Positions 1-64,000 are shown, numbered from the stretch's first letter. The stretch is 64,000 nucleotides of DNA from Spirochaetia bacterium (GCA_963675665.1 OY776510.1:288001-352000), one strand, 5' to 3'. Notes: a model not told the origin generated them from the letters alone. Program-made: numbers and translations.

Positions 1-135
1 CCCTGTTTCCGCTACATTGCTTCCGGTAATAACCATTGCTCTTTTACCGTAAGCGGCGGCGGCTTCACCGATTCTTCCGAGAGAATCGTCTCCAAGATGT
101 GTTTTAACCGGTACATTAAAAACAACCTGCTGCAT
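1..135 (-). CDS. Iron-containing alcohol dehydrogenase family protein, 5' part (runs off window)
   Basis: Manual translation MQQVVFNVPVKTHLGDDSLGRIGEAAAAYGKRAMVITGS, typical Fe-ADH N-terminus; GGAGG RBS at 141-145. Confidence 0.7.
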   Translation of the reverse strand, partial: MQQVVFNVPVKTHLGDDSLGRIGEAAAAYGKRAMVITGSNVAETG

Positions 136-148
136 TAATTCCTCCTGT

Positions 149-186
149 AAAAAAAAAGCAGAAAGCGCTTTGCAACACTCTCTGCT
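149..186 (-). terminator. Intrinsic terminator after flgM
   Basis: AGCAGAGAGTG..CGCTTTCTGCT hairpin followed by a T9 tract on the minus strand. Confidence 0.8.
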
Positions 187-207
187 GAACAATCAATACT
201 GTAATGA

Positions 208-492
208 TTATGATAGACCGAAAGCGTCCATAATTCGATCTGCAACTTCTTCAATCTTGCTGTCGATATAGCCGGGGTCCTGCAGCTTTTGCTTAACCTC
301 TTCAACCCTGTCCATTCTGATGTCGGGCGAAGATTTCACAAGCTCCGTAGCCCTGTAGATCTCTCCCAGATTCTTGGCTTCTTCAGACACGGAGATCGTG
401 TCCTTGGCTTCGGGTTTTACAGCTTTTTCTGTTTTCCCGGTTTTATTAAGTTTTGATAATGGATCTATCGGTCCAAGTCTATCTATCGTCAT
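208..492 (-). CDS. flgM: Anti-sigma-28 factor FlgM
   Basis: 94 aa with DTISVSEEA and PDIRMDRVEEVKQKL..GY motifs of FlgM. Confidence 0.88.
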   Translation of the reverse strand: MTIDRLGPIDPLSKLNKTGKTEKAVKPEAKDTISVSEEAKNLGEIYRATELVKSSPDIRMDRVEEVKQKLQDPGYIDSKIEEVADRIMDAFGLS

Positions 493-516
493 TTCAGAAC
501 CTGCCTTCCAATAATA

Positions 517-544
517 ATATCGGCACTCCTTAAGTTATATATTA
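517..544 (-). promoter_or_regulatory. Putative sigma-28 promoter of flgM
   Basis: TAAT-N16-GCCGATAT on the minus strand just upstream of flgM. Confidence 0.65.
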
Positions 545-1231
545 ACCCTTTTTCTTTCCGGAAACAAGTACAGAAAACTCACCTTTTACTTTTTCCCGGT
601 CATTAAGGAGCCCAAGGACTTCATTCACCGGTCCTTCCAGAAATTCTTCATGAATCTTGGTCATTTCCCGGCCCACAAGAATTTCCCGCTCAGGAAATAA
701 ATCGGCAATATCCGTTAAAAGCTTGATGATTCTAAATGGAGATTCGTAAAATATCACTGCTTCCGGGCGATCAAGCAGTTCGCGCAGTCTTTTCCTTCTG
801 CGGCCCGGCTTGGGGGACAGAAACCCCTCGAATGTAACAGCTTTATCCGGAAAAGCCCCGACGCTGACAAGAGAGGCAAAAGCCGAAGCTCCGGGAATCG
901 GAACTACCCTGAACCCGGCATCCCTCACGGTCCTGACAAGACGCCCTCCCGGATCACTGATTCCCGGCGTTCCGGCATCAGACGCATATGCAGCATCAAG
1001 CCCGTCGGTCAGCATCCCGATAATCCGTTCAGCGGCCTTTTCCTCGTTGCCCGATCGGCAGCTGACAAGTTTTTTACTGATGGAATACGAATTAAGCAGC
1101 TTCAGCGTATGACGGGTATCTTCACAGGCGATTACATCAACTTCTTTCAGAACATCAAGCGCTCTCAGCGTAATATCTTTCAGATTACCTATCGGTGTAG
1201 CTACAATATACAAAGCTCCGGCTTCTTTCAT
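542..1231 (-). CDS. rsmI: 16S rRNA (cytidine1402-2'-O)-methyltransferase RsmI
   Basis: LYIVATPIGNLKDITLRA, ACEDTR, SDAGTPGISDPG, FYESP and RELTK-like motifs; start moved to ATG at 1231. Confidence 0.95.
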   Translation of the reverse strand: MKEAGALYIVATPIGNLKDITLRALDVLKEVDVIACEDTRHTLKLLNSYSISKKLVSCRSGNEEKAAERIIGMLTDGLDAAYASDAGTPGISDPGGRLVRTVRDAGFRVVPIPGASAFASLVSVGAFPDKAVTFEGFLSPKPGRRRKRLRELLDRPEAVIFYESPFRIIKLLTDIADLFPEREILVGREMTKIHEEFLEGPVNEVLGLLNDREKVKGEFSVLVSGKKKG

Positions 1232-1333
1232 ACGGCAAGTGTCCACCTGATCAGATGAAATGTCAACCCGAAGAATTTATACGGAAAAAATTAAAAACCG
1301 TGAGTTTCATGCAGCTCATCCGATAATCAGAAC

Positions 1334-1762
1334 ATGAATGAACTTAACGGGCTTCATATAGCCGTTCTGATTATCTCCGGTATTCTGCTGCTGGTTCTTT
1401 TATTTTACCTGCTGAGGACCGGAAAAATGGAAAGGCCCACCCGCTCACGCCGAAAAAAAGCTGAACCGGGTTCTTCGGACAATGTAAAACCCTGCCCTCT
1501 CTGCGGGAAAATGCTGCGTCCGGGAGAAAGAGTGCATTCGGTGCTTTATCCGGGCTCTCCCGACAGCATGATGGAGATTTTCGGATGCCCTTACTGCGAG
1601 ACGGCGGAAAACACAAGAATATGCCCCGTCTGCAAAAAAGAAATGCCTCATGACGCAGTTCTTATCGCCAGGGTTTTTGAGAAACCGGGGAAAAAGCATG
1701 TGCACGTCCTGGGATGCAGCAACTGCTACAGCGGCCGGAGCAAACCCCGAAAAACCGGCTGA
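1334..1762 (+). CDS. Membrane-anchored hypothetical protein with four CxxC motifs (zinc ribbons)
   Basis: N-terminal TM helix; CPLC, CPYC, CPVC, CSNC. Confidence 0.75.
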   Translation: MNELNGLHIAVLIISGILLLVLLFYLLRTGKMERPTRSRRKKAEPGSSDNVKPCPLCGKMLRPGERVHSVLYPGSPDSMMEIFGCPYCETAENTRICPVCKKEMPHDAVLIARVFEKPGKKHVHVLGCSNCYSGRSKPRKTG

Positions 1763-1832
1763 CGGAAATCTAAACCGTTAAAAACTCAAATAGTTATTTG
1801 ATTAATCCGCAAGCCGGGTTAAAATTATAGCT

Positions 1833-2918
1833 ATGGTAACAAAAGAAATGATAAAAAAACTGCCCAAGGTGGAACTTCATCACCATCTCGACGGCGGAGT
1901 AAGACCGGCAACAATAGTAGATCTGGCCGAAAAGGCGAAAATCGATATTCCGGACCATGATCCCGAGAAACTGGCGGACTGGCTTCACAGAGGAGCCGAT
2001 CGAAAGAGCCTTGCTCTTTACCTGGAAGGTTTTGCGGTAACATGCGGGGTCATGCAGACGAAAGAATCGCTTACCAGGGTTGCCCGTGAAACACTTGAGG
2101 ATCTTGCAAATCTGAACGTCAAATATGCTGAAATACGATTTGCACCGGTTCTTCATACTGAAAAAGGAATGAATCTCGAAGAGATTGTAAAGGCTGTCCT
2201 GATCGGAATGGAGGAAGGTCGTCAGCAGTTCGGTATCGATTACGGTGTCATCCTGTGCGCAATGAGACATCAACCTGCAAACGTGTCGCTTGAAATGGCC
2301 GAGCTGGCCGTATCTTTCCGAGACAGGGGCGTGGTGGGATTCGATATCGCAGGCGATGAACACGGCCATCCCCCAAAAAGACATCTTGATGCTTTCCAGC
2401 ATATCAGAAATAAAAATTTTAATATAACTATTCATGCCGGAGAGGCGTTCGGGATCGAATCCATCTGGCAGGCCCTGCAGATCTGCGGAGCTCACAGAAT
2501 CGGACATGCAACCAGGCTTCTTGAAGACATGGTTGTTTACGGCACGAGGATAGAAAAGATGGGCTCTCTTGCCGATTTTATACGCGACAAGCGTATTCCG
2601 CTTGAAATGTGCCTTTCCTCCAATATTCAGACAGGTGCAGCGCCGTCGCTTGACGAGCACCCGTTCCACACTTATTTTAGAAACGGGTTCAGGGTTACAC
2701 TTTGTACTGACAACCCGCTGATGAGCGATACGGATATTGTCAAGGAAATGAGCCTTGCCGCGGAATACTATAATTTGTCCATCAGAGACCTTGAGAAAAT
2801 TACGCTTAACGCGATGAAATCAGCGTTCATCCATTACGACGAACGTCTGCGTATAATATATGATGTGTTAAAACCCGGGTTTTCAAAGATTCGGGAGGAA
2901 ACAAACCCTACCGAGTAG
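1833..2918 (+). CDS. add: Adenosine deaminase
   Basis: LPKVELHHHLDG, FDIAGDE, TIHAGE, RIGHA and CTDNP motifs. Confidence 0.93.
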   Translation: MVTKEMIKKLPKVELHHHLDGGVRPATIVDLAEKAKIDIPDHDPEKLADWLHRGADRKSLALYLEGFAVTCGVMQTKESLTRVARETLEDLANLNVKYAEIRFAPVLHTEKGMNLEEIVKAVLIGMEEGRQQFGIDYGVILCAMRHQPANVSLEMAELAVSFRDRGVVGFDIAGDEHGHPPKRHLDAFQHIRNKNFNITIHAGEAFGIESIWQALQICGAHRIGHATRLLEDMVVYGTRIEKMGSLADFIRDKRIPLEMCLSSNIQTGAAPSLDEHPFHTYFRNGFRVTLCTDNPLMSDTDIVKEMSLAAEYYNLSIRDLEKITLNAMKSAFIHYDERLRIIYDVLKPGFSKIREETNPTE

Positions 2919-2920
2919 GA

Positions 2921-2981
2921 ATAACACTGAACCTGACTGTTCAGTGTTATCTTGAAGTTTAAAGCTGGAGCCTTTAAACTT
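2921..2981. terminator. Two perfect hairpins downstream of add
   Basis: ATAACACTGAAC/GTTCAGTGTTAT (12 bp) and AAGTTTAAAG/CTTTAAACTT (10 bp). Confidence 0.55.
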
Positions 2982-3002
2982 CCCCGGTAAAAAGGGGGCA
3001 GG

Positions 3003-4187
3003 ATGAAAATCTTCAGGCTTTTTCTATTTCTGACAACCGTCTCAGTTATGTCCGCAGCGGGACTGACTGCGGAACCTCTGCGTATCTCGGTCCTGTACTT
3101 CCATAATACAGCCGAATCAGAACCTCTGAACTGGCTGGAAAAAGGACTTGCGGACATGCTGCTTACGGATCTCTCACTTTCGAAGGATATCATGGGTATT
3201 GAACGGGAACAGCTTGAAAAGATTATAGCTGAACAGAAATTCTCATTATCAGGGGTCACCGATGATAATCAGAGTATAGAGATTGGAAAGCTTCTTGCGG
3301 CTGAAATCCTTCTGACCGGAAGTTTCTTAGAATCCGGAGGACTTCTGCGTATCGACTGCAAGCTACTGGATACTGAAACCGGAGAACTCCGGGGTGCTGT
3401 GAAAACGGAAGGCAGTATTTCCGGCGTTTTCAGTCTTGAATCCGAAATTGCAATAGGGGTTTTTTCAGCTCTGGGGTTTGAAATACCGGAAGGACTGGAA
3501 AGCAGTAAATCAGCTTCGGTCACGGCCGCGGAATCGTACTACCGTGGACTGGATCTTTTCGATATGGGAGAATATGATCGCGCGGTAGAGTATTACCGAC
3601 AGGCCGCACTCGAGGATCCTCAATATGAAAAACCCCGCGCGGGGCTCGAAGAATCTTATAAATTCCTGAAAGATTTCAGGAAAATGCGCTACCAGAGGGA
3701 GATTAACAAGCTGCTTGCCGATGCCGAAATTCTACGTTCAAGACTTGATACCGAGCCATGGCTGACCTATGCAGAATTTATTATGAATGCATACAGAAGC
3801 GGTACTACCGATAATGAGGAACTGACCAGGCAGGCAGAAGCGCTCGGCCTGTTCAGCGGGGAAAATCCGGCCACCTGTGCATGGAACCTGCAGAATATAC
3901 TGCAGGAAACTGCCGATCTGTCGCTTGAATACTTTAACGATGAAGAACTGGCGGACTACGCTTACCGGGAAATAGTCAGTATAGCGCGCGACGCCAGGAC
4001 CCGATATAAGGATGATGCGTTTCTGCCCGAACTGATTTACCAGGAACTGCTTGTTACATTTTACAGGGATAAATGGGAAGAAAGCCTTGTTCTCTGTGAA
4101 GAATTGATGCTTAACTATCCTGAATACAGAATGATGTGGGCCGTTGAAGATTTTTATGAGAGTTCACTCGAAAACCTCGGGCAATAG
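3003..4187 (+). CDS. Exported CsgG/TolB-N-like domain plus TPR protein
   Basis: Signal peptide; ISVLYFHN..GLADML..ERxQLEKII.EQ..IGKLLAAE..GSF pattern followed by TPR helices. Confidence 0.7.
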   Translation: MKIFRLFLFLTTVSVMSAAGLTAEPLRISVLYFHNTAESEPLNWLEKGLADMLLTDLSLSKDIMGIEREQLEKIIAEQKFSLSGVTDDNQSIEIGKLLAAEILLTGSFLESGGLLRIDCKLLDTETGELRGAVKTEGSISGVFSLESEIAIGVFSALGFEIPEGLESSKSASVTAAESYYRGLDLFDMGEYDRAVEYYRQAALEDPQYEKPRAGLEESYKFLKDFRKMRYQREINKLLADAEILRSRLDTEPWLTYAEFIMNAYRSGTTDNEELTRQAEALGLFSGENPATCAWNLQNILQETADLSLEYFNDEELADYAYREIVSIARDARTRYKDDAFLPELIYQELLVTFYRDKWEESLVLCEELMLNYPEYRMMWAVEDFYESSLENLGQ

Positions 4188-4378
4188 AAAAACAGGACCG
4201 TCTACGACGGCCCTGTGTCGAGGATTATCATCCGGTCAGATTACAGGGTAGAAAGACTTACCGGAACCCCGATATTCACCATTTAACAATATTTTGATGA
4301 ATACAACAAGCCCGTAAGCCGTCCGTAAAATCAGGTTATTTTATAATTTACATCCGTATAAAAGACTAAACAGACAGC

Positions 4379-4840
4379 ATGCTTCTTCCGATCATTAAAG
4401 CGATGTATTACCAGCAGACCTTAACAGAAAATTTTATATCCTCTCCGGCACAGGCTGATATTTCAAGCCGTATAATTGATGAGCTTCGTGAACTTTATTA
4501 CGGGCATTTCGATAATTACCGCTTTATTTCGCTGCTTGAACAGAATGCATTTGAAACTTCCCGCCTGCGCTACATCCGCAACATGCTTGATATCCAATCG
4601 GTGTACAGCACTGAAACAGCCGTATTCACCGAAGGGATAGAAGCAGTAGAAGAAGTAATTCTGACGTCGAAACGCTACCTGCTTCCCGCATTGAGAGACA
4701 AACTGGGTATTTCCGGGTTTTCCGGCAATAAAGCAGGATCAAAAGACGAGAGGGTTATGAGAAATCTGTTTTCATATACATTTCCGTACAACCTTCAAAG
4801 ACTTGAAGAACTTATCAATGAACTGAAAAATAATTTATGA
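4379..4840 (+). CDS. Hypothetical protein, translationally coupled to the SMUG1-type UDG
   Basis: 153 aa ORF whose end overlaps the next ATG at 4837. Confidence 0.65.
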   Translation: MLLPIIKAMYYQQTLTENFISSPAQADISSRIIDELRELYYGHFDNYRFISLLEQNAFETSRLRYIRNMLDIQSVYSTETAVFTEGIEAVEEVILTSKRYLLPALRDKLGISGFSGNKAGSKDERVMRNLFSYTFPYNLQRLEELINELKNNL

Positions 4841-5568
4841 ATAAATCCGAACAGCTTAAAAAAGCGGCAAAAAAACTCTCCGCCGGCGTTTCAAAACTGG
4901 AATTCATTCCGGAAATCACTCATATATATAATCCGCTGGAATATGCATGGAAAGCCCATGAAGCCTACCTCGAACTTGCAGGGAACAGCAGCAAGCGAAT
5001 CATCTTTGTCGGCATGAACCCGGGGCCCTGGGGGATGGCCCAGACCGGTGTTCCGTTCGGAGAAATAAATGCTGTAACAGTATGGCTTGGCATCAGAACG
5101 GAGGTAGGCACGCCGGCAGCCGAACATCCGAAACGTCCTGTAACCGGGTTTTCCTGCACCAGAAGCGAAGTCAGCGGGAAACGCTTGTGGGGCCTGATGG
5201 AACAGAAATTCGGAAAACCGGAAAAATTTTTTATGGAGCATTACGTTGCCAATTACTGCCCCGTAAGCTTTATGACCGAAACAGGAAAAAATTTCACTCC
5301 CGACAAGCTGCCTAAAGAACAACAGCGGAGATTATTTGATCTCTGTGATCTTCATCTAAAAGAGACTGCCGAAATTCTTGAAGCAGAATGGCTTCTGGGT
5401 ATAGGAAAATTTGCCGAACAGAGAATCAATTCGGCGCTTAAATCAGAAATTGCAGAAGGCACCGTTAAATCAGGAACAATTCTGCATCCCAGCCCGGCCA
5501 GCCCGGCGGCCAACCGCGGATGGGCCGAAGCGGCTGAAAAAAAGATGAACGAATACGGCCTTTGGTAA
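4837..5568 (+). CDS. SMUG1-type (family 3) uracil-DNA glycosylase
   Basis: GMNPGPWGMAQTGVPFG, RSEVSGKRLW, NYCP and HPSPASP motifs. Confidence 0.92.
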   Translation: MNKSEQLKKAAKKLSAGVSKLEFIPEITHIYNPLEYAWKAHEAYLELAGNSSKRIIFVGMNPGPWGMAQTGVPFGEINAVTVWLGIRTEVGTPAAEHPKRPVTGFSCTRSEVSGKRLWGLMEQKFGKPEKFFMEHYVANYCPVSFMTETGKNFTPDKLPKEQQRRLFDLCDLHLKETAEILEAEWLLGIGKFAEQRINSALKSEIAEGTVKSGTILHPSPASPAANRGWAEAAEKKMNEYGLW

Positions 5569-5754
5569 AAGGCCACCTTTGGTAAAAGGCCACCTTTGGT
5601 AAAAGGCCACCTTTGGTAAAAGGCCACCTTTGGTAAAAGGCCACCTTTGGTAAAAGGCCACCTTTGGTAAAAGGCCACCTTTCGTAAAAGGCCACCTTTC
5701 GTAAAAGGCCACCTTTCGTAAAAGGCCACCTTTCGTAAAAGGCCACCTTTCGTA
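5559..5754. repeat. 17-bp tandem repeat CCTTT(G/C)GTAAAAGGCCA, 11 full units and one partial
   Basis: Seven G-type units (5559-5677), four C-type units (5678-5745) and a 9-nt partial; no spacers. Confidence 0.97.
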
Positions 5755-5771
5755 TATACCCCTGGCAAGTG

Positions 5772-6827
5772 TTATTCTGTTTTCTCCGGAAAAAAACTGT
5801 CGAACATCATCATCAAAGAATCAAGCGCTGCCGAACTCTGAAAAGATCGTTCTATCATGCCCTTTGCTCCGCGAATCATTTCAAAAGCCCTGCTCTGTGC
5901 CCGCTCTATGCTTCCGGAACCATTGAGCATAGTTATAACCTTCTCTATATGTTCAGTACCTTCTTCAAATCCCAGTTCCGAAGCCTTTAAAAAGTGTCCG
6001 GCCAGCACGGGAACAGAATCAGGATCAGCCATTGCGTGAAATATAACCGGCAGGCTTTTCTTGCCTTCAACAATATCATCTCCGCGATTTTTACCCGGAT
6101 TTCCGGTTGTAAGATTTTTTACATCATCTATTATCTGAAATGCTACTCCCGCGTCTTCAAAAATATCACCAAGACTCATACATGTATTCGGATCCGTACC
6201 GCCTACTGCAAAACCAATCTGTGCGGCAAGACGCGACAGCGAACCGGTTTTAAACCTGCACATCTGCATGTAGTCTTCAACAGCCGGATAAAACTCATGG
6301 TTGTTGTGCCATTGAATATCAAGCCCCTGACCGAAATGCAGACGCCGCAGATTTGTCGTATAGTAACGGTAAAGTCTGAGCTTAAGTTCGTCATCCAAAT
6401 CGCTCTCGTCAATCAGAAAGGTAGGAAGAAAATAAAGCAGATTGCCGGTATTAATAGACATGTCTTCGCCGTAGATCTGATGAACGGCCGATTTGCCACG
6501 TCTCATATCCGCCTTATCTTCAATATCATCAATGATAAGACTGCCGTTATGCGGGAATTCCACTACAGGGGCAAGAGGCAGAACTTCTTCGGCGCTTCCT
6601 CCGGCCAGTTGACAGCACAGCACCATTGAAACAGGCCGCCATCTCTTGCCTCCGCGGTTTAACAACTCAATAGCAGGCTGATTAATCCTGTTGAATAATT
6701 CTTCCTTTACCCTGCTTTTTGTCGGTCCTGCTGCTCTTGCGATCCATCCCGTATCAGCAATTGAAGGAATTACTCTTGCGATAACCCCTTCTACCTTATC
6801 AAGGATTTCCATATAATATTTGTCCAT
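5772..6827 (-). CDS. Polyprenyl diphosphate synthase
   Basis: GGKRWRP, DDIED..RRG (FARM), GQGLD, KTG and FQIIDD (SARM). Confidence 0.92.
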   Translation of the reverse strand: MDKYYMEILDKVEGVIARVIPSIADTGWIARAAGPTKSRVKEELFNRINQPAIELLNRGGKRWRPVSMVLCCQLAGGSAEEVLPLAPVVEFPHNGSLIIDDIEDKADMRRGKSAVHQIYGEDMSINTGNLLYFLPTFLIDESDLDDELKLRLYRYYTTNLRRLHFGQGLDIQWHNNHEFYPAVEDYMQMCRFKTGSLSRLAAQIGFAVGGTDPNTCMSLGDIFEDAGVAFQIIDDVKNLTTGNPGKNRGDDIVEGKKSLPVIFHAMADPDSVPVLAGHFLKASELGFEEGTEHIEKVITMLNGSGSIERAQSRAFEMIRGAKGMIERSFQSSAALDSLMMMFDSFFPEKTE

Positions 6828-6865
6828 GGTATACTAGAAACCATAAAGAAGGGAGTTACGTCAAT

Positions 6866-7480
6866 ATGTCCAGGCAAAGATCGTCAAAAAGAAGCGAGTT
6901 AGACCATTATTCATTACAGGCAAAAAAGGAAGGCTACCCTGCCCGGTCGGTGTATAAACTTGAAGAACTGAACAGCAAGTTTAAAATCTTCAGTCGCGGC
7001 AGCAGAATACTCGATATAGGCGCAGCACCCGGCAGCTGGAGTTTATACTGCCTCCGGAAAACAGCTGAAAACAGTATTATAGCTGCCGTCGACCTTAAGG
7101 AACTTACCATAAAAAATGACAAGCGCCTGTTCTTTGTTCAGGGAGATTTCTTCAATGACGAAATTCAATCTCAACTGCTTGAAAAAGGCCCTTATGATGC
7201 CGTTATAAGCGACGCAGCACCGGCAACTACCGGCAACCGGACGGTGGACGCGGGCAGATCTTTCTCTCTTGCCGCGGGCATAATCGGAATTGCCGATAAA
7301 ATGCTAAAAAACGGCGGAAATATCGCAATTAAAATATTTCAGGGCGGCGATGAAAAGGAGCTTGTCGGAATGCTTAATGAGAACTTTGAAACAGCAAAAA
7401 GCTTCAAGCCGAAAGCATGCCGAAAAGAATCTTTTGAAACATATATAATAGGTTTGAACTTCAATAATCTGCCGAATTGA
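6866..7480 (+). CDS. rlmE: 23S rRNA Um2552 2'-O-methyltransferase RlmE/FtsJ
   Basis: GYPARSVYKL, DIGAAPGSW, SDAAP and KPKACRKESFE. Confidence 0.93.
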   Translation: MSRQRSSKRSELDHYSLQAKKEGYPARSVYKLEELNSKFKIFSRGSRILDIGAAPGSWSLYCLRKTAENSIIAAVDLKELTIKNDKRLFFVQGDFFNDEIQSQLLEKGPYDAVISDAAPATTGNRTVDAGRSFSLAAGIIGIADKMLKNGGNIAIKIFQGGDEKELVGMLNENFETAKSFKPKACRKESFETYIIGLNFNNLPN

Positions 7481-7552
7481 ATGGAGAGTATCTCTATGGT
7501 AATTCTTTAAAACTGCAGTTTTAGAGATTCTCGGAATTTAAATTTCCCTGTA

Positions 7553-7580
7553 TCAATTTTTTGGAAATATCAGCCGAAAT
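7553..7580 (+). promoter_or_regulatory. Possible sigma-28 promoter of the TPR-NlpC/P60 pair
   Basis: TCAA-N16-GCCGAAAT about 30 nt before the ATG at 7610. Confidence 0.4.
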
Positions 7581-7609
7581 TATACCGAGAGCAAGTGAGG
7601 AATTGACTG

Positions 7610-8179
7610 ATGAATGCAAACGCAATTGATATAGCTGAAAACCTGATACTTACCGGTTATCTTAGAGAAGCAAAAAAAATTCTTTCTACAATACTGCTGG
7701 ACGAACCGGACAACGACAGAGCAGTCTGTTACATGGGCATCATCCTTACAGAGACAGGCGAAAACGACAAAGCCATAAAAACTCTGGATTATTATATTAG
7801 AAAACATCAGGACAACCCCGAAGCATGGGAAGCCCTGGGCTGTGCATGGTTCAAGAAAGGTGACCTGCTGAAAGCTGAAGAATACCTGCACCGGGCTGAA
7901 AAACTTAACCCGGAAAGCCCTTCAGCACTCAGAAATATCGGTGTGCTCTATGGCATTCAAAATAAAACCGAGGAATCTCATAATTATATAATCAAATCCT
8001 ATGATCTTAATCCGTATGACTACCGCACTTTGTATGCTCTGGCATATTCATATTTAAATCAGAAAAAATACGAAGATGCCAGACTGGTAATCGAAGAAGC
8101 GCTTTACCTGGATTTTCCGGAGAATATCAGAAAAGAACTTGAACTGATATACACAAAAATCCAGATAAACTGGATTTAA
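7610..8179 (+). CDS. Tetratricopeptide repeat protein
   Basis: Consecutive TPR units (P.N..A....G, AW..LG, AL.N.G). Confidence 0.85.
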   Translation: MNANAIDIAENLILTGYLREAKKILSTILLDEPDNDRAVCYMGIILTETGENDKAIKTLDYYIRKHQDNPEAWEALGCAWFKKGDLLKAEEYLHRAEKLNPESPSALRNIGVLYGIQNKTEESHNYIIKSYDLNPYDYRTLYALAYSYLNQKKYEDARLVIEEALYLDFPENIRKELELIYTKIQINWI

Positions 8180-8853
8180 TGAAGATTTTTTTTAAAATTC
8201 CAAGTTTTCTGATTCTTGCAGTGATGATGACCGCCCTGGTTTCATGCTCAACTGTTCCGGAAGAAACATGGATCGAAGAAGATTTTCAACAGCCTGAAGA
8301 CAGAACAGCTATTCAGGATAAACTTGTCGAATCGGCCGGACACTATATAGGAACTACTTCCGGAACATTAAAATCGGACGACAGGAATTACTGTCTCGAC
8401 TGTTCGGGTTTGATGCTTGCCATTTACTACCGGGCCGGTATTGACCTGGAAAAATGTTATGCAAAATATCTCGGAAACGGAGTTAAACGGCTTTACAGCT
8501 GCCTGAGGGATCACAAGCTTATTTTCAATACAAAAACACCTCAGGCAGGCGATCTGATCTTCTGGGATAATACCTGGGACCGCAACGAAGATCGGGAATT
8601 CAACGATTATTTTACGCATACCGGAATTGTTGTCGACGTAGACAGCGAAGGCACCATAACCTATGCCCACCATAACTACCGGCAAGGCGTCGTATACGAG
8701 AAAATGAACCTCAGATACCCTAACGATACAAGCCTGAACTCTCCGATGCGGATGCGGGGCTCGCCCCCTGCCCCTGAAGGCCAGTACCTGGCAAGTCATC
8801 TGGTGCGGGTTTTCGGCAGGGCATGGCAACTGCCGAAAAAATTTATGCGTTGA
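8179..8853 (+). CDS. NlpC/P60-family lipoprotein (cell-wall peptidase)
   Basis: Lipobox LVSC; LDCSG, GDLIFW and HTGIV catalytic Cys/His motifs. Confidence 0.85.
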   Translation: MKIFFKIPSFLILAVMMTALVSCSTVPEETWIEEDFQQPEDRTAIQDKLVESAGHYIGTTSGTLKSDDRNYCLDCSGLMLAIYYRAGIDLEKCYAKYLGNGVKRLYSCLRDHKLIFNTKTPQAGDLIFWDNTWDRNEDREFNDYFTHTGIVVDVDSEGTITYAHHNYRQGVVYEKMNLRYPNDTSLNSPMRMRGSPPAPEGQYLASHLVRVFGRAWQLPKKFMR

Positions 8854-8855
8854 GC

Positions 8856-9893
8856 TTACATCAGTTCAATACCGTTTGCCTTACAATCGTTTTTTACGAT
8901 ATCCGGCCACATACTGGCCTGAACCTCGCCGATGTGGGCTTTTCTCAACAAAAACATACACAACCTCGACTGGCCTATTCCGCCGCCGACTGATTCGGGA
9001 AACTCGCCGGCAAGAAGACGTTTATGAAAAAGCAGATCTTTCCGCTTTTCAAGTTTTCTGATTTCCAGCTGCCTGATAAGGGCTTCACGGTTCACCCTTA
9101 TTCCCATTGAAGAAATCTCAAAAGTACGTGAAAGCACAGGGTTCCACAGAATTATATCTCCGTTAAGCCCACTGTAACCGCCGTCGGTTTCGGTGCTCCA
9201 GTCATCGTAATCGGGAGCACGGCCGTCATGTATACTGCCGTCCGGCAGCTCTCCGCCTATCCCTATTATAAATACCGCACCGTATTCCTCAGCCGCCCTG
9301 GACTCTCTTTCCACCGGGCTTAATTCGGGGTATACGCTGCACAGGTCTTCCGAATAAAGAAAGGTAATTTCTTCAGGCAGAATCGGTTTTATTTCGGGAT
9401 GCCGTTCATATACCATAAACTCGGTAGCCTTCAGAGTTGCGTAAATTTTCTGTACAACAAGTTTCAGGAAATCCAGATTGCGGTTTTCGTCAGTGATTGC
9501 CATTTCCCAGTCCCACTGATCGACATAATAGGAATGGAGATTGTCAGCCTCCTCATCAGGGCGGATCGCATTCATATCCGTATAGAGTCCGTAGCCGGCT
9601 TCTATTTTATAATCGCCTAGCATCATCCGTTTCCATTTTGCAAGCGACTGAGGGATTTCGGCCGTTGCAGCCATTCCCTTCGGTTTAAATGAAACCGGTT
9701 TTTCAACTCCGTTCAGATCATCGTTTACACCGGTTCCGGCCTCAATGAACAACGGAGCAGTAACACGCCTGAGTTTCAGCTGCGCTGATAAATAAGTCTG
9801 GAAAAAGTTTTTAATGTCGGCAATTGCTTTTTCAGTTTCTTCAAGAGAAAGTATTGATTTATAATTCTCGGGATAATAGTACTGGGCGGGCAT
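8856..9893 (-). CDS. asnA: Aspartate--ammonia ligase
   Basis: SLAKWKR, YVDQWDWE, HDGRAPDYDDW and GGGIGQSR. Confidence 0.96.
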   Translation of the reverse strand: MPAQYYYPENYKSILSLEETEKAIADIKNFFQTYLSAQLKLRRVTAPLFIEAGTGVNDDLNGVEKPVSFKPKGMAATAEIPQSLAKWKRMMLGDYKIEAGYGLYTDMNAIRPDEEADNLHSYYVDQWDWEMAITDENRNLDFLKLVVQKIYATLKATEFMVYERHPEIKPILPEEITFLYSEDLCSVYPELSPVERESRAAEEYGAVFIIGIGGELPDGSIHDGRAPDYDDWSTETDGGYSGLNGDIILWNPVLSRTFEISSMGIRVNREALIRQLEIRKLEKRKDLLFHKRLLAGEFPESVGGGIGQSRLCMFLLRKAHIGEVQASMWPDIVKNDCKANGIELM

Positions 9894-9972
9894 GTGGTTC
9901 TCCTATATTTGTCTGAAGCAGATTATATCCGGGATTCCTTTTTTATTACAGACCAAATGCCCGCAGGTCCTC

Positions 9973-10434
9973 TTATCCGGCTTTAATTTTAAGCCCGTCG
10001 GCTTCATAAATCTTTTCGCAATAATGACACATAAACCCGGTTTCTCCTTCTTCCGTATCCCGGTATCGATCAAAACGCGTAGCTATGCTCTCAACATTGG
10101 TTATGCAGTTCGGATTCGGACAGTGCGCAATGTTTTCAAGTATTCCGGGAATCTCAACCTTGCGTTTTTCGGCAACCTCATAGTCTCTGATTATGGTTAT
10201 GGATGCGGTCGGGGCAATAAGCGCTATACGGTTAACCTCATCGGCCGACAGCTCATGATTTTCGATCTTCACTATATCCTTCCTGCCAAATTTGGCGCTG
10301 ACAAGATTCATTCCGATGCTGACTGTGTCGCCCTTGCTGCCGTTCAGAATTTTCAGAACATGGATCGCCTTACCCCCCGGAATATGATCAATAACCGTTC
10401 CGTCTTTTATTGCATCTACCTTTAACTGTTTCAT
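9973..10434 (-). CDS. pyrI: Aspartate carbamoyltransferase regulatory chain
   Basis: AIKDGTVIDHIP, KDIVKIE and CPNPNCIT..CHYCE zinc site. Confidence 0.96.
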   Translation of the reverse strand: MKQLKVDAIKDGTVIDHIPGGKAIHVLKILNGSKGDTVSIGMNLVSAKFGRKDIVKIENHELSADEVNRIALIAPTASITIIRDYEVAEKRKVEIPGILENIAHCPNPNCITNVESIATRFDRYRDTEEGETGFMCHYCEKIYEADGLKIKAG

Positions 10435-10542
10435 CTTTTGGTTCCTCCCGTTATATTACCCGCAGGGATGCGGGTTTACGAATTAAGGTTTTCAGTTTCT
10501 GACTGAAAACCTTAAAATTTAAAAACAGCACGGATGATGTTT

Positions 10543-11466
10543 TTAAATCACACCCGTTAAAATTGATAATATTGCCTGGCGCATATAGACTCCGTTTTCC
10601 GCCTGTTCGAAATAGTATGCATGGGGTGAAGCGTCAACCTCTTCGGCAATTTCGTCCACTCTCGGCAGGGGATGAAGAATTCTCATCCCTTCTTTGGCAT
10701 TTTTTATCGTATTGAGACTGATAATGTACGATCCCTTAAGTCTCTCGTAATCTTCGGGATCGGCAAAGCGCTCACGCTGAATTCGCGTTACATACATTAT
10801 ATCGAGTTCGGGCACAATCGGTTCCACCTCGGAAAGTTCGGTATATTTTATCCCCCTTGAAGCAAGCTCCTCCTTGATGTGTTCAGGCATCTCCAGAAAC
10901 CCCGGCGAAATAAAATAAAATTCGGGATTGTAGTATGCAAGCGCCTGTGCAAGCGAATGAACCGTTCTGCCGAATCGCAGATCTCCAACCAGGCCGATTT
11001 TAAGATTCTCAAGGGTTCCGTGTGTCTTCTTAATTGAGTAAAGATCAAGCAAAGCCTGTGTAGGATGCTGATTAGCCCCGTCTCCTGCATTTACGACCGG
11101 CAGTTTTACAACCTCCGAAGCATACCTTGCGGCGCCTTCAACGGCATGCCGGATAACAATTATATCCGAGTACCTCTCGATTGTTCTCAGCGTATCGGCA
11201 AAGCTTTCTCCTTTTTTTACGGATGTGGTACCAGTGCCTTTCATTAAAAGGGCTTCGCCTCCCAGGCGTTTTACAGCTGATTCAAACGAAAAGCAGGTAC
11301 GGGTAGACGGTTCAAAGAATAGTAAAGCTGCGATTTTCCCCTGCATATCAGGGATTATCCGTTTTTCCTCAATAGCTCCTGCTGTTTCAACAAGATAATC
11401 AAGAGCCTCTCTGTCCAGATCACGCATCGATATGATGTGATTCCCGCCTGATAATTTTGCCGGCAT
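10543..11466 (-). CDS. pyrB: Aspartate carbamoyltransferase catalytic chain
   Basis: FFEPSTRT, NAGDG..QHPTQ, TRIQRERF and HPLPR. Confidence 0.97.
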   Translation of the reverse strand: MPAKLSGGNHIISMRDLDREALDYLVETAGAIEEKRIIPDMQGKIAALLFFEPSTRTCFSFESAVKRLGGEALLMKGTGTTSVKKGESFADTLRTIERYSDIIVIRHAVEGAARYASEVVKLPVVNAGDGANQHPTQALLDLYSIKKTHGTLENLKIGLVGDLRFGRTVHSLAQALAYYNPEFYFISPGFLEMPEHIKEELASRGIKYTELSEVEPIVPELDIMYVTRIQRERFADPEDYERLKGSYIISLNTIKNAKEGMRILHPLPRVDEIAEEVDASPHAYYFEQAENGVYMRQAILSILTGVI

Positions 11467-12891
11467 TTAAACCTCCCTTGCCTGAAAAACGTTCCAGGCT
11501 TTCCGGCGGTATACCTCGGCTTCCGCAGCCGGGTCCTCCGCCTTGATGATTCCCCGGCCGACGATTATACAATCGGCCCCGCCTTCTATTGCTTCTTCAA
11601 CCGTAAGATACTGTTGTCCGAGATTATCTGTTCCGCGCTCGAGCTTAACCCCGGGCATAAGCAGCATCTGATTTTTCGGTATCATTGCCTTATAGTTCCT
11701 TATATCCTCAACATCCTTTCCGTGCCCGATATAACCCGAAACAACAGCGCTGTTGTTTCGGCCTGCTTCAATCACTTTTCGACTGTAATCTTCAGTTATC
11801 AGGTTGCCCCTGCTGGACATACGCGCGAGAAGAAAAGCCGCCTGGGGCCGGCCCGGCTGCATCGAGGCTTCACCGTCCGGAAAAAGCCCCTGCACGGTCC
11901 CTTCGCCCGCTATAAGATGACTTGTTACGCAGTCAGCCCATTCGGCAATACGGTAAACGCCGCCGTAAAACTGGTGTTTAACGGTGTTTCCGATATCCGC
12001 GAACTTCCGATCCTCAAAAATCAGAAAATCATGTTCAGCCGACAGTTTCTTCAGCCTGGCTATGAAGTCAAAACTGAAATTGCGGATAATGTCCATATGG
12101 GTCTTAACCATGGCAATGCTGCCGGCTGTTTTTTCAAGAATATCGAAAAACTCGTCGGAGTCTTCGGTATCGAGCGACAGAATCAGGTTTGTTTTTTTCC
12201 GCTTCATTACGGCAAGCAGTTTTTCGGTCAGGCCGTTTGCGGCAACGGTTTCTTTTTCAACTGCTGTGCCCGGGGGCTGTATTCTGCCGGCGGCGAGGTT
12301 GGCGGTGAAGCTTCTTATTCCGTCGGCCGTTTCAGCGCTCAGATGTCCTTCCCGGACAAGCAGAGACACAATATTTTCAAGGGATATCAGACTGTGAAGA
12401 ATAAGCCCCCTTTCCCTGAGTTCGTTCTCGGCGTCAGCGCTGCGGTCTATAACAACGAGAATATCCCTGACCTCAAAGCCTTCCGCTTTAAGATCGTCCG
12501 CAGTCTCAAATTTGGATCCGCCGGTTGTCACGAGATCATCTACAATAAGACAGCGTCCTTTTTTATCCGGGTCTCCTACCAGTTTTCCTCCGGCGCCGTA
12601 TGTCTTAACCTCCTTGCGGAGCATAAACAGAGGTTTACCGAGCCTCTCGGCTATCAGGGCGGCGGACGGCAGGGCTGTATACGGGATTCCCAGAACAGAA
12701 TCAAACTCAAGTCCGGCGGCGCATTCGGCAAGCAGTTCACACATAAGGCTGTGCAGTTCAGGATGAGAGATAACCTTCCTTAAATCCAGATAAAAAGGCG
12801 ATTCGATGCCGCTTTTCAGAGTAAACGCACCGAACTTAACTGCCCCGATCTCAAACAGCCCCCTGATAAATTCTTTCTTCTTATTGTCCAA
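11467..12891 (-). CDS. pyrF: Bifunctional UMP synthase: orotate phosphoribosyltransferase fused to OMP decarboxylase (pyrE::pyrF)
   Basis: N-terminal [14 protein letters not shown] and [11 protein letters not shown] (OPRT); C-terminal [20 protein letters not shown] and IIVGRGI (ODC). Confidence 0.93.
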
Positions 12892-14197
12892 TTATCTTTC
12901 CCCCTAATATGGTTTTATATACAGATACAGGCATCTCCATGCCGTTGAACGGCGAATATTTCGCCCTTGTTTCAAAATCCGAACATTTTACTCTCTTTGG
13001 ACCGTCCAGGATAACCAAATCAGCCAGGCACCCTTCAACAATTCCCTTTCTGTCTTCAAGATTGAAAATTTCGGCGGCGCGGCGGCTGGTCAGCATTGAG
13101 AGTGAAATATTCCGCTTTCCATCATGTTCTTTCAGAAACCCCGCTATAAGACCGAGTTCAGTTTCAAGACCCGGAAATCCCGAAGGACATTCATTGAAAC
13201 TGCGGCAGCTCATATCTTTCTCCTCAACCTGGTGCGGAGCATGGTCGCTTCCGAAAAGATCAATTGTTCCGTCAAGCAAAGCTTCTTCGGCGGCCTTTCG
13301 GTCGGCGGGCGTACGGAGAGGCGGGTTTACCCTGGCCCAGGACTGATATCCTCCGGCAACCGTATGATGCTCGTCGAGCAGAAGATGATGAGGCGTAAGT
13401 TCCGCAATTACGGAGTTGTTACCGTATGCTTCTTTATGCTTGCGTACCATCGCAAACTCTGCAAGGGTTGACAGGTGGCAAAGATACAGCCTGCATCCTG
13501 TAACTGCGGCAAGTTCCAGCGCCAGCGCTGTGCCGGCCACAGCGGCTCCCGCAGGCCTGTAGTGGTTATGGCTTACAAGCTCAGCATCACACCCGCCGCA
13601 GTCTTCATTGATGGCATTCAGCAGTGCGGCGAGTTCGGTATGTACCGCTGCCGGTTTTCCGGATGCGGCAGCGATGGTAAATACCCTGCTGATAAAATCG
13701 ATATCGCTGCTGCTTGCGTTTGAGCTGCTTTCCGAAAAAAACAGTTTAACTCCGGCAACATCCTTTTCTTCGAGAAGTTCCGGCAGCAGATCTATCGTTT
13801 CCGGAGAACAGCCGATCCAGAACAGCCGCCGGGGGATGCTCTTTCCCGTTTGGGAGGCTCTTTTCTCCGCTTCGGCAACCGCATTCCGTTTCATTTCCAG
13901 GACTTCGAACGTGTCGGTCGCAGGTTTTGTATTAGGCATATCGATTACCGTCGTTACTCCGCCGGCAAGGGCCGCCCGGCCTCCGGAAAACCAGTCTTCT
14001 TTTTCTTCCATCCCCGGAGAGCGCATATGCACATGAGGATCAATCATTCCCGGAATCACTTCCCGTCCGTCTGCATCAAAACCGGAGGGGTCCGTTACCG
14101 CATCCGAAGCCGCCGATACACCGCTGATGAGACCGGTTTTTTCATCTATAAAAATATCTTTAAGTATTCCGTCGACCTTTGCGTTTTGTATCGTCAT
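12881..14197 (-). CDS. pyrC: Dihydroorotase (amidohydrolase type)
   Basis: [32 protein letters not shown] and GSDHAPH; pyr cluster context. Confidence 0.88.
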
Positions 14198-15174
14198 GCG
14201 CGGGCCCCGGAAAAATCTTTATCATTGCTCAGCCGGTTCTGAAAATACTCGACGCTGCCGCTGGCCGTTCGCCGGTAAACCCCGAAATCCTGGAGCTGCT
14301 CCACCTGGCTGCGCCAGAGCGCCGGGCCTTCCTTGCAGATTCGTATACCGCCCGGATCCGTCGCACAGGAACCGCAGATCCCGATCGCGCACTTCATGTA
14401 ACGCTCGAAAAGAAACTGATACTCTGTTTGCGGGCTCAGATGCGAAACAAGACTTTTCATCATTAAATCGGGGCCTGAAGCGTACAAAAAATTGCAGCCG
14501 GATCCAGAAGCTCTCGTAATATCAGCCAGCGCGTCGGCTGCGGTCCCGCAGATCCTTCCGCAGCCGTTCTCTCTTCGGCCGGCGGCATCGGCATCATCAA
14601 GCGTCTCAGCCGCGCCGGTGTAGGAAACGCTCAGGCCGGCAAACCGCTGCTCAAACAGAAGGTCCTCTTCGGTGCGGCCTGCGGCAATAACATGAATGTT
14701 TTCCACAGGCGTTCCGGCATCAAGCAGGCGCCTGCAAAGCAGGTATAGAGGCGGCAGGCCGAACCCCCCGCCGCATAAAACCGGTTTGAACTCCGGCGGC
14801 CCGATATTCAGTATTGAGCCCGGAGTTCTGGGGCCGTGTTCGTCCGTTTCCCCGGGTATAAAAAAAGAGGAACCGTAAGCGCCTCTGATGCTGACAATAT
14901 CTCCTGCCTTCATCCTGAAAAGCCGGGAGGTGAATTCGCCTATCTTTTTAACGGTTATCGAAAAAAAAGCCTTGCCGCCGTTTTCGGCACAATCGGAAAT
15001 TGAAAAGGGTTTTTCTCCTCCGTTGAAATCAGTAAGCATTATAAACTGGCCCGGAAGCACCGGAATATCAAGTTCAAAATTAAAAGTCCTGATGTTTTCC
15101 GTCTCTTCCGTTATTCCTGCAATAGGAACTGTATACCTTCTGTCTTTTATCAAATCATTCCTCCTGACGTTCAT
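14194..15174 (-). CDS. pyrK: Dihydroorotate dehydrogenase electron-transfer subunit
   Basis: PGQF..KPFSI FAD motif, GGG.G and ERYMKCAIGICGSC..C [2Fe-2S] motif. Confidence 0.88.
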   Translation of the reverse strand: MNVRRNDLIKDRRYTVPIAGITEETENIRTFNFELDIPVLPGQFIMLTDFNGGEKPFSISDCAENGGKAFFSITVKKIGEFTSRLFRMKAGDIVSIRGAYGSSFFIPGETDEHGPRTPGSILNIGPPEFKPVLCGGGFGLPPLYLLCRRLLDAGTPVENIHVIAAGRTEEDLLFEQRFAGLSVSYTGAAETLDDADAAGRRENGCGRICGTAADALADITRASGSGCNFLYASGPDLMMKSLVSHLSPQTEYQFLFERYMKCAIGICGSCATDPGGIRICKEGPALWRSQVEQLQDFGVYRRTASGSVEYFQNRLSNDKDFSGARA

Positions 15175-15189
15175 TCAACGTTATAATCC

Positions 15190-15224
15190 AAAAAAAAGCC
15201 GGACCATTAAACAATGATCCGGCT
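15190..15224 (-). terminator. Intrinsic terminator or attenuator between pyrD and pyrK
   Basis: GCCGGATCATT-GTTT-AATGGTCCGGC followed by T8; the stem starts within the pyrD stop codon. Confidence 0.75.
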
Positions 15225-16164
15225 AAATAATCCGACTGATATCACTAACGGACTCCAGTCCCTTCCGTTTCAGAAAGGAAAGCAATTCCTCATTAATGAG
15301 GCTGAAAACCTCAGGACCCCGGTAATAAACCGCCGTGCCCACGCCGACAAGATCGGCGCCGGCCATAAACATCTGCACGGCGTCTTCACCGGTTGAAATC
15401 CCGCCCGTCCCAATGATGGGGACTCTGATCCCGGCCTTCCGGCATTCGTAAACAAGACGAAGGGTCACAGGTTTGATGCATGGCCCCGACATTCCCCCGC
15501 TGATATTTGAAAGCACCGGCCGCCCTGTTTCTATATCGATCTCCATTCCCGGGCCGAGGGTGTTTATCATGCAGAGCGCGTCTGCTCCCGCTTCAACCGC
15601 CGCAGCGGCAATACCTGTAAAACCCGTTACGTTCGGCGAAAGCTTTGCGATAACCGGTTTGGTGCTGACTGATTTCACCGCTGTAATGATATCTCCAACG
15701 GTTTTACCGGAAGCGGCGAGGGGCACTCCGAATTCATCCATGACATTCGGGCACGAAAGATTCAGTTCCAGAAAATCAGCTGATGATGAATTGACCCTTT
15801 CGGCAAGAACCCTGAACCCGCTGACATCGGTTGCGAAAATACTGACATTTACAGGGCACGCAACATGTTTTCCGGCATCTTGATCTGCAGCTTCTTTCAG
15901 CCGTTTCAGCTCTTCAAGACCCGCATCGATTCCGGGATTACACAACCCCATTGCGTTCAGCATGCCGCCTTCAATTTCTGCGACAACAGGGCCCTCATGG
16001 CCTTTGCGGGGTTCGATTGTCAGTGATTTTGATGTAACAAGACCGGCACCCAGGGCGGATACCTGTTTCATACTTGAAAACGAAATATCAAGGACACCTG
16101 CCGGCAAAACCAGCGGTGAACTCAGCTTTACACCAAGAAAATCTGTCCTTAACTCTCGCTTCAT
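15223..16164 (-). CDS. pyrD: Dihydroorotate dehydrogenase, family 1B catalytic subunit
   Basis: NAMGL.NPG, ELNLSCPN, AKLSPN, GGMSG and GTGGI; start moved to ATG 16164 because the ORF extension covers the promoter. Confidence 0.93.
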   Translation of the reverse strand: MKRELRTDFLGVKLSSPLVLPAGVLDISFSSMKQVSALGAGLVTSKSLTIEPRKGHEGPVVAEIEGGMLNAMGLCNPGIDAGLEELKRLKEAADQDAGKHVACPVNVSIFATDVSGFRVLAERVNSSSADFLELNLSCPNVMDEFGVPLAASGKTVGDIITAVKSVSTKPVIAKLSPNVTGFTGIAAAAVEAGADALCMINTLGPGMEIDIETGRPVLSNISGGMSGPCIKPVTLRLVYECRKAGIRVPIIGTGGISTGEDAVQMFMAGADLVGVGTAVYYRGPEVFSLINEELLSFLKRKGLESVSDISRII

Positions 16165-16224
16165 AACCTTTCGTTCAGCGAAAGATGAACATTCCCATGT
16201 CACCTTCCACTTGGGATTTTTGCG

Positions 16225-16254
16225 AGCATACACCGCCGGGCCTTTATCTGTCAA
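16225..16254 (-). promoter_or_regulatory. Sigma-70 promoter of the pyr cluster
   Basis: TTGACA-N18-TATGCT about 60 nt upstream of the pyrD ATG. Confidence 0.6.
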
Positions 16255-16351
16255 TGGCCGGAAAGGTATTTTCAGGAAGGTTTTCAAGTGTTAGGGTAAA
16301 CAAAATAAAAAGATTGAATAATTAAATATGAGCTTATATAGTAAATAAAAA

Positions 16352-17215
16352 ATGTTTGAATTCAGGAAACTGAAACTTATTTTGCTATTATCAACTACTT
16401 TGTTTATATTCGGCTGCGGAGACCCAGATTACGGTTCAGGCGACGACAACTCCGTATCCGCTCCGGTAATCACGGACTTCAGCCTTCCGGACGGAAACCT
16501 CACAGATTCGGGCACAGTTACCGTCAGCATTACCGACGACGGCACAGCAACAGCATGGATGATAACCGAATCGGAGAACGCTCCCGAGGCCGCTTCTTCC
16601 GATTGGCTGTCAACAAAGCCTTCAACTCACACGATATCTTCCTTCGGCGCATATAATCTCTATGCCTGGGCGAAGAATTCAACGGGTACCGTAAGCAGCG
16701 GAAAAGGCCCGCTTTTAGCCGAATATGTTAACGGTCCGGAAGCGGGAAACATTATTATAACGGAAATAATGGCAAATCCGGACACTCTGTATGACGACGT
16801 CGGCGAATGGTTCGAGATCTTCAACACATCCGGAGAAACATTTAATCTTAAAGGATGTATTTTCAACGATTCCGGCACCGATTCATTCACAATCTCGGCA
16901 GATTTCGAAATATCTCCGGCATATTTTGCTACGCTGGCAATATCCGGCGAACCGGGTTTTACGGCGGATTACATCTTCCAGAACTTCAGCCTTGCCAACT
17001 CGGGCGACGGAATAACGCTCACTTCATTAAGCGGTGTTGTAATCGATTCCGTAAGCTACGAAGGCTCTGTTGCCGGGGTCTCAACGCAGCTGCTGCCGTC
17101 CTGTTTTAATTCGGTCGACAATGATGAGGCGGAAAACTGGTCGGCGTCCACTTCTTCATACAACGGCGATTACGGCACCCCAGGGGCCGCCAACGAAGCT
17201 GCAGCTATGCCGTAA
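16352..17215 (+). CDS. Lipoprotein with C-terminal lamin-tail domain
   Basis: Lipobox IFGC; IIITEIMANP..EWFEIFN..LANSGD and terminal GTPGAAN. Confidence 0.78.
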   Translation: MFEFRKLKLILLLSTTLFIFGCGDPDYGSGDDNSVSAPVITDFSLPDGNLTDSGTVTVSITDDGTATAWMITESENAPEAASSDWLSTKPSTHTISSFGAYNLYAWAKNSTGTVSSGKGPLLAEYVNGPEAGNIIITEIMANPDTLYDDVGEWFEIFNTSGETFNLKGCIFNDSGTDSFTISADFEISPAYFATLAISGEPGFTADYIFQNFSLANSGDGITLTSLSGVVIDSVSYEGSVAGVSTQLLPSCFNSVDNDEAENWSASTSSYNGDYGTPGAANEAAAMP

Positions 17216-17224
17216 AGCTGTTGT

Positions 17225-20122
17225 TTATTCTTCGTACTCTATATCAACAATCTCAAGGCCGTCCGAATCGGCAGCTATAAGGAGAGTTTCACCGTCGGTA
17301 CAGATTTTGTTGTTGTCGTTCTCTCCCTGCGTTTCATAGGTGCCGACCAGATGCGGAGACACAGGGTTTGCTATCCCTATAACGGCCACACCCGGATTTT
17401 TGTCGTAAGGGGAGGTGTTATCGTAATAGGATACAAACGCATATTCACCCGCTATTTCAACATCGCATGCATACAGATCTTCATAGGCCATATCACACTG
17501 ATATACTGTCGGGCTCCAGCCTGATGTTGAGGGCGATGATACATCAATGATCTTCAGCCCTTCCAAACCGTCGGCAACATAAACATAATTGTCCTGTACA
17601 TCGATTGCCAGCGCTTCTCCGGCAGTGCTGTACATACCTTTGTATACGGGATTTTTCGGATCTGTTATATCGAAAACCTGAATTCCGAGCCAGGCGCTTA
17701 ACAGGTAAAGGTTATCCCCTTCAATAACGCAGTCGGTTATATTTCCGGCAGTATTAGTCGTTTCCCTGTAAAACGGCCAGCCCGTTTCAGAGGGGTCGGA
17801 CACATCTATAACCGTAAAGCCCGAGCCGTAATTGGATAAATATAAATAATCTCCCTTCAGGGCAAACCCCACGACCGTATCATCCAGCTCACAGCTGTAA
17901 GAATCCGGGTTCCAGCCTGACACGGGATTTGAGATGTCCACTATCTGAAGGGCCTTTGTTCCACCTGAATCACTGATTGACATATACAGCTGATCACCGT
18001 CCGCCTGCATTTCCCTTATGGTCCCTAACGGCGTGAATGTGCATATATTCAGCGGGGCAGTTGTACTGTTTATGTCAACAACAGTCAAATCTCCTCCGTA
18101 TTCAGCGGAAAAAGCCAGATCCCCGTATAGCGCAACAGAAAAAGATTCACCTGCAACAGCTTGCAGGGCTGCCTGTGTGTAGTCAAAAATACCGTCTACA
18201 TTCAGAAGCGAAAGGCTGCTGTCGGAACCCGCCACATAGGCATAGCCGCCGGACACGTCGATACCCGAGACAGAAGCTTCGGAGTAAAAATCGCCAAGGA
18301 CCGGAGAGGCCGGATCAGCAATATTAACAATACGGACCCCGCTATCCTCTTCGGTTACATAAGCGAAGTCGCCTTCCACATCTATCTCCAGGGCTTTTCT
18401 GGAAAACATGTACTGCCCTTCTGCCGAAGGAGACGACGGGTCTGAAACGTCATAGACAACAAGACTATTTCCGTCGACAACATAAGCATAATCACCCTGA
18501 ATGGCCACATCCATTGCCGGGAGACCGACTCCTGATGCCGCCGGATATACCTTGTACATATCAGATGTTCTGATAATATCCATTCCGAAATAGACACTCC
18601 ATGGATCAATATAAACCGCAAAAAGGTAGTTTCCGTCTTCGCTTACCGCCAGTTTATTATAATCGGCATCGGATCTTGTGTATGTATCCGATACGAAAGG
18701 ATTCTCCGGGTCTGTAACCGTAATCCTGTCGACACCCCCGGTGCCTGTACCTATGTCAAGGGGAAAACCCGCATACACATATTTGGTTCCGGTTGCATCC
18801 GAATACACCACTTCATTTATTCTGCCGCCGGGATCCGAGGTCGGGCAAAGTCCAAGCTCGCCATAATCTCCTTTATTATAACTGAATATCTGCATCCCGT
18901 TGTTTTTGTCGGCAACATACGCATAATAGTTTTCAACATCAACCGCCTTAACGTAACAGTCGGTCCAGGTTGTCGGTGTCAGAGGGTTCGGTAAAAGCTT
19001 ATTGGATATATTCACGCGCTGAAGACCGTCAGCTCCCTGGGCAAGGTAGGCATAGATTCCGGATACGTCGATATCCGTATTTACCCCGGCAGTAAATGCT
19101 GAAGAGCTGTGAAGGTATAAAGCATAGGGGTACCGGCAGGGCTCGGCAGAGGCTGCTTCACTGAACACACATCCTTCAATGGCCGGAACGATTTTATACC
19201 TGTACCCGGTTCCTGCAACAACATTTGAATCAATGAAACTTGTGGAAGAAATATCTCCTGATATATTAACAAAATCTTCGGACGACCCGACTGCCCTGTA
19301 AACCCGGTAATCAAGATCAGCAGACATGTTCTGCCAGCTTAAATGCAGGCTGCCGTACATACTTCGAATGTCCGGTTTTAAAGATCGTGAAGAAAGGGGA
19401 ACCGTTTTTATATAGCCGGAACTCCAGGTTTTTCCGGATGAAGAGACGGCATTAATTATAAAGGTATAGATTTTTCCGTTCTCAAGGTTTTCCAGCGCCA
19501 GCGGAGAAGCCGAAGTGTAAGCGGACTGAATATTCGCAAGCTGAGTTCCATATTGAAGCGACGGGTAATTTCCATTATCAGTATAATAAATATTATAACT
19601 TTCGGCGCCTTCAACAGGCTCCCAGCTTAAGGATACGCATTTGTTTCCGGGAACAGCTTTAAAAGACGACATTGCACTGCCGGAATATATCAGTCTCAAA
19701 GTTAACGGTTCGCTTTCATTCTCATTCCAGTCGCGGGCATTTACAGTCAATAAAATATCCGTAGCATAATCTGTTGTTGAAAAAGTGAAAGAAAAAGTCC
19801 CGCCGATCCCTGTTTCAACCGCTTGCCCGGCAACTTCAATATCACCGGTTTCCGAGCGGCTTCCAAGCGCATCAGTCAGTGTATATGTTAACACCGGCAT
19901 AACCGAACCGTCGTCCGAAACATTACCTGTAACCGTTACGCTCTGCCCGAAAACCGAATCGGATACCGGGGAGTCTATCTCTATTATCGGAGCTGTTCTA
20001 TCTTTTGCATTCTGGATAACCGTCGAATCGAAGGGTGCAAGGGGCGACCCGCATGCATAAATAAACAACATTCCAATAATGGCCGGAACCAATAAAATTA
20101 CAATCTTTTTCACAGAACTCAT
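17225..20122 (-). CDS. Large surface lipoprotein with Ig/FN3-like domains and LVIVD beta-propeller repeats
   Basis: Lipobox IYAC; LSW..V.GA.SYNIY FN3 pattern; many YAYVAD...GL.I.D.SDP repeats; ATG at 20122 preferred. Confidence 0.82.
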   Translation of the reverse strand: MSSVKKIVILLVPAIIGMLFIYACGSPLAPFDSTVIQNAKDRTAPIIEIDSPVSDSVFGQSVTVTGNVSDDGSVMPVLTYTLTDALGSRSETGDIEVAGQAVETGIGGTFSFTFSTTDYATDILLTVNARDWNENESEPLTLRLIYSGSAMSSFKAVPGNKCVSLSWEPVEGAESYNIYYTDNGNYPSLQYGTQLANIQSAYTSASPLALENLENGKIYTFIINAVSSSGKTWSSGYIKTVPLSSRSLKPDIRSMYGSLHLSWQNMSADLDYRVYRAVGSSEDFVNISGDISSTSFIDSNVVAGTGYRYKIVPAIEGCVFSEAASAEPCRYPYALYLHSSSAFTAGVNTDIDVSGIYAYLAQGADGLQRVNISNKLLPNPLTPTTWTDCYVKAVDVENYYAYVADKNNGMQIFSYNKGDYGELGLCPTSDPGGRINEVVYSDATGTKYVYAGFPLDIGTGTGGVDRITVTDPENPFVSDTYTRSDADYNKLAVSEDGNYLFAVYIDPWSVYFGMDIIRTSDMYKVYPAASGVGLPAMDVAIQGDYAYVVDGNSLVVYDVSDPSSPSAEGQYMFSRKALEIDVEGDFAYVTEEDSGVRIVNIADPASPVLGDFYSEASVSGIDVSGGYAYVAGSDSSLSLLNVDGIFDYTQAALQAVAGESFSVALYGDLAFSAEYGGDLTVVDINSTTAPLNICTFTPLGTIREMQADGDQLYMSISDSGGTKALQIVDISNPVSGWNPDSYSCELDDTVVGFALKGDYLYLSNYGSGFTVIDVSDPSETGWPFYRETTNTAGNITDCVIEGDNLYLLSAWLGIQVFDITDPKNPVYKGMYSTAGEALAIDVQDNYVYVADGLEGLKIIDVSSPSTSGWSPTVYQCDMAYEDLYACDVEIAGEYAFVSYYDNTSPYDKNPGVAVIGIANPVSPHLVGTYETQGENDNNKICTDGETLLIAADSDGLEIVDIEYEE

Positions 20123-20123
20123 A

Positions 20124-22355
20124 CTATTCCTCGTCTTCAATAAATAAAAGGTTATCGGAGTATTCGGCGCTTGAAGCTTTTACTCCCTCATCAGCCCCGG
20201 CGATATATGAAAAAGCAAGGCTGTCTTCCGGAACAAGCTGTTTTGCAGTATTAAAGTTATCGCCGGCTGATGCTACGTTTCCTTCACTGTATTCAATACG
20301 CGCTGCATTCAAAAGAATTTTTCCGTATAACGGGGATTTTTCTTTACCGGTCTGCTCAAGTTTTCCCAGTATCTCGTAATAGATTTTCAGGGAATCCGAA
20401 TCCCTTCCCTTAAGGGTTTCCAGATTGGCCAGGTTGACAAGCGCGGGAATATAATCCTTGTCCTGCCGAATTGCTTTATTGAAAGCATCTTCAGCAGATT
20501 CATAATCGGCAAACCTTGAAAAGGCAATACCCAGCCTGTTGAAATCCTGTTTTTTCCCTCCCGTTTTAACCTTCTGCTGATAAAAGGCTATTGATTCGTT
20601 ACGAATTCCGGAGAGATCGGCTTTCACTTTATCGGCCAGCAATTCGCTGCTTCCGTACTGCAGGCCCAGGTCACTCTCTTTCAATCCTACAGGCCTGAAA
20701 ACCGCCTGGGCTTCATGAGTTTTTGTAAATTCCCGCTTTTCGGGCTCTTTGTCCCAGGCATGCCATTCCCCGGCTCCGCGTTTCCAGGCTTCATTGAAAT
20801 TTGATACGCCTATCAGGGTAATTTCGACCGGAACCCATAATTCACCGTCGAGATTAATTGTCAAATCCCTCGAAGGGTGAAGATCAACGTATTTTGACGA
20901 AGGCACTTTGGTGTTGAAAGCCGCGTAGATATGACCCGGAACGGTAATATACGATGTTTCAATACCGAGCGTTTCAAGAAGGCTGCAGAACAGGACAGTA
21001 AGATCATCACAGTCGCCCGTAATTCGTTTCAGGGTGTCCCTTGGAAGACTGACGGAATCAACAACATCAAGATTGTTCTGGGCCGAAGTGAACGGAGAAG
21101 ACGGATCACTTTGATACATGCATCCCAGAACCGAAAGTGCATTGAAGATATTTACAGCTTCCTGAATTTCCCTGTTGTATCCGGGGAAATTCACATTTTT
21201 AACGCTCTGCCTGATATAGCTTGTATAGTTTCTGAGGGCGCTGTCGGCGGGAGTAATAAAAGCCGCAACCTTGCGTTCATCATCCCAGGTAAGCGCGGTT
21301 TTATCATGCAGATCGAAAGAAACAGTCTGCCGCTGCTCAATGGTTCTGTTTTTATATTCATACGATGCTATAATTTCACCGGTATAAGGTGTAATACCTT
21401 CAGCCTGGAAAACATTTGAGTTAAAAGCCGCAAAAACCGGAACTTCCGCTGAATCTCCGGGCCCCAACTCTTCAATTGAAGCGCAAAAGGTCGGCGCATC
21501 CATAAGCCCGGGCTGATAGAAGGAAATTTCAATATTGCTGATTGGTGTTTTTTCCTTATTAAGGAAACTGATTTTCTCAACCGGGTTATTGATATAGTAA
21601 CTCTGCATTGCCGCAAAAACCGAAGGCATCCTGATTTCTCCAAATTTTAAACTTCGGATAAGGGAAGAAGCAGAATCAGGATCTTCGCCAAAACGGTAAT
21701 GCATCGAAAGACCTATTCCGATGGAAAACCCGTTAAAATCGTTAAATTCCACCCCGTCATCAGGCAGCGCTGATTGATATTTTATCCTTGGGTTAACTTC
21801 TATACATAAATTATATGCAGGATCCAAAGCTATGCTTCCAAAGGCCTCCGCATACAGGTACGGCATTGTATATGTAAATTCGGTGGAAAGATTTGCAAAA
21901 AACGCCTGGGAATAACCGCCCGACAAACCTGCCCCAATCTCGAAATCTTTGGAAAACCTGTTGGCCCAGGCCATGCCCAGTCCGCCGTAAAGGGTCATAA
22001 AATCCCAGGCATCGTCTGCTTCAAGGTAATTGCGTGAATCATATTTGCCCATTCCCAACTGGAGCATAGGCTGAAAAACCGGAGCAAAAGCAAGCGGTTT
22101 CCTTAATACTGCCGAGACCTCAAAAATATTAAAGTCGGAACCGTAATCCGCAAAAGGAGAAACCGCCTGGTACTCAACAGCCATCGAAAACGGAAACCGG
22201 TAATAGTCATTATAATCAGTAGTATCAGAATAAACATTAACTGATATCAGGAGCAATAATACCGGAGATATATACAGCAGGAGTTTTTTATACATTTTTT
22301 TTGGCCTCACTTGAGCTAATTCATTGTTTTCGTAATCAATATACCACATAATCAT
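20124..22355 (-). CDS. Exported multidomain protein: beta-strand-rich N-domain, transglutaminase-like core, TPRs
   Basis: Signal peptide (start probably at the internal MYKKLL); GDCDD..LFCSLLE..GHIY..WVPVE core; C-terminal TPRs. Confidence 0.72.
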   Translation of the reverse strand: MIMWYIDYENNELAQVRPKKMYKKLLLYISPVLLLLISVNVYSDTTDYNDYYRFPFSMAVEYQAVSPFADYGSDFNIFEVSAVLRKPLAFAPVFQPMLQLGMGKYDSRNYLEADDAWDFMTLYGGLGMAWANRFSKDFEIGAGLSGGYSQAFFANLSTEFTYTMPYLYAEAFGSIALDPAYNLCIEVNPRIKYQSALPDDGVEFNDFNGFSIGIGLSMHYRFGEDPDSASSLIRSLKFGEIRMPSVFAAMQSYYINNPVEKISFLNKEKTPISNIEISFYQPGLMDAPTFCASIEELGPGDSAEVPVFAAFNSNVFQAEGITPYTGEIIASYEYKNRTIEQRQTVSFDLHDKTALTWDDERKVAAFITPADSALRNYTSYIRQSVKNVNFPGYNREIQEAVNIFNALSVLGCMYQSDPSSPFTSAQNNLDVVDSVSLPRDTLKRITGDCDDLTVLFCSLLETLGIETSYITVPGHIYAAFNTKVPSSKYVDLHPSRDLTINLDGELWVPVEITLIGVSNFNEAWKRGAGEWHAWDKEPEKREFTKTHEAQAVFRPVGLKESDLGLQYGSSELLADKVKADLSGIRNESIAFYQQKVKTGGKKQDFNRLGIAFSRFADYESAEDAFNKAIRQDKDYIPALVNLANLETLKGRDSDSLKIYYEILGKLEQTGKEKSPLYGKILLNAARIEYSEGNVASAGDNFNTAKQLVPEDSLAFSYIAGADEGVKASSAEYSDNLLFIEDEE

Positions 22356-22473
22356 CTCATATTCATCAATATAATGACCAAATCAGTAATACACAGGCTG
22401 TTGGAAACTTGTTTGTTTTTTCTTCCCGGTTTTTTTCTTTACACCTTAAGCCGGCTGCGGTTAGAATAACAGA

Positions 22474-23046
22474 ATGAAAAAATACCTATTTAAAATAATT
22501 ATTTCTCTGTTGCTGATTCCTCTCTTTTCCTGTACCGGGAATGACGCAGGGCCGCAGAAGGATTCCATTGAGCTTTCCGTCAGGCAGCTTCTTGAAATGC
22601 CCTCTATTGAACAGATATACCGCGATATTGTGTATATCGGCGAAAAGGAAAAAATACTCTTTTTCACCACAACAGACAAGGAAGTGCTTTTCTCAATCGA
22701 TATAAAAATACAGGCGGGAATAAGAAACGCCGGTCTTGTCGATATTGAAATATCGGAGAACAATGAAAACGTCAGGAAAGCAGTTGTAAGCCTGCCGAAA
22801 TCGGAAATTCTTCTTGTTGACGCGGAAGAGAACAGTATTGAGCAGTATTTTATAAAGGAGCGGGGCGAGCAGATTTCGCGGCTTGAATACTATGATGAAA
22901 TAAACCGGAAAAAAACGGAGATCGAGGCCTCGGCAGTATCGGCAGGCATTCTTGAAAAGGCGGACTCCAACTGCCGGGATCTTATAAAAAGCTTTCTGTC
23001 GTTATCAGGCATTGACTCAATCGAATTCAGGGAGCTTTCGGAATGA
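22474..23046 (+). CDS. DUF4230-like lipoprotein
   Basis: Lipobox LFSC; IQAGI..VSLPKSEIL..GILEKA.....LIKSFL pattern. Confidence 0.65.
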   Translation: MKKYLFKIIISLLLIPLFSCTGNDAGPQKDSIELSVRQLLEMPSIEQIYRDIVYIGEKEKILFFTTTDKEVLFSIDIKIQAGIRNAGLVDIEISENNENVRKAVVSLPKSEILLVDAEENSIEQYFIKERGEQISRLEYYDEINRKKTEIEASAVSAGILEKADSNCRDLIKSFLSLSGIDSIEFRELSE

Positions 23047-23777
23047 AGAACAGGTTCCCTTTCAGATTATTGCTTGCGCTTCTTATTATTCTGGCTTCCG
23101 CTGCTGTCATATATATTATTCAGAGGAATTTTGATATTAAATTTACAAATCCTTTTGTCAAAAATGAAAAAACAGCTGCTTCAACTATAATTCTGAAACA
23201 GGTCAGGGACATCAGCCGTCTTAATACAATCGAGTTTATTTATAAATCGGTCTTTCCATATGACCTGATAGATCCGGACACTGATTTTCGTGCGCTCACT
23301 TCCCGTTACAGGGCCGGAGAAAAACTAAGCTTTCACGAAATTGAGATGCTTTCTGTCTTTGGCATTTCAGCTCAAGCGGGGATTGATCTGCTAAAAGCGG
23401 ATCATTCGTTTGCTATAATTACAACAAGGCTGAAGGCCGGTTATGATTTTCCCGAAACTCTTCCCGCCGATTCCGTAAAAGTTAATCCGCAGAATAACAC
23501 AATAGAAATAAAGCTTCCGCCCGTAAAAATAACCGAAGTGATAATAGAAGATGCTGACAGTTCCGATTACGATTATCCTGATCTGAAAATCAGTCCGGAA
23601 CAATGGAAAACTCTGACTTCAATACTCTCGAAGATTGTAACAGACGAGGCCGAAGAACGCGGAATACTGGCGGAGGCTGATGAGCGCGGCCGAGAGTTCT
23701 TCACCCGTATACTGCTCGGATCAGGATTCTCGGAAGTGGTTTTTTCAGATTATATCAAACCGAGCGAAGCCGAATAG
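23043..23777 (+). CDS. DUF4230-like membrane-anchored protein
   Basis: TM helix; LKAGYDF..IKLPPVKI..GILAEA pattern; ATGA overlap with the upstream gene. Confidence 0.65.
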   Translation: MKNRFPFRLLLALLIILASAAVIYIIQRNFDIKFTNPFVKNEKTAASTIILKQVRDISRLNTIEFIYKSVFPYDLIDPDTDFRALTSRYRAGEKLSFHEIEMLSVFGISAQAGIDLLKADHSFAIITTRLKAGYDFPETLPADSVKVNPQNNTIEIKLPPVKITEVIIEDADSSDYDYPDLKISPEQWKTLTSILSKIVTDEAEERGILAEADERGREFFTRILLGSGFSEVVFSDYIKPSEAE

Positions 23778-26164
23778 GTTTTAAGCTCTTCAAAGGCATT
23801 TTTTACCGATATAAGGTTTGCTTTGGAATTTTCGATCTCGCCGTCCCGCGAAGAATATTCCAATACCCTGGCCGCTTCTCCCAGGTTTTCCATACTCAGA
23901 TTCAGGGCGCTTCCTTTTATTGAATGGGCCAATTCACGGCTTCCGTTGGTATCGCCGCTTGAAAGGCAGTTTTCTATTTGCGGCAGCTGTCCCTCTACCT
24001 TGACAATATAATTCTTTACAAGATTTTTTACCGTCTCTTCATTTCCAAGAAATGTGCTTACTGCTTCATTATAATCAAAGACTATGCCTTTATCTTCACT
24101 TAATTCTTCAACCGCCTCAAGTTCAGCCACTTCATCTGCATCATCTGAAACATTCGGTGCAGGTGTCGGTTCCCTGGTTAAAACATTACCGTCATGATCA
24201 ACACCTTTCCACTTCATAAGAACAGGCTGAAGATCCTTTTTCTTGAACGGCTTGGTCAGAAAATCGGTCATTCCGCAGGCAAAACATTTATCGCGTTCCC
24301 CTTTTATCGCACTTGCAGTAACCGCAATTATAGGAACCCTTGATCCCTTTTTCCTGATTTCTTCAGTTGCTTCATAACCGTTCATTTCAGGCATCTGGCA
24401 ATCCATAAAAATTATGTCGGGTACTGTATCAAGCGCCTGCTGAACAGCTTCAATACCGTTCGACGCAAGAACAACCTCGCATCCAAGGTTCTGGAGAATG
24501 GACTTGAACAGCTGCTGATTTACCTCGTGATCTTCTGCAACAAGAGCCTTAATCCTGCCCAATTCGGCTTCATCCTCAACCGGAAGAAGTTCAGCGACAT
24601 CCTCGGTATCATCAGTCTTCTGCATTCCGGCAAAAACCGAATAAAGCTGGTTCTTTTTCAACGGTTTATTCAGATACCCGCTGAACCAGTTTAAAAGTTT
24701 CATCTTGGCTTCGTCTGCACTGCGCCCGGCAGGGCTGACAAGATATAGTTTTAAATCTTTTAGCGACTCAAATCCATCCTGCTCCCGAAGGGAATTAATC
24801 TCACTGGCCATATACCAGCCGTCCATTCCCGGCATAATCTGATCAATGATACAGGAACTGAACGGAGTTTTTGATCCGCATGATTTCTTCAGGATTTCAA
24901 GAGCTTTGTTTCCGTCGGTAGCTTCAATTACCGTACATCCGAGTTCGCTGAGATATAAAGACAGGATCTCGCGTGCCGTTGAATTATCATCCACAATAAG
25001 GACACGTTCATTCTGATACTTCTGGATATAATCTTTATACTGACTTTGCCTGTTCTGCTTGCGAAACCTGGCTGTAAACCAGAACGTTGAACCTGCTCCA
25101 TCCGTACTCTCAACACCTATCTCACCATTCATCAACCTGGTAAGATTTTTTGATATTGTTAAACCAAGCCCTGTTCCGCCGTATTTTCTTGTTGTTGATG
25201 AATCAACCTGAGAGAATCCTTTAAACAGTTTATCAAGCTTTGCTTTTGGAATTCCGATACCGGTGTCGCGAACCCTGAACAGAAGAACTGCTTCGTCGTC
25301 AGTTTCTTCAACAGTACTTATCTTCAGTTCTATTTCACCCTCATGAGTGAATTTCATCGCATTATTAAACAGATTAACGATTATCTGCCGGAGTCTTGTC
25401 GGATCTCCATAAACCAGATGCGCTACATCGGGTTCTATATAAAGCGCCGCTTCAAGATTCTTTTTATGGGCTTCAAGCGCTACAAGATCTACTGCCGAAT
25501 ACGCAACCTCAAGCAGATCCATTTCAATCTCTTCAAGTTTCAATTTGCCTGCTTCGATTTTCTCAACATCAAGGATGTCGTTTATGAGACTCAAAAGTAC
25601 TTCCGCTGAAAATTCGACCTGTCCGGCATATTCCTTCTGTTCGGCATCAAGTATTGTCTCTTTTAAAAGCTCCGACATCCCGATAATAGTATGGATCGGC
25701 GTCCTTATTTCATGACTCATGTTAGCCAGAAATTCCGACTTGGTTTTTGTTGCTTTTTCAGCCACAAGTTTTGCGCGTGTGAGTTGTTCTTCAAGGATGA
25801 TCTGACTTGTAATATCCTCAACAATTACAAGCATGCAGTCGGGACACTCACTTCCGCCTGTTATTCCCGAAAGATTAAACCTGCACCATCCGAGTTTCAT
25901 CCGGTCTTTCTTGAACCTGACTTCAATTTTCAGCTTGCTTTTTTTGGAATTCTGAAAATCACCTATCTCGCGCAGAAACCCTTCACAATCTTCCTTGTAT
26001 ATAAATTCCGTTAAATTACAATTATCAGGAATTTCATTTCCCCTGCGGAAGATCCTTGCAGCCTCGGTATTGCACATAAGCACGTCGGCATCCCGATTAA
26101 GCAGCAACATCCCCAGCGGAGAATCAAGAAAGATCGATCTAAATAATGTTAATGATTCATCCAA
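23750..26164 (-). CDS. Hybrid histidine kinase (PAS-HisKA-HATPase-REC-REC-Hpt)
   Basis: FLANMSHEIRTP, GDPTRLRQ, DTGIG and GGTGLGL; two receivers; AHSIKGSA Hpt; no TM helix. Confidence 0.93.
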   Translation of the reverse strand: MDESLTLFRSIFLDSPLGMLLLNRDADVLMCNTEAARIFRRGNEIPDNCNLTEFIYKEDCEGFLREIGDFQNSKKSKLKIEVRFKKDRMKLGWCRFNLSGITGGSECPDCMLVIVEDITSQIILEEQLTRAKLVAEKATKTKSEFLANMSHEIRTPIHTIIGMSELLKETILDAEQKEYAGQVEFSAEVLLSLINDILDVEKIEAGKLKLEEIEMDLLEVAYSAVDLVALEAHKKNLEAALYIEPDVAHLVYGDPTRLRQIIVNLFNNAMKFTHEGEIELKISTVEETDDEAVLLFRVRDTGIGIPKAKLDKLFKGFSQVDSSTTRKYGGTGLGLTISKNLTRLMNGEIGVESTDGAGSTFWFTARFRKQNRQSQYKDYIQKYQNERVLIVDDNSTAREILSLYLSELGCTVIEATDGNKALEILKKSCGSKTPFSSCIIDQIMPGMDGWYMASEINSLREQDGFESLKDLKLYLVSPAGRSADEAKMKLLNWFSGYLNKPLKKNQLYSVFAGMQKTDDTEDVAELLPVEDEAELGRIKALVAEDHEVNQQLFKSILQNLGCEVVLASNGIEAVQQALDTVPDIIFMDCQMPEMNGYEATEEIRKKGSRVPIIAVTASAIKGERDKCFACGMTDFLTKPFKKKDLQPVLMKWKGVDHDGNVLTREPTPAPNVSDDADEVAELEAVEELSEDKGIVFDYNEAVSTFLGNEETVKNLVKNYIVKVEGQLPQIENCLSSGDTNGSRELAHSIKGSALNLSMENLGEAARVLEYSSRDGEIENSKANLISVKNAFEELKTYSASLGLI

Positions 26165-26190
26165 AATTTACTCTCACTCTTGTCTACATA

Positions 26191-27447
26191 TCAGAAATCA
26201 GATACGAGAATTTCAAAGGCTTTACTTTTAAGGTTTTCAGGCTTCAAAGGTTTGATAATATAGCTCTTAACCCCGAAGCTCATCGCTTTTCCGACAGTTT
26301 CTTTTCGTGACAGGGCGGAAAAAACAATTGTCGGAATAGTTATCTTTTGCTGTTTCATAAACTGAAGGACCTCAAAACCGTTCATTTCCGGCATCAGTAA
26401 ATCGAGAAAAACAAGATCAAAGCTGTCGGAAGACAAGGCATTTACAAATTCTTTACCGTTATCAAAAACGGAAAGGTTCCACCCGGTATCGGCAAGCACC
26501 GTCTTTACAAGCTCCTGGATAACCATATCGTCGTCAACAACGGCTATTCGGGCTTCAGGATAAACCCTTGCCTGCCCTTCTGCTATGTCATGCTTTTCAC
26601 TTTCAAACCGTAACTCGATTGATTCCTCTGAATCTTTAACCGGTTTTGACTTCGACAGGATTCTGTCTGCAGCAACTTCGTCATGGGCAATCTGATCCGG
26701 CTTGAGGCCAAGCAGATCATCCATTGCAAGATCCAGACTTTCCTTAATCTCAATTCCACGGTAATCGGGGTTTGCACGAATAAACCCGTTTAAAAAGTCG
26801 CTGGTCGCAAGAATTTTTATTGCTCTCGGTCTGTTTCCGGTTTGATCAAGAATGGTACGCATGAGCAAGTCCAGTTTCGCACTGTCCGATTCTTTAAGAT
26901 CAATATTGGAAAGCATAAGCAGGACCTTAGGCGCTGCTACTCCGTAAAGCTGGGTGAGTTCGGTAATCTTGAATTTTAACAGTTCTATTTTCTCCGAATT
27001 CAACCCCAGAGCCAATTCGATAAACAGGATCTCATCATTAAAATGCGCTTCAATAATACATGGAGAATCATCTATTTCAAGTTTAACCTGAAGAAAACCC
27101 GATACGGTTTGAAGCAGCGCATCAAGTTTAATGGGTTTTGAGAAGAATTTTTTTACATTATACTGTGCAACGGATAATATCTTTTCCCGATCAATCTTTG
27201 TCGAGATCATAATAACCGGCACATCCGCAACATTTTTGTTGCCGGATTTTTCTTTCAGAATTTCAATGCATGATTTTCGTGTAAGATAATACTCCGTGAT
27301 GACCAGATCAGGAAGATCATTTCTGAGCTTTAAAGCTCCTTCCAAACCGTTACGGGCTTCCATGACTTCGAAACCGTTCTCAACAAGTTTATTAGCCAGA
27401 TATTCTCTGAACAGACTTGAGTCATCAATGAGTAGTATTTTTTTCAT
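26191..27447 (-). CDS. Response regulator with two receiver domains and no recognisable output domain
   Basis: N-terminal REC (LIDDS..DLVITE..KP) and C-terminal REC (VVDDD..DLVFLDLLMP..KP). Confidence 0.85.
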   Translation of the reverse strand: MKKILLIDDSSLFREYLANKLVENGFEVMEARNGLEGALKLRNDLPDLVITEYYLTRKSCIEILKEKSGNKNVADVPVIMISTKIDREKILSVAQYNVKKFFSKPIKLDALLQTVSGFLQVKLEIDDSPCIIEAHFNDEILFIELALGLNSEKIELLKFKITELTQLYGVAAPKVLLMLSNIDLKESDSAKLDLLMRTILDQTGNRPRAIKILATSDFLNGFIRANPDYRGIEIKESLDLAMDDLLGLKPDQIAHDEVAADRILSKSKPVKDSEESIELRFESEKHDIAEGQARVYPEARIAVVDDDMVIQELVKTVLADTGWNLSVFDNGKEFVNALSSDSFDLVFLDLLMPEMNGFEVLQFMKQQKITIPTIVFSALSRKETVGKAMSFGVKSYIIKPLKPENLKSKAFEILVSDF

Positions 27448-27488
27448 TCGGGCCCCCTGACTTTATACAATAATAACTTATCGCTATA

Positions 27489-27515
27489 TTATCGGCTTTA
27501 TATCTGTTTTTTTCA
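27489..27515 (-). promoter_or_regulatory. Putative sigma-28 promoter of the regulator-kinase operon
   Basis: TGAA-N15-GCCGATAA with a consensus -10. Confidence 0.6.
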
Positions 27516-27609
27516 AGAACTGTTTAACTCCATTGTTAACTCCATATTAAAAACTGCAGTTTTTGAAGATCCCCTTAATTGACACCACCGCTGCAGAAGC
27601 TTAAATTAA

Positions 27610-28923
27610 ATGCAGGAGAGAGGCATGTTCAACAAAAAACCTTGTTACGCTCTGGTGCTTGCAGGCGGCGGAGCAAGGGGTGCATATGAAATCGGTGCAT
27701 GGCGGGCATTACGTGAACTTGATATAAGGATCAATGCAGTATGCGGCACCTCGGTCGGCGCATTGAACGCTGCGATTGTGGCGCAGGACGACTATGATCT
27801 CGGCGTAAAAATATGGTCTGAAATGACTATAGACAAGGTTGTAGATGTTCCGGATGGACTACTGAAACACGGAAGACCTGATTTCAGCTTCAGAAACCTG
27901 ATGAAAATCGGCGATTTAAAACTTAACTTTAAAAACCTCGGGCTTGATCCGTCGCCTCTGCAGAATCTGCTTAAAACCGAAATTGATGAAGAGAAAATTC
28001 GCCGCCGGGGAATGGATCTTGGTATAGTCACAATCAAGGTGGATACATTCAGCCCCTGCGAGATCTTTCTCGATGATATGCCGTTCGGAACACTGCCGGA
28101 TTATCTTCTCGCAAGCGCATCGTTCCCTGCTTTTAAACGCGCAGAAATCAACGGCAAACAATTTGCCGACGGCGGCATGTACGACAACATTCCGCATGCA
28201 ATGGTTAAAAACCGCGGGTACCGTAAAATAATCGTCGTTGACATTTCAGGGCTGGGAGCCAATAAAAGACCCGATATAACCGGTACGGAAACCATATACA
28301 TCAAGACTTCAGTACCGCTCGGAAATATTCTTGATTTCAACCCGGATCAGGCAAAAAAGGCAATAAACGCCGGTTATCTTGATACAATGAAGGTTTTTGA
28401 AAAAAACGATGGTCTGAAATATTTCATCATTCGCGACAAAAAAACGGAAACCAGACTTTATGAGCTTCTTCTTAAAAAGGAAAGCATAGATAAATACTCG
28501 GAATATCTGAGGCTGAAAAACCGCAGCTGCACACCTGCAAACGCAGAAATGCTGATACGCGAAGTACTGCCAAAGGAACAACGGAGCAACAGAAACCTTG
28601 TTTTATGTCTTGTCGAATGCGCCGCTGCAGCCCTTGATGTCGAGCGCAACAGACTATACAAATTACCGGAACTGATTACCGCTGTAAAAAACAAGTATCA
28701 CAATGTATTGCAGGGCGGCGCTGTCCCTACCAGAAACGAATCTGAATCGTTTTTTAAAATGATTGAGCATACCATCAGCCTTTTTGTTTCGGAGCGTGAA
28801 ATAAGCGACTACAGTCCGTACGAATATGCAAAAATAATGCGGAGCCATAAAGCTGCAGAAAGCCTCTTTCCCGAACTGGCTGCTGCTGAAATATTTTTAA
28901 GTATTATCTGCGATTGGCATTAA
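27610..28923 (+). CDS. Patatin-like phospholipase
   Basis: GGGARG, GTSVG and DGG motifs; TTGACA-N17-TAAATT upstream. Confidence 0.9.
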   Translation: MQERGMFNKKPCYALVLAGGGARGAYEIGAWRALRELDIRINAVCGTSVGALNAAIVAQDDYDLGVKIWSEMTIDKVVDVPDGLLKHGRPDFSFRNLMKIGDLKLNFKNLGLDPSPLQNLLKTEIDEEKIRRRGMDLGIVTIKVDTFSPCEIFLDDMPFGTLPDYLLASASFPAFKRAEINGKQFADGGMYDNIPHAMVKNRGYRKIIVVDISGLGANKRPDITGTETIYIKTSVPLGNILDFNPDQAKKAINAGYLDTMKVFEKNDGLKYFIIRDKKTETRLYELLLKKESIDKYSEYLRLKNRSCTPANAEMLIREVLPKEQRSNRNLVLCLVECAAAALDVERNRLYKLPELITAVKNKYHNVLQGGAVPTRNESESFFKMIEHTISLFVSEREISDYSPYEYAKIMRSHKAAESLFPELAAAEIFLSIICDWH

Positions 28924-30313
28924 TAAGATCTTTATACCAGTAACCGCTGTCCTTGATGGTCCGGCGCTGGTTTTCAAAATTAACATGTACAATTCCGAAA
29001 CGTTTTCGGTAACCTTCAGCCCATTCAAAATTATCAAGAAGCGACCATACAAAGTAGCCGCGGAGATCGCAGCCTTCGGAAGCTGCTTTTGCCGCCTGCG
29101 CTGTGTATTCGGCAAGATAATTAATTCTGGCTTCATCTTTTATCCGGTAATCAGTAAATTTATCCGTAAAAGCGGCCCCGTTTTCGGTTATATACACCGG
29201 TATATTTCCGTAATCATCACGTAATTTTATAAGTGTTTCATACAACGCTTCAGGGTAGACTTCCCACCCCATTGATGTATAACGAACTCCGTTCTTCAAA
29301 TATTCCCTGTTAGGAATCCGGTTATGATGAAACCGCGTCATCAGAAACGGGATCCACGGAGCCCAGGAAACCTTTAACCGTGAGTAAAGATTTATGCCCA
29401 GGAAATTCATCGGCCGGCTTATAGCTTCCATGTCTTCCGGTTTTATCCCGGGCCAGAAAAGCCCGAATCTTTGCATTAATTGAGACGGATACTCTCCTTT
29501 CAGGAGCGGATCAAGAATAACACCGTTAAGCAGCTGATCTGCATAGGGGATTATATTCCTGTTTGCAGCCGTATTGCTCCCGGGGTGAGGAGGAGCCATG
29601 TTAAGGGTAATTCCGACACGTGAGGCGGGGTAGATCGATTTTATTCTCTCCATTGCATACGCATGTCCAAGAAGCTGGTTGTGAATTGTCCGCCCCCAGT
29701 ACAGCGGGCGAATAAGCCCGGGAGCATGAACACCTAGAAGATGCCCCATGGTAGAATGCACCCACGGCTCATTAAGGGTTATCCAGTCTTTAACCCTGTC
29801 GCCCAACCGGCCGACAACCACCTCAACATAATCGGCAAAGATCTTTGCTGTTTGCCTGCTCAGAAAACCTCCATTGTCGCGGTAAAGCCGAAGAGGCAGG
29901 TCCCAGTGAAAAAGGGTGGCGAAGGGTCTTATTCCGGCTTTCAGAAGTTCATCAACAAACCTGTCGTAAAAATCAAGCCCCTTGCTGTTAACAGCTCCGC
30001 GTCCCTCAGGTATAATTCGGGGCCATGATATCGAAAACCGGTATGCATCAAGGCCCAACCGGCTCATTATTGCAATATCTTCTATATAACGATTGTAATG
30101 GTCACAGGCCCTGTCTCCGTTATCGTCATTGCGGATTTTACCGCGTCGACCGGAGAAGACATCCCATATTGATAAACCGCGGCCGTCTTCGCCTGCAGCC
30201 CCTTCTATCTGATAGGCCGATGTTGACGCTCCGAAGATTGTACCTTCGGGAAATAACGGCATTTTACGCGATGCCGGTTTATCAAAAGTATATTCCTGCT
30301 TTTTTTTTAACAC
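28904..30313 (-). CDS. GH1 beta-glucosidase
   Basis: TSAYQIEGA, YRFSISWPRI, TLNEP and ITENG catalytic glutamates; start uncertain (GTG at 30313 or ATG at 30262). Confidence 0.92.
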   Translation of the reverse strand: MLKKKQEYTFDKPASRKMPLFPEGTIFGASTSAYQIEGAAGEDGRGLSIWDVFSGRRGKIRNDDNGDRACDHYNRYIEDIAIMSRLGLDAYRFSISWPRIIPEGRGAVNSKGLDFYDRFVDELLKAGIRPFATLFHWDLPLRLYRDNGGFLSRQTAKIFADYVEVVVGRLGDRVKDWITLNEPWVHSTMGHLLGVHAPGLIRPLYWGRTIHNQLLGHAYAMERIKSIYPASRVGITLNMAPPHPGSNTAANRNIIPYADQLLNGVILDPLLKGEYPSQLMQRFGLFWPGIKPEDMEAISRPMNFLGINLYSRLKVSWAPWIPFLMTRFHHNRIPNREYLKNGVRYTSMGWEVYPEALYETLIKLRDDYGNIPVYITENGAAFTDKFTDYRIKDEARINYLAEYTAQAAKAASEGCDLRGYFVWSLLDNFEWAEGYRKRFGIVHVNFENQRRTIKDSGYWYKDLINANRR

Positions 30314-30969
30314 CCTACAAGCTCTCCAAGCCTGTCGCATGCTGCATCAAGCGAGCCAATTTCTTCAAAGCACTTTCCCCGCACAACCTCGGATATCTCC
30401 TGCAGATCAGGCACCCATATAACCCGGGCGCCTGCAGCAGCGGCAGAGTTAATTCCGTGGGATGAATCTTCAAAAACAAGCGCCTCGCTGGTTTCTATTC
30501 CGAGGGTTTCTGCTGCCTTGAGGTATATTTCCGGGTCCGGCTTTCCCCGGGTAACTTCATCGCCGCAAACTATTGTTGAGAACCGATCGGAGATCCCTGC
30601 AAATTCAAGGATTTCATCGACTTCCTTTCTAATCGTTGTGGTTGCAATACCGAAAGGAATCCCGGCCAAATCAAGACAACCCAGAAGCCTTTCTGCGCCT
30701 GTCTTAAAGGGAGTTCCTGATTCTTCAAGATATTTTTTAAATTTAAGCATGCTCTTTTCACGCACCAGGTTGTAGGGAAAGCTTTGGCCCATCGTTTTCA
30801 TGATGATACGTTCAGTCTCTTCAAATGTTGTCCCGATACAGCTTATTACCGTATCCCATTCAAGCCTCCAGCCCTCTTCGGATGCCGCCTCAATCAGACA
30901 TTCAGAAAGAAGCTTTTCCGTATCCAGCAGAGTGCCGTCCAGATCAAAAATCACGGCCCTAATACTCAT
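30307..30969 (-). CDS. HAD-family phosphatase (beta-PGM-like)
   Basis: FDLDGTL, GKPDPEIY and FEDS..G. Confidence 0.9.
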   Translation of the reverse strand: MSIRAVIFDLDGTLLDTEKLLSECLIEAASEEGWRLEWDTVISCIGTTFEETERIIMKTMGQSFPYNLVREKSMLKFKKYLEESGTPFKTGAERLLGCLDLAGIPFGIATTTIRKEVDEILEFAGISDRFSTIVCGDEVTRGKPDPEIYLKAAETLGIETSEALVFEDSSHGINSAAAAGARVIWVPDLQEISEVVRGKCFEEIGSLDAACDRLGELVGC

Positions 30970-31075
30970 GGGGAATACTTTACTGCTTTATTGATTTTTT
31001 AACAAGTAAAATCGGTCAACAACCGAATAAGGTACAGTGGAAAACAGCGCGAATATTTATTGTATCTCTTTCCCG

Positions 31076-31663
31076 TCATTCAGGAATAAATTCATACGTA
31101 ACACTTATCTGAATAGAGTCGTCAAAATGAGAAGACTCTTCAACCGCAATTATCCTGCCGATTCTGCCGTTTGATGCAGCCGCAATTTTTTCAGCCTTTA
31201 ATTCAGCTTCGGCGATTATCTCGTCATATCCGACGGGAAGACTCTCATCTGATATTTCCGGACTGAGCGCTCCCCAAAAACTGTGAACTCCGGAAGCCCC
31301 GGCTGAGGTAACGCGTTCGATAAAAAGATCCCGCTCAATATCGCCGGTTATAGAAACCTGCATGTCCTTTGTGTAATAATATTTTCCGTCATACTCGCCG
31401 GAATGAGAAGATCTGATTGAAAAATCAAACGGTTCCAGCTCCATCTCCTGAATCGTTGATTCAACGGCGGAGAATGAGCTTTCCGCCTTCTCTTTTGCCG
31501 ATTCAACTGAATCCGCAGTTTCATGAATACTGATTTCAATAACTTCTCTGGATACCCGATCGGACTTGCCTACTGCATGTACTGTTATTTCCGCATTACT
31601 GCATCCGGTAATTATTAAAGAACTGATGATTATAAGAAAAGAAATGACGACTGTTTTTTTCAT
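31076..31663 (-). CDS. SIMPL (DUF541)-like lipoprotein
   Basis: Lipobox ITGC; A..KAEKIA....IGRII.VEE C-terminal pattern. Confidence 0.55.
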   Translation of the reverse strand: MKKTVVISFLIIISSLIITGCSNAEITVHAVGKSDRVSREVIEISIHETADSVESAKEKAESSFSAVESTIQEMELEPFDFSIRSSHSGEYDGKYYYTKDMQVSITGDIERDLFIERVTSAGASGVHSFWGALSPEISDESLPVGYDEIIAEAELKAEKIAAASNGRIGRIIAVEESSHFDDSIQISVTYEFIPE

Positions 31664-31771
31664 GTGAATTCCCCGTTTTGATAATATCTTTTTTCAGGAT
31701 TATACAGATTAACAGGAATTTAGTCCAACTGAAAAAGTCGGGATTGTCTGAACTATCAGTGGCTGAACCTG

Positions 31772-31804
31772 AAAAAAAAGCCGCTTCCCTGATAAGGAAG
31801 CGGC
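31772..31804 (-). terminator. Intrinsic terminator after the BMP gene
   Basis: GCCGCTTCC-TTATCAG-GGAAGCGGC followed by T8. Confidence 0.85.
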
Positions 31805-31831
31805 CCGTTAATCCGGCGGTTACCGGTTATC

Positions 31832-32941
31832 TTATAGTCCGATTTCAGCTCTTGTTGTCGGAACCTTAATCTTGCCTGCTTTCATGTCGGCAATAGCAGC
31901 GTCAACAGCGTCCTTAACTTCCTGGGGAACAACAGAATCAAAGCTGTGGAATTCAGAAATGCCTACAGCATCATCATTAATTCCGAAAACTCTTGTGCCG
32001 CCCTTAAAAGCTCCGTTAACAGCCGACTCAACAGCCAGGTATGTTGCCTGAACAATTTTTTTCTCAGCCGAGGTTAGAACAGTATCGGGAGCGGTAGCAT
32101 TCTGATCTACGTCAACACCGATAGCAAGAACGCCCTCTTCCTTGCATGCATTGATTGCGCCAAGGCCTGTAAGACCGGCGGCATGGAAAACAATGTCCGC
32201 GCCCTGCTGGATCATGGCAAGAGCAAGTTCCTTGCCCTTTGCCTGGTCGGTGAAATCGCCTGCAGTTGCGCTGAGCACTTCAATATCGGGATTCACGCTT
32301 CTTGCACCGGCAATAAATCCTACTTCATATTTTTCAACGGGAGGAATAAACATGCCGAGAACAACGCCGATTACATTGTCGTCATTAAGCTTGTCTGATG
32401 CCGACGCATATTCTTTTGTCATCAGCCCGGCGACAATTCCTGCAAGATATCCGGCTTCATGCTCGTTAAAAACAATACCCATGAAGTTATCGGGAGAACT
32501 TTCTCCTGCGGAAATATCAATACCGGCAAAAAGAGTGTCGGGATTGTTAACTGCCGCTTCGTTTACAGCCTGATCCATAAGAAATCCAACGGCAAAAACT
32601 ACATCAGCACCGTCTTCAGCAAGACCTGAGAGATTTGGAACATAGTCTGTCTGCTGTTTTGACTGAACTACTCTTGCTTCAGTGCCGAGTTCTTTTTCAG
32701 CCATCTTCAGGCCGCCGTAAGCGCCGTCGTTAAAAGATTTGTCGCCGAGTCCGCCAACGTCTGTTGCCATGGCGGCAATCATGCCTTCACCCGGAAGCGC
32801 GGGAGCTGCTGCCTTTGTTTCTTCCGCTGCTGCGGGAGCTTCAGCTGCTTCTTCTTTCTTGCACGACATACTACCTAATGCCACAAGCAAAATCAGGAGC
32901 ACAAGACCGATAATTCTTGCTTTTTTCATTTTTTCCTCCAA
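31832..32941 (-). CDS. BMP-family (PnrA/TmpC-like) nucleoside-binding lipoprotein
   Basis: Lipobox SMSC; GGLGDKSFN, EAGYLAG and IGVDVDQ; own promoter TTGACT-N17-TAACAT near 32972-33000. Confidence 0.92.
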   Translation of the reverse strand: MEEKMKKARIIGLVLLILLVALGSMSCKKEEAAEAPAAAEETKAAAPALPGEGMIAAMATDVGGLGDKSFNDGAYGGLKMAEKELGTEARVVQSKQQTDYVPNLSGLAEDGADVVFAVGFLMDQAVNEAAVNNPDTLFAGIDISAGESSPDNFMGIVFNEHEAGYLAGIVAGLMTKEYASASDKLNDDNVIGVVLGMFIPPVEKYEVGFIAGARSVNPDIEVLSATAGDFTDQAKGKELALAMIQQGADIVFHAAGLTGLGAINACKEEGVLAIGVDVDQNATAPDTVLTSAEKKIVQATYLAVESAVNGAFKGGTRVFGINDDAVGISEFHSFDSVVPQEVKDAVDAAIADMKAGKIKVPTTRAEIGL

Positions 32942-33085
32942 GATAATTAAATGAATTAAATGAACCTTCTAATGTTATCCTTATTGATCACCTAAGTCAA
33001 TCAGATTTTTGTCCTCATGAATAGATTTAACAAAACCCCTGAATATCGGTCTGATTCTCAATGCGGAAAATATACGTTACAGGTA

Positions 33086-34114
33086 TTAAACTATGCTTTT
33101 AAAAAGCGCCTCAATATTCTCAGGAGGAATGTCCGGCAGGATTGCTTCGTGGCTGGGAGACAGGATTAAACCTGTTGGAAAAATCTGTTTCAGCTCAGCT
33201 ACCTTCTTCCGTACATCATCAACCGCACCGTTAACCAGCAGATGCTGGGCGTCAATCCCGCCGCAGAAAGCCACCCTGTTTCCAAATTCATCTTTCAGCG
33301 AACCGGGCTCCATTCCTTTTGCAAGGGCCTGAATCGGATGAATGACATCAACACCGATGTCAATCAAATCGCCTATTATCGGCCTTATGGAACCGCATGA
33401 ATGATGTATAACCTTTAAACCGTATTTATGCGCCTGTTCAACAAGTTTCCCGGTCCCGGGAAGCACAAGATCATTGATAAGTTCTCTGGACAACATCAGA
33501 TTTTCCTGGCTGCCGAGATCATTTCCAATCAGAACAGCATGAAGCTTGCCTTTTGCAGCTTTATAAAAGATTTCATTCGCCTCAAGATAAAACTTGAGTA
33601 TTCGGTCAATCACAGCCTTAAACATCTCCGGTTCAAGGATCATTTTCATCATTGCCGTTTCCATACCGAAGGCGGCACAGGCATCCTGAAAATGCGCTGA
33701 CCAGACAACTCCCAAAACAGCTTTATCTTCCGGCGCAGCCTCAACCGCCCTGAGGCATTCTTCCGGGTCAATGTACTTTTTCGGATCAGGCCAGTCAAAA
33801 TCATCAACAAGAGACGGATCGGAATAATCTTCAAAAAAGCCTGCAGCGGTCAGGGTCCGTTCGACCTCGTCGCCTTTAAACTCTTTTCCAAAATCAAAGG
33901 CCGCATAGATGGCATTACTGGTTGGTGATTTATAGGGAAGCTCTACGGGATAGATATCATCATTTACAGCTTCAGACATTTCCCTGATATCTTTTATCCT
34001 GAAATAATCCAAAAGAGCCTGATGCGCTTCCGGGACCGGAAGTCCCAACCAGCTTGCCGGGTAATCTACGGGCTCTCTGTTTATTGTTGCGTAAAATCTT
34101 TCAATATGTTTCAT
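33086..34114 (-). CDS. URO-D/MtaA-CmuA superfamily protein 1
   Basis: GNDLG, HHSCG, HPIQ, FCGGID, SPSHE and PPENI motifs. Confidence 0.82.
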   Translation of the reverse strand: MKHIERFYATINREPVDYPASWLGLPVPEAHQALLDYFRIKDIREMSEAVNDDIYPVELPYKSPTSNAIYAAFDFGKEFKGDEVERTLTAAGFFEDYSDPSLVDDFDWPDPKKYIDPEECLRAVEAAPEDKAVLGVVWSAHFQDACAAFGMETAMMKMILEPEMFKAVIDRILKFYLEANEIFYKAAKGKLHAVLIGNDLGSQENLMLSRELINDLVLPGTGKLVEQAHKYGLKVIHHSCGSIRPIIGDLIDIGVDVIHPIQALAKGMEPGSLKDEFGNRVAFCGGIDAQHLLVNGAVDDVRKKVAELKQIFPTGLILSPSHEAILPDIPPENIEALFKSIV

Positions 34115-34154
34115 GGTTTTCTTTTACCTGTATTTAAATATTTGGTCATACGAT

Positions 34155-35342
34155 CTACATTTCAGCAATATCATATTCGCCGAGTTCAAGCGGATAGTTT
34201 CCATATTTACGCATTAACCCGACAACATACTCATAACGTTCGGCACTGACATTACTGGGCACGGAATGATCGGACTGAACTATATACCCGCCGCCTTTTG
34301 CCGCATTCAGTTTTGTCAGCACTTCTGCTTTAAGTTCTTCAATAGGCGCATCGGCCCATTTCATGGCATTAATATTTCCGCAGAATCCCATTTTATGACC
34401 ATACTGTTTTCTTATATCAACAACATCAAGGCCGGATTTTGCTTCAAGGGGGTTGTAGGAATCGAGCCCCATCTCAATAAAATCCGGATAGATAGCCGAG
34501 GCATTTCCACAACCGTGATATATGACGGGAAGATTCCTGGAATGACAGTAATCAATTATTGCCTTTACACCGGGTTTGAAATGTCGGCGCCAGTAATCGG
34601 GTGAAAAAAGCATGCCATTAACATAGGCAACATCACCCCAGATAACCATTCCGTCAAGCAGGCCGTCCGCCGCTTGAATCTGGGCTTTCACCAGTTCAAA
34701 GTTAAACTCATTAACGCGTTTCAGAAACTTGCCCAGTTCTTCAGGATACAAACCCATCCACAGCATCATGTTTTCAGAACCGATAATTCTCCAACCTTCC
34801 TCATGGCCCTCGCAAACCGATCCGTAAACCGGGAAATCGGGATGAAGTGATTTCACAGTCTCTATCCAGGGCGGACTGTTACGGGTAATCACTTCGGACA
34901 CGCCTGCAATCTGGTTGTCTCCGCCCTTGAAAAAACGTCTCTCATCCCACGGATCATCAAATTTAAATGCTTTCATTTTGTCAACAGTATCTGTATCAAA
35001 ATGTTCAAAATACGGCATCTGCCTGCCGTCGCGATGCCTGATTACAGCCTCAAAACCGGTTCTCACAAGCATATCGCCGTCATTATCAGAAAGAATTTCA
35101 AAGTCTTTGATATGGGGATCCATGTTGGGAGTAGTGGCAATCCAGTCAAGATCATAATGATAATAAGGACTTGCATCCTTGGGAAGTCCAAGTTCCTGCT
35201 GCCATCGATCTATAAATGTGAGCCAGAAAAAATCACTGAATGGGACTCTGTCAGGTTCCTGATGTGATAGTGCAGTATTCATTCTGCCAAGTTTTTTTAA
35301 ACAATTATCAGTTCTATTCACAGTTATAACCCTTTCTACCAA
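34155..35342 (-). CDS. URO-D/MtaA-CmuA superfamily protein 2
   Basis: H.EPDRVP, WGDVA, YHGCG, NPLE, FCGNI and GGGYI..SDHSVP. Confidence 0.82.
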   Translation of the reverse strand: MVERVITVNRTDNCLKKLGRMNTALSHQEPDRVPFSDFFWLTFIDRWQQELGLPKDASPYYHYDLDWIATTPNMDPHIKDFEILSDNDGDMLVRTGFEAVIRHRDGRQMPYFEHFDTDTVDKMKAFKFDDPWDERRFFKGGDNQIAGVSEVITRNSPPWIETVKSLHPDFPVYGSVCEGHEEGWRIIGSENMMLWMGLYPEELGKFLKRVNEFNFELVKAQIQAADGLLDGMVIWGDVAYVNGMLFSPDYWRRHFKPGVKAIIDYCHSRNLPVIYHGCGNASAIYPDFIEMGLDSYNPLEAKSGLDVVDIRKQYGHKMGFCGNINAMKWADAPIEELKAEVLTKLNAAKGGGYIVQSDHSVPSNVSAERYEYVVGLMRKYGNYPLELGEYDIAEM

Positions 35343-35440
35343 TTGAGTAATTTCTTCAAGTTCAATTTATTGAAATCATTCCGGCAGAACCGCCGGAAAT
35401 ATCTGCCGCGGATAGCCCGCGGCAGTCGTTTTTCGAATTC

Positions 35441-36637
35441 CTACCACTGGGGCGGATAAAATTCTTCTACATCATCAATTGTAATCATATGCTGGGGAAG
35501 GTTTCTGATTGGTTCGATTTCTTTTCCGTTAAACCAGTCTGCTGCAGTTTTTACAGCAAGAGCTCCATCGCCTTCTGCCGTCTGATAAGTGATAGCGTAA
35601 AGCTTGCCTTCCTTAACAAGGTCCATGCCGACTTTGCTGTTTCCGGCTGCGATAACTACAACATCTTCACGTCCGGCTTTTTTGAGTGCTTCAAAGATTC
35701 CAAGAGCCTGGGCCGAGTCATCAGCCGCACAAATGCCCTTAAGGTCATCGCCGAATCGGGTAAGCCAGTCGGATACAAGCTGCATTGTTTTATCAGCTTC
35801 AAATCCGGGAGCCTGTTTGTCGAGGACTTCAATTCCGGGAGCATATTCGGCAAGTTCGGATATCGGACCGAAACATCTTGCAAAATAGGGAGATCCACCG
35901 GGGGCGTGCTGTATATAGGCAACTCCGCCTTCTTTTCCAAGCTTGTCTGCCCAGAGTCTGGCAAGCTTTCTGAACTGACCGAAGTCATCCGGTCCGGTCC
36001 ATGCAATTGCATAATCCATTGCTGCTGCATCAGGAAGGGTGTTGAAGAGTATCAAAGGTATGCCGGCTTTGTTTATTTTTCTTGCCTGCTGGGGAGCTGT
36101 TTTTGCATCTAACGGGATCAGAAGGATCATGTCGGGTCTTTCGTTTATTGCCTGGTCGATCATCTGGTTCTGTACGGCAAGATCCCAGTTCGGGGACTGA
36201 ATCTTGATATCCATTTTGTAGGTATCAGCTACTTTCTGAGCTCCTGTAGTACATGCGGTTGTCCATGGATGGTCGCCGTGTACGATCATTATTACCTTTT
36301 TGCCAATTGCACCGTCTGCCGGGGATGCAGGGATGTTTGTCTTGTTTGTAATTTCTCCTGCAAACTCCATGTCCCACCAGTGCAGTGGATCTTCTTCAGG
36401 TAATGCTGAAGGGTCTGCCGGCCTTTGAGGTACTGTTCTTTTAGTTCCTCCTACCTTGATAAGCGCCTGTCCGTCGGCTGCGGTAAGAGCCAGCGCTTTC
36501 TCATCCAGTGCAAGTGATGCAGCAAGGTTTCCGTTGTCAACTGACGCTGATCCGGCTTCCTGTTGTCCGCCTGCGAACACCATTCCAACTGATGCAGTCA
36601 GCAGCAGTACCATCAAAAGTGTCAAAATCTTTTTCAT
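35441..36637 (-). CDS. Sugar ABC transporter substrate-binding protein (RbsB-like)
   Basis: Signal peptide then AGGQQE; Peripla_BP fold; two GC-rich hairpins downstream (about 35379-35425). Confidence 0.88.
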   Translation of the reverse strand: MKKILTLLMVLLLTASVGMVFAGGQQEAGSASVDNGNLAASLALDEKALALTAADGQALIKVGGTKRTVPQRPADPSALPEEDPLHWWDMEFAGEITNKTNIPASPADGAIGKKVIMIVHGDHPWTTACTTGAQKVADTYKMDIKIQSPNWDLAVQNQMIDQAINERPDMILLIPLDAKTAPQQARKINKAGIPLILFNTLPDAAAMDYAIAWTGPDDFGQFRKLARLWADKLGKEGGVAYIQHAPGGSPYFARCFGPISELAEYAPGIEVLDKQAPGFEADKTMQLVSDWLTRFGDDLKGICAADDSAQALGIFEALKKAGREDVVVIAAGNSKVGMDLVKEGKLYAITYQTAEGDGALAVKTAADWFNGKEIEPIRNLPQHMITIDDVEEFYPPQW

Positions 36638-36669
36638 CGTTTCCTCCGTTTAAAATATTCCAACAGGCT

Positions 36670-37698
36670 TTATGCCTGGTTCTGGACTTCAAGTTCTTTC
36701 ATCAGCTCAGGACGCTGACCTATTATTTTTTCATGTTTATATGCAACCCAGGCTTCATAAAGCACAACTGTTGCAAGAATAATACCGGCTATAAAAATCT
36801 TAACTTCGTTTCCAAGACCGAAGAGAATAATTCCGTTATACAGAACATCAAGCATCAGAATCGCCATAAAGGTTTTAAAAATCCCGCCCTTGCCGCCCGA
36901 CATTGCCGTTCCTCCGATAATTGTTGCGGATATAACGTACATCAGGGAAGATGTTCCCATATTCAGGGTTGCTGCGGCGCTTTCCATGGCAAAGAGGACT
37001 CCGCCGATACCGGCAAAGACACCCGACATGATAAAAGCGGCGATAGTGTATCTGTCGGTATCAATTCCGGCCAGCCAGGCAGTCTGAACATTACCGCCGA
37101 CCATATAGAAGTTCCGGCCTGTCCGGGTTTTTCTCATAAAGAAACTGGCGGCCACAACAAGAATAACCGTAATCAGAACCCTCGGAGTCACCAGGGGAAA
37201 GATCATCATTCCCAGCCAGTCCGAGACTGCAAATGCATCCGGAGTTGACAAGCTTACGGAATTACCTCCGGTAAAAGTATAAATTGCCCCCTGAAGAACC
37301 GTCATCATTCCCAATGTTACGATGAACGAATTGATTTTTGCTTTTGCAACAAGCAATCCGTTAACAAGTCCTATCAGACCGCTGGCAATTATCGCCACGG
37401 GAACACTTCCGCCGAACCCAAGATATTCTTTGAGCCCCAGCCCGAGAATACCTGTAAACGTAATAATGGTACCGATAGACAAATCAAGCTGTCCGATGAT
37501 TAAAATGACTGTAAATCCTATAGCTACAGTAGCATTCATGGCCATTGTGCGCATTATGGTTGTAAGATTAAAAACATTGAAAAACCTGGGGGCAAAAACT
37601 GCCATAAACAGGAACACCAGGCCAAAAAGCAGGAAGATCCTGTTCCGGTCGACCAGTACCAATATTGAACTCTTTTTCTTTATTTTATTATGCATCAT
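36670..37698 (-). CDS. Sugar ABC permease (RbsC-like)
   Basis: LDLSIG, FIVTLG, GGN..A.LAGI and IIGGTAMSGG.G. Confidence 0.9.
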   Translation of the reverse strand: MMHNKIKKKSSILVLVDRNRIFLLFGLVFLFMAVFAPRFFNVFNLTTIMRTMAMNATVAIGFTVILIIGQLDLSIGTIITFTGILGLGLKEYLGFGGSVPVAIIASGLIGLVNGLLVAKAKINSFIVTLGMMTVLQGAIYTFTGGNSVSLSTPDAFAVSDWLGMMIFPLVTPRVLITVILVVAASFFMRKTRTGRNFYMVGGNVQTAWLAGIDTDRYTIAAFIMSGVFAGIGGVLFAMESAAATLNMGTSSLMYVISATIIGGTAMSGGKGGIFKTFMAILMLDVLYNGIILFGLGNEVKIFIAGIILATVVLYEAWVAYKHEKIIGQRPELMKELEVQNQA

Positions 37699-38716
37699 CC
37701 CGTCCCAATGTCCTAAGCGATTTAGCGTTAATTCCGACTACAATAATGAAAATTGCACCCCTGATCATATCCTGTGAGAATGTTCCGATACCCAAAAGCG
37801 TCATGATATTATTCATCAATCCGATAATCAGAACTCCTCCGAGGACCCCGATTATCGAACCTCTTCCGCCGGCAAGGGTCATACCGCCGATAACTATTGC
37901 AGTTACCGCCTTAAAGTCGTATCCTCCGCCGTTGTAATATGCCCCGACCCTGGAAAGCGAGGTAATAGTAAGACCGCCCAGGGTAGCCGTCAGTGCGCAG
38001 ATAATAAAACTCAGACCGATTATTCTCTCAACATTGACGCCAGAAAACTTCGCAGCCTTATTTGCCGCGCCCGTGAACTTCAGCTGCTGACCGAATTTGG
38101 TCCGCTTCATGAGGAAATTCATGAGAATTACGAGTATTATCAGAAATACAACCGGAAGAGCAATCTTGTTAAAAAATCTCAATCGGTAAATACTGTCGAA
38201 AAGATCGCTTGCCCGCTGAGATTTGGCTATCATGTCCGGATAAATCTGCTTATTCACCCATACAAGCCTGATAACGCCCAGAGTTACGTAATTTACAGCC
38301 AGCGTCCAGATAATGGGATTAGCCTTGAACTTTCCTATTGCAACTGCGTTGACAAACCCGATAGCAAGGCCGACAAGTACTGCAACCAGAACTGCAGGAA
38401 GAAATCCGAACTTCAGCATCTGAACGGCAACAATACCGGTCAGGGCCATTGTTGTGGGAACCGACAAATCGGCATAGTGTCCCGAGTAGGTTACAAAAGC
38501 CATACCCACGGCAACAATGCCGAGCATTGAAACCGCATCTACAATATTAAGCATATTCTGCGCAGTCAGAAAATTATTAATAACCCCGAGTGCCTGCAGA
38601 ATAATACCCAGAAGAAGAAACATTGCGGCAACTGCATATATCCCTACTCCATGGAGTATTTTTCCAAGAATATTATATTGAGTGGATCTGCTGTCCACTG
38701 TTTTCGTATTTTCCAT
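37688..38716 (-). CDS. Sugar ABC permease (RbsC-like)
   Basis: DLSV, G.....A..SGV and AIVIGG..L.GG.G. Confidence 0.88.
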   Translation of the reverse strand: MENTKTVDSRSTQYNILGKILHGVGIYAVAAMFLLLGIILQALGVINNFLTAQNMLNIVDAVSMLGIVAVGMAFVTYSGHYADLSVPTTMALTGIVAVQMLKFGFLPAVLVAVLVGLAIGFVNAVAIGKFKANPIIWTLAVNYVTLGVIRLVWVNKQIYPDMIAKSQRASDLFDSIYRLRFFNKIALPVVFLIILVILMNFLMKRTKFGQQLKFTGAANKAAKFSGVNVERIIGLSFIICALTATLGGLTITSLSRVGAYYNGGGYDFKAVTAIVIGGMTLAGGRGSIIGVLGGVLIIGLMNNIMTLLGIGTFSQDMIRGAIFIIVVGINAKSLRTLGRDDA

Positions 38717-40224
38717 CAGCAAATCCCCTCGCCGTTTGCTGCAAGAAGAACACTTTCCTCGGTACAGCCCGATTGATCCATTTCATGTATAAGATGTCCC
38801 TGACGCAGGACTATGACTCTGTTCGACAAGGAAACCAGCTCGGGAAGATCCGAAGAGATTAACAGAATGGTCGTTCCGGTTGCCGCCAATTTTTCTATCG
38901 ACTTATGAATTGTCATTTTGGCGCCTATATCTACCCCCCTGGTCGGTTCATCAAGAATAAGAACCTTCGGTTCCATTGCAAGCCATTTGGCAAGCAGAAC
39001 CTTCTGCTGGTTCCCTCCCGACAGGTTCCCGGTGATCCGCTCCGGATCAGGCGGATAAATTGACAACTCGCCAATCAGGTCTTTTACCTTTTGAAGACCT
39101 TTGGCTTCCTGATAAACACCATTCGGTGAAAGCTGCGGTATTATTCCGGCAAGGATATTTTCTTTCACATCAAGTCTCAATGCAAGACCTTCAGTTTTCC
39201 TGTTTTCAGTAAGATAGGTTATACCGTCTTTGAGGGCATCGGCCATTGTCCGCGGCCTGATTTCCTTATTGTCAATTAATACCCTGCCCCCGGATCTGTC
39301 ATCAAGACCGACCAAAACCCTTGCAAGCTCACTTCGTCCGGCGCCCGAAAGCCCGCAGATACCGAGAACTTCGCCCTTATGAGCTTTGAAAGACACATTA
39401 TGAAAGAAACCGTACCGTGAAAGATTTTCAACCTCAAGCCTCACTTCCTGCTGGGAATGGCTTTCATGGGAATAGAATTCCTTTACAGAACGGCCCACCA
39501 TCATCTGAACAAGCTCTTCACTTGTAACGTCTTCAATATTTCTTGTATCGATGCGTTTCCCGTCGCGCATGACCGTCACCCTGTCGGCTATCTCAAAAAT
39601 CTCCGGAAGATGATGTGATATATAAATGATAGCAAGACCGCGGTTTTTAAGCCTTTTGATTATTTCAAACAGCCTTTCCACTTCTTCCCGGGATAAAGCA
39701 GAAGTAGGCTCGTCCATAACCAGAATGCAGGGATTATTACCAAGAGCCTTGCCTATTTCTACCAGCTGACTTTCATGCTGGCTGATTTCTTCAATTTCGA
39801 TATCCGGGTCAAGATGCTCAAGCCCTACCAGCTTCAGACAACGCTTTGTCTCCTTGAAGATTTTTTCCTTGTCGAGAAACAACCCTTTTTTGGGAAGCCG
39901 CCCGACAAGCACGTTTTCGGAGATGCTCAACGGAAGGGCAAGACTCAGCTCCTGATATATCATCTCGATGCCGTTCCTTTTTGAAGCTACCGGGCTATAC
40001 AGCCTGGTTTCTTTTGAAGCAATATATATTTCACCTGAATAATCATCAAAAGATCCGGCAATAATCTTCATCAGGGTCGATTTACCTGCGCCATTCTCGC
40101 CTATAAGAGCATGAACTTCTCCTGCCCTTACATCAAAATCAACATTATCCACGGCGAGTGTGCCCGGGAAACTTTTACTGACACCCTTCATCCTTAATGC
40201 TATACCTAATTCCTGGTCACTCAA
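38716..40224 (-). CDS. Sugar ABC ATP-binding protein (RbsA-like, two ATPase domains)
   Basis: GENGAGKST, DEPT, LSGGNQQK and DEPTRGVDIGAK. Confidence 0.93.
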   Translation of the reverse strand: MSDQELGIALRMKGVSKSFPGTLAVDNVDFDVRAGEVHALIGENGAGKSTLMKIIAGSFDDYSGEIYIASKETRLYSPVASKRNGIEMIYQELSLALPLSISENVLVGRLPKKGLFLDKEKIFKETKRCLKLVGLEHLDPDIEIEEISQHESQLVEIGKALGNNPCILVMDEPTSALSREEVERLFEIIKRLKNRGLAIIYISHHLPEIFEIADRVTVMRDGKRIDTRNIEDVTSEELVQMMVGRSVKEFYSHESHSQQEVRLEVENLSRYGFFHNVSFKAHKGEVLGICGLSGAGRSELARVLVGLDDRSGGRVLIDNKEIRPRTMADALKDGITYLTENRKTEGLALRLDVKENILAGIIPQLSPNGVYQEAKGLQKVKDLIGELSIYPPDPERITGNLSGGNQQKVLLAKWLAMEPKVLILDEPTRGVDIGAKMTIHKSIEKLAATGTTILLISSDLPELVSLSNRVIVLRQGHLIHEMDQSGCTEESVLLAANGEGIC

Positions 40225-40354
40225 TTTTTATCCTCTTTCAAATAAACTAATACAGTTTAATGGTAAACCCGTAAAAATTATCACTCAACAGTGAATATTA
40301 GTTATTCATCTGTAATTTCTTGATACTTCTTGTAATTTTTTACTGTTCCGGTGC

Positions 40355-40678
40355 TCAATCAAGATGATAGAGCTCTTCCATATCAGCCCACCATTCTCCG
40401 TCTTTTCTGGTCTCAAGAGGCTTCTGCATCGGCATCATAATATCCCACCATTCCCGCGTCTTAGGATCATCAGCCATTTTTCTCATATCAGCCTCATAAT
40501 CTGAACCGACATACTCAAAATAGGCAAATAACATTCCGTCTTTATAGAAAATGGAATAGTTTCTGATATTACACGCGCTTATCATTGTGTTTATTTCAGG
40601 CCAGACCTCTGCATGATATTTTTTATAACTGTCAAAATGTTCCGGTCTTACTCCAATAAGCTGTCCGAATCTTCTCAC
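40355..40678 (-). CDS. rhaM: L-rhamnose mutarotase family protein
   Basis: YKKYH..VWPE, IRNYSIF, LFAYFEY and WW..M....H. Confidence 0.82.
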   Translation of the reverse strand: MRRFGQLIGVRPEHFDSYKKYHAEVWPEINTMISACNIRNYSIFYKDGMLFAYFEYVGSDYEADMRKMADDPKTREWWDIMMPMQKPLETRKDGEWWADMEELYHLD

Positions 40679-40939
40679 CTCATATCCTCCGTTTTTAATA
40701 TCCTAACACGAATTTTTTACATGTCAAGTTATTTTGTTAAAATTTTATCCTCATTGGTAATATTTTTAACAAATTTTAGCTAATATTTTTGATAAACAGG
40801 GTTTTTTGGGGATTATACACCCTCAAACATCATTTATACTGGCTGTATTTGCTAAATTTTGCTAAAATATTTTTTATTTCAATTGACAACATCATAATAA
40901 GTGATAAAATACTGCTAAATTATTTTACCTGGATTGTTT

Positions 40940-41965
40940 ATGAAACCGAAATTACGAGATGTTGCAGAACGCGCAGGCGTATCAATTACAGCCGCTTCGA
41001 TGGCTCTTTCAGAATCCGGCAGAATTTCTGACGAAACAAGAAAGAAGGTTCTGAAAGCCGCAGAGGAACTGGGATATAAACGCAAACAGAAATCAAACAG
41101 GATTACGAGTTTTAATCATGTCGGAGTTTTGGTCAGCACTGATTATAAATGGGCGTTCATCTGGAAGTTTATCCGTCCGCTAATCGAGCAGATAGAAGTG
41201 GAGCTTAAGGCATATGATCTTAATCTCATCCTGATACCCATTTCTCACGATTCCTCACCGGAAGCAATATATAAAAAGATAACATCGTCTGGCTCCGGCG
41301 CGGTAATTTCGCTTCATTACGGCAACGACGACCTTTTTACAAGGCTTGAAAACACCGGAACCCATGTTATAGTAGTCATGAAATCGGACTTTCATGACCG
41401 TTATTACTCGGTTTGCGTAGACGACTTTCAGGGAGCATACGAAGCCGGCTGTCATTTAATCAGGCTCGGACATAAAAAAATTGCTTATGTAGGTGTAGAA
41501 CGCCCCGAGCTGCCTGCTCTTTCCAACGACAGGTTTATCGGCTTTAAAAAGGCAATGGATGTTAACGGTTTGACGCTTCCGGACGAAAACATATTTGAAT
41601 TCGAGACGGGGCACATGGACAAGCTCAGAAAAGATCTGTATCCGGTATTCAACCCGGGAAAAACCGAACGTCCTACTGCGGTATTCTGTCTCGATGATGA
41701 CCTTGCGCTCAGAGTAGTTATGGCGCTTCGCGATATGACCCTTTCCATCCCTGAAGATGTTTCCATCATTGCTCCCGGCGACGTGCTTGATTATAATTTG
41801 CCCTATATACCGCCAATCACCACCATGCAGATAGACACATCCTATATGGGGAAAATAGTCGCACAGATGCTTGTAAACAGAATAGAACATTCTCCGGACT
41901 CGCAGCACGGATTGAAAGTTCAGCAGCACCTTGTAGAACGGGGCAGCTGCCGGGCTTTAAAATAA
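40940..41965 (+). CDS. LacI-family regulator
   Basis: LRDVAERAGVS..S.AL HTH; TTGACA-N16-TAAAAT upstream. Confidence 0.9.
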   Translation: MKPKLRDVAERAGVSITAASMALSESGRISDETRKKVLKAAEELGYKRKQKSNRITSFNHVGVLVSTDYKWAFIWKFIRPLIEQIEVELKAYDLNLILIPISHDSSPEAIYKKITSSGSGAVISLHYGNDDLFTRLENTGTHVIVVMKSDFHDRYYSVCVDDFQGAYEAGCHLIRLGHKKIAYVGVERPELPALSNDRFIGFKKAMDVNGLTLPDENIFEFETGHMDKLRKDLYPVFNPGKTERPTAVFCLDDDLALRVVMALRDMTLSIPEDVSIIAPGDVLDYNLPYIPPITTMQIDTSYMGKIVAQMLVNRIEHSPDSQHGLKVQQHLVERGSCRALK

Positions 41966-41968
41966 CAG

Positions 41969-43273
41969 TCAGCCCGCATACTCTTCTGCAATATGGGATG
42001 CAATTGTCTCCCATTCCCACAGCCGCCGGGGGTCATATCTGACAGTAGAAATATCCTTCATTATCAGTTCAACATTGCATTTACCTTCGGTTTTATCAAG
42101 AAAATCACGAATCTCCTGCCCGGCCCGTTTCGGGTCCCAGCGGCTTTCAGCAAGAATGGCAGGGTTCGGTTTGCGGCTCATTACATAATAAGGTCCAAGA
42201 TTTTCAATCGCCCGTTCAGTCTTTGACCACGGACTTACCGAAACCTTTCTCAGATTCGGTATGCGTTTGAGGATATCGGCTTTTCCGTCAAGGGGCTCAC
42301 AGCAACCGTAATATGTATGCTTCCATCTTTTGAGCCAGCGCAGATCATGTTCAATCGCAAAATCCCGGTGCATTTCCGGCGACACTTCGCTGAAAATCTG
42401 CGCATTTGAGCATCCCCACATGTTTTCAGGTTTAATATAACCAGGATTATATTCGTCGCCCGGCAGGTCGGAAACATAGCCGTAACCCCCGGAACCTATT
42501 CTTGTATTATCACAGTCAAGCGAAAGAAGATTTTGATCTACAAACTGATCAAGCTCGATCATCCATGCGTCTACCATTCTGTCTACAAATGCATGAACCA
42601 TATCCGGTCTCATGACAAGATCCATCATGGCCTCCTGCACCCCCCACCAGCGGATTAGATAGTCCCATGGGGTAAACCAGATATGGGTTTGCCCGACTTT
42701 TTTTACCGGTATAATACCTTCATACAAGTCTTTCATAGCATTGAAACTGTACTCGGTAGCTTTTTCATAGTGGCTGACCACAGGCATTTTAATCTTCTCG
42801 AGATCATCCATACTTTTTATCTGAATCTCGAAATGCCTGGAATAGATATCGTTCTCAGCATCGGTTTTAACAACCTTTACTTCTTCAATAATCCCGAAAT
42901 CAGTGCTGTGGATAACCAGCGGGCATTCAATAAACGGATTCACAATCATATCCCCGGGCATATGATTCCATTGGTAAATGGTCCTTCTAAGCCTGAGTTC
43001 AAGCTCCCTTGCCCATGGATGTTCCGTCTTTAATGTAAGCTCATCGTTGACATTCATTTCATGCCAGGGGATTTCATTTATCCAGATCATCGGCCGCCTG
43101 GACTTCAAATCATTTAAATTCTTCCAGAGCTCCGCTCTCTGCATGTTCACCGAATCAGAGGATATTTCGGCAATTTCCCCGCCCAGCTTTTTCAGAATTT
43201 CTTTTTCTTTATCTTTCAAGATTATTTCCGCCTCAACAGGGGGGGCTTCTTTATGACTGGGATCGTGCAGCAT
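41969..43273 (-). CDS. Divergent URO-D-like TIM-barrel protein with a YGCCE motif
   Basis: DLVMRPDMVH, VSPEMH.DF, YYGCCEPL, SPW, KPNP and MKDIST. Confidence 0.6.
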   Translation of the reverse strand: MLHDPSHKEAPPVEAEIILKDKEKEILKKLGGEIAEISSDSVNMQRAELWKNLNDLKSRRPMIWINEIPWHEMNVNDELTLKTEHPWARELELRLRRTIYQWNHMPGDMIVNPFIECPLVIHSTDFGIIEEVKVVKTDAENDIYSRHFEIQIKSMDDLEKIKMPVVSHYEKATEYSFNAMKDLYEGIIPVKKVGQTHIWFTPWDYLIRWWGVQEAMMDLVMRPDMVHAFVDRMVDAWMIELDQFVDQNLLSLDCDNTRIGSGGYGYVSDLPGDEYNPGYIKPENMWGCSNAQIFSEVSPEMHRDFAIEHDLRWLKRWKHTYYGCCEPLDGKADILKRIPNLRKVSVSPWSKTERAIENLGPYYVMSRKPNPAILAESRWDPKRAGQEIRDFLDKTEGKCNVELIMKDISTVRYDPRRLWEWETIASHIAEEYAG

Positions 43274-43367
43274 CTTCTCAACTCCTGATTAATTATCTGA
43301 TCAATTGATAAACCTGATATATTCAGTCGTCAATCCGCTTGTCTATTTTTTACAGTTGGTTTGTAAA

Positions 43368-45080
43368 TTATTGATGTGATTTTCTGTCGCCCTGGTTGTA
43401 CTCTGACGGGTAGACCCCGGTATATTTCCTGAAAGTGTTATAAAAATAGTTTGCATCGGTGTATCCAACTTCGGCAGCTATCTGGTTAGCCTTCATTCCG
43501 GTTGTGTTTAAAAGCTCCTTTGCTTTTCTTATTCTTAAAGAATTCAAATAGCGGGAAAAGTTCTCGCCGGCTTCTTCTTTGAATAATTTGCCGAGATAAG
43601 CCGGAGACAGATCAAACTGGTAGCCTAAAACCTTCAACGACAACGGATTCTGATAGTTATTGTCAACATACTCAACAATCTGCTGAATAAGGGTCCTGGG
43701 TCTTGCACGATCGATTGATAAAAGGTTAATGATTTCAAGTGCTGTGCTCTTCAGCCAGTCGAGAGTTTTCTCAATGGTTTTATACTGAAAAAGCTGTTTA
43801 AACAGTGATTCATAACCGCCTACTATTTCCTTTTCATTCATTTTATTTGTTCTGATAATATTCAGCAGATTGGAAAGCAACTCAACAGCAAAACCGCGAA
43901 AATACTCCTCACTGATAATTCTTCTGATTGTGAAACTCTGATAGATCCCGGAAAAAAAGCGTTCTACCGCCTCACGGTTGCATTCAAGAACCATCTGATA
44001 CAGGTAATCAAGATCAATTTCTTCCGGTGTATTGGATTCGAGAAAAAAGTCATCGACATTGTCTGCCGTTAGCATCTGAATGGGCAGATACCTGAATGGT
44101 TCTACTTCAAGTCCGTTAAACCAGTCTATTGCAAGCTGAATTGCAAGCGCTCCGTCAAGCCTTGCAGACTGATAGGTTGTTAAATCAAGCCGTCCCTCTT
44201 TGAGCATCCTCATTCCGACAAAACTGCTGCCGTTTGCTGCCCGAACAATGTCTGTCCGACCGGCTTCTTCCAGGGCACGGTTTATTCCCTGCTGGGCTAC
44301 ATTGTCATCAGCGCTGACTATTCCCTTCAGCTCACTGCCGAATTCTTCTATCCATGATTTAACCTGCATGTAAGTTTTTTCTTTATCAAGCCTGGTACTC
44401 TCAACCCCAAGAAGCTTCATCTCCGGAGCAATTTCGTTCAGCTCTGTAATGAGGCCCCATTTCCGTCCAAGGTAAGCCGATGAACCGGGGATATGACATA
44501 TAACTGCATAACCGCCGCAATAGTCCATCATTCCCGCAAAACGGCCGGCTAGCACCCTGAACTGCCCCCAGTCGTCAGGCCCTGTCCAGGCAAGAATATA
44601 TTTCAATGCCTCGGGGTCCGGAACCAGATTACTTGCAACAACAGGAATTCCGGCCTTATTAATTCTGCGGTAACAGTCTACACTATCGGAAGCACTCTCA
44701 GGAACAAGAATAATCAGATCGGGTTTTGATTCTATGGCTTCTTCAACCTGCCGGGCCTGCGTATCCATATCCCAGCCGGAATGAAAAAACACCAGTTTTA
44801 TCCCGAAAGGTTCAGCTGTTTCTTTCATTCCGGCTTCATATTCAGAGTGATAAGGGTGTTCCGGTAAAAGACAGATAACATTCTTGCCTTTTGCCCCATC
44901 CATGGGCGACGGCGGAATATTTTCCTTCTTTACTCCCCAGCCGGGGTATTCTTTATCATACCAGTGAAGACGATTATTCTCAGGGTAGTCTTCAGGATGT
45001 TTCGGTCTTTGGGGAATTTCTTTTCTGCCGCCCACCCAGAGAATAGGCTTTCTTCCGTCTGCATGATTATACGGACCCAT
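43368..45080 (-). CDS. AraC-family regulator fused to an N-terminal sugar-binding-protein domain
   Basis: About 345 aa Peripla_BP domain with no signal peptide; C-terminal LSPAYLGKLFK..G and IAAEVGY.D..YF..FRK.TG..P HTH. Confidence 0.88.
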   Translation of the reverse strand: MGPYNHADGRKPILWVGGRKEIPQRPKHPEDYPENNRLHWYDKEYPGWGVKKENIPPSPMDGAKGKNVICLLPEHPYHSEYEAGMKETAEPFGIKLVFFHSGWDMDTQARQVEEAIESKPDLIILVPESASDSVDCYRRINKAGIPVVASNLVPDPEALKYILAWTGPDDWGQFRVLAGRFAGMMDYCGGYAVICHIPGSSAYLGRKWGLITELNEIAPEMKLLGVESTRLDKEKTYMQVKSWIEEFGSELKGIVSADDNVAQQGINRALEEAGRTDIVRAANGSSFVGMRMLKEGRLDLTTYQSARLDGALAIQLAIDWFNGLEVEPFRYLPIQMLTADNVDDFFLESNTPEEIDLDYLYQMVLECNREAVERFFSGIYQSFTIRRIISEEYFRGFAVELLSNLLNIIRTNKMNEKEIVGGYESLFKQLFQYKTIEKTLDWLKSTALEIINLLSIDRARPRTLIQQIVEYVDNNYQNPLSLKVLGYQFDLSPAYLGKLFKEEAGENFSRYLNSLRIRKAKELLNTTGMKANQIAAEVGYTDANYFYNTFRKYTGVYPSEYNQGDRKSHQ

Positions 45081-45125
45081 AAACAGATAATAACAGATTT
45101 GAAAGCTTTTCCCAAATACTTTAAA

Positions 45126-46379
45126 TCACAGACTGAACTCTCTTGCCGCCTCAAACATTGCAAGTATGTTCTGCGGCGGGATATCGGGCATTATGTTATG
45201 AATATTGGCAAAGACAAAGCCTCCGCCCGGGGCAAGAATTTCCATCCGCCTGGTTGCTTCCGCCTTAACCGCAGAAACCGACCCGTTTTTAAGAATATCC
45301 CGGACCTCCATTCCACCTCCCCAGAAAACCATATCAGATCCGAATTCCTTCTTTAACCGTTCCGGCTCCATATTCAGACAGTTTGTCTGAACCGGATTGA
45401 TTATATCAATTCCGGAATTTATAAAATCAGGAATATACTGATAGACGGAGCCGCAGGTATGAAGAAATGTTTTCATCCCGGTATTTTTATGCACATAATC
45501 AGACAGTCTCTTTCTATGCTCATGAAAAAGCTCCCGGTAGACAGCAAGACTCATAAACGGTCCCGAATCCATGCCCAGATCATCCCCAAAACGGATAATA
45601 TCAACAATATCTCCGACACTTTCACAGACCGCTTCAAGGCTTTTCATGTGCCGTTCCATTAATAATTCAAGAAGGACAGAAACCTTGTCTTTCCCGGTGT
45701 ATAAATCCATCAGGAAATTATCCATCCGGCGCAGAAAGGTTCCCCATTCAAAAAGGTTGCAGCCTATTACAACCATCAAAGCCTTGTCAGTCTGTGCTCT
45801 CAGCTGTATTGTCCTTTCACGAAGCTGTTCATAAAAATCCGGTTCTGAAGCATGATCCCACGGGCTATGGACAAAATGAGCCCATAAAACCTTATCCATT
45901 GCTTCATCCAGCGCCTCATCCATTGCATTTCGGCCTTCCGGATAACCTTCCAGAAACGGAAATACCGTCTGATCAAAAAAGGTAGCGCTCTCAGGCATTA
46001 CTGCTATAATCTCTCCGTTGCCGTGCCTCGCTTCCCAGGCGCCGGCATCATTTTTTTCAGGTTTAAACCATGAGGGATAATATGCAGTTTTTCCTGTCGG
46101 CAGTTTCATTTGAGTCCAGTCAGTTTCACTGTTATTGAAACTGCGTCCGATATCAAGAACATCAACCCCGAGAAGATCAATCAGCTCCGGCCCGGGCTGA
46201 GCAAGCTGCTGTACAACATCATAAACAAGAGTAGGATCATCCTTCCGTCCCAGATACTCCACAAGATTACGGTGCGCTATGGCAGAAATGCCGGCACTTG
46301 GATTGGAACCGAGATCAATCGGGGGCCTGTCAGGCTCTTTATGATTGATTGACAGCAGTACTCGATCTCTTGAAGTCAT
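45126..46379 (-). CDS. URO-D/MtaA-CmuA superfamily protein 3
   Basis: MTSRDRV..H.EPDRPP, FGDDLG, LHTCG, NPVQ, GGGFVF..HNI and PPQNI. Confidence 0.85.
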   Translation of the reverse strand: MTSRDRVLLSINHKEPDRPPIDLGSNPSAGISAIAHRNLVEYLGRKDDPTLVYDVVQQLAQPGPELIDLLGVDVLDIGRSFNNSETDWTQMKLPTGKTAYYPSWFKPEKNDAGAWEARHGNGEIIAVMPESATFFDQTVFPFLEGYPEGRNAMDEALDEAMDKVLWAHFVHSPWDHASEPDFYEQLRERTIQLRAQTDKALMVVIGCNLFEWGTFLRRMDNFLMDLYTGKDKVSVLLELLMERHMKSLEAVCESVGDIVDIIRFGDDLGMDSGPFMSLAVYRELFHEHRKRLSDYVHKNTGMKTFLHTCGSVYQYIPDFINSGIDIINPVQTNCLNMEPERLKKEFGSDMVFWGGGMEVRDILKNGSVSAVKAEATRRMEILAPGGGFVFANIHNIMPDIPPQNILAMFEAAREFSL

Positions 46380-46623
46380 TAAAATCCCCCAAATATAAAG
46401 GTTATGTTTATCAATAATTTTGCTTTATTTTACCTTACCATATCACCTGTATTTTAGCATATAGTCTTCTCAAGTCAAGAAAAATGTTTATATTTAATTT
46501 ATATATTCAAATTTTACCAACTTCTTTATCATATTTTACTATTTTCCGTTATATTTTACCACTATTTTACTTGTTTAATGATAAAATATATTATAATATA
46601 TTTTATCATTACAAGGAAGAACC

Positions 46624-47631
46624 ATGGTTAAATTATCCGATATTGCACTGGAGGCCGGGGTATCCGTCACAACTGTTTCGATGGCGCTCTCGGGAAAAGG
46701 CAGAATCTCTACTGAAATAAGACAGAAGGTGCAGAAGTCTGCAGACAAACTTGGTTATGTAAAAAAGAAAAGATGTTCTTCCGAATCAGTCTGGGCAGTA
46801 CTTGTTCCGATGTCCGAGCAATGGGATTCAATATGGCATTTTATCAGACCTGTCATAGATAACATTACAAAAACCGCCGTCAGGAACGGGATTGGCTGCT
46901 GCATAATTCCTGTTTATCCGGAGTTTACTGTTTCAGATGTTAAATCATCCTTACATCATCATAAAGCTGCATCCGTATTCTCCATACACTTCGGAAATAC
47001 AGAACTTTTTGAGAGTCTTGAGAAAGAAGGGATTCCGGTTGTTGTAATTAATAATTCGCAATATCAGGAAGGATATTTCTCAATCTGCGTAGACGACTTT
47101 CAGGGGGCATATGAGGGAACAAAACACATTATCAATAAAAAGCATACTGCTATTGCATTTCTGGATTACCCGCGTCCAATGCTGCCCAATCTGGCATCAG
47201 ACAGATATTTCGGTTTTTTAAAGGCAATTGAAGAAGAAAATATTCAGTTCAAAGAAGAATGGAAAATTCAAATAGATCTTGATGATATTACCGAGCTAAA
47301 AAACAGGTTAAAAAAGATGCTTGAAAAAACACCGGCGCCTACGGCTTTCTTTGTTCACGATGATTTCATGGCTAACCGTTTAATATTTATACTTAATGAA
47401 CTCGGTCTGTCGGTTCCCGAAGATATTTCAATTACTGCTCCGGGAGATACATTGAATTACTCTTTCCCTGAAACGGCTAGAATAACCACAATGAGCATCA
47501 ATACAGGGTTGATGGGCAAATATGCCGCAGACATGATGCTTGAACGTGAATCAGGCGGGTACCAGGAAAGTCATGTTCTAAAAATAAAACAGCAGCTTAT
47601 TATAAGAGGCTCAACTCTCACCAGAGACTGA
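46624..47631 (+). CDS. LacI-family regulator, paralogue of 40940-41965
   Basis: LSDIA..AGVSVTTVS HTH; shares W.FIRP, CVDDFQGAYE and APGD..ITTM with the other LacI. Confidence 0.9.
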   Translation: MVKLSDIALEAGVSVTTVSMALSGKGRISTEIRQKVQKSADKLGYVKKKRCSSESVWAVLVPMSEQWDSIWHFIRPVIDNITKTAVRNGIGCCIIPVYPEFTVSDVKSSLHHHKAASVFSIHFGNTELFESLEKEGIPVVVINNSQYQEGYFSICVDDFQGAYEGTKHIINKKHTAIAFLDYPRPMLPNLASDRYFGFLKAIEEENIQFKEEWKIQIDLDDITELKNRLKKMLEKTPAPTAFFVHDDFMANRLIFILNELGLSVPEDISITAPGDTLNYSFPETARITTMSINTGLMGKYAADMMLERESGGYQESHVLKIKQQLIIRGSTLTRD

Positions 47632-47640
47632 CCCGTTAAA

Positions 47641-47668
47641 CAGGGGGCTGCAACAATGCGCCCCCCTG
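47641..47668. terminator. GC-rich hairpin between convergent genes
   Basis: CAGGGGG..CCCCCTG stem. Confidence 0.55.
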
Positions 47669-47675
47669 CGGCCCT

Positions 47676-48629
47676 TTATTCCGGACGCTCAATCATAAAG
47701 TCTACGCCGTCGGCTTTCGGAGCGCGCGAACGGCGGACCAGACCGGCCACTGCAACCACAGTAAGGACATACGGCAGGATGATAAACAGTTCTTCGGGAA
47801 TATTAAGTTCCAGGGCTATCTGCAGCCTGACCTGAAGCGCGTCCGCAAAACCGAAAAACAGGGACGCGATAAAAGCGCCTATGGGGGCCCATCCGCCTGA
47901 AATCATGGCGGCCATCGCAATAAATCCGCGGCCGCTGCTCATTCCCTCGGTAAAAGAAACAGCGTTTTCAATCGAAAGATATGCGCCGGCAAGGCCCGCC
48001 ATCATTCCCGAAACAAATACGCCGATATATCGCATCCTGTACACGGAAACACCGATTGTTTCCAGCGCCAGAGGATGTTCGCCTGCGGCCTTTATATGCA
48101 GGCCGAGCTTTGTCCTCTTCAGAAAGAATGTAAAAAATATTATCAGAATAAAACTGAAGTATATAATCGGAGTCTGGTTGAAAAATATCGGCCCGAGAAC
48201 CGGTATTTTTGAGAGACCCGGTATGGCCCACTGAAAATCCTTAAGCGAGTGTACGATAGGATCGGTTGTTCCGGGATGGCCGTAGATTACAACCATCAGG
48301 TACCGGACAAGTCCAAACGCAAGGATGTTCAGGACAGCGCCCGAAACTACATGCTCTAAATGGAGACTTACCGTGGCAAACGCATGCAGAAGCGAAAAAA
48401 CGCCCCCGGCCAGAACGGCAAACAATAGGCCGAGCCACGGGTTGCCGGTAAACATAGCGCCGACAAGACCGGTAAAGGCCCCGACTATCATCATTCCTTC
48501 CATAGCGATATTTACAACGCCGGATCGTTCACAGATAGTCGCTCCTATAGCTGCAAGGGTTATCGGGGTAGAAAGCCTGACAGTAGCGACAAGCAGTTGA
48601 GTATTAAAAATCTGGGCAAGCACTTCCAT
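47676..48629 (-). CDS. Nucleoside ABC permease (NupC/YufQ-like)
   Basis: ERSGVVNIAMEG, GEHP.A and GRGFIAMAA. Confidence 0.9.
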   Translation of the reverse strand: MEVLAQIFNTQLLVATVRLSTPITLAAIGATICERSGVVNIAMEGMMIVGAFTGLVGAMFTGNPWLGLLFAVLAGGVFSLLHAFATVSLHLEHVVSGAVLNILAFGLVRYLMVVIYGHPGTTDPIVHSLKDFQWAIPGLSKIPVLGPIFFNQTPIIYFSFILIIFFTFFLKRTKLGLHIKAAGEHPLALETIGVSVYRMRYIGVFVSGMMAGLAGAYLSIENAVSFTEGMSSGRGFIAMAAMISGGWAPIGAFIASLFFGFADALQVRLQIALELNIPEELFIILPYVLTVVAVAGLVRRSRAPKADGVDFMIERPE

Positions 48630-49889
48630 CTAAACCGCCTCCTGTTTTTTGGAAATCCTGGCTTTCCGTCGTTTTTTAATCCGTCCGCCGATATAGGTAT
48701 AGATGTACCTCGCTACAATAAGGAAAAGAATAATACCCTTCAGAATCTCAACAATCGAGTTCGGAATCTGCGTTGTTCTTGTCATATACTGACCGCCCGC
48801 ATCGAGGGCACCCCATAGAAGAGAGGTGAAGATAACGCCTATCGGGTTATTGGACGCCAGTATCGCAACCGAAATACCGTTCCAGCCGTATCCCGCGCTG
48901 AGGTTCTGGTACATCTTGTGATCAAGCCCGACAACCTGGTTGACCCCCGCCAGACCCGAAAGAAAACCGGCAAAGAGCAGCGCTATCATGATGTTCCTGC
49001 CGATTGAAATGCCCTGGGCCCTGGCGGCATTCGGGTTCTGTCCCACCGCGCGTATTTCAAAACCTATCCGGGTATAATACAGAATATAATACACCAGCAC
49101 GGCGACGGCTATTGCTATCAGAATGCCGATATGAAGTCGGTAATTCGCGTTCGGCAGAAACTGTTTAAACATCGGCAGAAAGTTGTTTTCAAGAATATCG
49201 TTTGTAACATAGGCGTGTGTCGATGCAGCGGGATCGCCGCCGTTTGCCCTGATAAATATCGGCGAAAGATGTCTTGCCGTGTGGGCAAGCATCATTGTAG
49301 TGATAACCTCATGGGCGCCGGTTTTAACCTTCAGCGCAGCAGGAACAATATTGTACGCAGCTGCGGCAAGACCCGAAATAACAAAAATCAGGATTATCGA
49401 GAAAAATGTCGGCATTCCGAGCCTCAGGCCGAGCCATGTAGCTGCCATCGATCCTATATAAAACTGCCCCTCGGCACCGATATTGAAAAGCCCGGCCTGA
49501 AAAGCAAACGCAACCGACAGCCCGGTAAAAATCAGCGGTACGGCATTAAGAATCGAAATATGCCAGTTCCGGACAAACCCGCCGTAAAACAGGGCTTTAT
49601 AAGCCTCTACCGGATCATAACCGGTAAACAGCATTATGATTCCGCCGAGAATAATCGCCGCCGCAATTCCCAACACAGGGATATAGAGCGTTTTGATAAA
49701 CTGTTTTGCCCAGCTGTTTGAAGCTTCCACGCCCTCGGCATAGCGTTTATAGAAATAGTAAAGTATCAATGCCGCTGCTATCAGAAAGATCCCGAAAAAG
49801 TAGGAAGCCGAATAAAAAACTATTCCGGCGGCGCCGGAGAGCAGCATCAGAACTGAAAACAATCGTTGAATATTTTTATTCTGAGTCAC
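48630..49889 (-). CDS. Nucleoside ABC permease (NupB/YufP-like)
   Basis: AGLFNIGAEGQ, EVITTMML and GFEIRAVG.NP.AA. Confidence 0.9.
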   Translation of the reverse strand: MTQNKNIQRLFSVLMLLSGAAGIVFYSASYFFGIFLIAAALILYYFYKRYAEGVEASNSWAKQFIKTLYIPVLGIAAAIILGGIIMLFTGYDPVEAYKALFYGGFVRNWHISILNAVPLIFTGLSVAFAFQAGLFNIGAEGQFYIGSMAATWLGLRLGMPTFFSIILIFVISGLAAAAYNIVPAALKVKTGAHEVITTMMLAHTARHLSPIFIRANGGDPAASTHAYVTNDILENNFLPMFKQFLPNANYRLHIGILIAIAVAVLVYYILYYTRIGFEIRAVGQNPNAARAQGISIGRNIMIALLFAGFLSGLAGVNQVVGLDHKMYQNLSAGYGWNGISVAILASNNPIGVIFTSLLWGALDAGGQYMTRTTQIPNSIVEILKGIILFLIVARYIYTYIGGRIKKRRKARISKKQEAV

Positions 49890-51432
49890 CGGAACCCTCC
49901 TGTCCGCCGGTCATATACAGACCGACTTCTTTTTCATCAGTTTCTTCAGGCTTGAAGGATTTAACCAGTCGTCCTTCAAACATAACTTCTATCCTGTCCG
50001 ACAACGCAAAAATTTCTTCAAGTTCGAGCGAGATAAGCAATATCGCCACTCCCTTGGCTCGCATGTCAAGAATCTGCCGGTGTATATACTCGATAGCACC
50101 GACATCCAGTCCGCGCGTGGGCTGGGTAATAAGCAGGAAATCCGGTTCGCGAGAGAATTCGCGGGCAAGAATAACCTTCTGCTGGTTACCACCGGACAAA
50201 TTTCCCGCAGGTATATTCACACCCGGTGTACGAACATCATACTGCCTGACAAGCTCTTCAGCCCCGGAAACAATCTTCTCCAGGTTCAGATTAATACTGC
50301 CCTTCGATTTAAGCGCCGGCATCCGGTCGTGATAACCCAGAATCGAATTCTCGGCAATGGTCATCGGAAGAACAAGCCCGAAGCGGTGCCGGTCGGCCGG
50401 AACGTAAGCCATTCCCCGTTTTATAAGCTCTTTTGTTTTAAGATGAGTAACTTCCTCATCCCTGAACAGTATTGAGCCTGACTCAACAGCCCTGAGGCTT
50501 CGTATTGCTTCGGCAAGTTCAGTCTGACCGTTTCCATCGACTCCGGCAATACCTACAATTTCGCCCGGACTGATATCAAGATCAAGATCAACAACCGCAT
50601 GTATGTTTTTGTCGTTCCTGACGTTAAGGCCCTTTATTTTCATTACAGGGGGCGCTGCTGAGCTGCGCTTTTCCTTGTGAACGGTAAGAACCACATCGCG
50701 GCCTACCATCAAATTTGCAAGATCCGCTTTCGAAACTTCAGATGTGATACATTCTCCCGATATTTCACCGCGGCGCAGAATATACGACCTGTCCGACAAC
50801 TCTTTAACCTCTTCGAGTTTGTGGGTAATAATAATAACCGAGACACCTGTTGCCACAAGGGTTTTGATAACTTCAAAAAGTTCATCAACCTCCTGCGGCG
50901 TAAGAACAGCAGTAGGTTCATCGAGGATAAGAACCTTTGCTTTTCGGTACAGCGCTTTCAGGATTTCAACCCTCTGCTGCAATCCGACAGGCATTGATTC
51001 GATAAGGGCATCAGGATCAACCTTTAATCCGTATTTCTTTGAAAGCATTCCAACTTCTTCACGGGCTCTTTTATAATCTATAATCCCAGCTGTTCCGGGT
51101 TCACTTCCAAGTATAATATTTTCGGTAACAGTCAGGGTTTCAACCAGCATGAAATGCTGATGCACCATCCCAAGACCGCGTACTATGGCATCTTTGGGTG
51201 ATGAAAAAGAGACTTCCTCGCCGTTCAGAAAAATCTGCCCCGATGTGGGTTTATAAAGTCCGTAGAGTACATTCATAAGGGTGGATTTTCCGGCTCCGTT
51301 CTCGCCCAGAAGCGAAAGGATCTCCCCCTCATGAAGCTTGATATTGATATTGTTATTTGCAAGAACTTTCGGAAATTGCTTAACAATGTTTCTCATTTCG
51401 AGAACGACGTTTCCGCCCAGGATTGCCGACAT
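49876..51432 (-). CDS. Nucleoside ABC ATP-binding protein (NupA/YufO-like)
   Basis: GMVHQHFML, QRVEILKAL, GIAGVDGNGQ.EL and QPTRGLDVGA; ATG at 51432 with AGGAG RBS. Confidence 0.93.
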   Translation of the reverse strand: MSAILGGNVVLEMRNIVKQFPKVLANNNINIKLHEGEILSLLGENGAGKSTLMNVLYGLYKPTSGQIFLNGEEVSFSSPKDAIVRGLGMVHQHFMLVETLTVTENIILGSEPGTAGIIDYKRAREEVGMLSKKYGLKVDPDALIESMPVGLQQRVEILKALYRKAKVLILDEPTAVLTPQEVDELFEVIKTLVATGVSVIIITHKLEEVKELSDRSYILRRGEISGECITSEVSKADLANLMVGRDVVLTVHKEKRSSAAPPVMKIKGLNVRNDKNIHAVVDLDLDISPGEIVGIAGVDGNGQTELAEAIRSLRAVESGSILFRDEEVTHLKTKELIKRGMAYVPADRHRFGLVLPMTIAENSILGYHDRMPALKSKGSINLNLEKIVSGAEELVRQYDVRTPGVNIPAGNLSGGNQQKVILAREFSREPDFLLITQPTRGLDVGAIEYIHRQILDMRAKGVAILLISLELEEIFALSDRIEVMFEGRLVKSFKPEETDEKEVGLYMTGGQEGSGDSE

Positions 51433-51617
51433 ATAAACTCCTATAAAATCCATCCGGATCAAAAAACCAAGAGCCATGGATGGCGAGTATAAGGGATTGA
51501 AAAGCCGGGCTTTTCAATCCAAAACATAAAAAGGCATGAATGACTTTTTATGTTCGTCCTCATTATTATGCTTTGAGTATTTTAACATAAAATTTGTAAT
51601 AATAGTCGAGGTTTTTA

Positions 51618-52487
51618 TTAACTTTTACGCGACGAGATTAAAAATATCGCAATGCCAATCCAGACTGAAGCAAAACCGAAGATGTCAAAAACCGTCATAT
51701 TTTCATGATATATAAAGATACCGAAGATAAGCATCATTGTAGGCGCAATAAACTGAAGAAAACCTATCCAGGTCAGCGGTATTCGCGTTGTTCCCTTGGC
51801 AAATAAAACAAGAGGAACAACCGTAATAATTCCTGTCGTAAAAAACATCAGTTTCATTCCCGGTCCCGAAGAAAGGAAACTGGCTGTTCCGGCTATTTCA
51901 GTGAAAACAAGATAAAAAGCCGCAAGAGGAAGAAGGAGAAAACTTTCAATCGTCATGCCTACAATACTGCCGTCTGCACTCTTCTTCTTCATCAAGCCGT
52001 AAAATCCGAAACTGAACGCGAGGATTACCGATACAACCGGAAAACTGCCGACAAGCGCCGTTTTAAGAATAACTCCAAAGGCGGCAAAACCGACGGCGGC
52101 CCACTGAAAACCGGTTAAATTCTCTTTCATAAAAACAAGTCCAAGAAATATGCTTACAAGGGGGTTCAGATAATAACCCAGGCTTGCTTCAAGAACGCGG
52201 CCGTGGCTTATCGCCCAGACATAGGTATACCAGTTAAATCCAAGAAGGACCGTTCGCAGTATAATCCAGCCCATCTGGCTGCGATCAGATAAAACTTTTT
52301 TGAATCTTGCGAAACCGCCTGTTATTCCCAGCATAAACAGCGACACAAAGAATGCCCAGAAAATTCTGTGAGCAATAATTTCAAGCGAGCCGATTCCCGA
52401 AAAGAACTTCCAGTAAACAGGAGTGAAGCCCCACCAAAGGTAGGATGCGGCCGCATAAATAACCCCGGCAGTTCGTTTGTTTTCCAT
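51618..52487 (-). CDS. rarD: EamA-family transporter RarD
   Basis: EIIAHRI.W, EASLGYYLNPL and GFLQFIAPT. Confidence 0.9.
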   Translation of the reverse strand: MENKRTAGVIYAAASYLWWGFTPVYWKFFSGIGSLEIIAHRIFWAFFVSLFMLGITGGFARFKKVLSDRSQMGWIILRTVLLGFNWYTYVWAISHGRVLEASLGYYLNPLVSIFLGLVFMKENLTGFQWAAVGFAAFGVILKTALVGSFPVVSVILAFSFGFYGLMKKKSADGSIVGMTIESFLLLPLAAFYLVFTEIAGTASFLSSGPGMKLMFFTTGIITVVPLVLFAKGTTRIPLTWIGFLQFIAPTMMLIFGIFIYHENMTVFDIFGFASVWIGIAIFLISSRKS

Positions 52488-52707
52488 ATACTGATCGAGA
52501 TTACTTTAGAATCGGGAAAATGACAACACAGCCGGGGGAAGATTACTCAATGATAACTATCCTACCCTGAGGTTGAGAATGGACAACCCCGGAGGTTTAT
52601 TCTAAAAGATATTGATATCTTCAATTTGAAGATTGCCTTAATGTTTATTAAAAAGCAATATATTAAATTGCAGATAGTTATTTTAAGAATATTGTGATTG
52701 TAATATT

Positions 52708-53358
52708 TTATATATTCTTGTTAAAATCTTCGAGAAATCCTAAAATGTTTTGTATGTGCTTTTTTAGACTTTCTTCCACACATCTTGCCTCACGGTTACG
52801 AATTAGATCTATTATCTCGATATGTTCCAAACGACTTTTATCGCTTCTTAGAAAAGAATATTCTTTCGTGTAATTTCTTATTCGATACACATGATCTGAA
52901 AAATTCGACAATATTGCTATCAGGTACTGGTTTCTACTGTTGTTTGCAATCAATCTGTGAAAATTATTATCGATCGAAATATGTTCGTTTAATTCTATTT
53001 CATTGTTATAATCCGGGTTCTTCCATAAATCATAGTAGTAATCCAACTCTGTAAGATCGATATAGTTCGTTGCGAGTCGGGCTGCATACGGTTCTATAAG
53101 CAGACGAATTGAATAAAGATCCAGTATTTCGGTTTTATATATCGTTGTGGCAAATATCCCGCGCTTAGGAAAAAACTTGACGAGATTCTCATTTTCCAAT
53201 CGAGTTAAAGCCTCTCTAATAGGAGTTCTTCCGATTCCGAGGTCCTCACCCAGTTCCTTATCCGATACAGGATCTCCAGGTTTTATAGTAAGATTTAGAA
53301 GTCTTTTTTTAATTTCATTATATGCAATTTCAGATAATTTCATCCTGTTTTTATTCAA
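52708..53358 (-). CDS. GntR-family regulator (FCD domain)
   Basis: LGIGRTPIREAL..L HTH; D..FH..I and EH..I. Confidence 0.9.
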   Translation of the reverse strand: MNKNRMKLSEIAYNEIKKRLLNLTIKPGDPVSDKELGEDLGIGRTPIREALTRLENENLVKFFPKRGIFATTIYKTEILDLYSIRLLIEPYAARLATNYIDLTELDYYYDLWKNPDYNNEIELNEHISIDNNFHRLIANNSRNQYLIAILSNFSDHVYRIRNYTKEYSFLRSDKSRLEHIEIIDLIRNREARCVEESLKKHIQNILGFLEDFNKNI

Positions 53359-53563
53359 GAATCTCCTTCTTCAAAATAAAGATCCGCATTCCATTGCTAA
53401 GTATATTTTACATGTTCACATCATTCTTGCCAATACATTTCGAAAGATACCCGTATTATCAATTTCAAGTAAAAAGTCAAGGCTTTTTTATATAACACTT
53501 TTTAATTATCAATCCTTTTTTCCCCAAGATTTATTAACATTGCCTACATTTGAAATAGTATTT

Positions 53564-54619
53564 TCACAGCCTGACACTTGCGCCGACTCTCGAAGCCAGC
53601 GCATTCAATTCGTCTATAAAAGATTCTTGTAAAGTAATCCCTTCTATTCTTCTTTTAGCCGAAATTTCCGATTCCGGTTCCCCAGGCCATTTAACCGTAA
53701 CTTCACTACAGTTCGACGGGGTTTCTTTAAGGATTTTCTTGAATTCATCTATACGTTTATAGAAGTCTTCCATTTCTATTAGAGCATCAATTTTAATAGC
53801 CATCATTAAATGAGCTGTAACACTCGGGTCTTTTGGATATTTATACATACCTTTCAGATGATGCAGGAATGCCCCACCAGTGAAAACACCGCATAAAATA
53901 TCTATAATTAAAGCAAGACCAAATCCTTTATGCCCCGCTATCGGCAATAGATATCCCTTTACAGCCGCTGCAGGATCTGTTGTAGGAATACCGTCAACAT
54001 CTGTCGCCCAGTCATCAGGAATAGATCCGCCCATTTTTTCCGCCAGGAGGATTTTACCCAAAGCAACATTTGAAAGAGAAATATCAAGAACTATAGGATC
54101 TCCCGACCTGACAGGAACAGCTATAGCAAAGGGATTATTACCGATGATAGCTTTTGGAACTCCAGGGACCGTCATCAGTGGAGCAACATTTGTCATGCAG
54201 ATACCTATCATCCCTTCTTCTACGGCCATACGTGCGAAAATCCCGGCTGCTCCGAAATGATTGCTGTTGATTGCCCCGCATAATCCAATTTGGAATTCCT
54301 TTGCAGTCTGAATCGCTTCCCGCATCCCCCTGTATCCGACAAGCATTCCCGGCGCATTATCACCGTCTATTAGCGATATGCCTCCATTCTTTTTTATAAC
54401 CCGAACATTAGGTTCACAGTTCATCGCACCTGATAAAATACGTTCTAGATAGATAGGCAGTCTTAGTATTCCATGAGAATCAATTCCTAATAAATTCGCC
54501 GCAATTAGTTTATCCGCGATAATCTCTCCATTCTTTTTACTCATCCCCGCCGCTTTGAAAATCTCTGATGTGAATGCTATTAAATCTTCATATGATTTCT
54601 TTTTTGAACCTGTATTCAT
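53564..54619 (-). CDS. Ldh_2-family NAD(P)-dependent 2-hydroxyacid dehydrogenase (AllD/ComC-like)
   Basis: GIDSHG, SNHFG, GNNP, GHKGFGL and PGE; ATG at 54619 with AGGAG RBS. Confidence 0.9.
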   Translation of the reverse strand: MNTGSKKKSYEDLIAFTSEIFKAAGMSKKNGEIIADKLIAANLLGIDSHGILRLPIYLERILSGAMNCEPNVRVIKKNGGISLIDGDNAPGMLVGYRGMREAIQTAKEFQIGLCGAINSNHFGAAGIFARMAVEEGMIGICMTNVAPLMTVPGVPKAIIGNNPFAIAVPVRSGDPIVLDISLSNVALGKILLAEKMGGSIPDDWATDVDGIPTTDPAAAVKGYLLPIAGHKGFGLALIIDILCGVFTGGAFLHHLKGMYKYPKDPSVTAHLMMAIKIDALIEMEDFYKRIDEFKKILKETPSNCSEVTVKWPGEPESEISAKRRIEGITLQESFIDELNALASRVGASVRL

Positions 54620-54757
54620 TAATTTCTCCTTTTTTTCTTTTGCGTACAATTCAGCCCGCATTTCGGATTCTCGATACGCTTCCTGTTTAGTCCATATATT
54701 TCTTTTCACGTGAAAATATTCGATGTTTTGACATCTTCTTTTTTTACGATATTATAA

Positions 54758-56704
54758 TTAAGGTAAAACTTCTTGTTGCCGTGTCTTTATGGTTTTTTTC
54801 AGATTAATGATCACACAAATTACGAGTATCACCAATCCTGCAATATCCGTTTTGTAGCCGGGGATAACCAGAAATAACCCTCCTGCCAATGACATGATTC
54901 TCTCATAGACAGTCTGTTTAGAAAAAAGGAATCCGGTTAATGCGGACGCAATCGTTATGACTCCGATTACCGCAGTTGGAATATTAAGCAAAACCCAGAG
55001 GAACCCTCTATCAAACATAATAAATGAAGGTTTAAAAGCAAAAATAAAAGGGACAACAAATGCAGCAACAGCTAATCGCGTTGACTGTATTCCTGTTTTA
55101 ATAGGTTCACCTTTTGCTATTCCTGCTCCCGCCACAGCGGCCAAACATACTGGAGGAGTAATATCAGCAATTATCCCGAAATAGAATGCAAACATGTGGG
55201 AAACCAGAATAGGCACACCGAGTAATAATAATGCCGGAGCTGCTATTGTTGATGTGATGACATAATTTGCAGTTGTCGGGACTCCCATTCCAAGGATTAT
55301 CGAAGCAATCATTGTAAAGAACAATGTCAGAAAAAGATTACCGTGAGCAATGCTTACCAAAGCCGATCCAAGTTTCAGACCTACCCCGGTTTGAGTAATA
55401 ACCCCAATAATAATTCCGGCACATGCACATGCTGCAAGTACACCCAGAGTATTCAATGCGCCGACTCTGAGGCATTCTATAATATCCCGTAGCGTTAGGC
55501 GTGTACTTTTCCTGAATTGTGAACAAATTATTGTGATGATAATGGCAAATAATCCTGCTTTAATTGGAGTATATCCCATTACCAAAATTACTATGATTGC
55601 AATGATGGGTATCAGCAGGTGCCCTCTCTCTTTTAGCGTTTCCTTTATTTTAGGCAATTCATCTTTTCGCATTCCACGAAGTTTCAGTTTTTTTGCTTCA
55701 AAATGAACACCTGCCCAAAGACCCAAATAATAAAGCAACGCCGGAATGAACGCCGTTACCGCTACTTTAAGGTATGGTGTGTTTGTAAACTCAGCTATTA
55801 GAAACGCAGCCGCACCCATGATAGGAGGCATAATCTGCCCTCCCGTAGAAGCTGCCGCTTCTACAGCACCAGCAAACTCCGGAGAATATCCCAGCCGCTT
55901 CATCATCGGGATCGTAAAACTTCCTGTACCTACAACATTAGCCGTTGTACTGCCGGTAATTGTACCCATAAATCCACTAGCCATTACAGAAACTTTTGCC
56001 GGACCTCCAGTCGCAGAGCCGGCTATTGAGTTTGCCAGATCTATGAATAGTTGACCCATGCCGGATTTTTCCAGAAAAGCACCGAACAGAATAAATAAAA
56101 AAACGAATGTTGCCGAAACGGAAATGGGTATCCCCATAATTCCTTCAAGAGTAAAAAATTGGTGCTGTATCAGATTTATTAGCGATAACCCCTTGTGAGC
56201 TATCGCCTTTGGAAAGTATCTTCCGAAAAGACCATAAAAAATAAATAGAAGTGCCAATATTATCATTGGCCAACCGACTACGCGTCTTGTAATTTCCAAT
56301 ACAAGGATAATCGCAATTATTCCGACAATCATATCAATATATGTTATACTGCCTGCCCTTCTTACGATATTTTCAAAGTTAAATACGATGTACATCGGAA
56401 CAGCTGCGCTTATAGTTGCCAGGGTTATATCCAACACATGAATTTTTTTCAGATTCCCTTTTTTACTTCCTGGAAAAATTAAAAAAATAAGCATAAAGCC
56501 GAATGAAAGATGAATACACCGAATAATCATAGTCTCCAGAGTATAAAAAGCGTTTACATAGATTTCAAAAACTGAAAAAAGAATAGCAATAATCGCAACT
56601 ATTTTATAGGAAACTCCCGTCAGTTCTCGACGGTTAGATTCCTTATCAACAGAGCGAAGCACCTCCTCAGTACTCATGTCTTGTATCTTTCTTTTAGCAA
56701 ACAA
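54758..56704 (-). CDS. TRAP transporter fused 4TM/12TM permease (TAXI type)
   Basis: GGPAK, ANVVGTGSFTIP, VEAAASTGGQIMPPIMGAAAF and DITPPV. Confidence 0.93.
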   Translation of the reverse strand: MFAKRKIQDMSTEEVLRSVDKESNRRELTGVSYKIVAIIAILFSVFEIYVNAFYTLETMIIRCIHLSFGFMLIFLIFPGSKKGNLKKIHVLDITLATISAAVPMYIVFNFENIVRRAGSITYIDMIVGIIAIILVLEITRRVVGWPMIILALLFIFYGLFGRYFPKAIAHKGLSLINLIQHQFFTLEGIMGIPISVSATFVFLFILFGAFLEKSGMGQLFIDLANSIAGSATGGPAKVSVMASGFMGTITGSTTANVVGTGSFTIPMMKRLGYSPEFAGAVEAAASTGGQIMPPIMGAAAFLIAEFTNTPYLKVAVTAFIPALLYYLGLWAGVHFEAKKLKLRGMRKDELPKIKETLKERGHLLIPIIAIIVILVMGYTPIKAGLFAIIITIICSQFRKSTRLTLRDIIECLRVGALNTLGVLAACACAGIIIGVITQTGVGLKLGSALVSIAHGNLFLTLFFTMIASIILGMGVPTTANYVITSTIAAPALLLLGVPILVSHMFAFYFGIIADITPPVCLAAVAGAGIAKGEPIKTGIQSTRLAVAAFVVPFIFAFKPSFIMFDRGFLWVLLNIPTAVIGVITIASALTGFLFSKQTVYERIMSLAGGLFLVIPGYKTDIAGLVILVICVIINLKKTIKTRQQEVLP

Positions 56705-56716
56705 GGCTTCCTCCTC

Positions 56717-56762
56717 ATATATGACTTATATATATCTTATATATAAGTCATATATTTGTCAA
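56717..56762 (-). promoter_or_regulatory. Promoter TTGACA-N17-TAAGAT inside a perfect 18-bp inverted repeat
   Basis: ATATATGACTTATATATA-TCT-TATATATAAGTCATATAT (56717-56755); 33/37 identical to the promoter at 62612-62648. Confidence 0.75.
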
Positions 56763-56852
56763 GTTTTTTCTTTTATACAAATACTTAAATTCAAAAATGA
56801 CTCGTATTAGAGTATCATAATAACATTTAAAAAATAATTTTAGATTTTATAT

Positions 56853-58127
56853 CATAGCTGTCCAAAACAATCATAACAGCTCCATTTGAAGTTTTAAGCC
56901 TGGCTCATTTCTGCCGGGCGGCGGTAGTTTATTCAGAATATTCCAGAGATCTTTTCTGGTCGTCAGGATTGATGGAAGCAATTTCATAAGCGAATAATGA
57001 GTCCATCCACCGGAAGATAACATCTTCAGATATTGCAGCATCAGATGAGTTATCAATGCTATCCAGATCTGAGTCATTACTGCATTTTTCGTCGTTCCAA
57101 AAAACTTCTTTATTTTCAGGTTCTGTTTGATTGTTTTGAAGAATATTTCTATCTGCCATCTGTCCTTATAGACAGCAGCAACTGTTGTAGGTGCCCAATC
57201 AAGCTGATTTGTAAGAATTACAATATATTTTCCTGTTTCCGGATCTTTTATTCTAATTCGCCGTAATTGGAGTGGACACTTCTTGCTGGTGTAGTATCCT
57301 CGCATTTCAATTATTTGATCTGATGAAATATTTTCATATTTTGAAACATTATTTCTTTGAAAAACTTTATAATCTGCATTCTTTTTCATACGAGTAATAA
57401 AATAAATGCCTGCAATACAATAACTTGCAAATAATTTGAAATCTGTATAGGCCCGATCGAATGCAACTACATCACCTTTATTGAATTTCATTTTCTTGAG
57501 TGAATTAAGCTCATGGGTTTGAGCTGTTGTAACAGATACAAAGTCCGGAATATATCCGCTGTGATCAAGTTTTACATTAAGTTTGATTCCGCCTTTATTC
57601 TTTCTAAACTTCGCCCATGGAAATACTGACAGGCATAAATCGATGGTTGTCGCATCAACACTGTACAGCGGATTTTTAAATCTATGCTTATGAGACCTTT
57701 TCATTTTAAGGATCTTTGTCAGCAGGTTATTGAATACATTTTCATAAATTTCTGAGGGTCTGTTGTTATTTGCATAGGAAAGTGTTGAGCGTTTAATCTT
57801 TTTTACCCCCAAATGATAAAGCATGTTTTTAATCGAATCCAATGCTGTTTCTATGCCTCTAAGTCCGGTCTGTCCTGTAAATTGGGCAAACAGCATTGAA
57901 ACAAATTGTTCCCAACAGGAGAATCCTTTTGAAGCAAAATCTCCTTTATACTTTCTGACAGATCTTTCAAATTCATGTCTCGGAATGATTTGAAGTATCT
58001 GATTTAAAATGCTATTCTTATAACTCATTGCCTGTTTTCCTTCCGTTGTAATGATTTAAGCTTGCCCGCTCAATTCATTATAACCAGGGATTCAGGCTAT
58101 TAATAGTCCTTATTTTGGACAGCTATG
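56853..58127 (-). mobile_element. Intact IS4-family insertion sequence (1275 bp)
   Basis: Perfect 15-bp TIRs CATAGCTGTCCAAAA (56853-56867 and 58113-58127); 9-bp target duplication ATTTTATAT (56844-56852 and 58128-58136). Confidence 0.95.
56871..58028 (-). CDS. IS4-family DDE transposase
   Basis: VDATTI, FDRAY and YKDRWQIEIFFK (YREK motif). Confidence 0.95.
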   Translation of the reverse strand: MSYKNSILNQILQIIPRHEFERSVRKYKGDFASKGFSCWEQFVSMLFAQFTGQTGLRGIETALDSIKNMLYHLGVKKIKRSTLSYANNNRPSEIYENVFNNLLTKILKMKRSHKHRFKNPLYSVDATTIDLCLSVFPWAKFRKNKGGIKLNVKLDHSGYIPDFVSVTTAQTHELNSLKKMKFNKGDVVAFDRAYTDFKLFASYCIAGIYFITRMKKNADYKVFQRNNVSKYENISSDQIIEMRGYYTSKKCPLQLRRIRIKDPETGKYIVILTNQLDWAPTTVAAVYKDRWQIEIFFKTIKQNLKIKKFFGTTKNAVMTQIWIALITHLMLQYLKMLSSGGWTHYSLMKLLPSILTTRKDLWNILNKLPPPGRNEPGLKLQMELL

Positions 58128-58163
58128 ATTTTATATTAAAAAAGCCACACAAACCGCGCGCTT

Positions 58164-58619
58164 CTATTTCATAGAAATCGCAATTAATTCACCCGGCATG
58201 AAATAATCTAACAAATAAAATTCATTTCCGCCTACGACCAGTTTATGTTTTGGAATATCAATAACAGGAAGACGTATCAAATAATTTTCGAAAACAATAT
58301 TCGTATTATTAATACATTTCCCATCTCGAAAAGAAATAATATTCTCCGATGATGAATAACTTGCCATCCCTGATCCATATGAGGAATATTCTGTTTCTGA
58401 TAAAATAATCGTATTATCGTTATTTATAACTAATTTTTCTGTTACTTCCGATATAGTGACTGAGTTTATATAGATATGATAGAAGCTTTCGCCCTCAATT
58501 TTAATTTCTAACGTCTTTCCATTCTCATTCCGTATACAGATATTTTTCTGAGCATCCAAACTCGAACAGGAAAAATAAAGTATTGCAAAAATAAAAATTA
58601 ATAAAATTCTTCTATTCAT
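58164..58619 (-). CDS. DUF1850-like TAXI-TRAP accessory protein
   Basis: F...Y.NSV....V.E and Y.S.G.GM pattern; lies between the TAXI binding protein and permease. Confidence 0.6.
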   Translation of the reverse strand: MNRRILLIFIFAILYFSCSSLDAQKNICIRNENGKTLEIKIEGESFYHIYINSVTISEVTEKLVINNDNTIILSETEYSSYGSGMASYSSSENIISFRDGKCINNTNIVFENYLIRLPVIDIPKHKLVVGGNEFYLLDYFMPGELIAISMK

Positions 58620-58640
58620 AAAACACTACAATCACTACCA

Positions 58641-58671
58641 ATACGGGTACAAAATAATTTTGTACCCGTAT
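58641..58671. terminator. 14-bp perfect hairpin after the TAXI binding-protein gene
   Basis: ATACGGGTACAAAA-TAA-TTTTGTACCCGTAT. Confidence 0.6.
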
Positions 58672-58690
58672 AATTATATCATTTCCCTAA

Positions 58691-59650
58691 TTACTTCAGG
58701 ATTCCAACTTCTTTGAAGTATCTGGCCGCACCGGGATGAAGGTCGACCGGCATCCCCTTGAGAGCGTTCTCTAAAGTAATCTGACTTCCAACCGCATGAG
58801 AAGCCTTGACCCGATCCAGATTTTCGAATATTGCTTTTACCAATTTATAAGCCACTTCTTCATCCATACTCTTATCAACGCAGAGCATGGCCTTTACGCT
58901 TATCATTTCAACATCTTCTGTTTGTCCTCTATATGTATTAGCAGGCAGTACATATTCAGCAAAGAAAGGATATTCTTTGATAACTTGATCTCTTAATTCG
59001 CCATCGATAGGGACAACATGCAATTCATGTTGAGCAGCAATATCCTGCATAATAGCAGCAGGAGCGCCTATAGTATTCATGAATGCATCAATTACCCCGT
59101 CTTTCAATGCAGCTGCTGCATCGGTATGCTGAAGAGTATACTTCTTAATATCTTCATCGATATCCATTCCAGCCACTCTGAAAAGTTGTTTACAGTTTTC
59201 AGTGATTATACTGCCAATTCCACCAACCGAAACCCTTTTACCTCTTAAATCATATATTGAATTGATATTTTTATCCAAGGTTACTACATGAAAAGGTTCT
59301 ACATGCATTGTAAAAAGCCCTCTCACATCTTCATATTTGTTGATTCCCGCTTTTCCTTGTACCGCATAGAATACAGCATCATTCTGATTCAAGCTGGCTT
59401 CAATTTGGCCTTCTTTCATAAGATTCAGATTGGCAACTGAACATCCAGTACTTTGTGCGGTTGCGTTGATTCCTTCTATACTTGTATTCCAAATATCCGC
59501 AAACCCTCCGCCGATTGGGAAATACGTACCTGATGTTCCGCATGTCCCGAGATTGATGAAAACAACATCATCCTGCTGTCCGGTAGAATGAACATACCCG
59601 ATAAAAAGCATGAACATTAATGCCAAACATAATAAAAACCTCTTTTTCAT
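58691..59650 (-). CDS. TAXI-family TRAP solute-binding protein
   Basis: GT.GT.GTYFPIGG, ST..S..N, DL.GKRVSVG..GS and LHPGAARYFKE. Confidence 0.93.
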   Translation of the reverse strand: MKKRFLLCLALMFMLFIGYVHSTGQQDDVVFINLGTCGTSGTYFPIGGGFADIWNTSIEGINATAQSTGCSVANLNLMKEGQIEASLNQNDAVFYAVQGKAGINKYEDVRGLFTMHVEPFHVVTLDKNINSIYDLRGKRVSVGGIGSIITENCKQLFRVAGMDIDEDIKKYTLQHTDAAAALKDGVIDAFMNTIGAPAAIMQDIAAQHELHVVPIDGELRDQVIKEYPFFAEYVLPANTYRGQTEDVEMISVKAMLCVDKSMDEEVAYKLVKAIFENLDRVKASHAVGSQITLENALKGMPVDLHPGAARYFKEVGILK

Positions 59651-59674
59651 TTTCCATCTCCTAATTAATATATT

Positions 59675-59723
59675 TTGGTATTACCAGATACCATATTATA
59701 ACTTAAGAATATTTTCTTGACAA
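59675..59723 (-). promoter_or_regulatory. Promoter TTGTCA-N17-TATAAT with a FadR-type operator
   Basis: TGGTATTACCA (59676-59686) just downstream of the -10. Confidence 0.75.
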
Positions 59724-59781
59724 GTTCTTTATCAAACAGAAAAAACTCATTAACGCTGCCTTGAAGATCCCTTATCACAAC

Positions 59782-61128
59782 CTATTTTAAAAGTTTGTCA
59801 GAAGCTGCGTTTAACCCTTCTTTCAGGATTTTTATCAAATTTAAAATCTCTTCTTCCGTAACATTTAAAGGTGGCGCGATCAACAGGTTATCTCCTCCAG
59901 CCCCCCTGTTTACCATACCCATATACGGATACACTATTAGTCCCCTTTCAGCACACTCTTGTGTTACTACAGATGAAGCTTTTACTGAAATTGGAAATGT
60001 CTCTTTTGTCGAAGCATCAGCCACAATTTCTATTCCATACATCAAACCAATCCCACGAATATCACCAACGATTGGAATACTTTTTAGTTTTGAAAGTTCT
60101 TTGTTCAGTAATTGTCCCTGCACTTCAACATTCTCAATAATTTTATTAGCTCTAATGTACTTTACAACTTCAACTATAGCTGCAGCCGTTACTGGATTCG
60201 CATTGTATGTGTGCCCATGCATAAAATGCCCACTTCCGATTTTAATTGCATTCATTATTTCATCACGTATAATAACACCTCCGGCAGGCGAATATCCCGC
60301 TGTTATTCCTTTAGCAGAAGTGATAATGTCGGGAACAATATCCCAATGATTTACACAGAACTCTTTACCTGTCCGTCCCATTCCTGTCATAATCTCGTCT
60401 GCAATCAGAAGAATATCGTTCTCAGTGCATATTTTTCTAACCAGTGGCCAGTATTCATCCGGAGGCCTTAAAGCACCGACAGCCGACCCTACAACAGGTT
60501 CGGCTATGAATGCTGCAATATTTTCTGACCCATAAGAGTTTATTGTTTTCTGAAGTTCCTCGGCACACATCAAATTACAGCCTGGATATTCTTTTTCATA
60601 AGGACATCTATAACAATAATGTTCAGGTATCTTCGGATGATCCATAAACATTGGAGAAAATATTTTTCTTCTGGGGATATTCCCGCTTACTGCCATACAG
60701 CCTATTGTTGAACCGTGATACGAATTCCATCTTCCTATAATCAGACGTTTTCCATATGACATTTTATCCCGCTCACAGTAATATTGTCTTGCCAATTTTA
60801 TAGCTGACTCAATCGCCTCACTCCCCCCACTTACAAACCATATATGATTCATGCCATCGGGAGCAAATTCCGCTAACAGACTCGCCGCTTCTTCAGTCTT
60901 CTTGTTTCTCCATCTTGACGGATGAGCAAAGTTTATAGTTTTTAGTTGTTCATACATTGCTTCAATAATTTCCGAAACGCCATAACCCAGATTGTTTACA
61001 AGAGCTCCGCTACATCCATCGAAATACCTTTTACCGTCTTCATCAATAATATATTTTCCTTCAGCACGTATTGCCAATTTTATATCTGCGTTGTAGTTGC
61101 GCGGTATGTTCTGCCCTTTTTCTTTCAA
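59782..61128 (-). CDS. Class III PLP-dependent aminotransferase
   Basis: SGGSEA.E.A.K, SYHG, FIAEP, ADEIMTGMGRTG, AKG and HGHTY; TTG start at 61128 after AAGGAG. Confidence 0.92.
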   Translation of the reverse strand: MKEKGQNIPRNYNADIKLAIRAEGKYIIDEDGKRYFDGCSGALVNNLGYGVSEIIEAMYEQLKTINFAHPSRWRNKKTEEAASLLAEFAPDGMNHIWFVSGGSEAIESAIKLARQYYCERDKMSYGKRLIIGRWNSYHGSTIGCMAVSGNIPRRKIFSPMFMDHPKIPEHYCYRCPYEKEYPGCNLMCAEELQKTINSYGSENIAAFIAEPVVGSAVGALRPPDEYWPLVRKICTENDILLIADEIMTGMGRTGKEFCVNHWDIVPDIITSAKGITAGYSPAGGVIIRDEIMNAIKIGSGHFMHGHTYNANPVTAAAIVEVVKYIRANKIIENVEVQGQLLNKELSKLKSIPIVGDIRGIGLMYGIEIVADASTKETFPISVKASSVVTQECAERGLIVYPYMGMVNRGAGGDNLLIAPPLNVTEEEILNLIKILKEGLNAASDKLLK

Positions 61129-61150
61129 ATTAAACTCCTTAATCGTGTTT

Positions 61151-61197
61151 TTGGTATTACCGGATACAATCATACTACAATGCTTACATTTTATCAA
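61151..61197 (-). promoter_or_regulatory. Promoter TTGATA-N17-TATGAT with a FadR-type operator
   Basis: TTGGTATTACCGGATACAAT (61151-61170), 18/20 identical to the site at 59675-59694. Confidence 0.75.
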
Positions 61198-61707
61198 GAA
61201 AAACATTATAAGATTTCACATAACTATAAAAAGTTTCAAATGCTGGGCAGGTCACTTATTTTCAGGATGCAGCCTTATAGCATAAACCTAAATGAAATTA
61301 TTTGTTTTTTTAAAAAAAGCATAAGAATTTCTACTTTTTGCAATCATTTCAACTCATTTAATGAAAATGATCTTATCGTCCTTAGATAATTCAAAAAGAG
61401 TGTATGCAAACACATTAATGACGAATAAAGGGACATTAAAATATCTTCCGGGAAACATTTTGAAATCAGGGTAGTGCCAAGTTTTTACATCTGAGAGAAA
61501 TAAACTTTATAAAAAAAGTAACCCCGTTTTAAAAAGTTTTGACTGATAATGAAGCAAGCCTGCCGGACAGCTCTTGCCCGGATTAACAAAGTGCCGGGTT
61601 TTTTATGATCTTCCTTGAAGAACAATCTGAAAATTATAAGTAACCAAAAGGAGCTCAATCAGCTGACATAACTAGTTTTTTAAATTGTTATTAAATTTAA
61701 AATATAT

Positions 61708-62418
61708 TTATTTTTGTCTTTTTTTTGTCAGTAGAGAAATTCTTTCAAAATTCTTCATATGTTTCTCCATCTCAACTGCAGCGCCTTCAATATCCTTGTT
61801 TACAATCCGCTTCAGTATAGCTTTATGGCTTTTCGCTGAAGCTTCGGTTCTTCCGGGAAGGATATTGCTGAATTCAACAAAACTTTCTATCAAATTGGAA
61901 AATAGTGTATAAATCAATTCCAGGAAAGTATTCTGCGTTGAATGAATGATTTCCATATGAAATTCTATATCAAGCTTTGAAATCTTTTTTCTATTCGTCA
62001 CATTTTCATCCATTCCTTCGATGATTTCCTGAAGTTTTTTGACGTTCTCATCTGTTCTGTTCGCTGCGGCTAATTTTGCAGATTGTATTTCTATTATTCT
62101 CCGAAATTCTGCAATTTTCTCGATTTCGTATTTATCTTTATTCCTTGCATAATACAGTTTAAAAACCTCAGAAATATTATCGACTTCTATTTGCTGTATA
62201 TATGTTCCGCTGCCTGGCTGTGTCTCAAGCAGACCTTTTGCATTCAGTATATTAAGTGCCTCTCTAATAACGGTTCGGCTGACATTGAATTTTTCACATA
62301 ATTCTCTTTCAGTAGCCAGCCTGCTTCCAGTTGCCAATTCCCCTTTCAAATATAACTCTTCTATTTGATTTGCAACCTGATACGATAATTTATCCTGCCT
62401 GAAAACCGGTTCATACAT
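61708..62418 (-). CDS. FadR-subfamily GntR regulator
   Basis: G.RL..EREL...F.VSR..IREA HTH; GSGTY; FCD domain. Confidence 0.92.
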   Translation of the reverse strand: MYEPVFRQDKLSYQVANQIEELYLKGELATGSRLATERELCEKFNVSRTVIREALNILNAKGLLETQPGSGTYIQQIEVDNISEVFKLYYARNKDKYEIEKIAEFRRIIEIQSAKLAAANRTDENVKKLQEIIEGMDENVTNRKKISKLDIEFHMEIIHSTQNTFLELIYTLFSNLIESFVEFSNILPGRTEASAKSHKAILKRIVNKDIEGAAVEMEKHMKNFERISLLTKKRQK

Positions 62419-62611
62419 TTATAGCTCCTTGAAAATCCTATCTTATTACACAAATAATGTTTCATATAATTTGGTATTATATATTACCAGAAACATGTTT
62501 ATACTTCAACACTGAATTTTCTGCTTCTTGTACATATTAAAATTCAGCAAATCTAACCAATATTATTCTATAACCGACACTTTTCATAAACCTTGTTTTT
62601 TAAATTGTTAA

Positions 62612-62648
62612 TTGACAAATATATTACTTTTATATATGTTATATATAA
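62612..62648 (+). promoter_or_regulatory. Promoter/operator of the LeuA-like gene
   Basis: TTGACA-N17-TATGTT; near-identical to the TRAP permease promoter. Confidence 0.7.
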
Positions 62649-62670
62649 CAGAATAAGGAGGAAAATCCAC

Positions 62671-63885
62671 ATGAAAAATTATTACCGTAAAAAGGACGCA
62701 TGGTGGGTAAGCCCATACAATTACTACCATGAAGTAATCGGAGAATTCTCTATTCCTGACAAGGTTTCAATACACGATGCGACGCTAAGGGATGGTGAGC
62801 AAACACCGGGAGTGGTATTCAGACCCGAAGATAAAATTAGTATAGCAAAGAAGTTATCATCCGTCGGGGTTGAAAGAATAGAAGCCGGAATGCCTGCTGT
62901 TTCACAAGATGACTATAAATCAATACAGGAAATTACCAAGCTGGGTTTGAATTCAAAAATTTACTCATTTGCCAGAGCTCTCAATTCAGATATTGACAAA
63001 GCCGTCGAATGCGGAGTTGACGGTGTGGTTCTTGAAGTGCCAATCGGTTATCCTAAACTAAAATATCAATTCAACTGGACATGGGAGGATGTTTTTAAAA
63101 AGAGTGCCGATGTAATCAACTATGCGAAGAGTAAAAATCTTGAAGTTGTCTATTTCCCCTATGATACAACAAGAGCAAGAGAAGAAGATATAGACCAGCT
63201 TCTGTATAACATTATGAAATTCTCACCTCCTGATTCTATAGGCGTAGTAGACACAATGGGCTGTGCTTTACCTCAAGCTATTGTTTACCTCGTAAAAAAA
63301 TTCAAGGATATGACAAATCTCCCCATAGAGATACATACCCATAACGATTTCGGAATGGCGGTTGCTACGGAACTCATGGCTGTCACCGCAGGTGCCGAGG
63401 TAATACATTCTTGTGTAAACGGGTTGGGAGAAAGAACCGGCAACGCTGCACTTGAAGAATTAATGATCTGCCTTCATATCCTCCTGGGAATAAAAACCAA
63501 TTACAAGTTCGATCAGCTGATGGAACTTTCCGATCTTGTCCGCAGGCTTAGTAAAACAGATTATGCAAAAAATAAACCGGTTGTTGGTGAACGAAATTTC
63601 ACAAGAGAATCGGGAATAGGCATAGATCTCGTTATAAACCAACCCCTCGCAATGTTCGGCACTTCACCAAGCTTTACAGGAAGAAAAGGCGATATAGTTC
63701 TGGGGAAAAAAAGCGGGAAATTATCAGTCGAATACTTTCTAAAGAAACATGGATATGAAAATGATATCGATGATACTATAAAAAACACAATTTTAGAGGA
63801 AATAAAAAAACTCGGCATCAAGAAACAGGGGCTCTTAACTGATGGAGAATTCGACAGTATAGTAAAAAAAATTCTTGAAAAGTAA
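62671..63885 (+). CDS. LeuA/homocitrate-synthase-like DRE-TIM (HMGL-like) enzyme without a regulatory domain
   Basis: DATLRDGEQ, HTHNDFG and GLGERTGNA; AAGGAGG RBS before ATG 62671. Confidence 0.88.
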   Translation: MKNYYRKKDAWWVSPYNYYHEVIGEFSIPDKVSIHDATLRDGEQTPGVVFRPEDKISIAKKLSSVGVERIEAGMPAVSQDDYKSIQEITKLGLNSKIYSFARALNSDIDKAVECGVDGVVLEVPIGYPKLKYQFNWTWEDVFKKSADVINYAKSKNLEVVYFPYDTTRAREEDIDQLLYNIMKFSPPDSIGVVDTMGCALPQAIVYLVKKFKDMTNLPIEIHTHNDFGMAVATELMAVTAGAEVIHSCVNGLGERTGNAALEELMICLHILLGIKTNYKFDQLMELSDLVRRLSKTDYAKNKPVVGERNFTRESGIGIDLVINQPLAMFGTSPSFTGRKGDIVLGKKSGKLSVEYFLKKHGYENDIDDTIKNTILEEIKKLGIKKQGLLTDGEFDSIVKKILEK

Positions 63886-64000
63886 ATATATTGATTCTTC
63901 AATAATCGAACCAGGATTAATTGTATATACAGTTAAACAATTATATTTATCTTTTTTAATCAATTGTTCTGGTTCTAATTTTTATACGTTAGGGTTTTCG

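Follow-up and report, generated by a model that had tools for sequence, protein, structure and literature searches.

The window analyzed here, a 64,000-nt stretch of DNA from a Spirochaetia bacterium, contains a block of ~14.5 kb (33086-47631) in which ORF calls and Pfam searches identify a CUT2 (RbsABC-type) importer, a RhaM-family mutarotase, three regulators and four proteins of the URO-D superfamily (Table 1). Pfam recognizes three of these four, with P0003 being recognized by fold and profile only. An earlier sequence-only reading of this DNA had listed the same genes in the same places and had picked out one short motif in each URO-D protein; all four motifs are present in the translations. 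Likewise, its statement that kinases, isomerases, aldolases, glycosidases and corrinoid proteins are lacking holds within the block on a Pfam scan, and corrinoid proteins, activases and pterin methyltransferases are absent from the entire window as well. A GH1 gene is situated outside the block, at 28904-30340.

Table 1. Genes of the block (window positions) and, in the last three rows, partner genes elsewhere in the same genome (genome positions)
Feature	Position	Strand	Evidence
P0001, 342 aa, URO-D-fold, HHSCG; candidate substrate:corrinoid methyltransferase	33086..34114	-	PF01208 E 1.4e-21
P0002, 388-395 aa, URO-D-fold, YHGCG; candidate methyltransferase (MT I or MT II)	34155..35342	-	PF01208 E 5.9e-19
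CUT2 solute-binding protein	35441..36637	-	Peripla_BP_4 E 3.2e-40
ABC permease (first of the pair as listed)	36670-37698	-	BPD_transp_2 E 4.5e-31
ABC permease (second of the pair as listed)	37688-38722	-	BPD_transp_2 E 3.2e-34
Tandem-domain ABC ATPase	38716..40224	-	ABC_tran, two stretches, E 3e-53
RhaM-family 6-deoxy-L-hexose mutarotase	40355..40678	-	PF05336 E 1.6e-32, 112.3 bits
LacI-family regulator 1	40934..41965	+	LacI + Peripla_BP_3
P0003, 434 aa, Pfam-less divergent URO-D-fold, Y-G-C-C-E; candidate methyl-fucose:corrinoid methyltransferase (MT I)	41969..43273	-	Fold, neighbors, predicted docking
One-component regulator, sugar-binding-protein-like sensor fused to AraC HTH	43368..45080	-	Peripla_BP_4 + HTH_18
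P0004, 417 aa, URO-D-fold, LHTCG; candidate methyltransferase	45126..46379	-	PF01208 E 1.9e-16
LacI-family regulator 2, block edge	46624..47631	+	LacI + Peripla_BP_3
Corrinoid protein of hub	2,068,048-2,068,734		TIGR02370 200 bits vs cut-off 215; DxHxxG motif
RACo activase of hub	2,071,332-2,073,188		
FucI	2,270,911-2,272,698		

The block is a discrete insertion whose junction could be located, with LacI regulator 2 at its edge; the host is a Bmp-type ABC operon that is unbroken in three genomes of the same genus. The 5.15-Mb genome, a single contig apparently from a sequenced isolate, has 12 PF01208 matches in addition to P0003. Because only about 0.04 URO-D genes would be expected per 14.5 kb (arithmetic from the genome-wide count), the four seen in the block are far beyond chance. 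Ten divergent URO-D paralogs occur in the genome, every one of them inside a sugar-transport operon. Also present, in another sugar locus, is an MttB-family gene.

The importer has the full CUT2 complement of a Peripla_BP_4 protein, two BPD_transp_2 permeases and one tandem ATPase in a single operon. The nearest solved structures to its binding protein are CUT2 sugar-binding proteins, and the protein scores below the RbsB equivalog cut-off (56.6 versus 337). Membership of the mutarotase in the RhaM family is supported by PF05336, with the L-rhamnose mutarotase equivalog TIGR02625 reaching 50.6 bits against a cut-off of 99.6. The sensor of the AraC-type regulator is 43.7% identical to the importer's binding protein over 341 aa. 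Synteny of LacI regulator 1 is kept in two related loci (L023 and L094).

Four divergent URO-D-fold proteins

The key gene of the block is P0003, the member that had earlier been called divergent. It is matched by neither Pfam nor NCBIfam; its AlphaFold model (pLDDT 95.7) retrieves HemE and MtaA structures in Foldseek searches with a probability of 1.00 and TM scores of 0.46-0.62, and a profile of its family matches 12 URO-D neighbors with E-values of 6e-7 to 5e-4. The family is large and highly conserved, with 6804 homologs forming 1918 clusters at 50% identity, and with identities of 60-86% across more than eight phyla (66-86% among the best 120).

In P0001, P0002 and P0004 the match to PF01208 covers just the profile's C-terminal half (positions 126-342, 161-346 and 160-345 of 346, respectively). 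Its N-terminal, substrate-binding half finds no match in these three, and P0003 is unmatched altogether. P0001 and P0004 owe their assignment to the superfamily solely to PF01208; P0001 additionally matches the MtaA structure 4ay7 (E 2.1e-5). P0002, which begins seven codons further downstream in public gene models to give a protein of 388 aa, yields a model of pLDDT 93.1 whose top folds are HemE and MtaA (TM 0.61-0.72). Its 5812 homologs carry a single name, 'uroporphyrinogen decarboxylase (family protein)'. Orthologs of P0004 are found only in Spirochaetota loci, and it has two further paralogs in its own genome.

Profile searches place the four proteins with neither HemE nor MtaA, their NCBIfam scores being 21-47 bits against cut-offs of 235-400. 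The MtaA/CmuA models (TIGR01463, NF040654, NF041608; cut-offs 235-600 bits) give at best 40.2 bits for P0001, 33.8 for P0002 and 46.5 for P0004 (mtaA_cmuA, cut-off 235.4), with no hit for P0003. The public name of the P0002 relatives and the PF01208 matches might suggest genuine uroporphyrinogen decarboxylases of heme or siroheme synthesis, but the hemE equivalog TIGR01464 (cut-off 302.95 bits) gives 20.8 bits for P0002 and no hit for the other three. Moreover, the nine other PF01208 matches of the genome all score 55.6 bits or less, the profile is matched in its C-terminal half only and the context is one of sugar transport. A true HemE identity, the likelihood of which we consider negligible, is hence ruled out for practical purposes.

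The zinc ligand set of MtaA and CmuA is H-x-C followed by a more distal C. The sequence-only reading had noted H-x-C motifs in three of the proteins and pointed to the H-x-C zinc site of MtaA, MtbA and CmuA. The motif is present in these three and invariant within the P0001 and P0002 groups; the third zinc Cys lacks conservation. The H-x-C of P0001 aligns with the H-I-C of MtaA, while the later MtaA Cys aligns beside an invariant His (H238, C240, S321 and H322 are invariant among 13 relatives of P0001). This position is a His in three of the four proteins. P0003 has a different site, G-C-C-E, without the histidine of H-x-C. Thus, the block's proteins share with MtaA, MtbA and CmuA the fold, the aligned H-x-C of P0001 and weak model matches. 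They differ from these in their scores (33-47 bits versus curated cut-offs of 235-600), in the loss of the third zinc Cys, in N-terminal halves unrelated to the profile and in a context without coenzyme M. They also differ from MtaA and CmuA in that no cognate corrinoid protein lies beside their genes, such proteins being encoded elsewhere in the genome.

Fucose genes around the P0003 family

For relatives of P0003, we examined the gene neighborhoods in 80 loci, which were the top-ranking ones among 392 confirmed stretches. Genes for GH29 fucosidases are found in 13 of them, MFS transporters and RhaM in 10 each, RhaT in six, FucI in five and GH95 in three. At least one of GH29, GH95, FucI, RhaM and RhaT occurs in 28 loci, and 23 had no marker gene under rough gene calls. 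ABC genes are seen in 19 loci, and the linkage to CUT2 ABC systems and RhaM recurs in other phyla, so that the conservation of the neighborhood, on which the sequence-only reading had staked its case, is borne out. P0003-like, P0002-like and P0001-like genes occur together in eight of the 80 loci, spread over four phyla.

A neighboring MFS protein exceeds the FucP equivalog cut-off (285.5 versus 280.4), and a neighboring FucI exceeds its own. Among 201 Spirochaetota genomes, FucI is present in 14 of the 17 that bear the P0003 family as against 29 of the 184 without it. From these associations, the sugar linked to the family is probably L-fucose and not rhamnose, of the 'rhamnose/fucose' originally suggested. 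The minimal operons of the family, seen in Bacteroidota, consist of FucP, a P0003-like gene and GH29. Operons of this kind would be equally compatible with an enzyme whose substrate is unmodified L-fucose.

A corrinoid hub in trans

The same genome encodes both a corrinoid protein and an activase, the partners that the sequence-only reading had suggested looking for. They lie in a hub at 2.067-2.073 Mb, 1.7 Mb from the block, comprising a PocR/AraC regulator, the corrinoid protein, an MtaA-like methyltransferase, a CobW-like GTPase and RACo. Hence two components of a three-component O-demethylase, a corrinoid protein and a RACo-type activase, are available in the genome. Pairs of URO-D and corrinoid-protein genes occur twice, at 2.069 Mb and 5.113 Mb. 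The PF00809 matches in the genome are a 299-aa FolP-like and an 820-aa MetH-like protein, with no dedicated pterin-binding MT II among them.

Corrinoid-protein genes are found in cis in six of the 80 P0003-family loci, all from one phylum, Chloroflexota. In one such operon (L046), a P0003-like gene, a lactonase-like gene, a GFO gene, a corrinoid-protein gene and, directly after it, a P0002 ortholog follow each other at spacings of 9-42 bp. Other Chloroflexota loci combine a corrinoid protein, DUF1638, a P0003-like gene, a pterin methyltransferase and MTHFR.

RACo was detected in 26 of the 27 family-bearing genomes; presence of the P0003 family was scored at E <= 1e-30, which takes in distant paralogs besides orthologs. 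These counts include related genomes: in Spirochaetota RACo accompanies the family in 17 of 17 genomes, 12 of which come from one taxonomic family where RACo is universal, versus 39 of 184 without it. RACo is also found in five of five family-bearing genomes from five other phyla, and in four of five further ones from Bacteroidota (the exception being one MAG) versus a background of 8 of 251. The RACo search gave a signal in just one of 14 control genomes.

Predicted docking of P0003 to the genome's own corrinoid protein scored 0.69, with the best of three controls at 0.04. This score is the model's own confidence; among solved complexes 116 of 157 attain the mark used, and among mismatched pairs 2 of 215, approximate counts that are only a rough guide because our own alignments were used. 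The runs agreed in at least 96% of contacts, with a partner pLDDT of at least 82. The modeled interface comprises C325 and residues 296-301 and 407-412 of P0003, together with carrier residues flanking the DxHxxG motif; the conserved C-C-E face of P0003 is thereby predicted to contact the corrinoid protein. Complexes of a barrel with a B12-binding domain occur in other families.

Taken as independent comparative evidence, the hub, the six cis loci, the RACo distribution and the modeled docking appear to favor what the sequence-only reading had put forward, namely that a methylated deoxysugar is O-demethylated by means of a corrinoid provided in trans. They also bear on a different account, in which the four URO-D-fold enzymes work without a corrinoid, using a metal or no cofactor at all, and catalyze some other step on an L-fucose-type sugar (such as decarboxylation, isomerization, epimerization or ether/ester cleavage), the corrinoid link being an ecological coincidence. 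HemE, of the same fold, works without a cofactor, and the models of P0003 and P0002 fit HemE as well as MtaA, but no match extends into the N-terminal half of the HemE profile, where the substrate is bound. The block has no corrinoid gene and the FucP/P0003-like/GH29 operons need no other partner in cis; in Chloroflexota, though, operons do hold a corrinoid protein with P0003-like and P0002-like genes. RACo is frequent in some lineages anyway, as in the Spirochaetota without the family, yet it is found in only 11 of 29 FucI-positive Spirochaetota genomes that lack the family and is rare in the Bacteroidota background. Given also that the docking prediction beat its controls, we regard this account as rather unlikely.

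Alternatively, the proteins could be corrinoid-dependent methyltransferases whose donor could be an S- or N-methylated compound or a methoxy-aromatic one that enters the cell or is set free along with fucose, or at least one paralog could be an MT II acting on a thiol acceptor. PMC10418091 describes URO-D-superfamily methyltransferases whose substrates are thiols, aryl ethers or methyl halides. In P0001, P0002 and P0004, H-x-C is reminiscent of the site with which MtaA activates thiols, pterin methyltransferases and P0002-like genes occur in differing corrinoid-containing arrangements, and the MttB-family gene noted above would also be compatible with such donors. Monosaccharides are, however, the cargo of CUT2 importers and FucP, and the regulator's sensor copies a sugar-binding protein. 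The neighbors across phyla are fucosidases and fucose catabolic genes, with no aromatic or amine catabolic genes recurring among the 45 commonest neighbor clusters. A non-sugar donor or a thiol-directed paralog is in our view distinctly improbable.

Proposed demethylation of fucose-type sugars

Sugars bearing methyl ethers are closed to the usual catabolic routes; this applies, for instance, to the 2-O-methyl-fucose and 2-O-methyl-xylose found in RG-II of pectin and to methylated deoxyhexoses in the polysaccharides of algae, cyanobacteria and bacteria. We propose, with slightly better than even confidence, that the block serves to remove O-methyl groups from methylated L-fucose-type sugars without oxygen and in a corrinoid-dependent manner, the carrier and activase being provided in trans. 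It would constitute a self-contained, horizontally acquired module for O-methylated L-fucose-type (6-deoxyhexose) sugars. The CUT2 system would bring in the free modified sugar, the binding-protein-like AraC regulator would detect the same class of ligand, and RhaM would equilibrate the anomers. P0003, and probably also P0001, P0002 and P0004, would act as substrate-specific methyltransferases that bind the sugar on the barrel's C-terminal face and pass its O-methyl group to Co(I) of the small corrinoid protein. This carrier and its reductive activase RACo would come from the separate hub, where the MtaA-like enzyme may hand the methyl group to a further acceptor. The released L-fucose would then enter the FucI route. 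Aryl ethers offer better leaving groups than sugar methyl ethers do, so such a demethylation would be chemically demanding.

One of the closest parallels is with the anaerobic corrinoid-dependent O-demethylases of aryl methyl ethers, systems of MT I, corrinoid protein, MT II and activating enzyme (e.g. OdmB and VdmB, named in PMC10418091). Common to both are a URO-D-superfamily methyltransferase as the substrate-specific part, a small corrinoid protein that binds B12 and has the DxHxxG motif and a RACo-type ATP-dependent activase (here in the genome), and numerous substrate-specific paralogs in one genome. In the Chloroflexota relatives, a pterin-binding methyltransferase and MTHFR also adjoin the P0003-like gene. 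In contrast to the aryl systems, the context here suggests a sugar (alkyl) rather than a phenyl methyl ether, the P0003 subfamily is unrecognized by Pfam and NCBIfam, the carrier and activase are remote, no dedicated pterin methyltransferase is present and the enzymes sit within sugar-import operons. Type 1 mlp gene clusters likewise encode MtaA-like and corrinoid proteins outside methanogens, and the genome's pairs at 2.069 Mb and 5.113 Mb resemble them. In the study describing them (Kountz and Balskus, PMC10418091), the mlp proteins are >25% identical to characterized enzymes and a role in methyl-sulfur/methyl-selenide metabolism is proposed. The block's proteins differ in being far more divergent and located in sugar operons; that text mentions neither sugar, carbohydrate nor DUF1638.

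Cytochrome P450 demethylation is an oxidation that depends on O2 plus a redox partner and yields formaldehyde. Marine bacteria possess a P450 that demethylates 6-O-methyl-D-galactose (PMC6292453) and provides another parallel, with a methyl ether blocking algal or plant sugar catabolism and its remover being encoded in a sugar-utilization locus. The system proposed here would differ in its unrelated fold and in non-oxidative methyl transfer open to anaerobes. Literature searches found no description of such a pathway or chemistry, nor any published route for sugar methyl ether removal other than this oxygen-requiring P450.

More broadly, and at somewhat less than an even chance, a widespread system may exist in which many operon-embedded, substrate-specific URO-D-fold methyltransferases (in this genome ten paralogs plus P0003) feed one corrinoid/RACo hub as spokes, de-O-methylating carbohydrates without oxygen, with the P0003 family (>6,800 sequences) being the methyl-fucose:corrinoid methyltransferase. 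This would add a new enzyme family and a new substrate class to corrinoid methyl transfer, and an unrecognized path by which methyl groups of polysaccharides reach the C1 metabolism of sediments, soils and guts. If the proposed demethylation is correct, it would represent an anaerobic route for sugar methyl ether removal and would explain what is done by two families, both very large and highly conserved, that are now labeled 'hypothetical' or 'uroporphyrinogen decarboxylase'. It would also provide a reason why non-methylotrophic anaerobic sugar fermenters carry corrinoid proteins and RACo activases, and would tie glycan breakdown to the C1 pool (methyl-THF, methionine or methylated thiols).

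Gene content and setting of the block

The window covers 288,001-352,000 of a single 5.15-Mb contig (43% G+C), and the nearest relatives of its proteins are found in Spirochaetales genomes. ORF calls and Pfam searches bore out the full gene list that the sequence-only reading had given for the block, and the translations of its four URO-D-superfamily proteins, P0001 to P0004, contain the three H-x-C motifs and the single YGCCE motif that it had noted. The remainder of the window outside the block contains no fucose or rhamnose catabolic genes. In the one-component regulator of the block, the N-terminal sensor is 43.7% identical to the binding protein of the importer over 341 aa, so that regulator and importer probably recognize related ligands. 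A third copy of this sugar-binding-protein-like sequence is present at the extreme end of the contig.

Features of the block, its surroundings and related loci of the same genome (G000)
Feature	Position	Coordinates of	Remarks
Bmp/PnrA binding protein	31832-32941	window	left part of the split ABC operon
P0001	33086-34114	window	Pfam URO-D match
P0002	34155-35342	window	Pfam URO-D match
CUT2-type (RbsABC-type) ABC importer	35441-40224	window	binding protein (35441-36637), two permeases, tandem ATPase
RhaM-family mutarotase	40355-40678	window
P0003	41969-43273	window	434 aa; no Pfam or NCBIfam match
One-component regulator	43368-45080	window	sugar-binding-protein-like sensor fused to AraC DNA-binding domain (HTH)
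P0004	45126-46379	window	Pfam URO-D match
Two LacI regulators		window	in block
Remainder of the Bmp/PnrA-type ABC operon	47676-51477	window	last permease at 47676-48629
TAXI-type TRAP system	54758-59650	window	NMT1_3 binding protein, DUF1850, fused DctM
DDE transposase gene	56871-58028	window	between DUF1850 and membrane component
Corrinoid hub (L110)	2,066,550-2,073,188	contig	PocR-domain AraC regulator, corrinoid protein, MtaA-like protein, CobW-like GTPase, RACo activase
Second corrinoid-protein/URO-D pair (L114)	5,110,983-5,114,183	contig	pair at 5.113 Mb; adjoining DUF1638-GGDEF fusion
Third sugar-binding-protein-like sequence	5,149,597-5,150,559	contig

The 14.5-kb block is an inserted unit. 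It splits a Bmp/PnrA-type ABC operon and sits exactly between the last permease and the binding protein. In three genomes of the same genus these genes are contiguous, with EamA followed by the ATPase, the two permeases and the Bmp/PnrA binding protein. The right-hand junction retains most of the original spacer, and no target-site duplication is evident at the insertion junctions. Two same-genus genomes carry orthologs of P0003 (78-80% identical) on other contigs, and none was found in a third, which is 100% complete.

Elsewhere in the window, a DDE transposase gene has been inserted in a TAXI-type TRAP system, and G+C is 0.35-0.37 across 52000-64000, as against ~0.45 in the 40 kb before.

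Fold and identity of the URO-D proteins

Sequence-only methods failed to place P0003: it has no match in Pfam or NCBIfam, its profile finds nothing better than E = 0.11 among PDB sequences, its family aligns with the P0002 group at a probability of only 3.3% in hhalign, and its ESM Atlas neighbors carry only the label 'putative URO-D domain'. A fold search and an HMM search of neighboring proteins placed it in the superfamily. The solved structures that best match the AlphaFold model of P0003 (pLDDT 95.7, pTM 0.93; alignment of 103 sequences) are those of MtaA, a methyltransferase of methanogens, and of uroporphyrinogen decarboxylases (Foldseek probability 1.00, TM 0.46-0.62), and an HMM of the P0003 family matches, among 1006 proteins, 12 URO-D neighbors of the P0001-related group with E-values from 6e-7 to 5e-4. 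As modeled, P0003 is a very divergent protein of the URO-D fold. The predicted structure of P0002 (pLDDT 93.1) also displays the URO-D fold, with HemE and MtaA as equal matches (TM 0.61-0.72) and MetE next.

Comparison with HemE and MtaA, which the sequence-only reading had proposed as a check, indicated that none of the four proteins is HemE or a true MtaA. P0001, P0002 and P0004 score 21-47 bits on NCBIfam models with cut-offs of 235-600, and the Pfam URO-D matches of the block are confined to the C-terminal half of the profile; on these grounds identity with HemE was rejected. The nine other PF01208 matches of the genome all fall below the hemE cut-off, the top one scoring 55.6 against 302.95.

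The zinc ligands of MtaA are His, Cys and Cys. The H-x-C motif of P0001 aligns with the H-I-C of MtaA, and the later MtaA Cys aligns beside an invariant His of P0001; H-x-C plus this later His are invariant in both the P0001 and P0002 groups, the residues in P0002 being H276, C278 and H359. The site of P0003 differs, having a nearly invariant Y-G-C-C-E (C324, C325 and E326) in place of H-x-C.

Spread of the P0003 family and its association with fucose genes

Among 8000 scored candidates we recovered 6804 homologs of P0003 at E <= 0.001, the family comprising 1918 clusters at 50% identity. The best 120 homologs share 66-86% identity; Spirochaetota, Planctomycetota, Acidobacteriota, Hydrogenedentota and Bacillota are among the phyla represented. 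Both the P0003 and P0002 families retain 65-80% identity across Spirochaetota, Acidobacteriota, Planctomycetota and Chloroflexota. For enzymes of sugar catabolism such conservation between phyla is unusual, and it suggests strong constraint, recent horizontal spread or a combination of the two.

We surveyed neighbors within 10 kb in 80 loci, the best of 392 that were confirmed, taking one genome per species, with rough ORF calls that were clustered and named by Pfam. URO-D paralogs occur in 19 of these 80 loci by clustering and in 22 by HMM, CUT2 ABC importers in 19 and RhaM in 10, and thus the association with sugar importers and RhaM noted from the sequence does recur in other genomes. Other neighbors are GH29 fucosidases (13 loci), an MFS transporter (10), GFO oxidoreductases (10), MetE-like proteins (8), RhaT and Amidohydro_2 (6 each), FucI, SSF, DUF1638 and MTHFR (5 each) and GH95 (3). 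The MFS protein scores above the NCBI FucP equivalog cut-off and FucI above its own, and the top match of the Amidohydro_2 protein is L-fucono-1,5-lactonase, with a score below cut-off. Of the 80 loci, 28 carry one or more markers of fucose or deoxyhexose type; 23 have none of the markers searched, and short contigs are among these. We rejected rhamnose as the linked sugar, as rhamnose isomerase and rhamnosidase are absent from the 45 commonest neighbor clusters and fucose markers are present.

In a tree of the URO-D neighbors three groups can be told apart: the P0002 group covers 12 loci in six phyla, the P0001-related one covers 13 loci, and the P0004 group is restricted to Spirochaetota. 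Eight loci, found in Spirochaetota, Bacillota, Lentisphaerota and Acidobacteriota, combine P0003-like, P0002-like and P0001-like genes, and the window shares synteny with two loci, L023 and L094. In six Chloroflexota loci (L053, L067, L084, L087, L095 and L097) P0003-like, MetE-like and Lyase_1 genes are adjoined by genes for four conserved Pfam-less proteins of ~290-358 aa (clusters c15, c28, c36 and c37), which have no match to the URO-D-group profiles.

The genome of the window itself encodes a FucI that is 90% identical to that of a compared locus, L021. With the queries used, GH29, GH95, RhaT, MetE-like proteins and Chloroflexota-type MTHFR were not found in it. Since FucI is present and the queried fucosidases are absent, the organism probably scavenges free sugars.

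Corrinoid proteins and the candidate pathway

The best-supported reading of the block is corrinoid-dependent O-demethylation by P0003 and its companions. An O-methylated L-fucose-type sugar would be imported, P0003 and its companions would transfer the methyl group of the sugar onto a corrinoid protein, the ATP-dependent activase RACo would reactivate this carrier, and the freed fucose would be catabolized via FucI. The main rival is that the URO-D proteins perform a corrinoid-independent chemistry on fucose; gene neighborhoods, genome co-occurrence and predicted docking all bear on this choice.

By tblastn, small corrinoid proteins lie in six of the 80 P0003-family loci, all from Chloroflexota. 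In one arrangement a corrinoid protein is accompanied by DUF1638, P0003-like, pterin-binding methyltransferase and MTHFR genes; in the other, L046, a tight single operon combines P0003-like, lactonase-like, GFO, corrinoid-protein and P0002-like genes. P0002-like genes and pterin methyltransferases are found in different arrangements, and P0002 may thus be an enzyme of the second step (MT II-like). A search of the window's genome for corrinoid proteins and activases, as the sequence-only reading had advised, uncovered a hub at 2.067-2.073 Mb that encodes a corrinoid protein of 228 aa at 2,068,048-2,068,734, RACo at 2,071,332-2,073,188 and an MtaA-like protein of 453 aa with a full-length match (136.6 bits) that is still below cut-off. 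Other P0003-family genomes have similar hubs: one from Bacteroidota combines AraC, corrinoid-protein and RACo genes, and the pairing of PocR/AraC with a corrinoid protein recurs in a Christensenellaceae genome carrying the family. The sole pterin-binding proteins of the window's genome are FolP-like and MetH-like.

In one sample of 201 Spirochaetota genomes, RACo is encoded by 17 of 17 with a P0003-superfamily match (E <= 1e-30), 39 of 184 without one, and 11 of 29 with FucI and no P0003 match; these counts overstate independence, because the genomes are interrelated and 12 of the 17 come from a single family whose members all have RACo, the other five all being RACo-positive. RACo is also present in all five P0003-family genomes from five other phyla, all of which encode short corrinoid proteins as well; of 14 control genomes, just one gave a RACo match. 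The Bacteroidota background sample yields RACo in 8 of 251 genomes, but a cross-table with P0003 is uninformative because only one of the 251 (G003) has the family; known carriers were therefore taken instead, and four of five further Bacteroidota genomes with the family encode RACo.

Predicted docking of P0003 with the hub corrinoid protein gave 0.69 (runs of 0.73, 0.69 and 0.69) against 0.04 for the best control, with contact agreement between runs of at least 96% and partner pLDDT of at least 82. Of 157 solved complexes, 116 reach the docking mark, as do two of 215 mismatched pairs; these counts are only rough given the use of custom alignments. The predicted interface places a conserved face of P0003 (C325, 296-301 and 407-412) against residues round the DxHxxG motif of the carrier; it also takes in residues 212-221 of P0003, and on the carrier it spans 75-84, 119-124, 166-174 and 196-206. 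These models support a putative binding of the corrinoid protein by P0003.

Searches of a full-text literature that takes in few subscription journals yielded no account of sugar demethylation that is corrinoid-dependent or of URO-D type. A preprint by Kountz and Balskus deals with closer MtaA homologs and methyl-sulfur metabolism and makes no mention of sugars (PMC10418091). Related published work includes a P450 route (PMC6292453) and GH139 2-O-methyl-fucosidases (PMC12282258).

The DUF1638-GGDEF diguanylate cyclase fusion at L114 adjoins the second pair of URO-D and corrinoid-protein genes, and is possibly a signaling output coupled to a corrinoid methyltransferase. Seven further divergent URO-D paralogs (L106-L113; at 71.8, 973, 1046, 1829, 2409, 3801 and 4910 kb) all lie in sugar-type transport or catabolic operons; that at 2.41 Mb adjoins a DegT aminotransferase, GFO oxidoreductases and an MttB-family methyltransferase, and that at 0.97 Mb lies within a sialic-acid-like locus of TRAP, HpcH and DHDPS genes. 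In total, ten divergent URO-D paralogs of this genome are each found within a sugar-type transport operon, including an MFS transporter with AraC, a TRAP system with aldolases and two CUT2 systems with xylose-isomerase-like barrels. Such an organization fits a scheme in which many substrate-specific methyltransferases would be served by one carrier hub.
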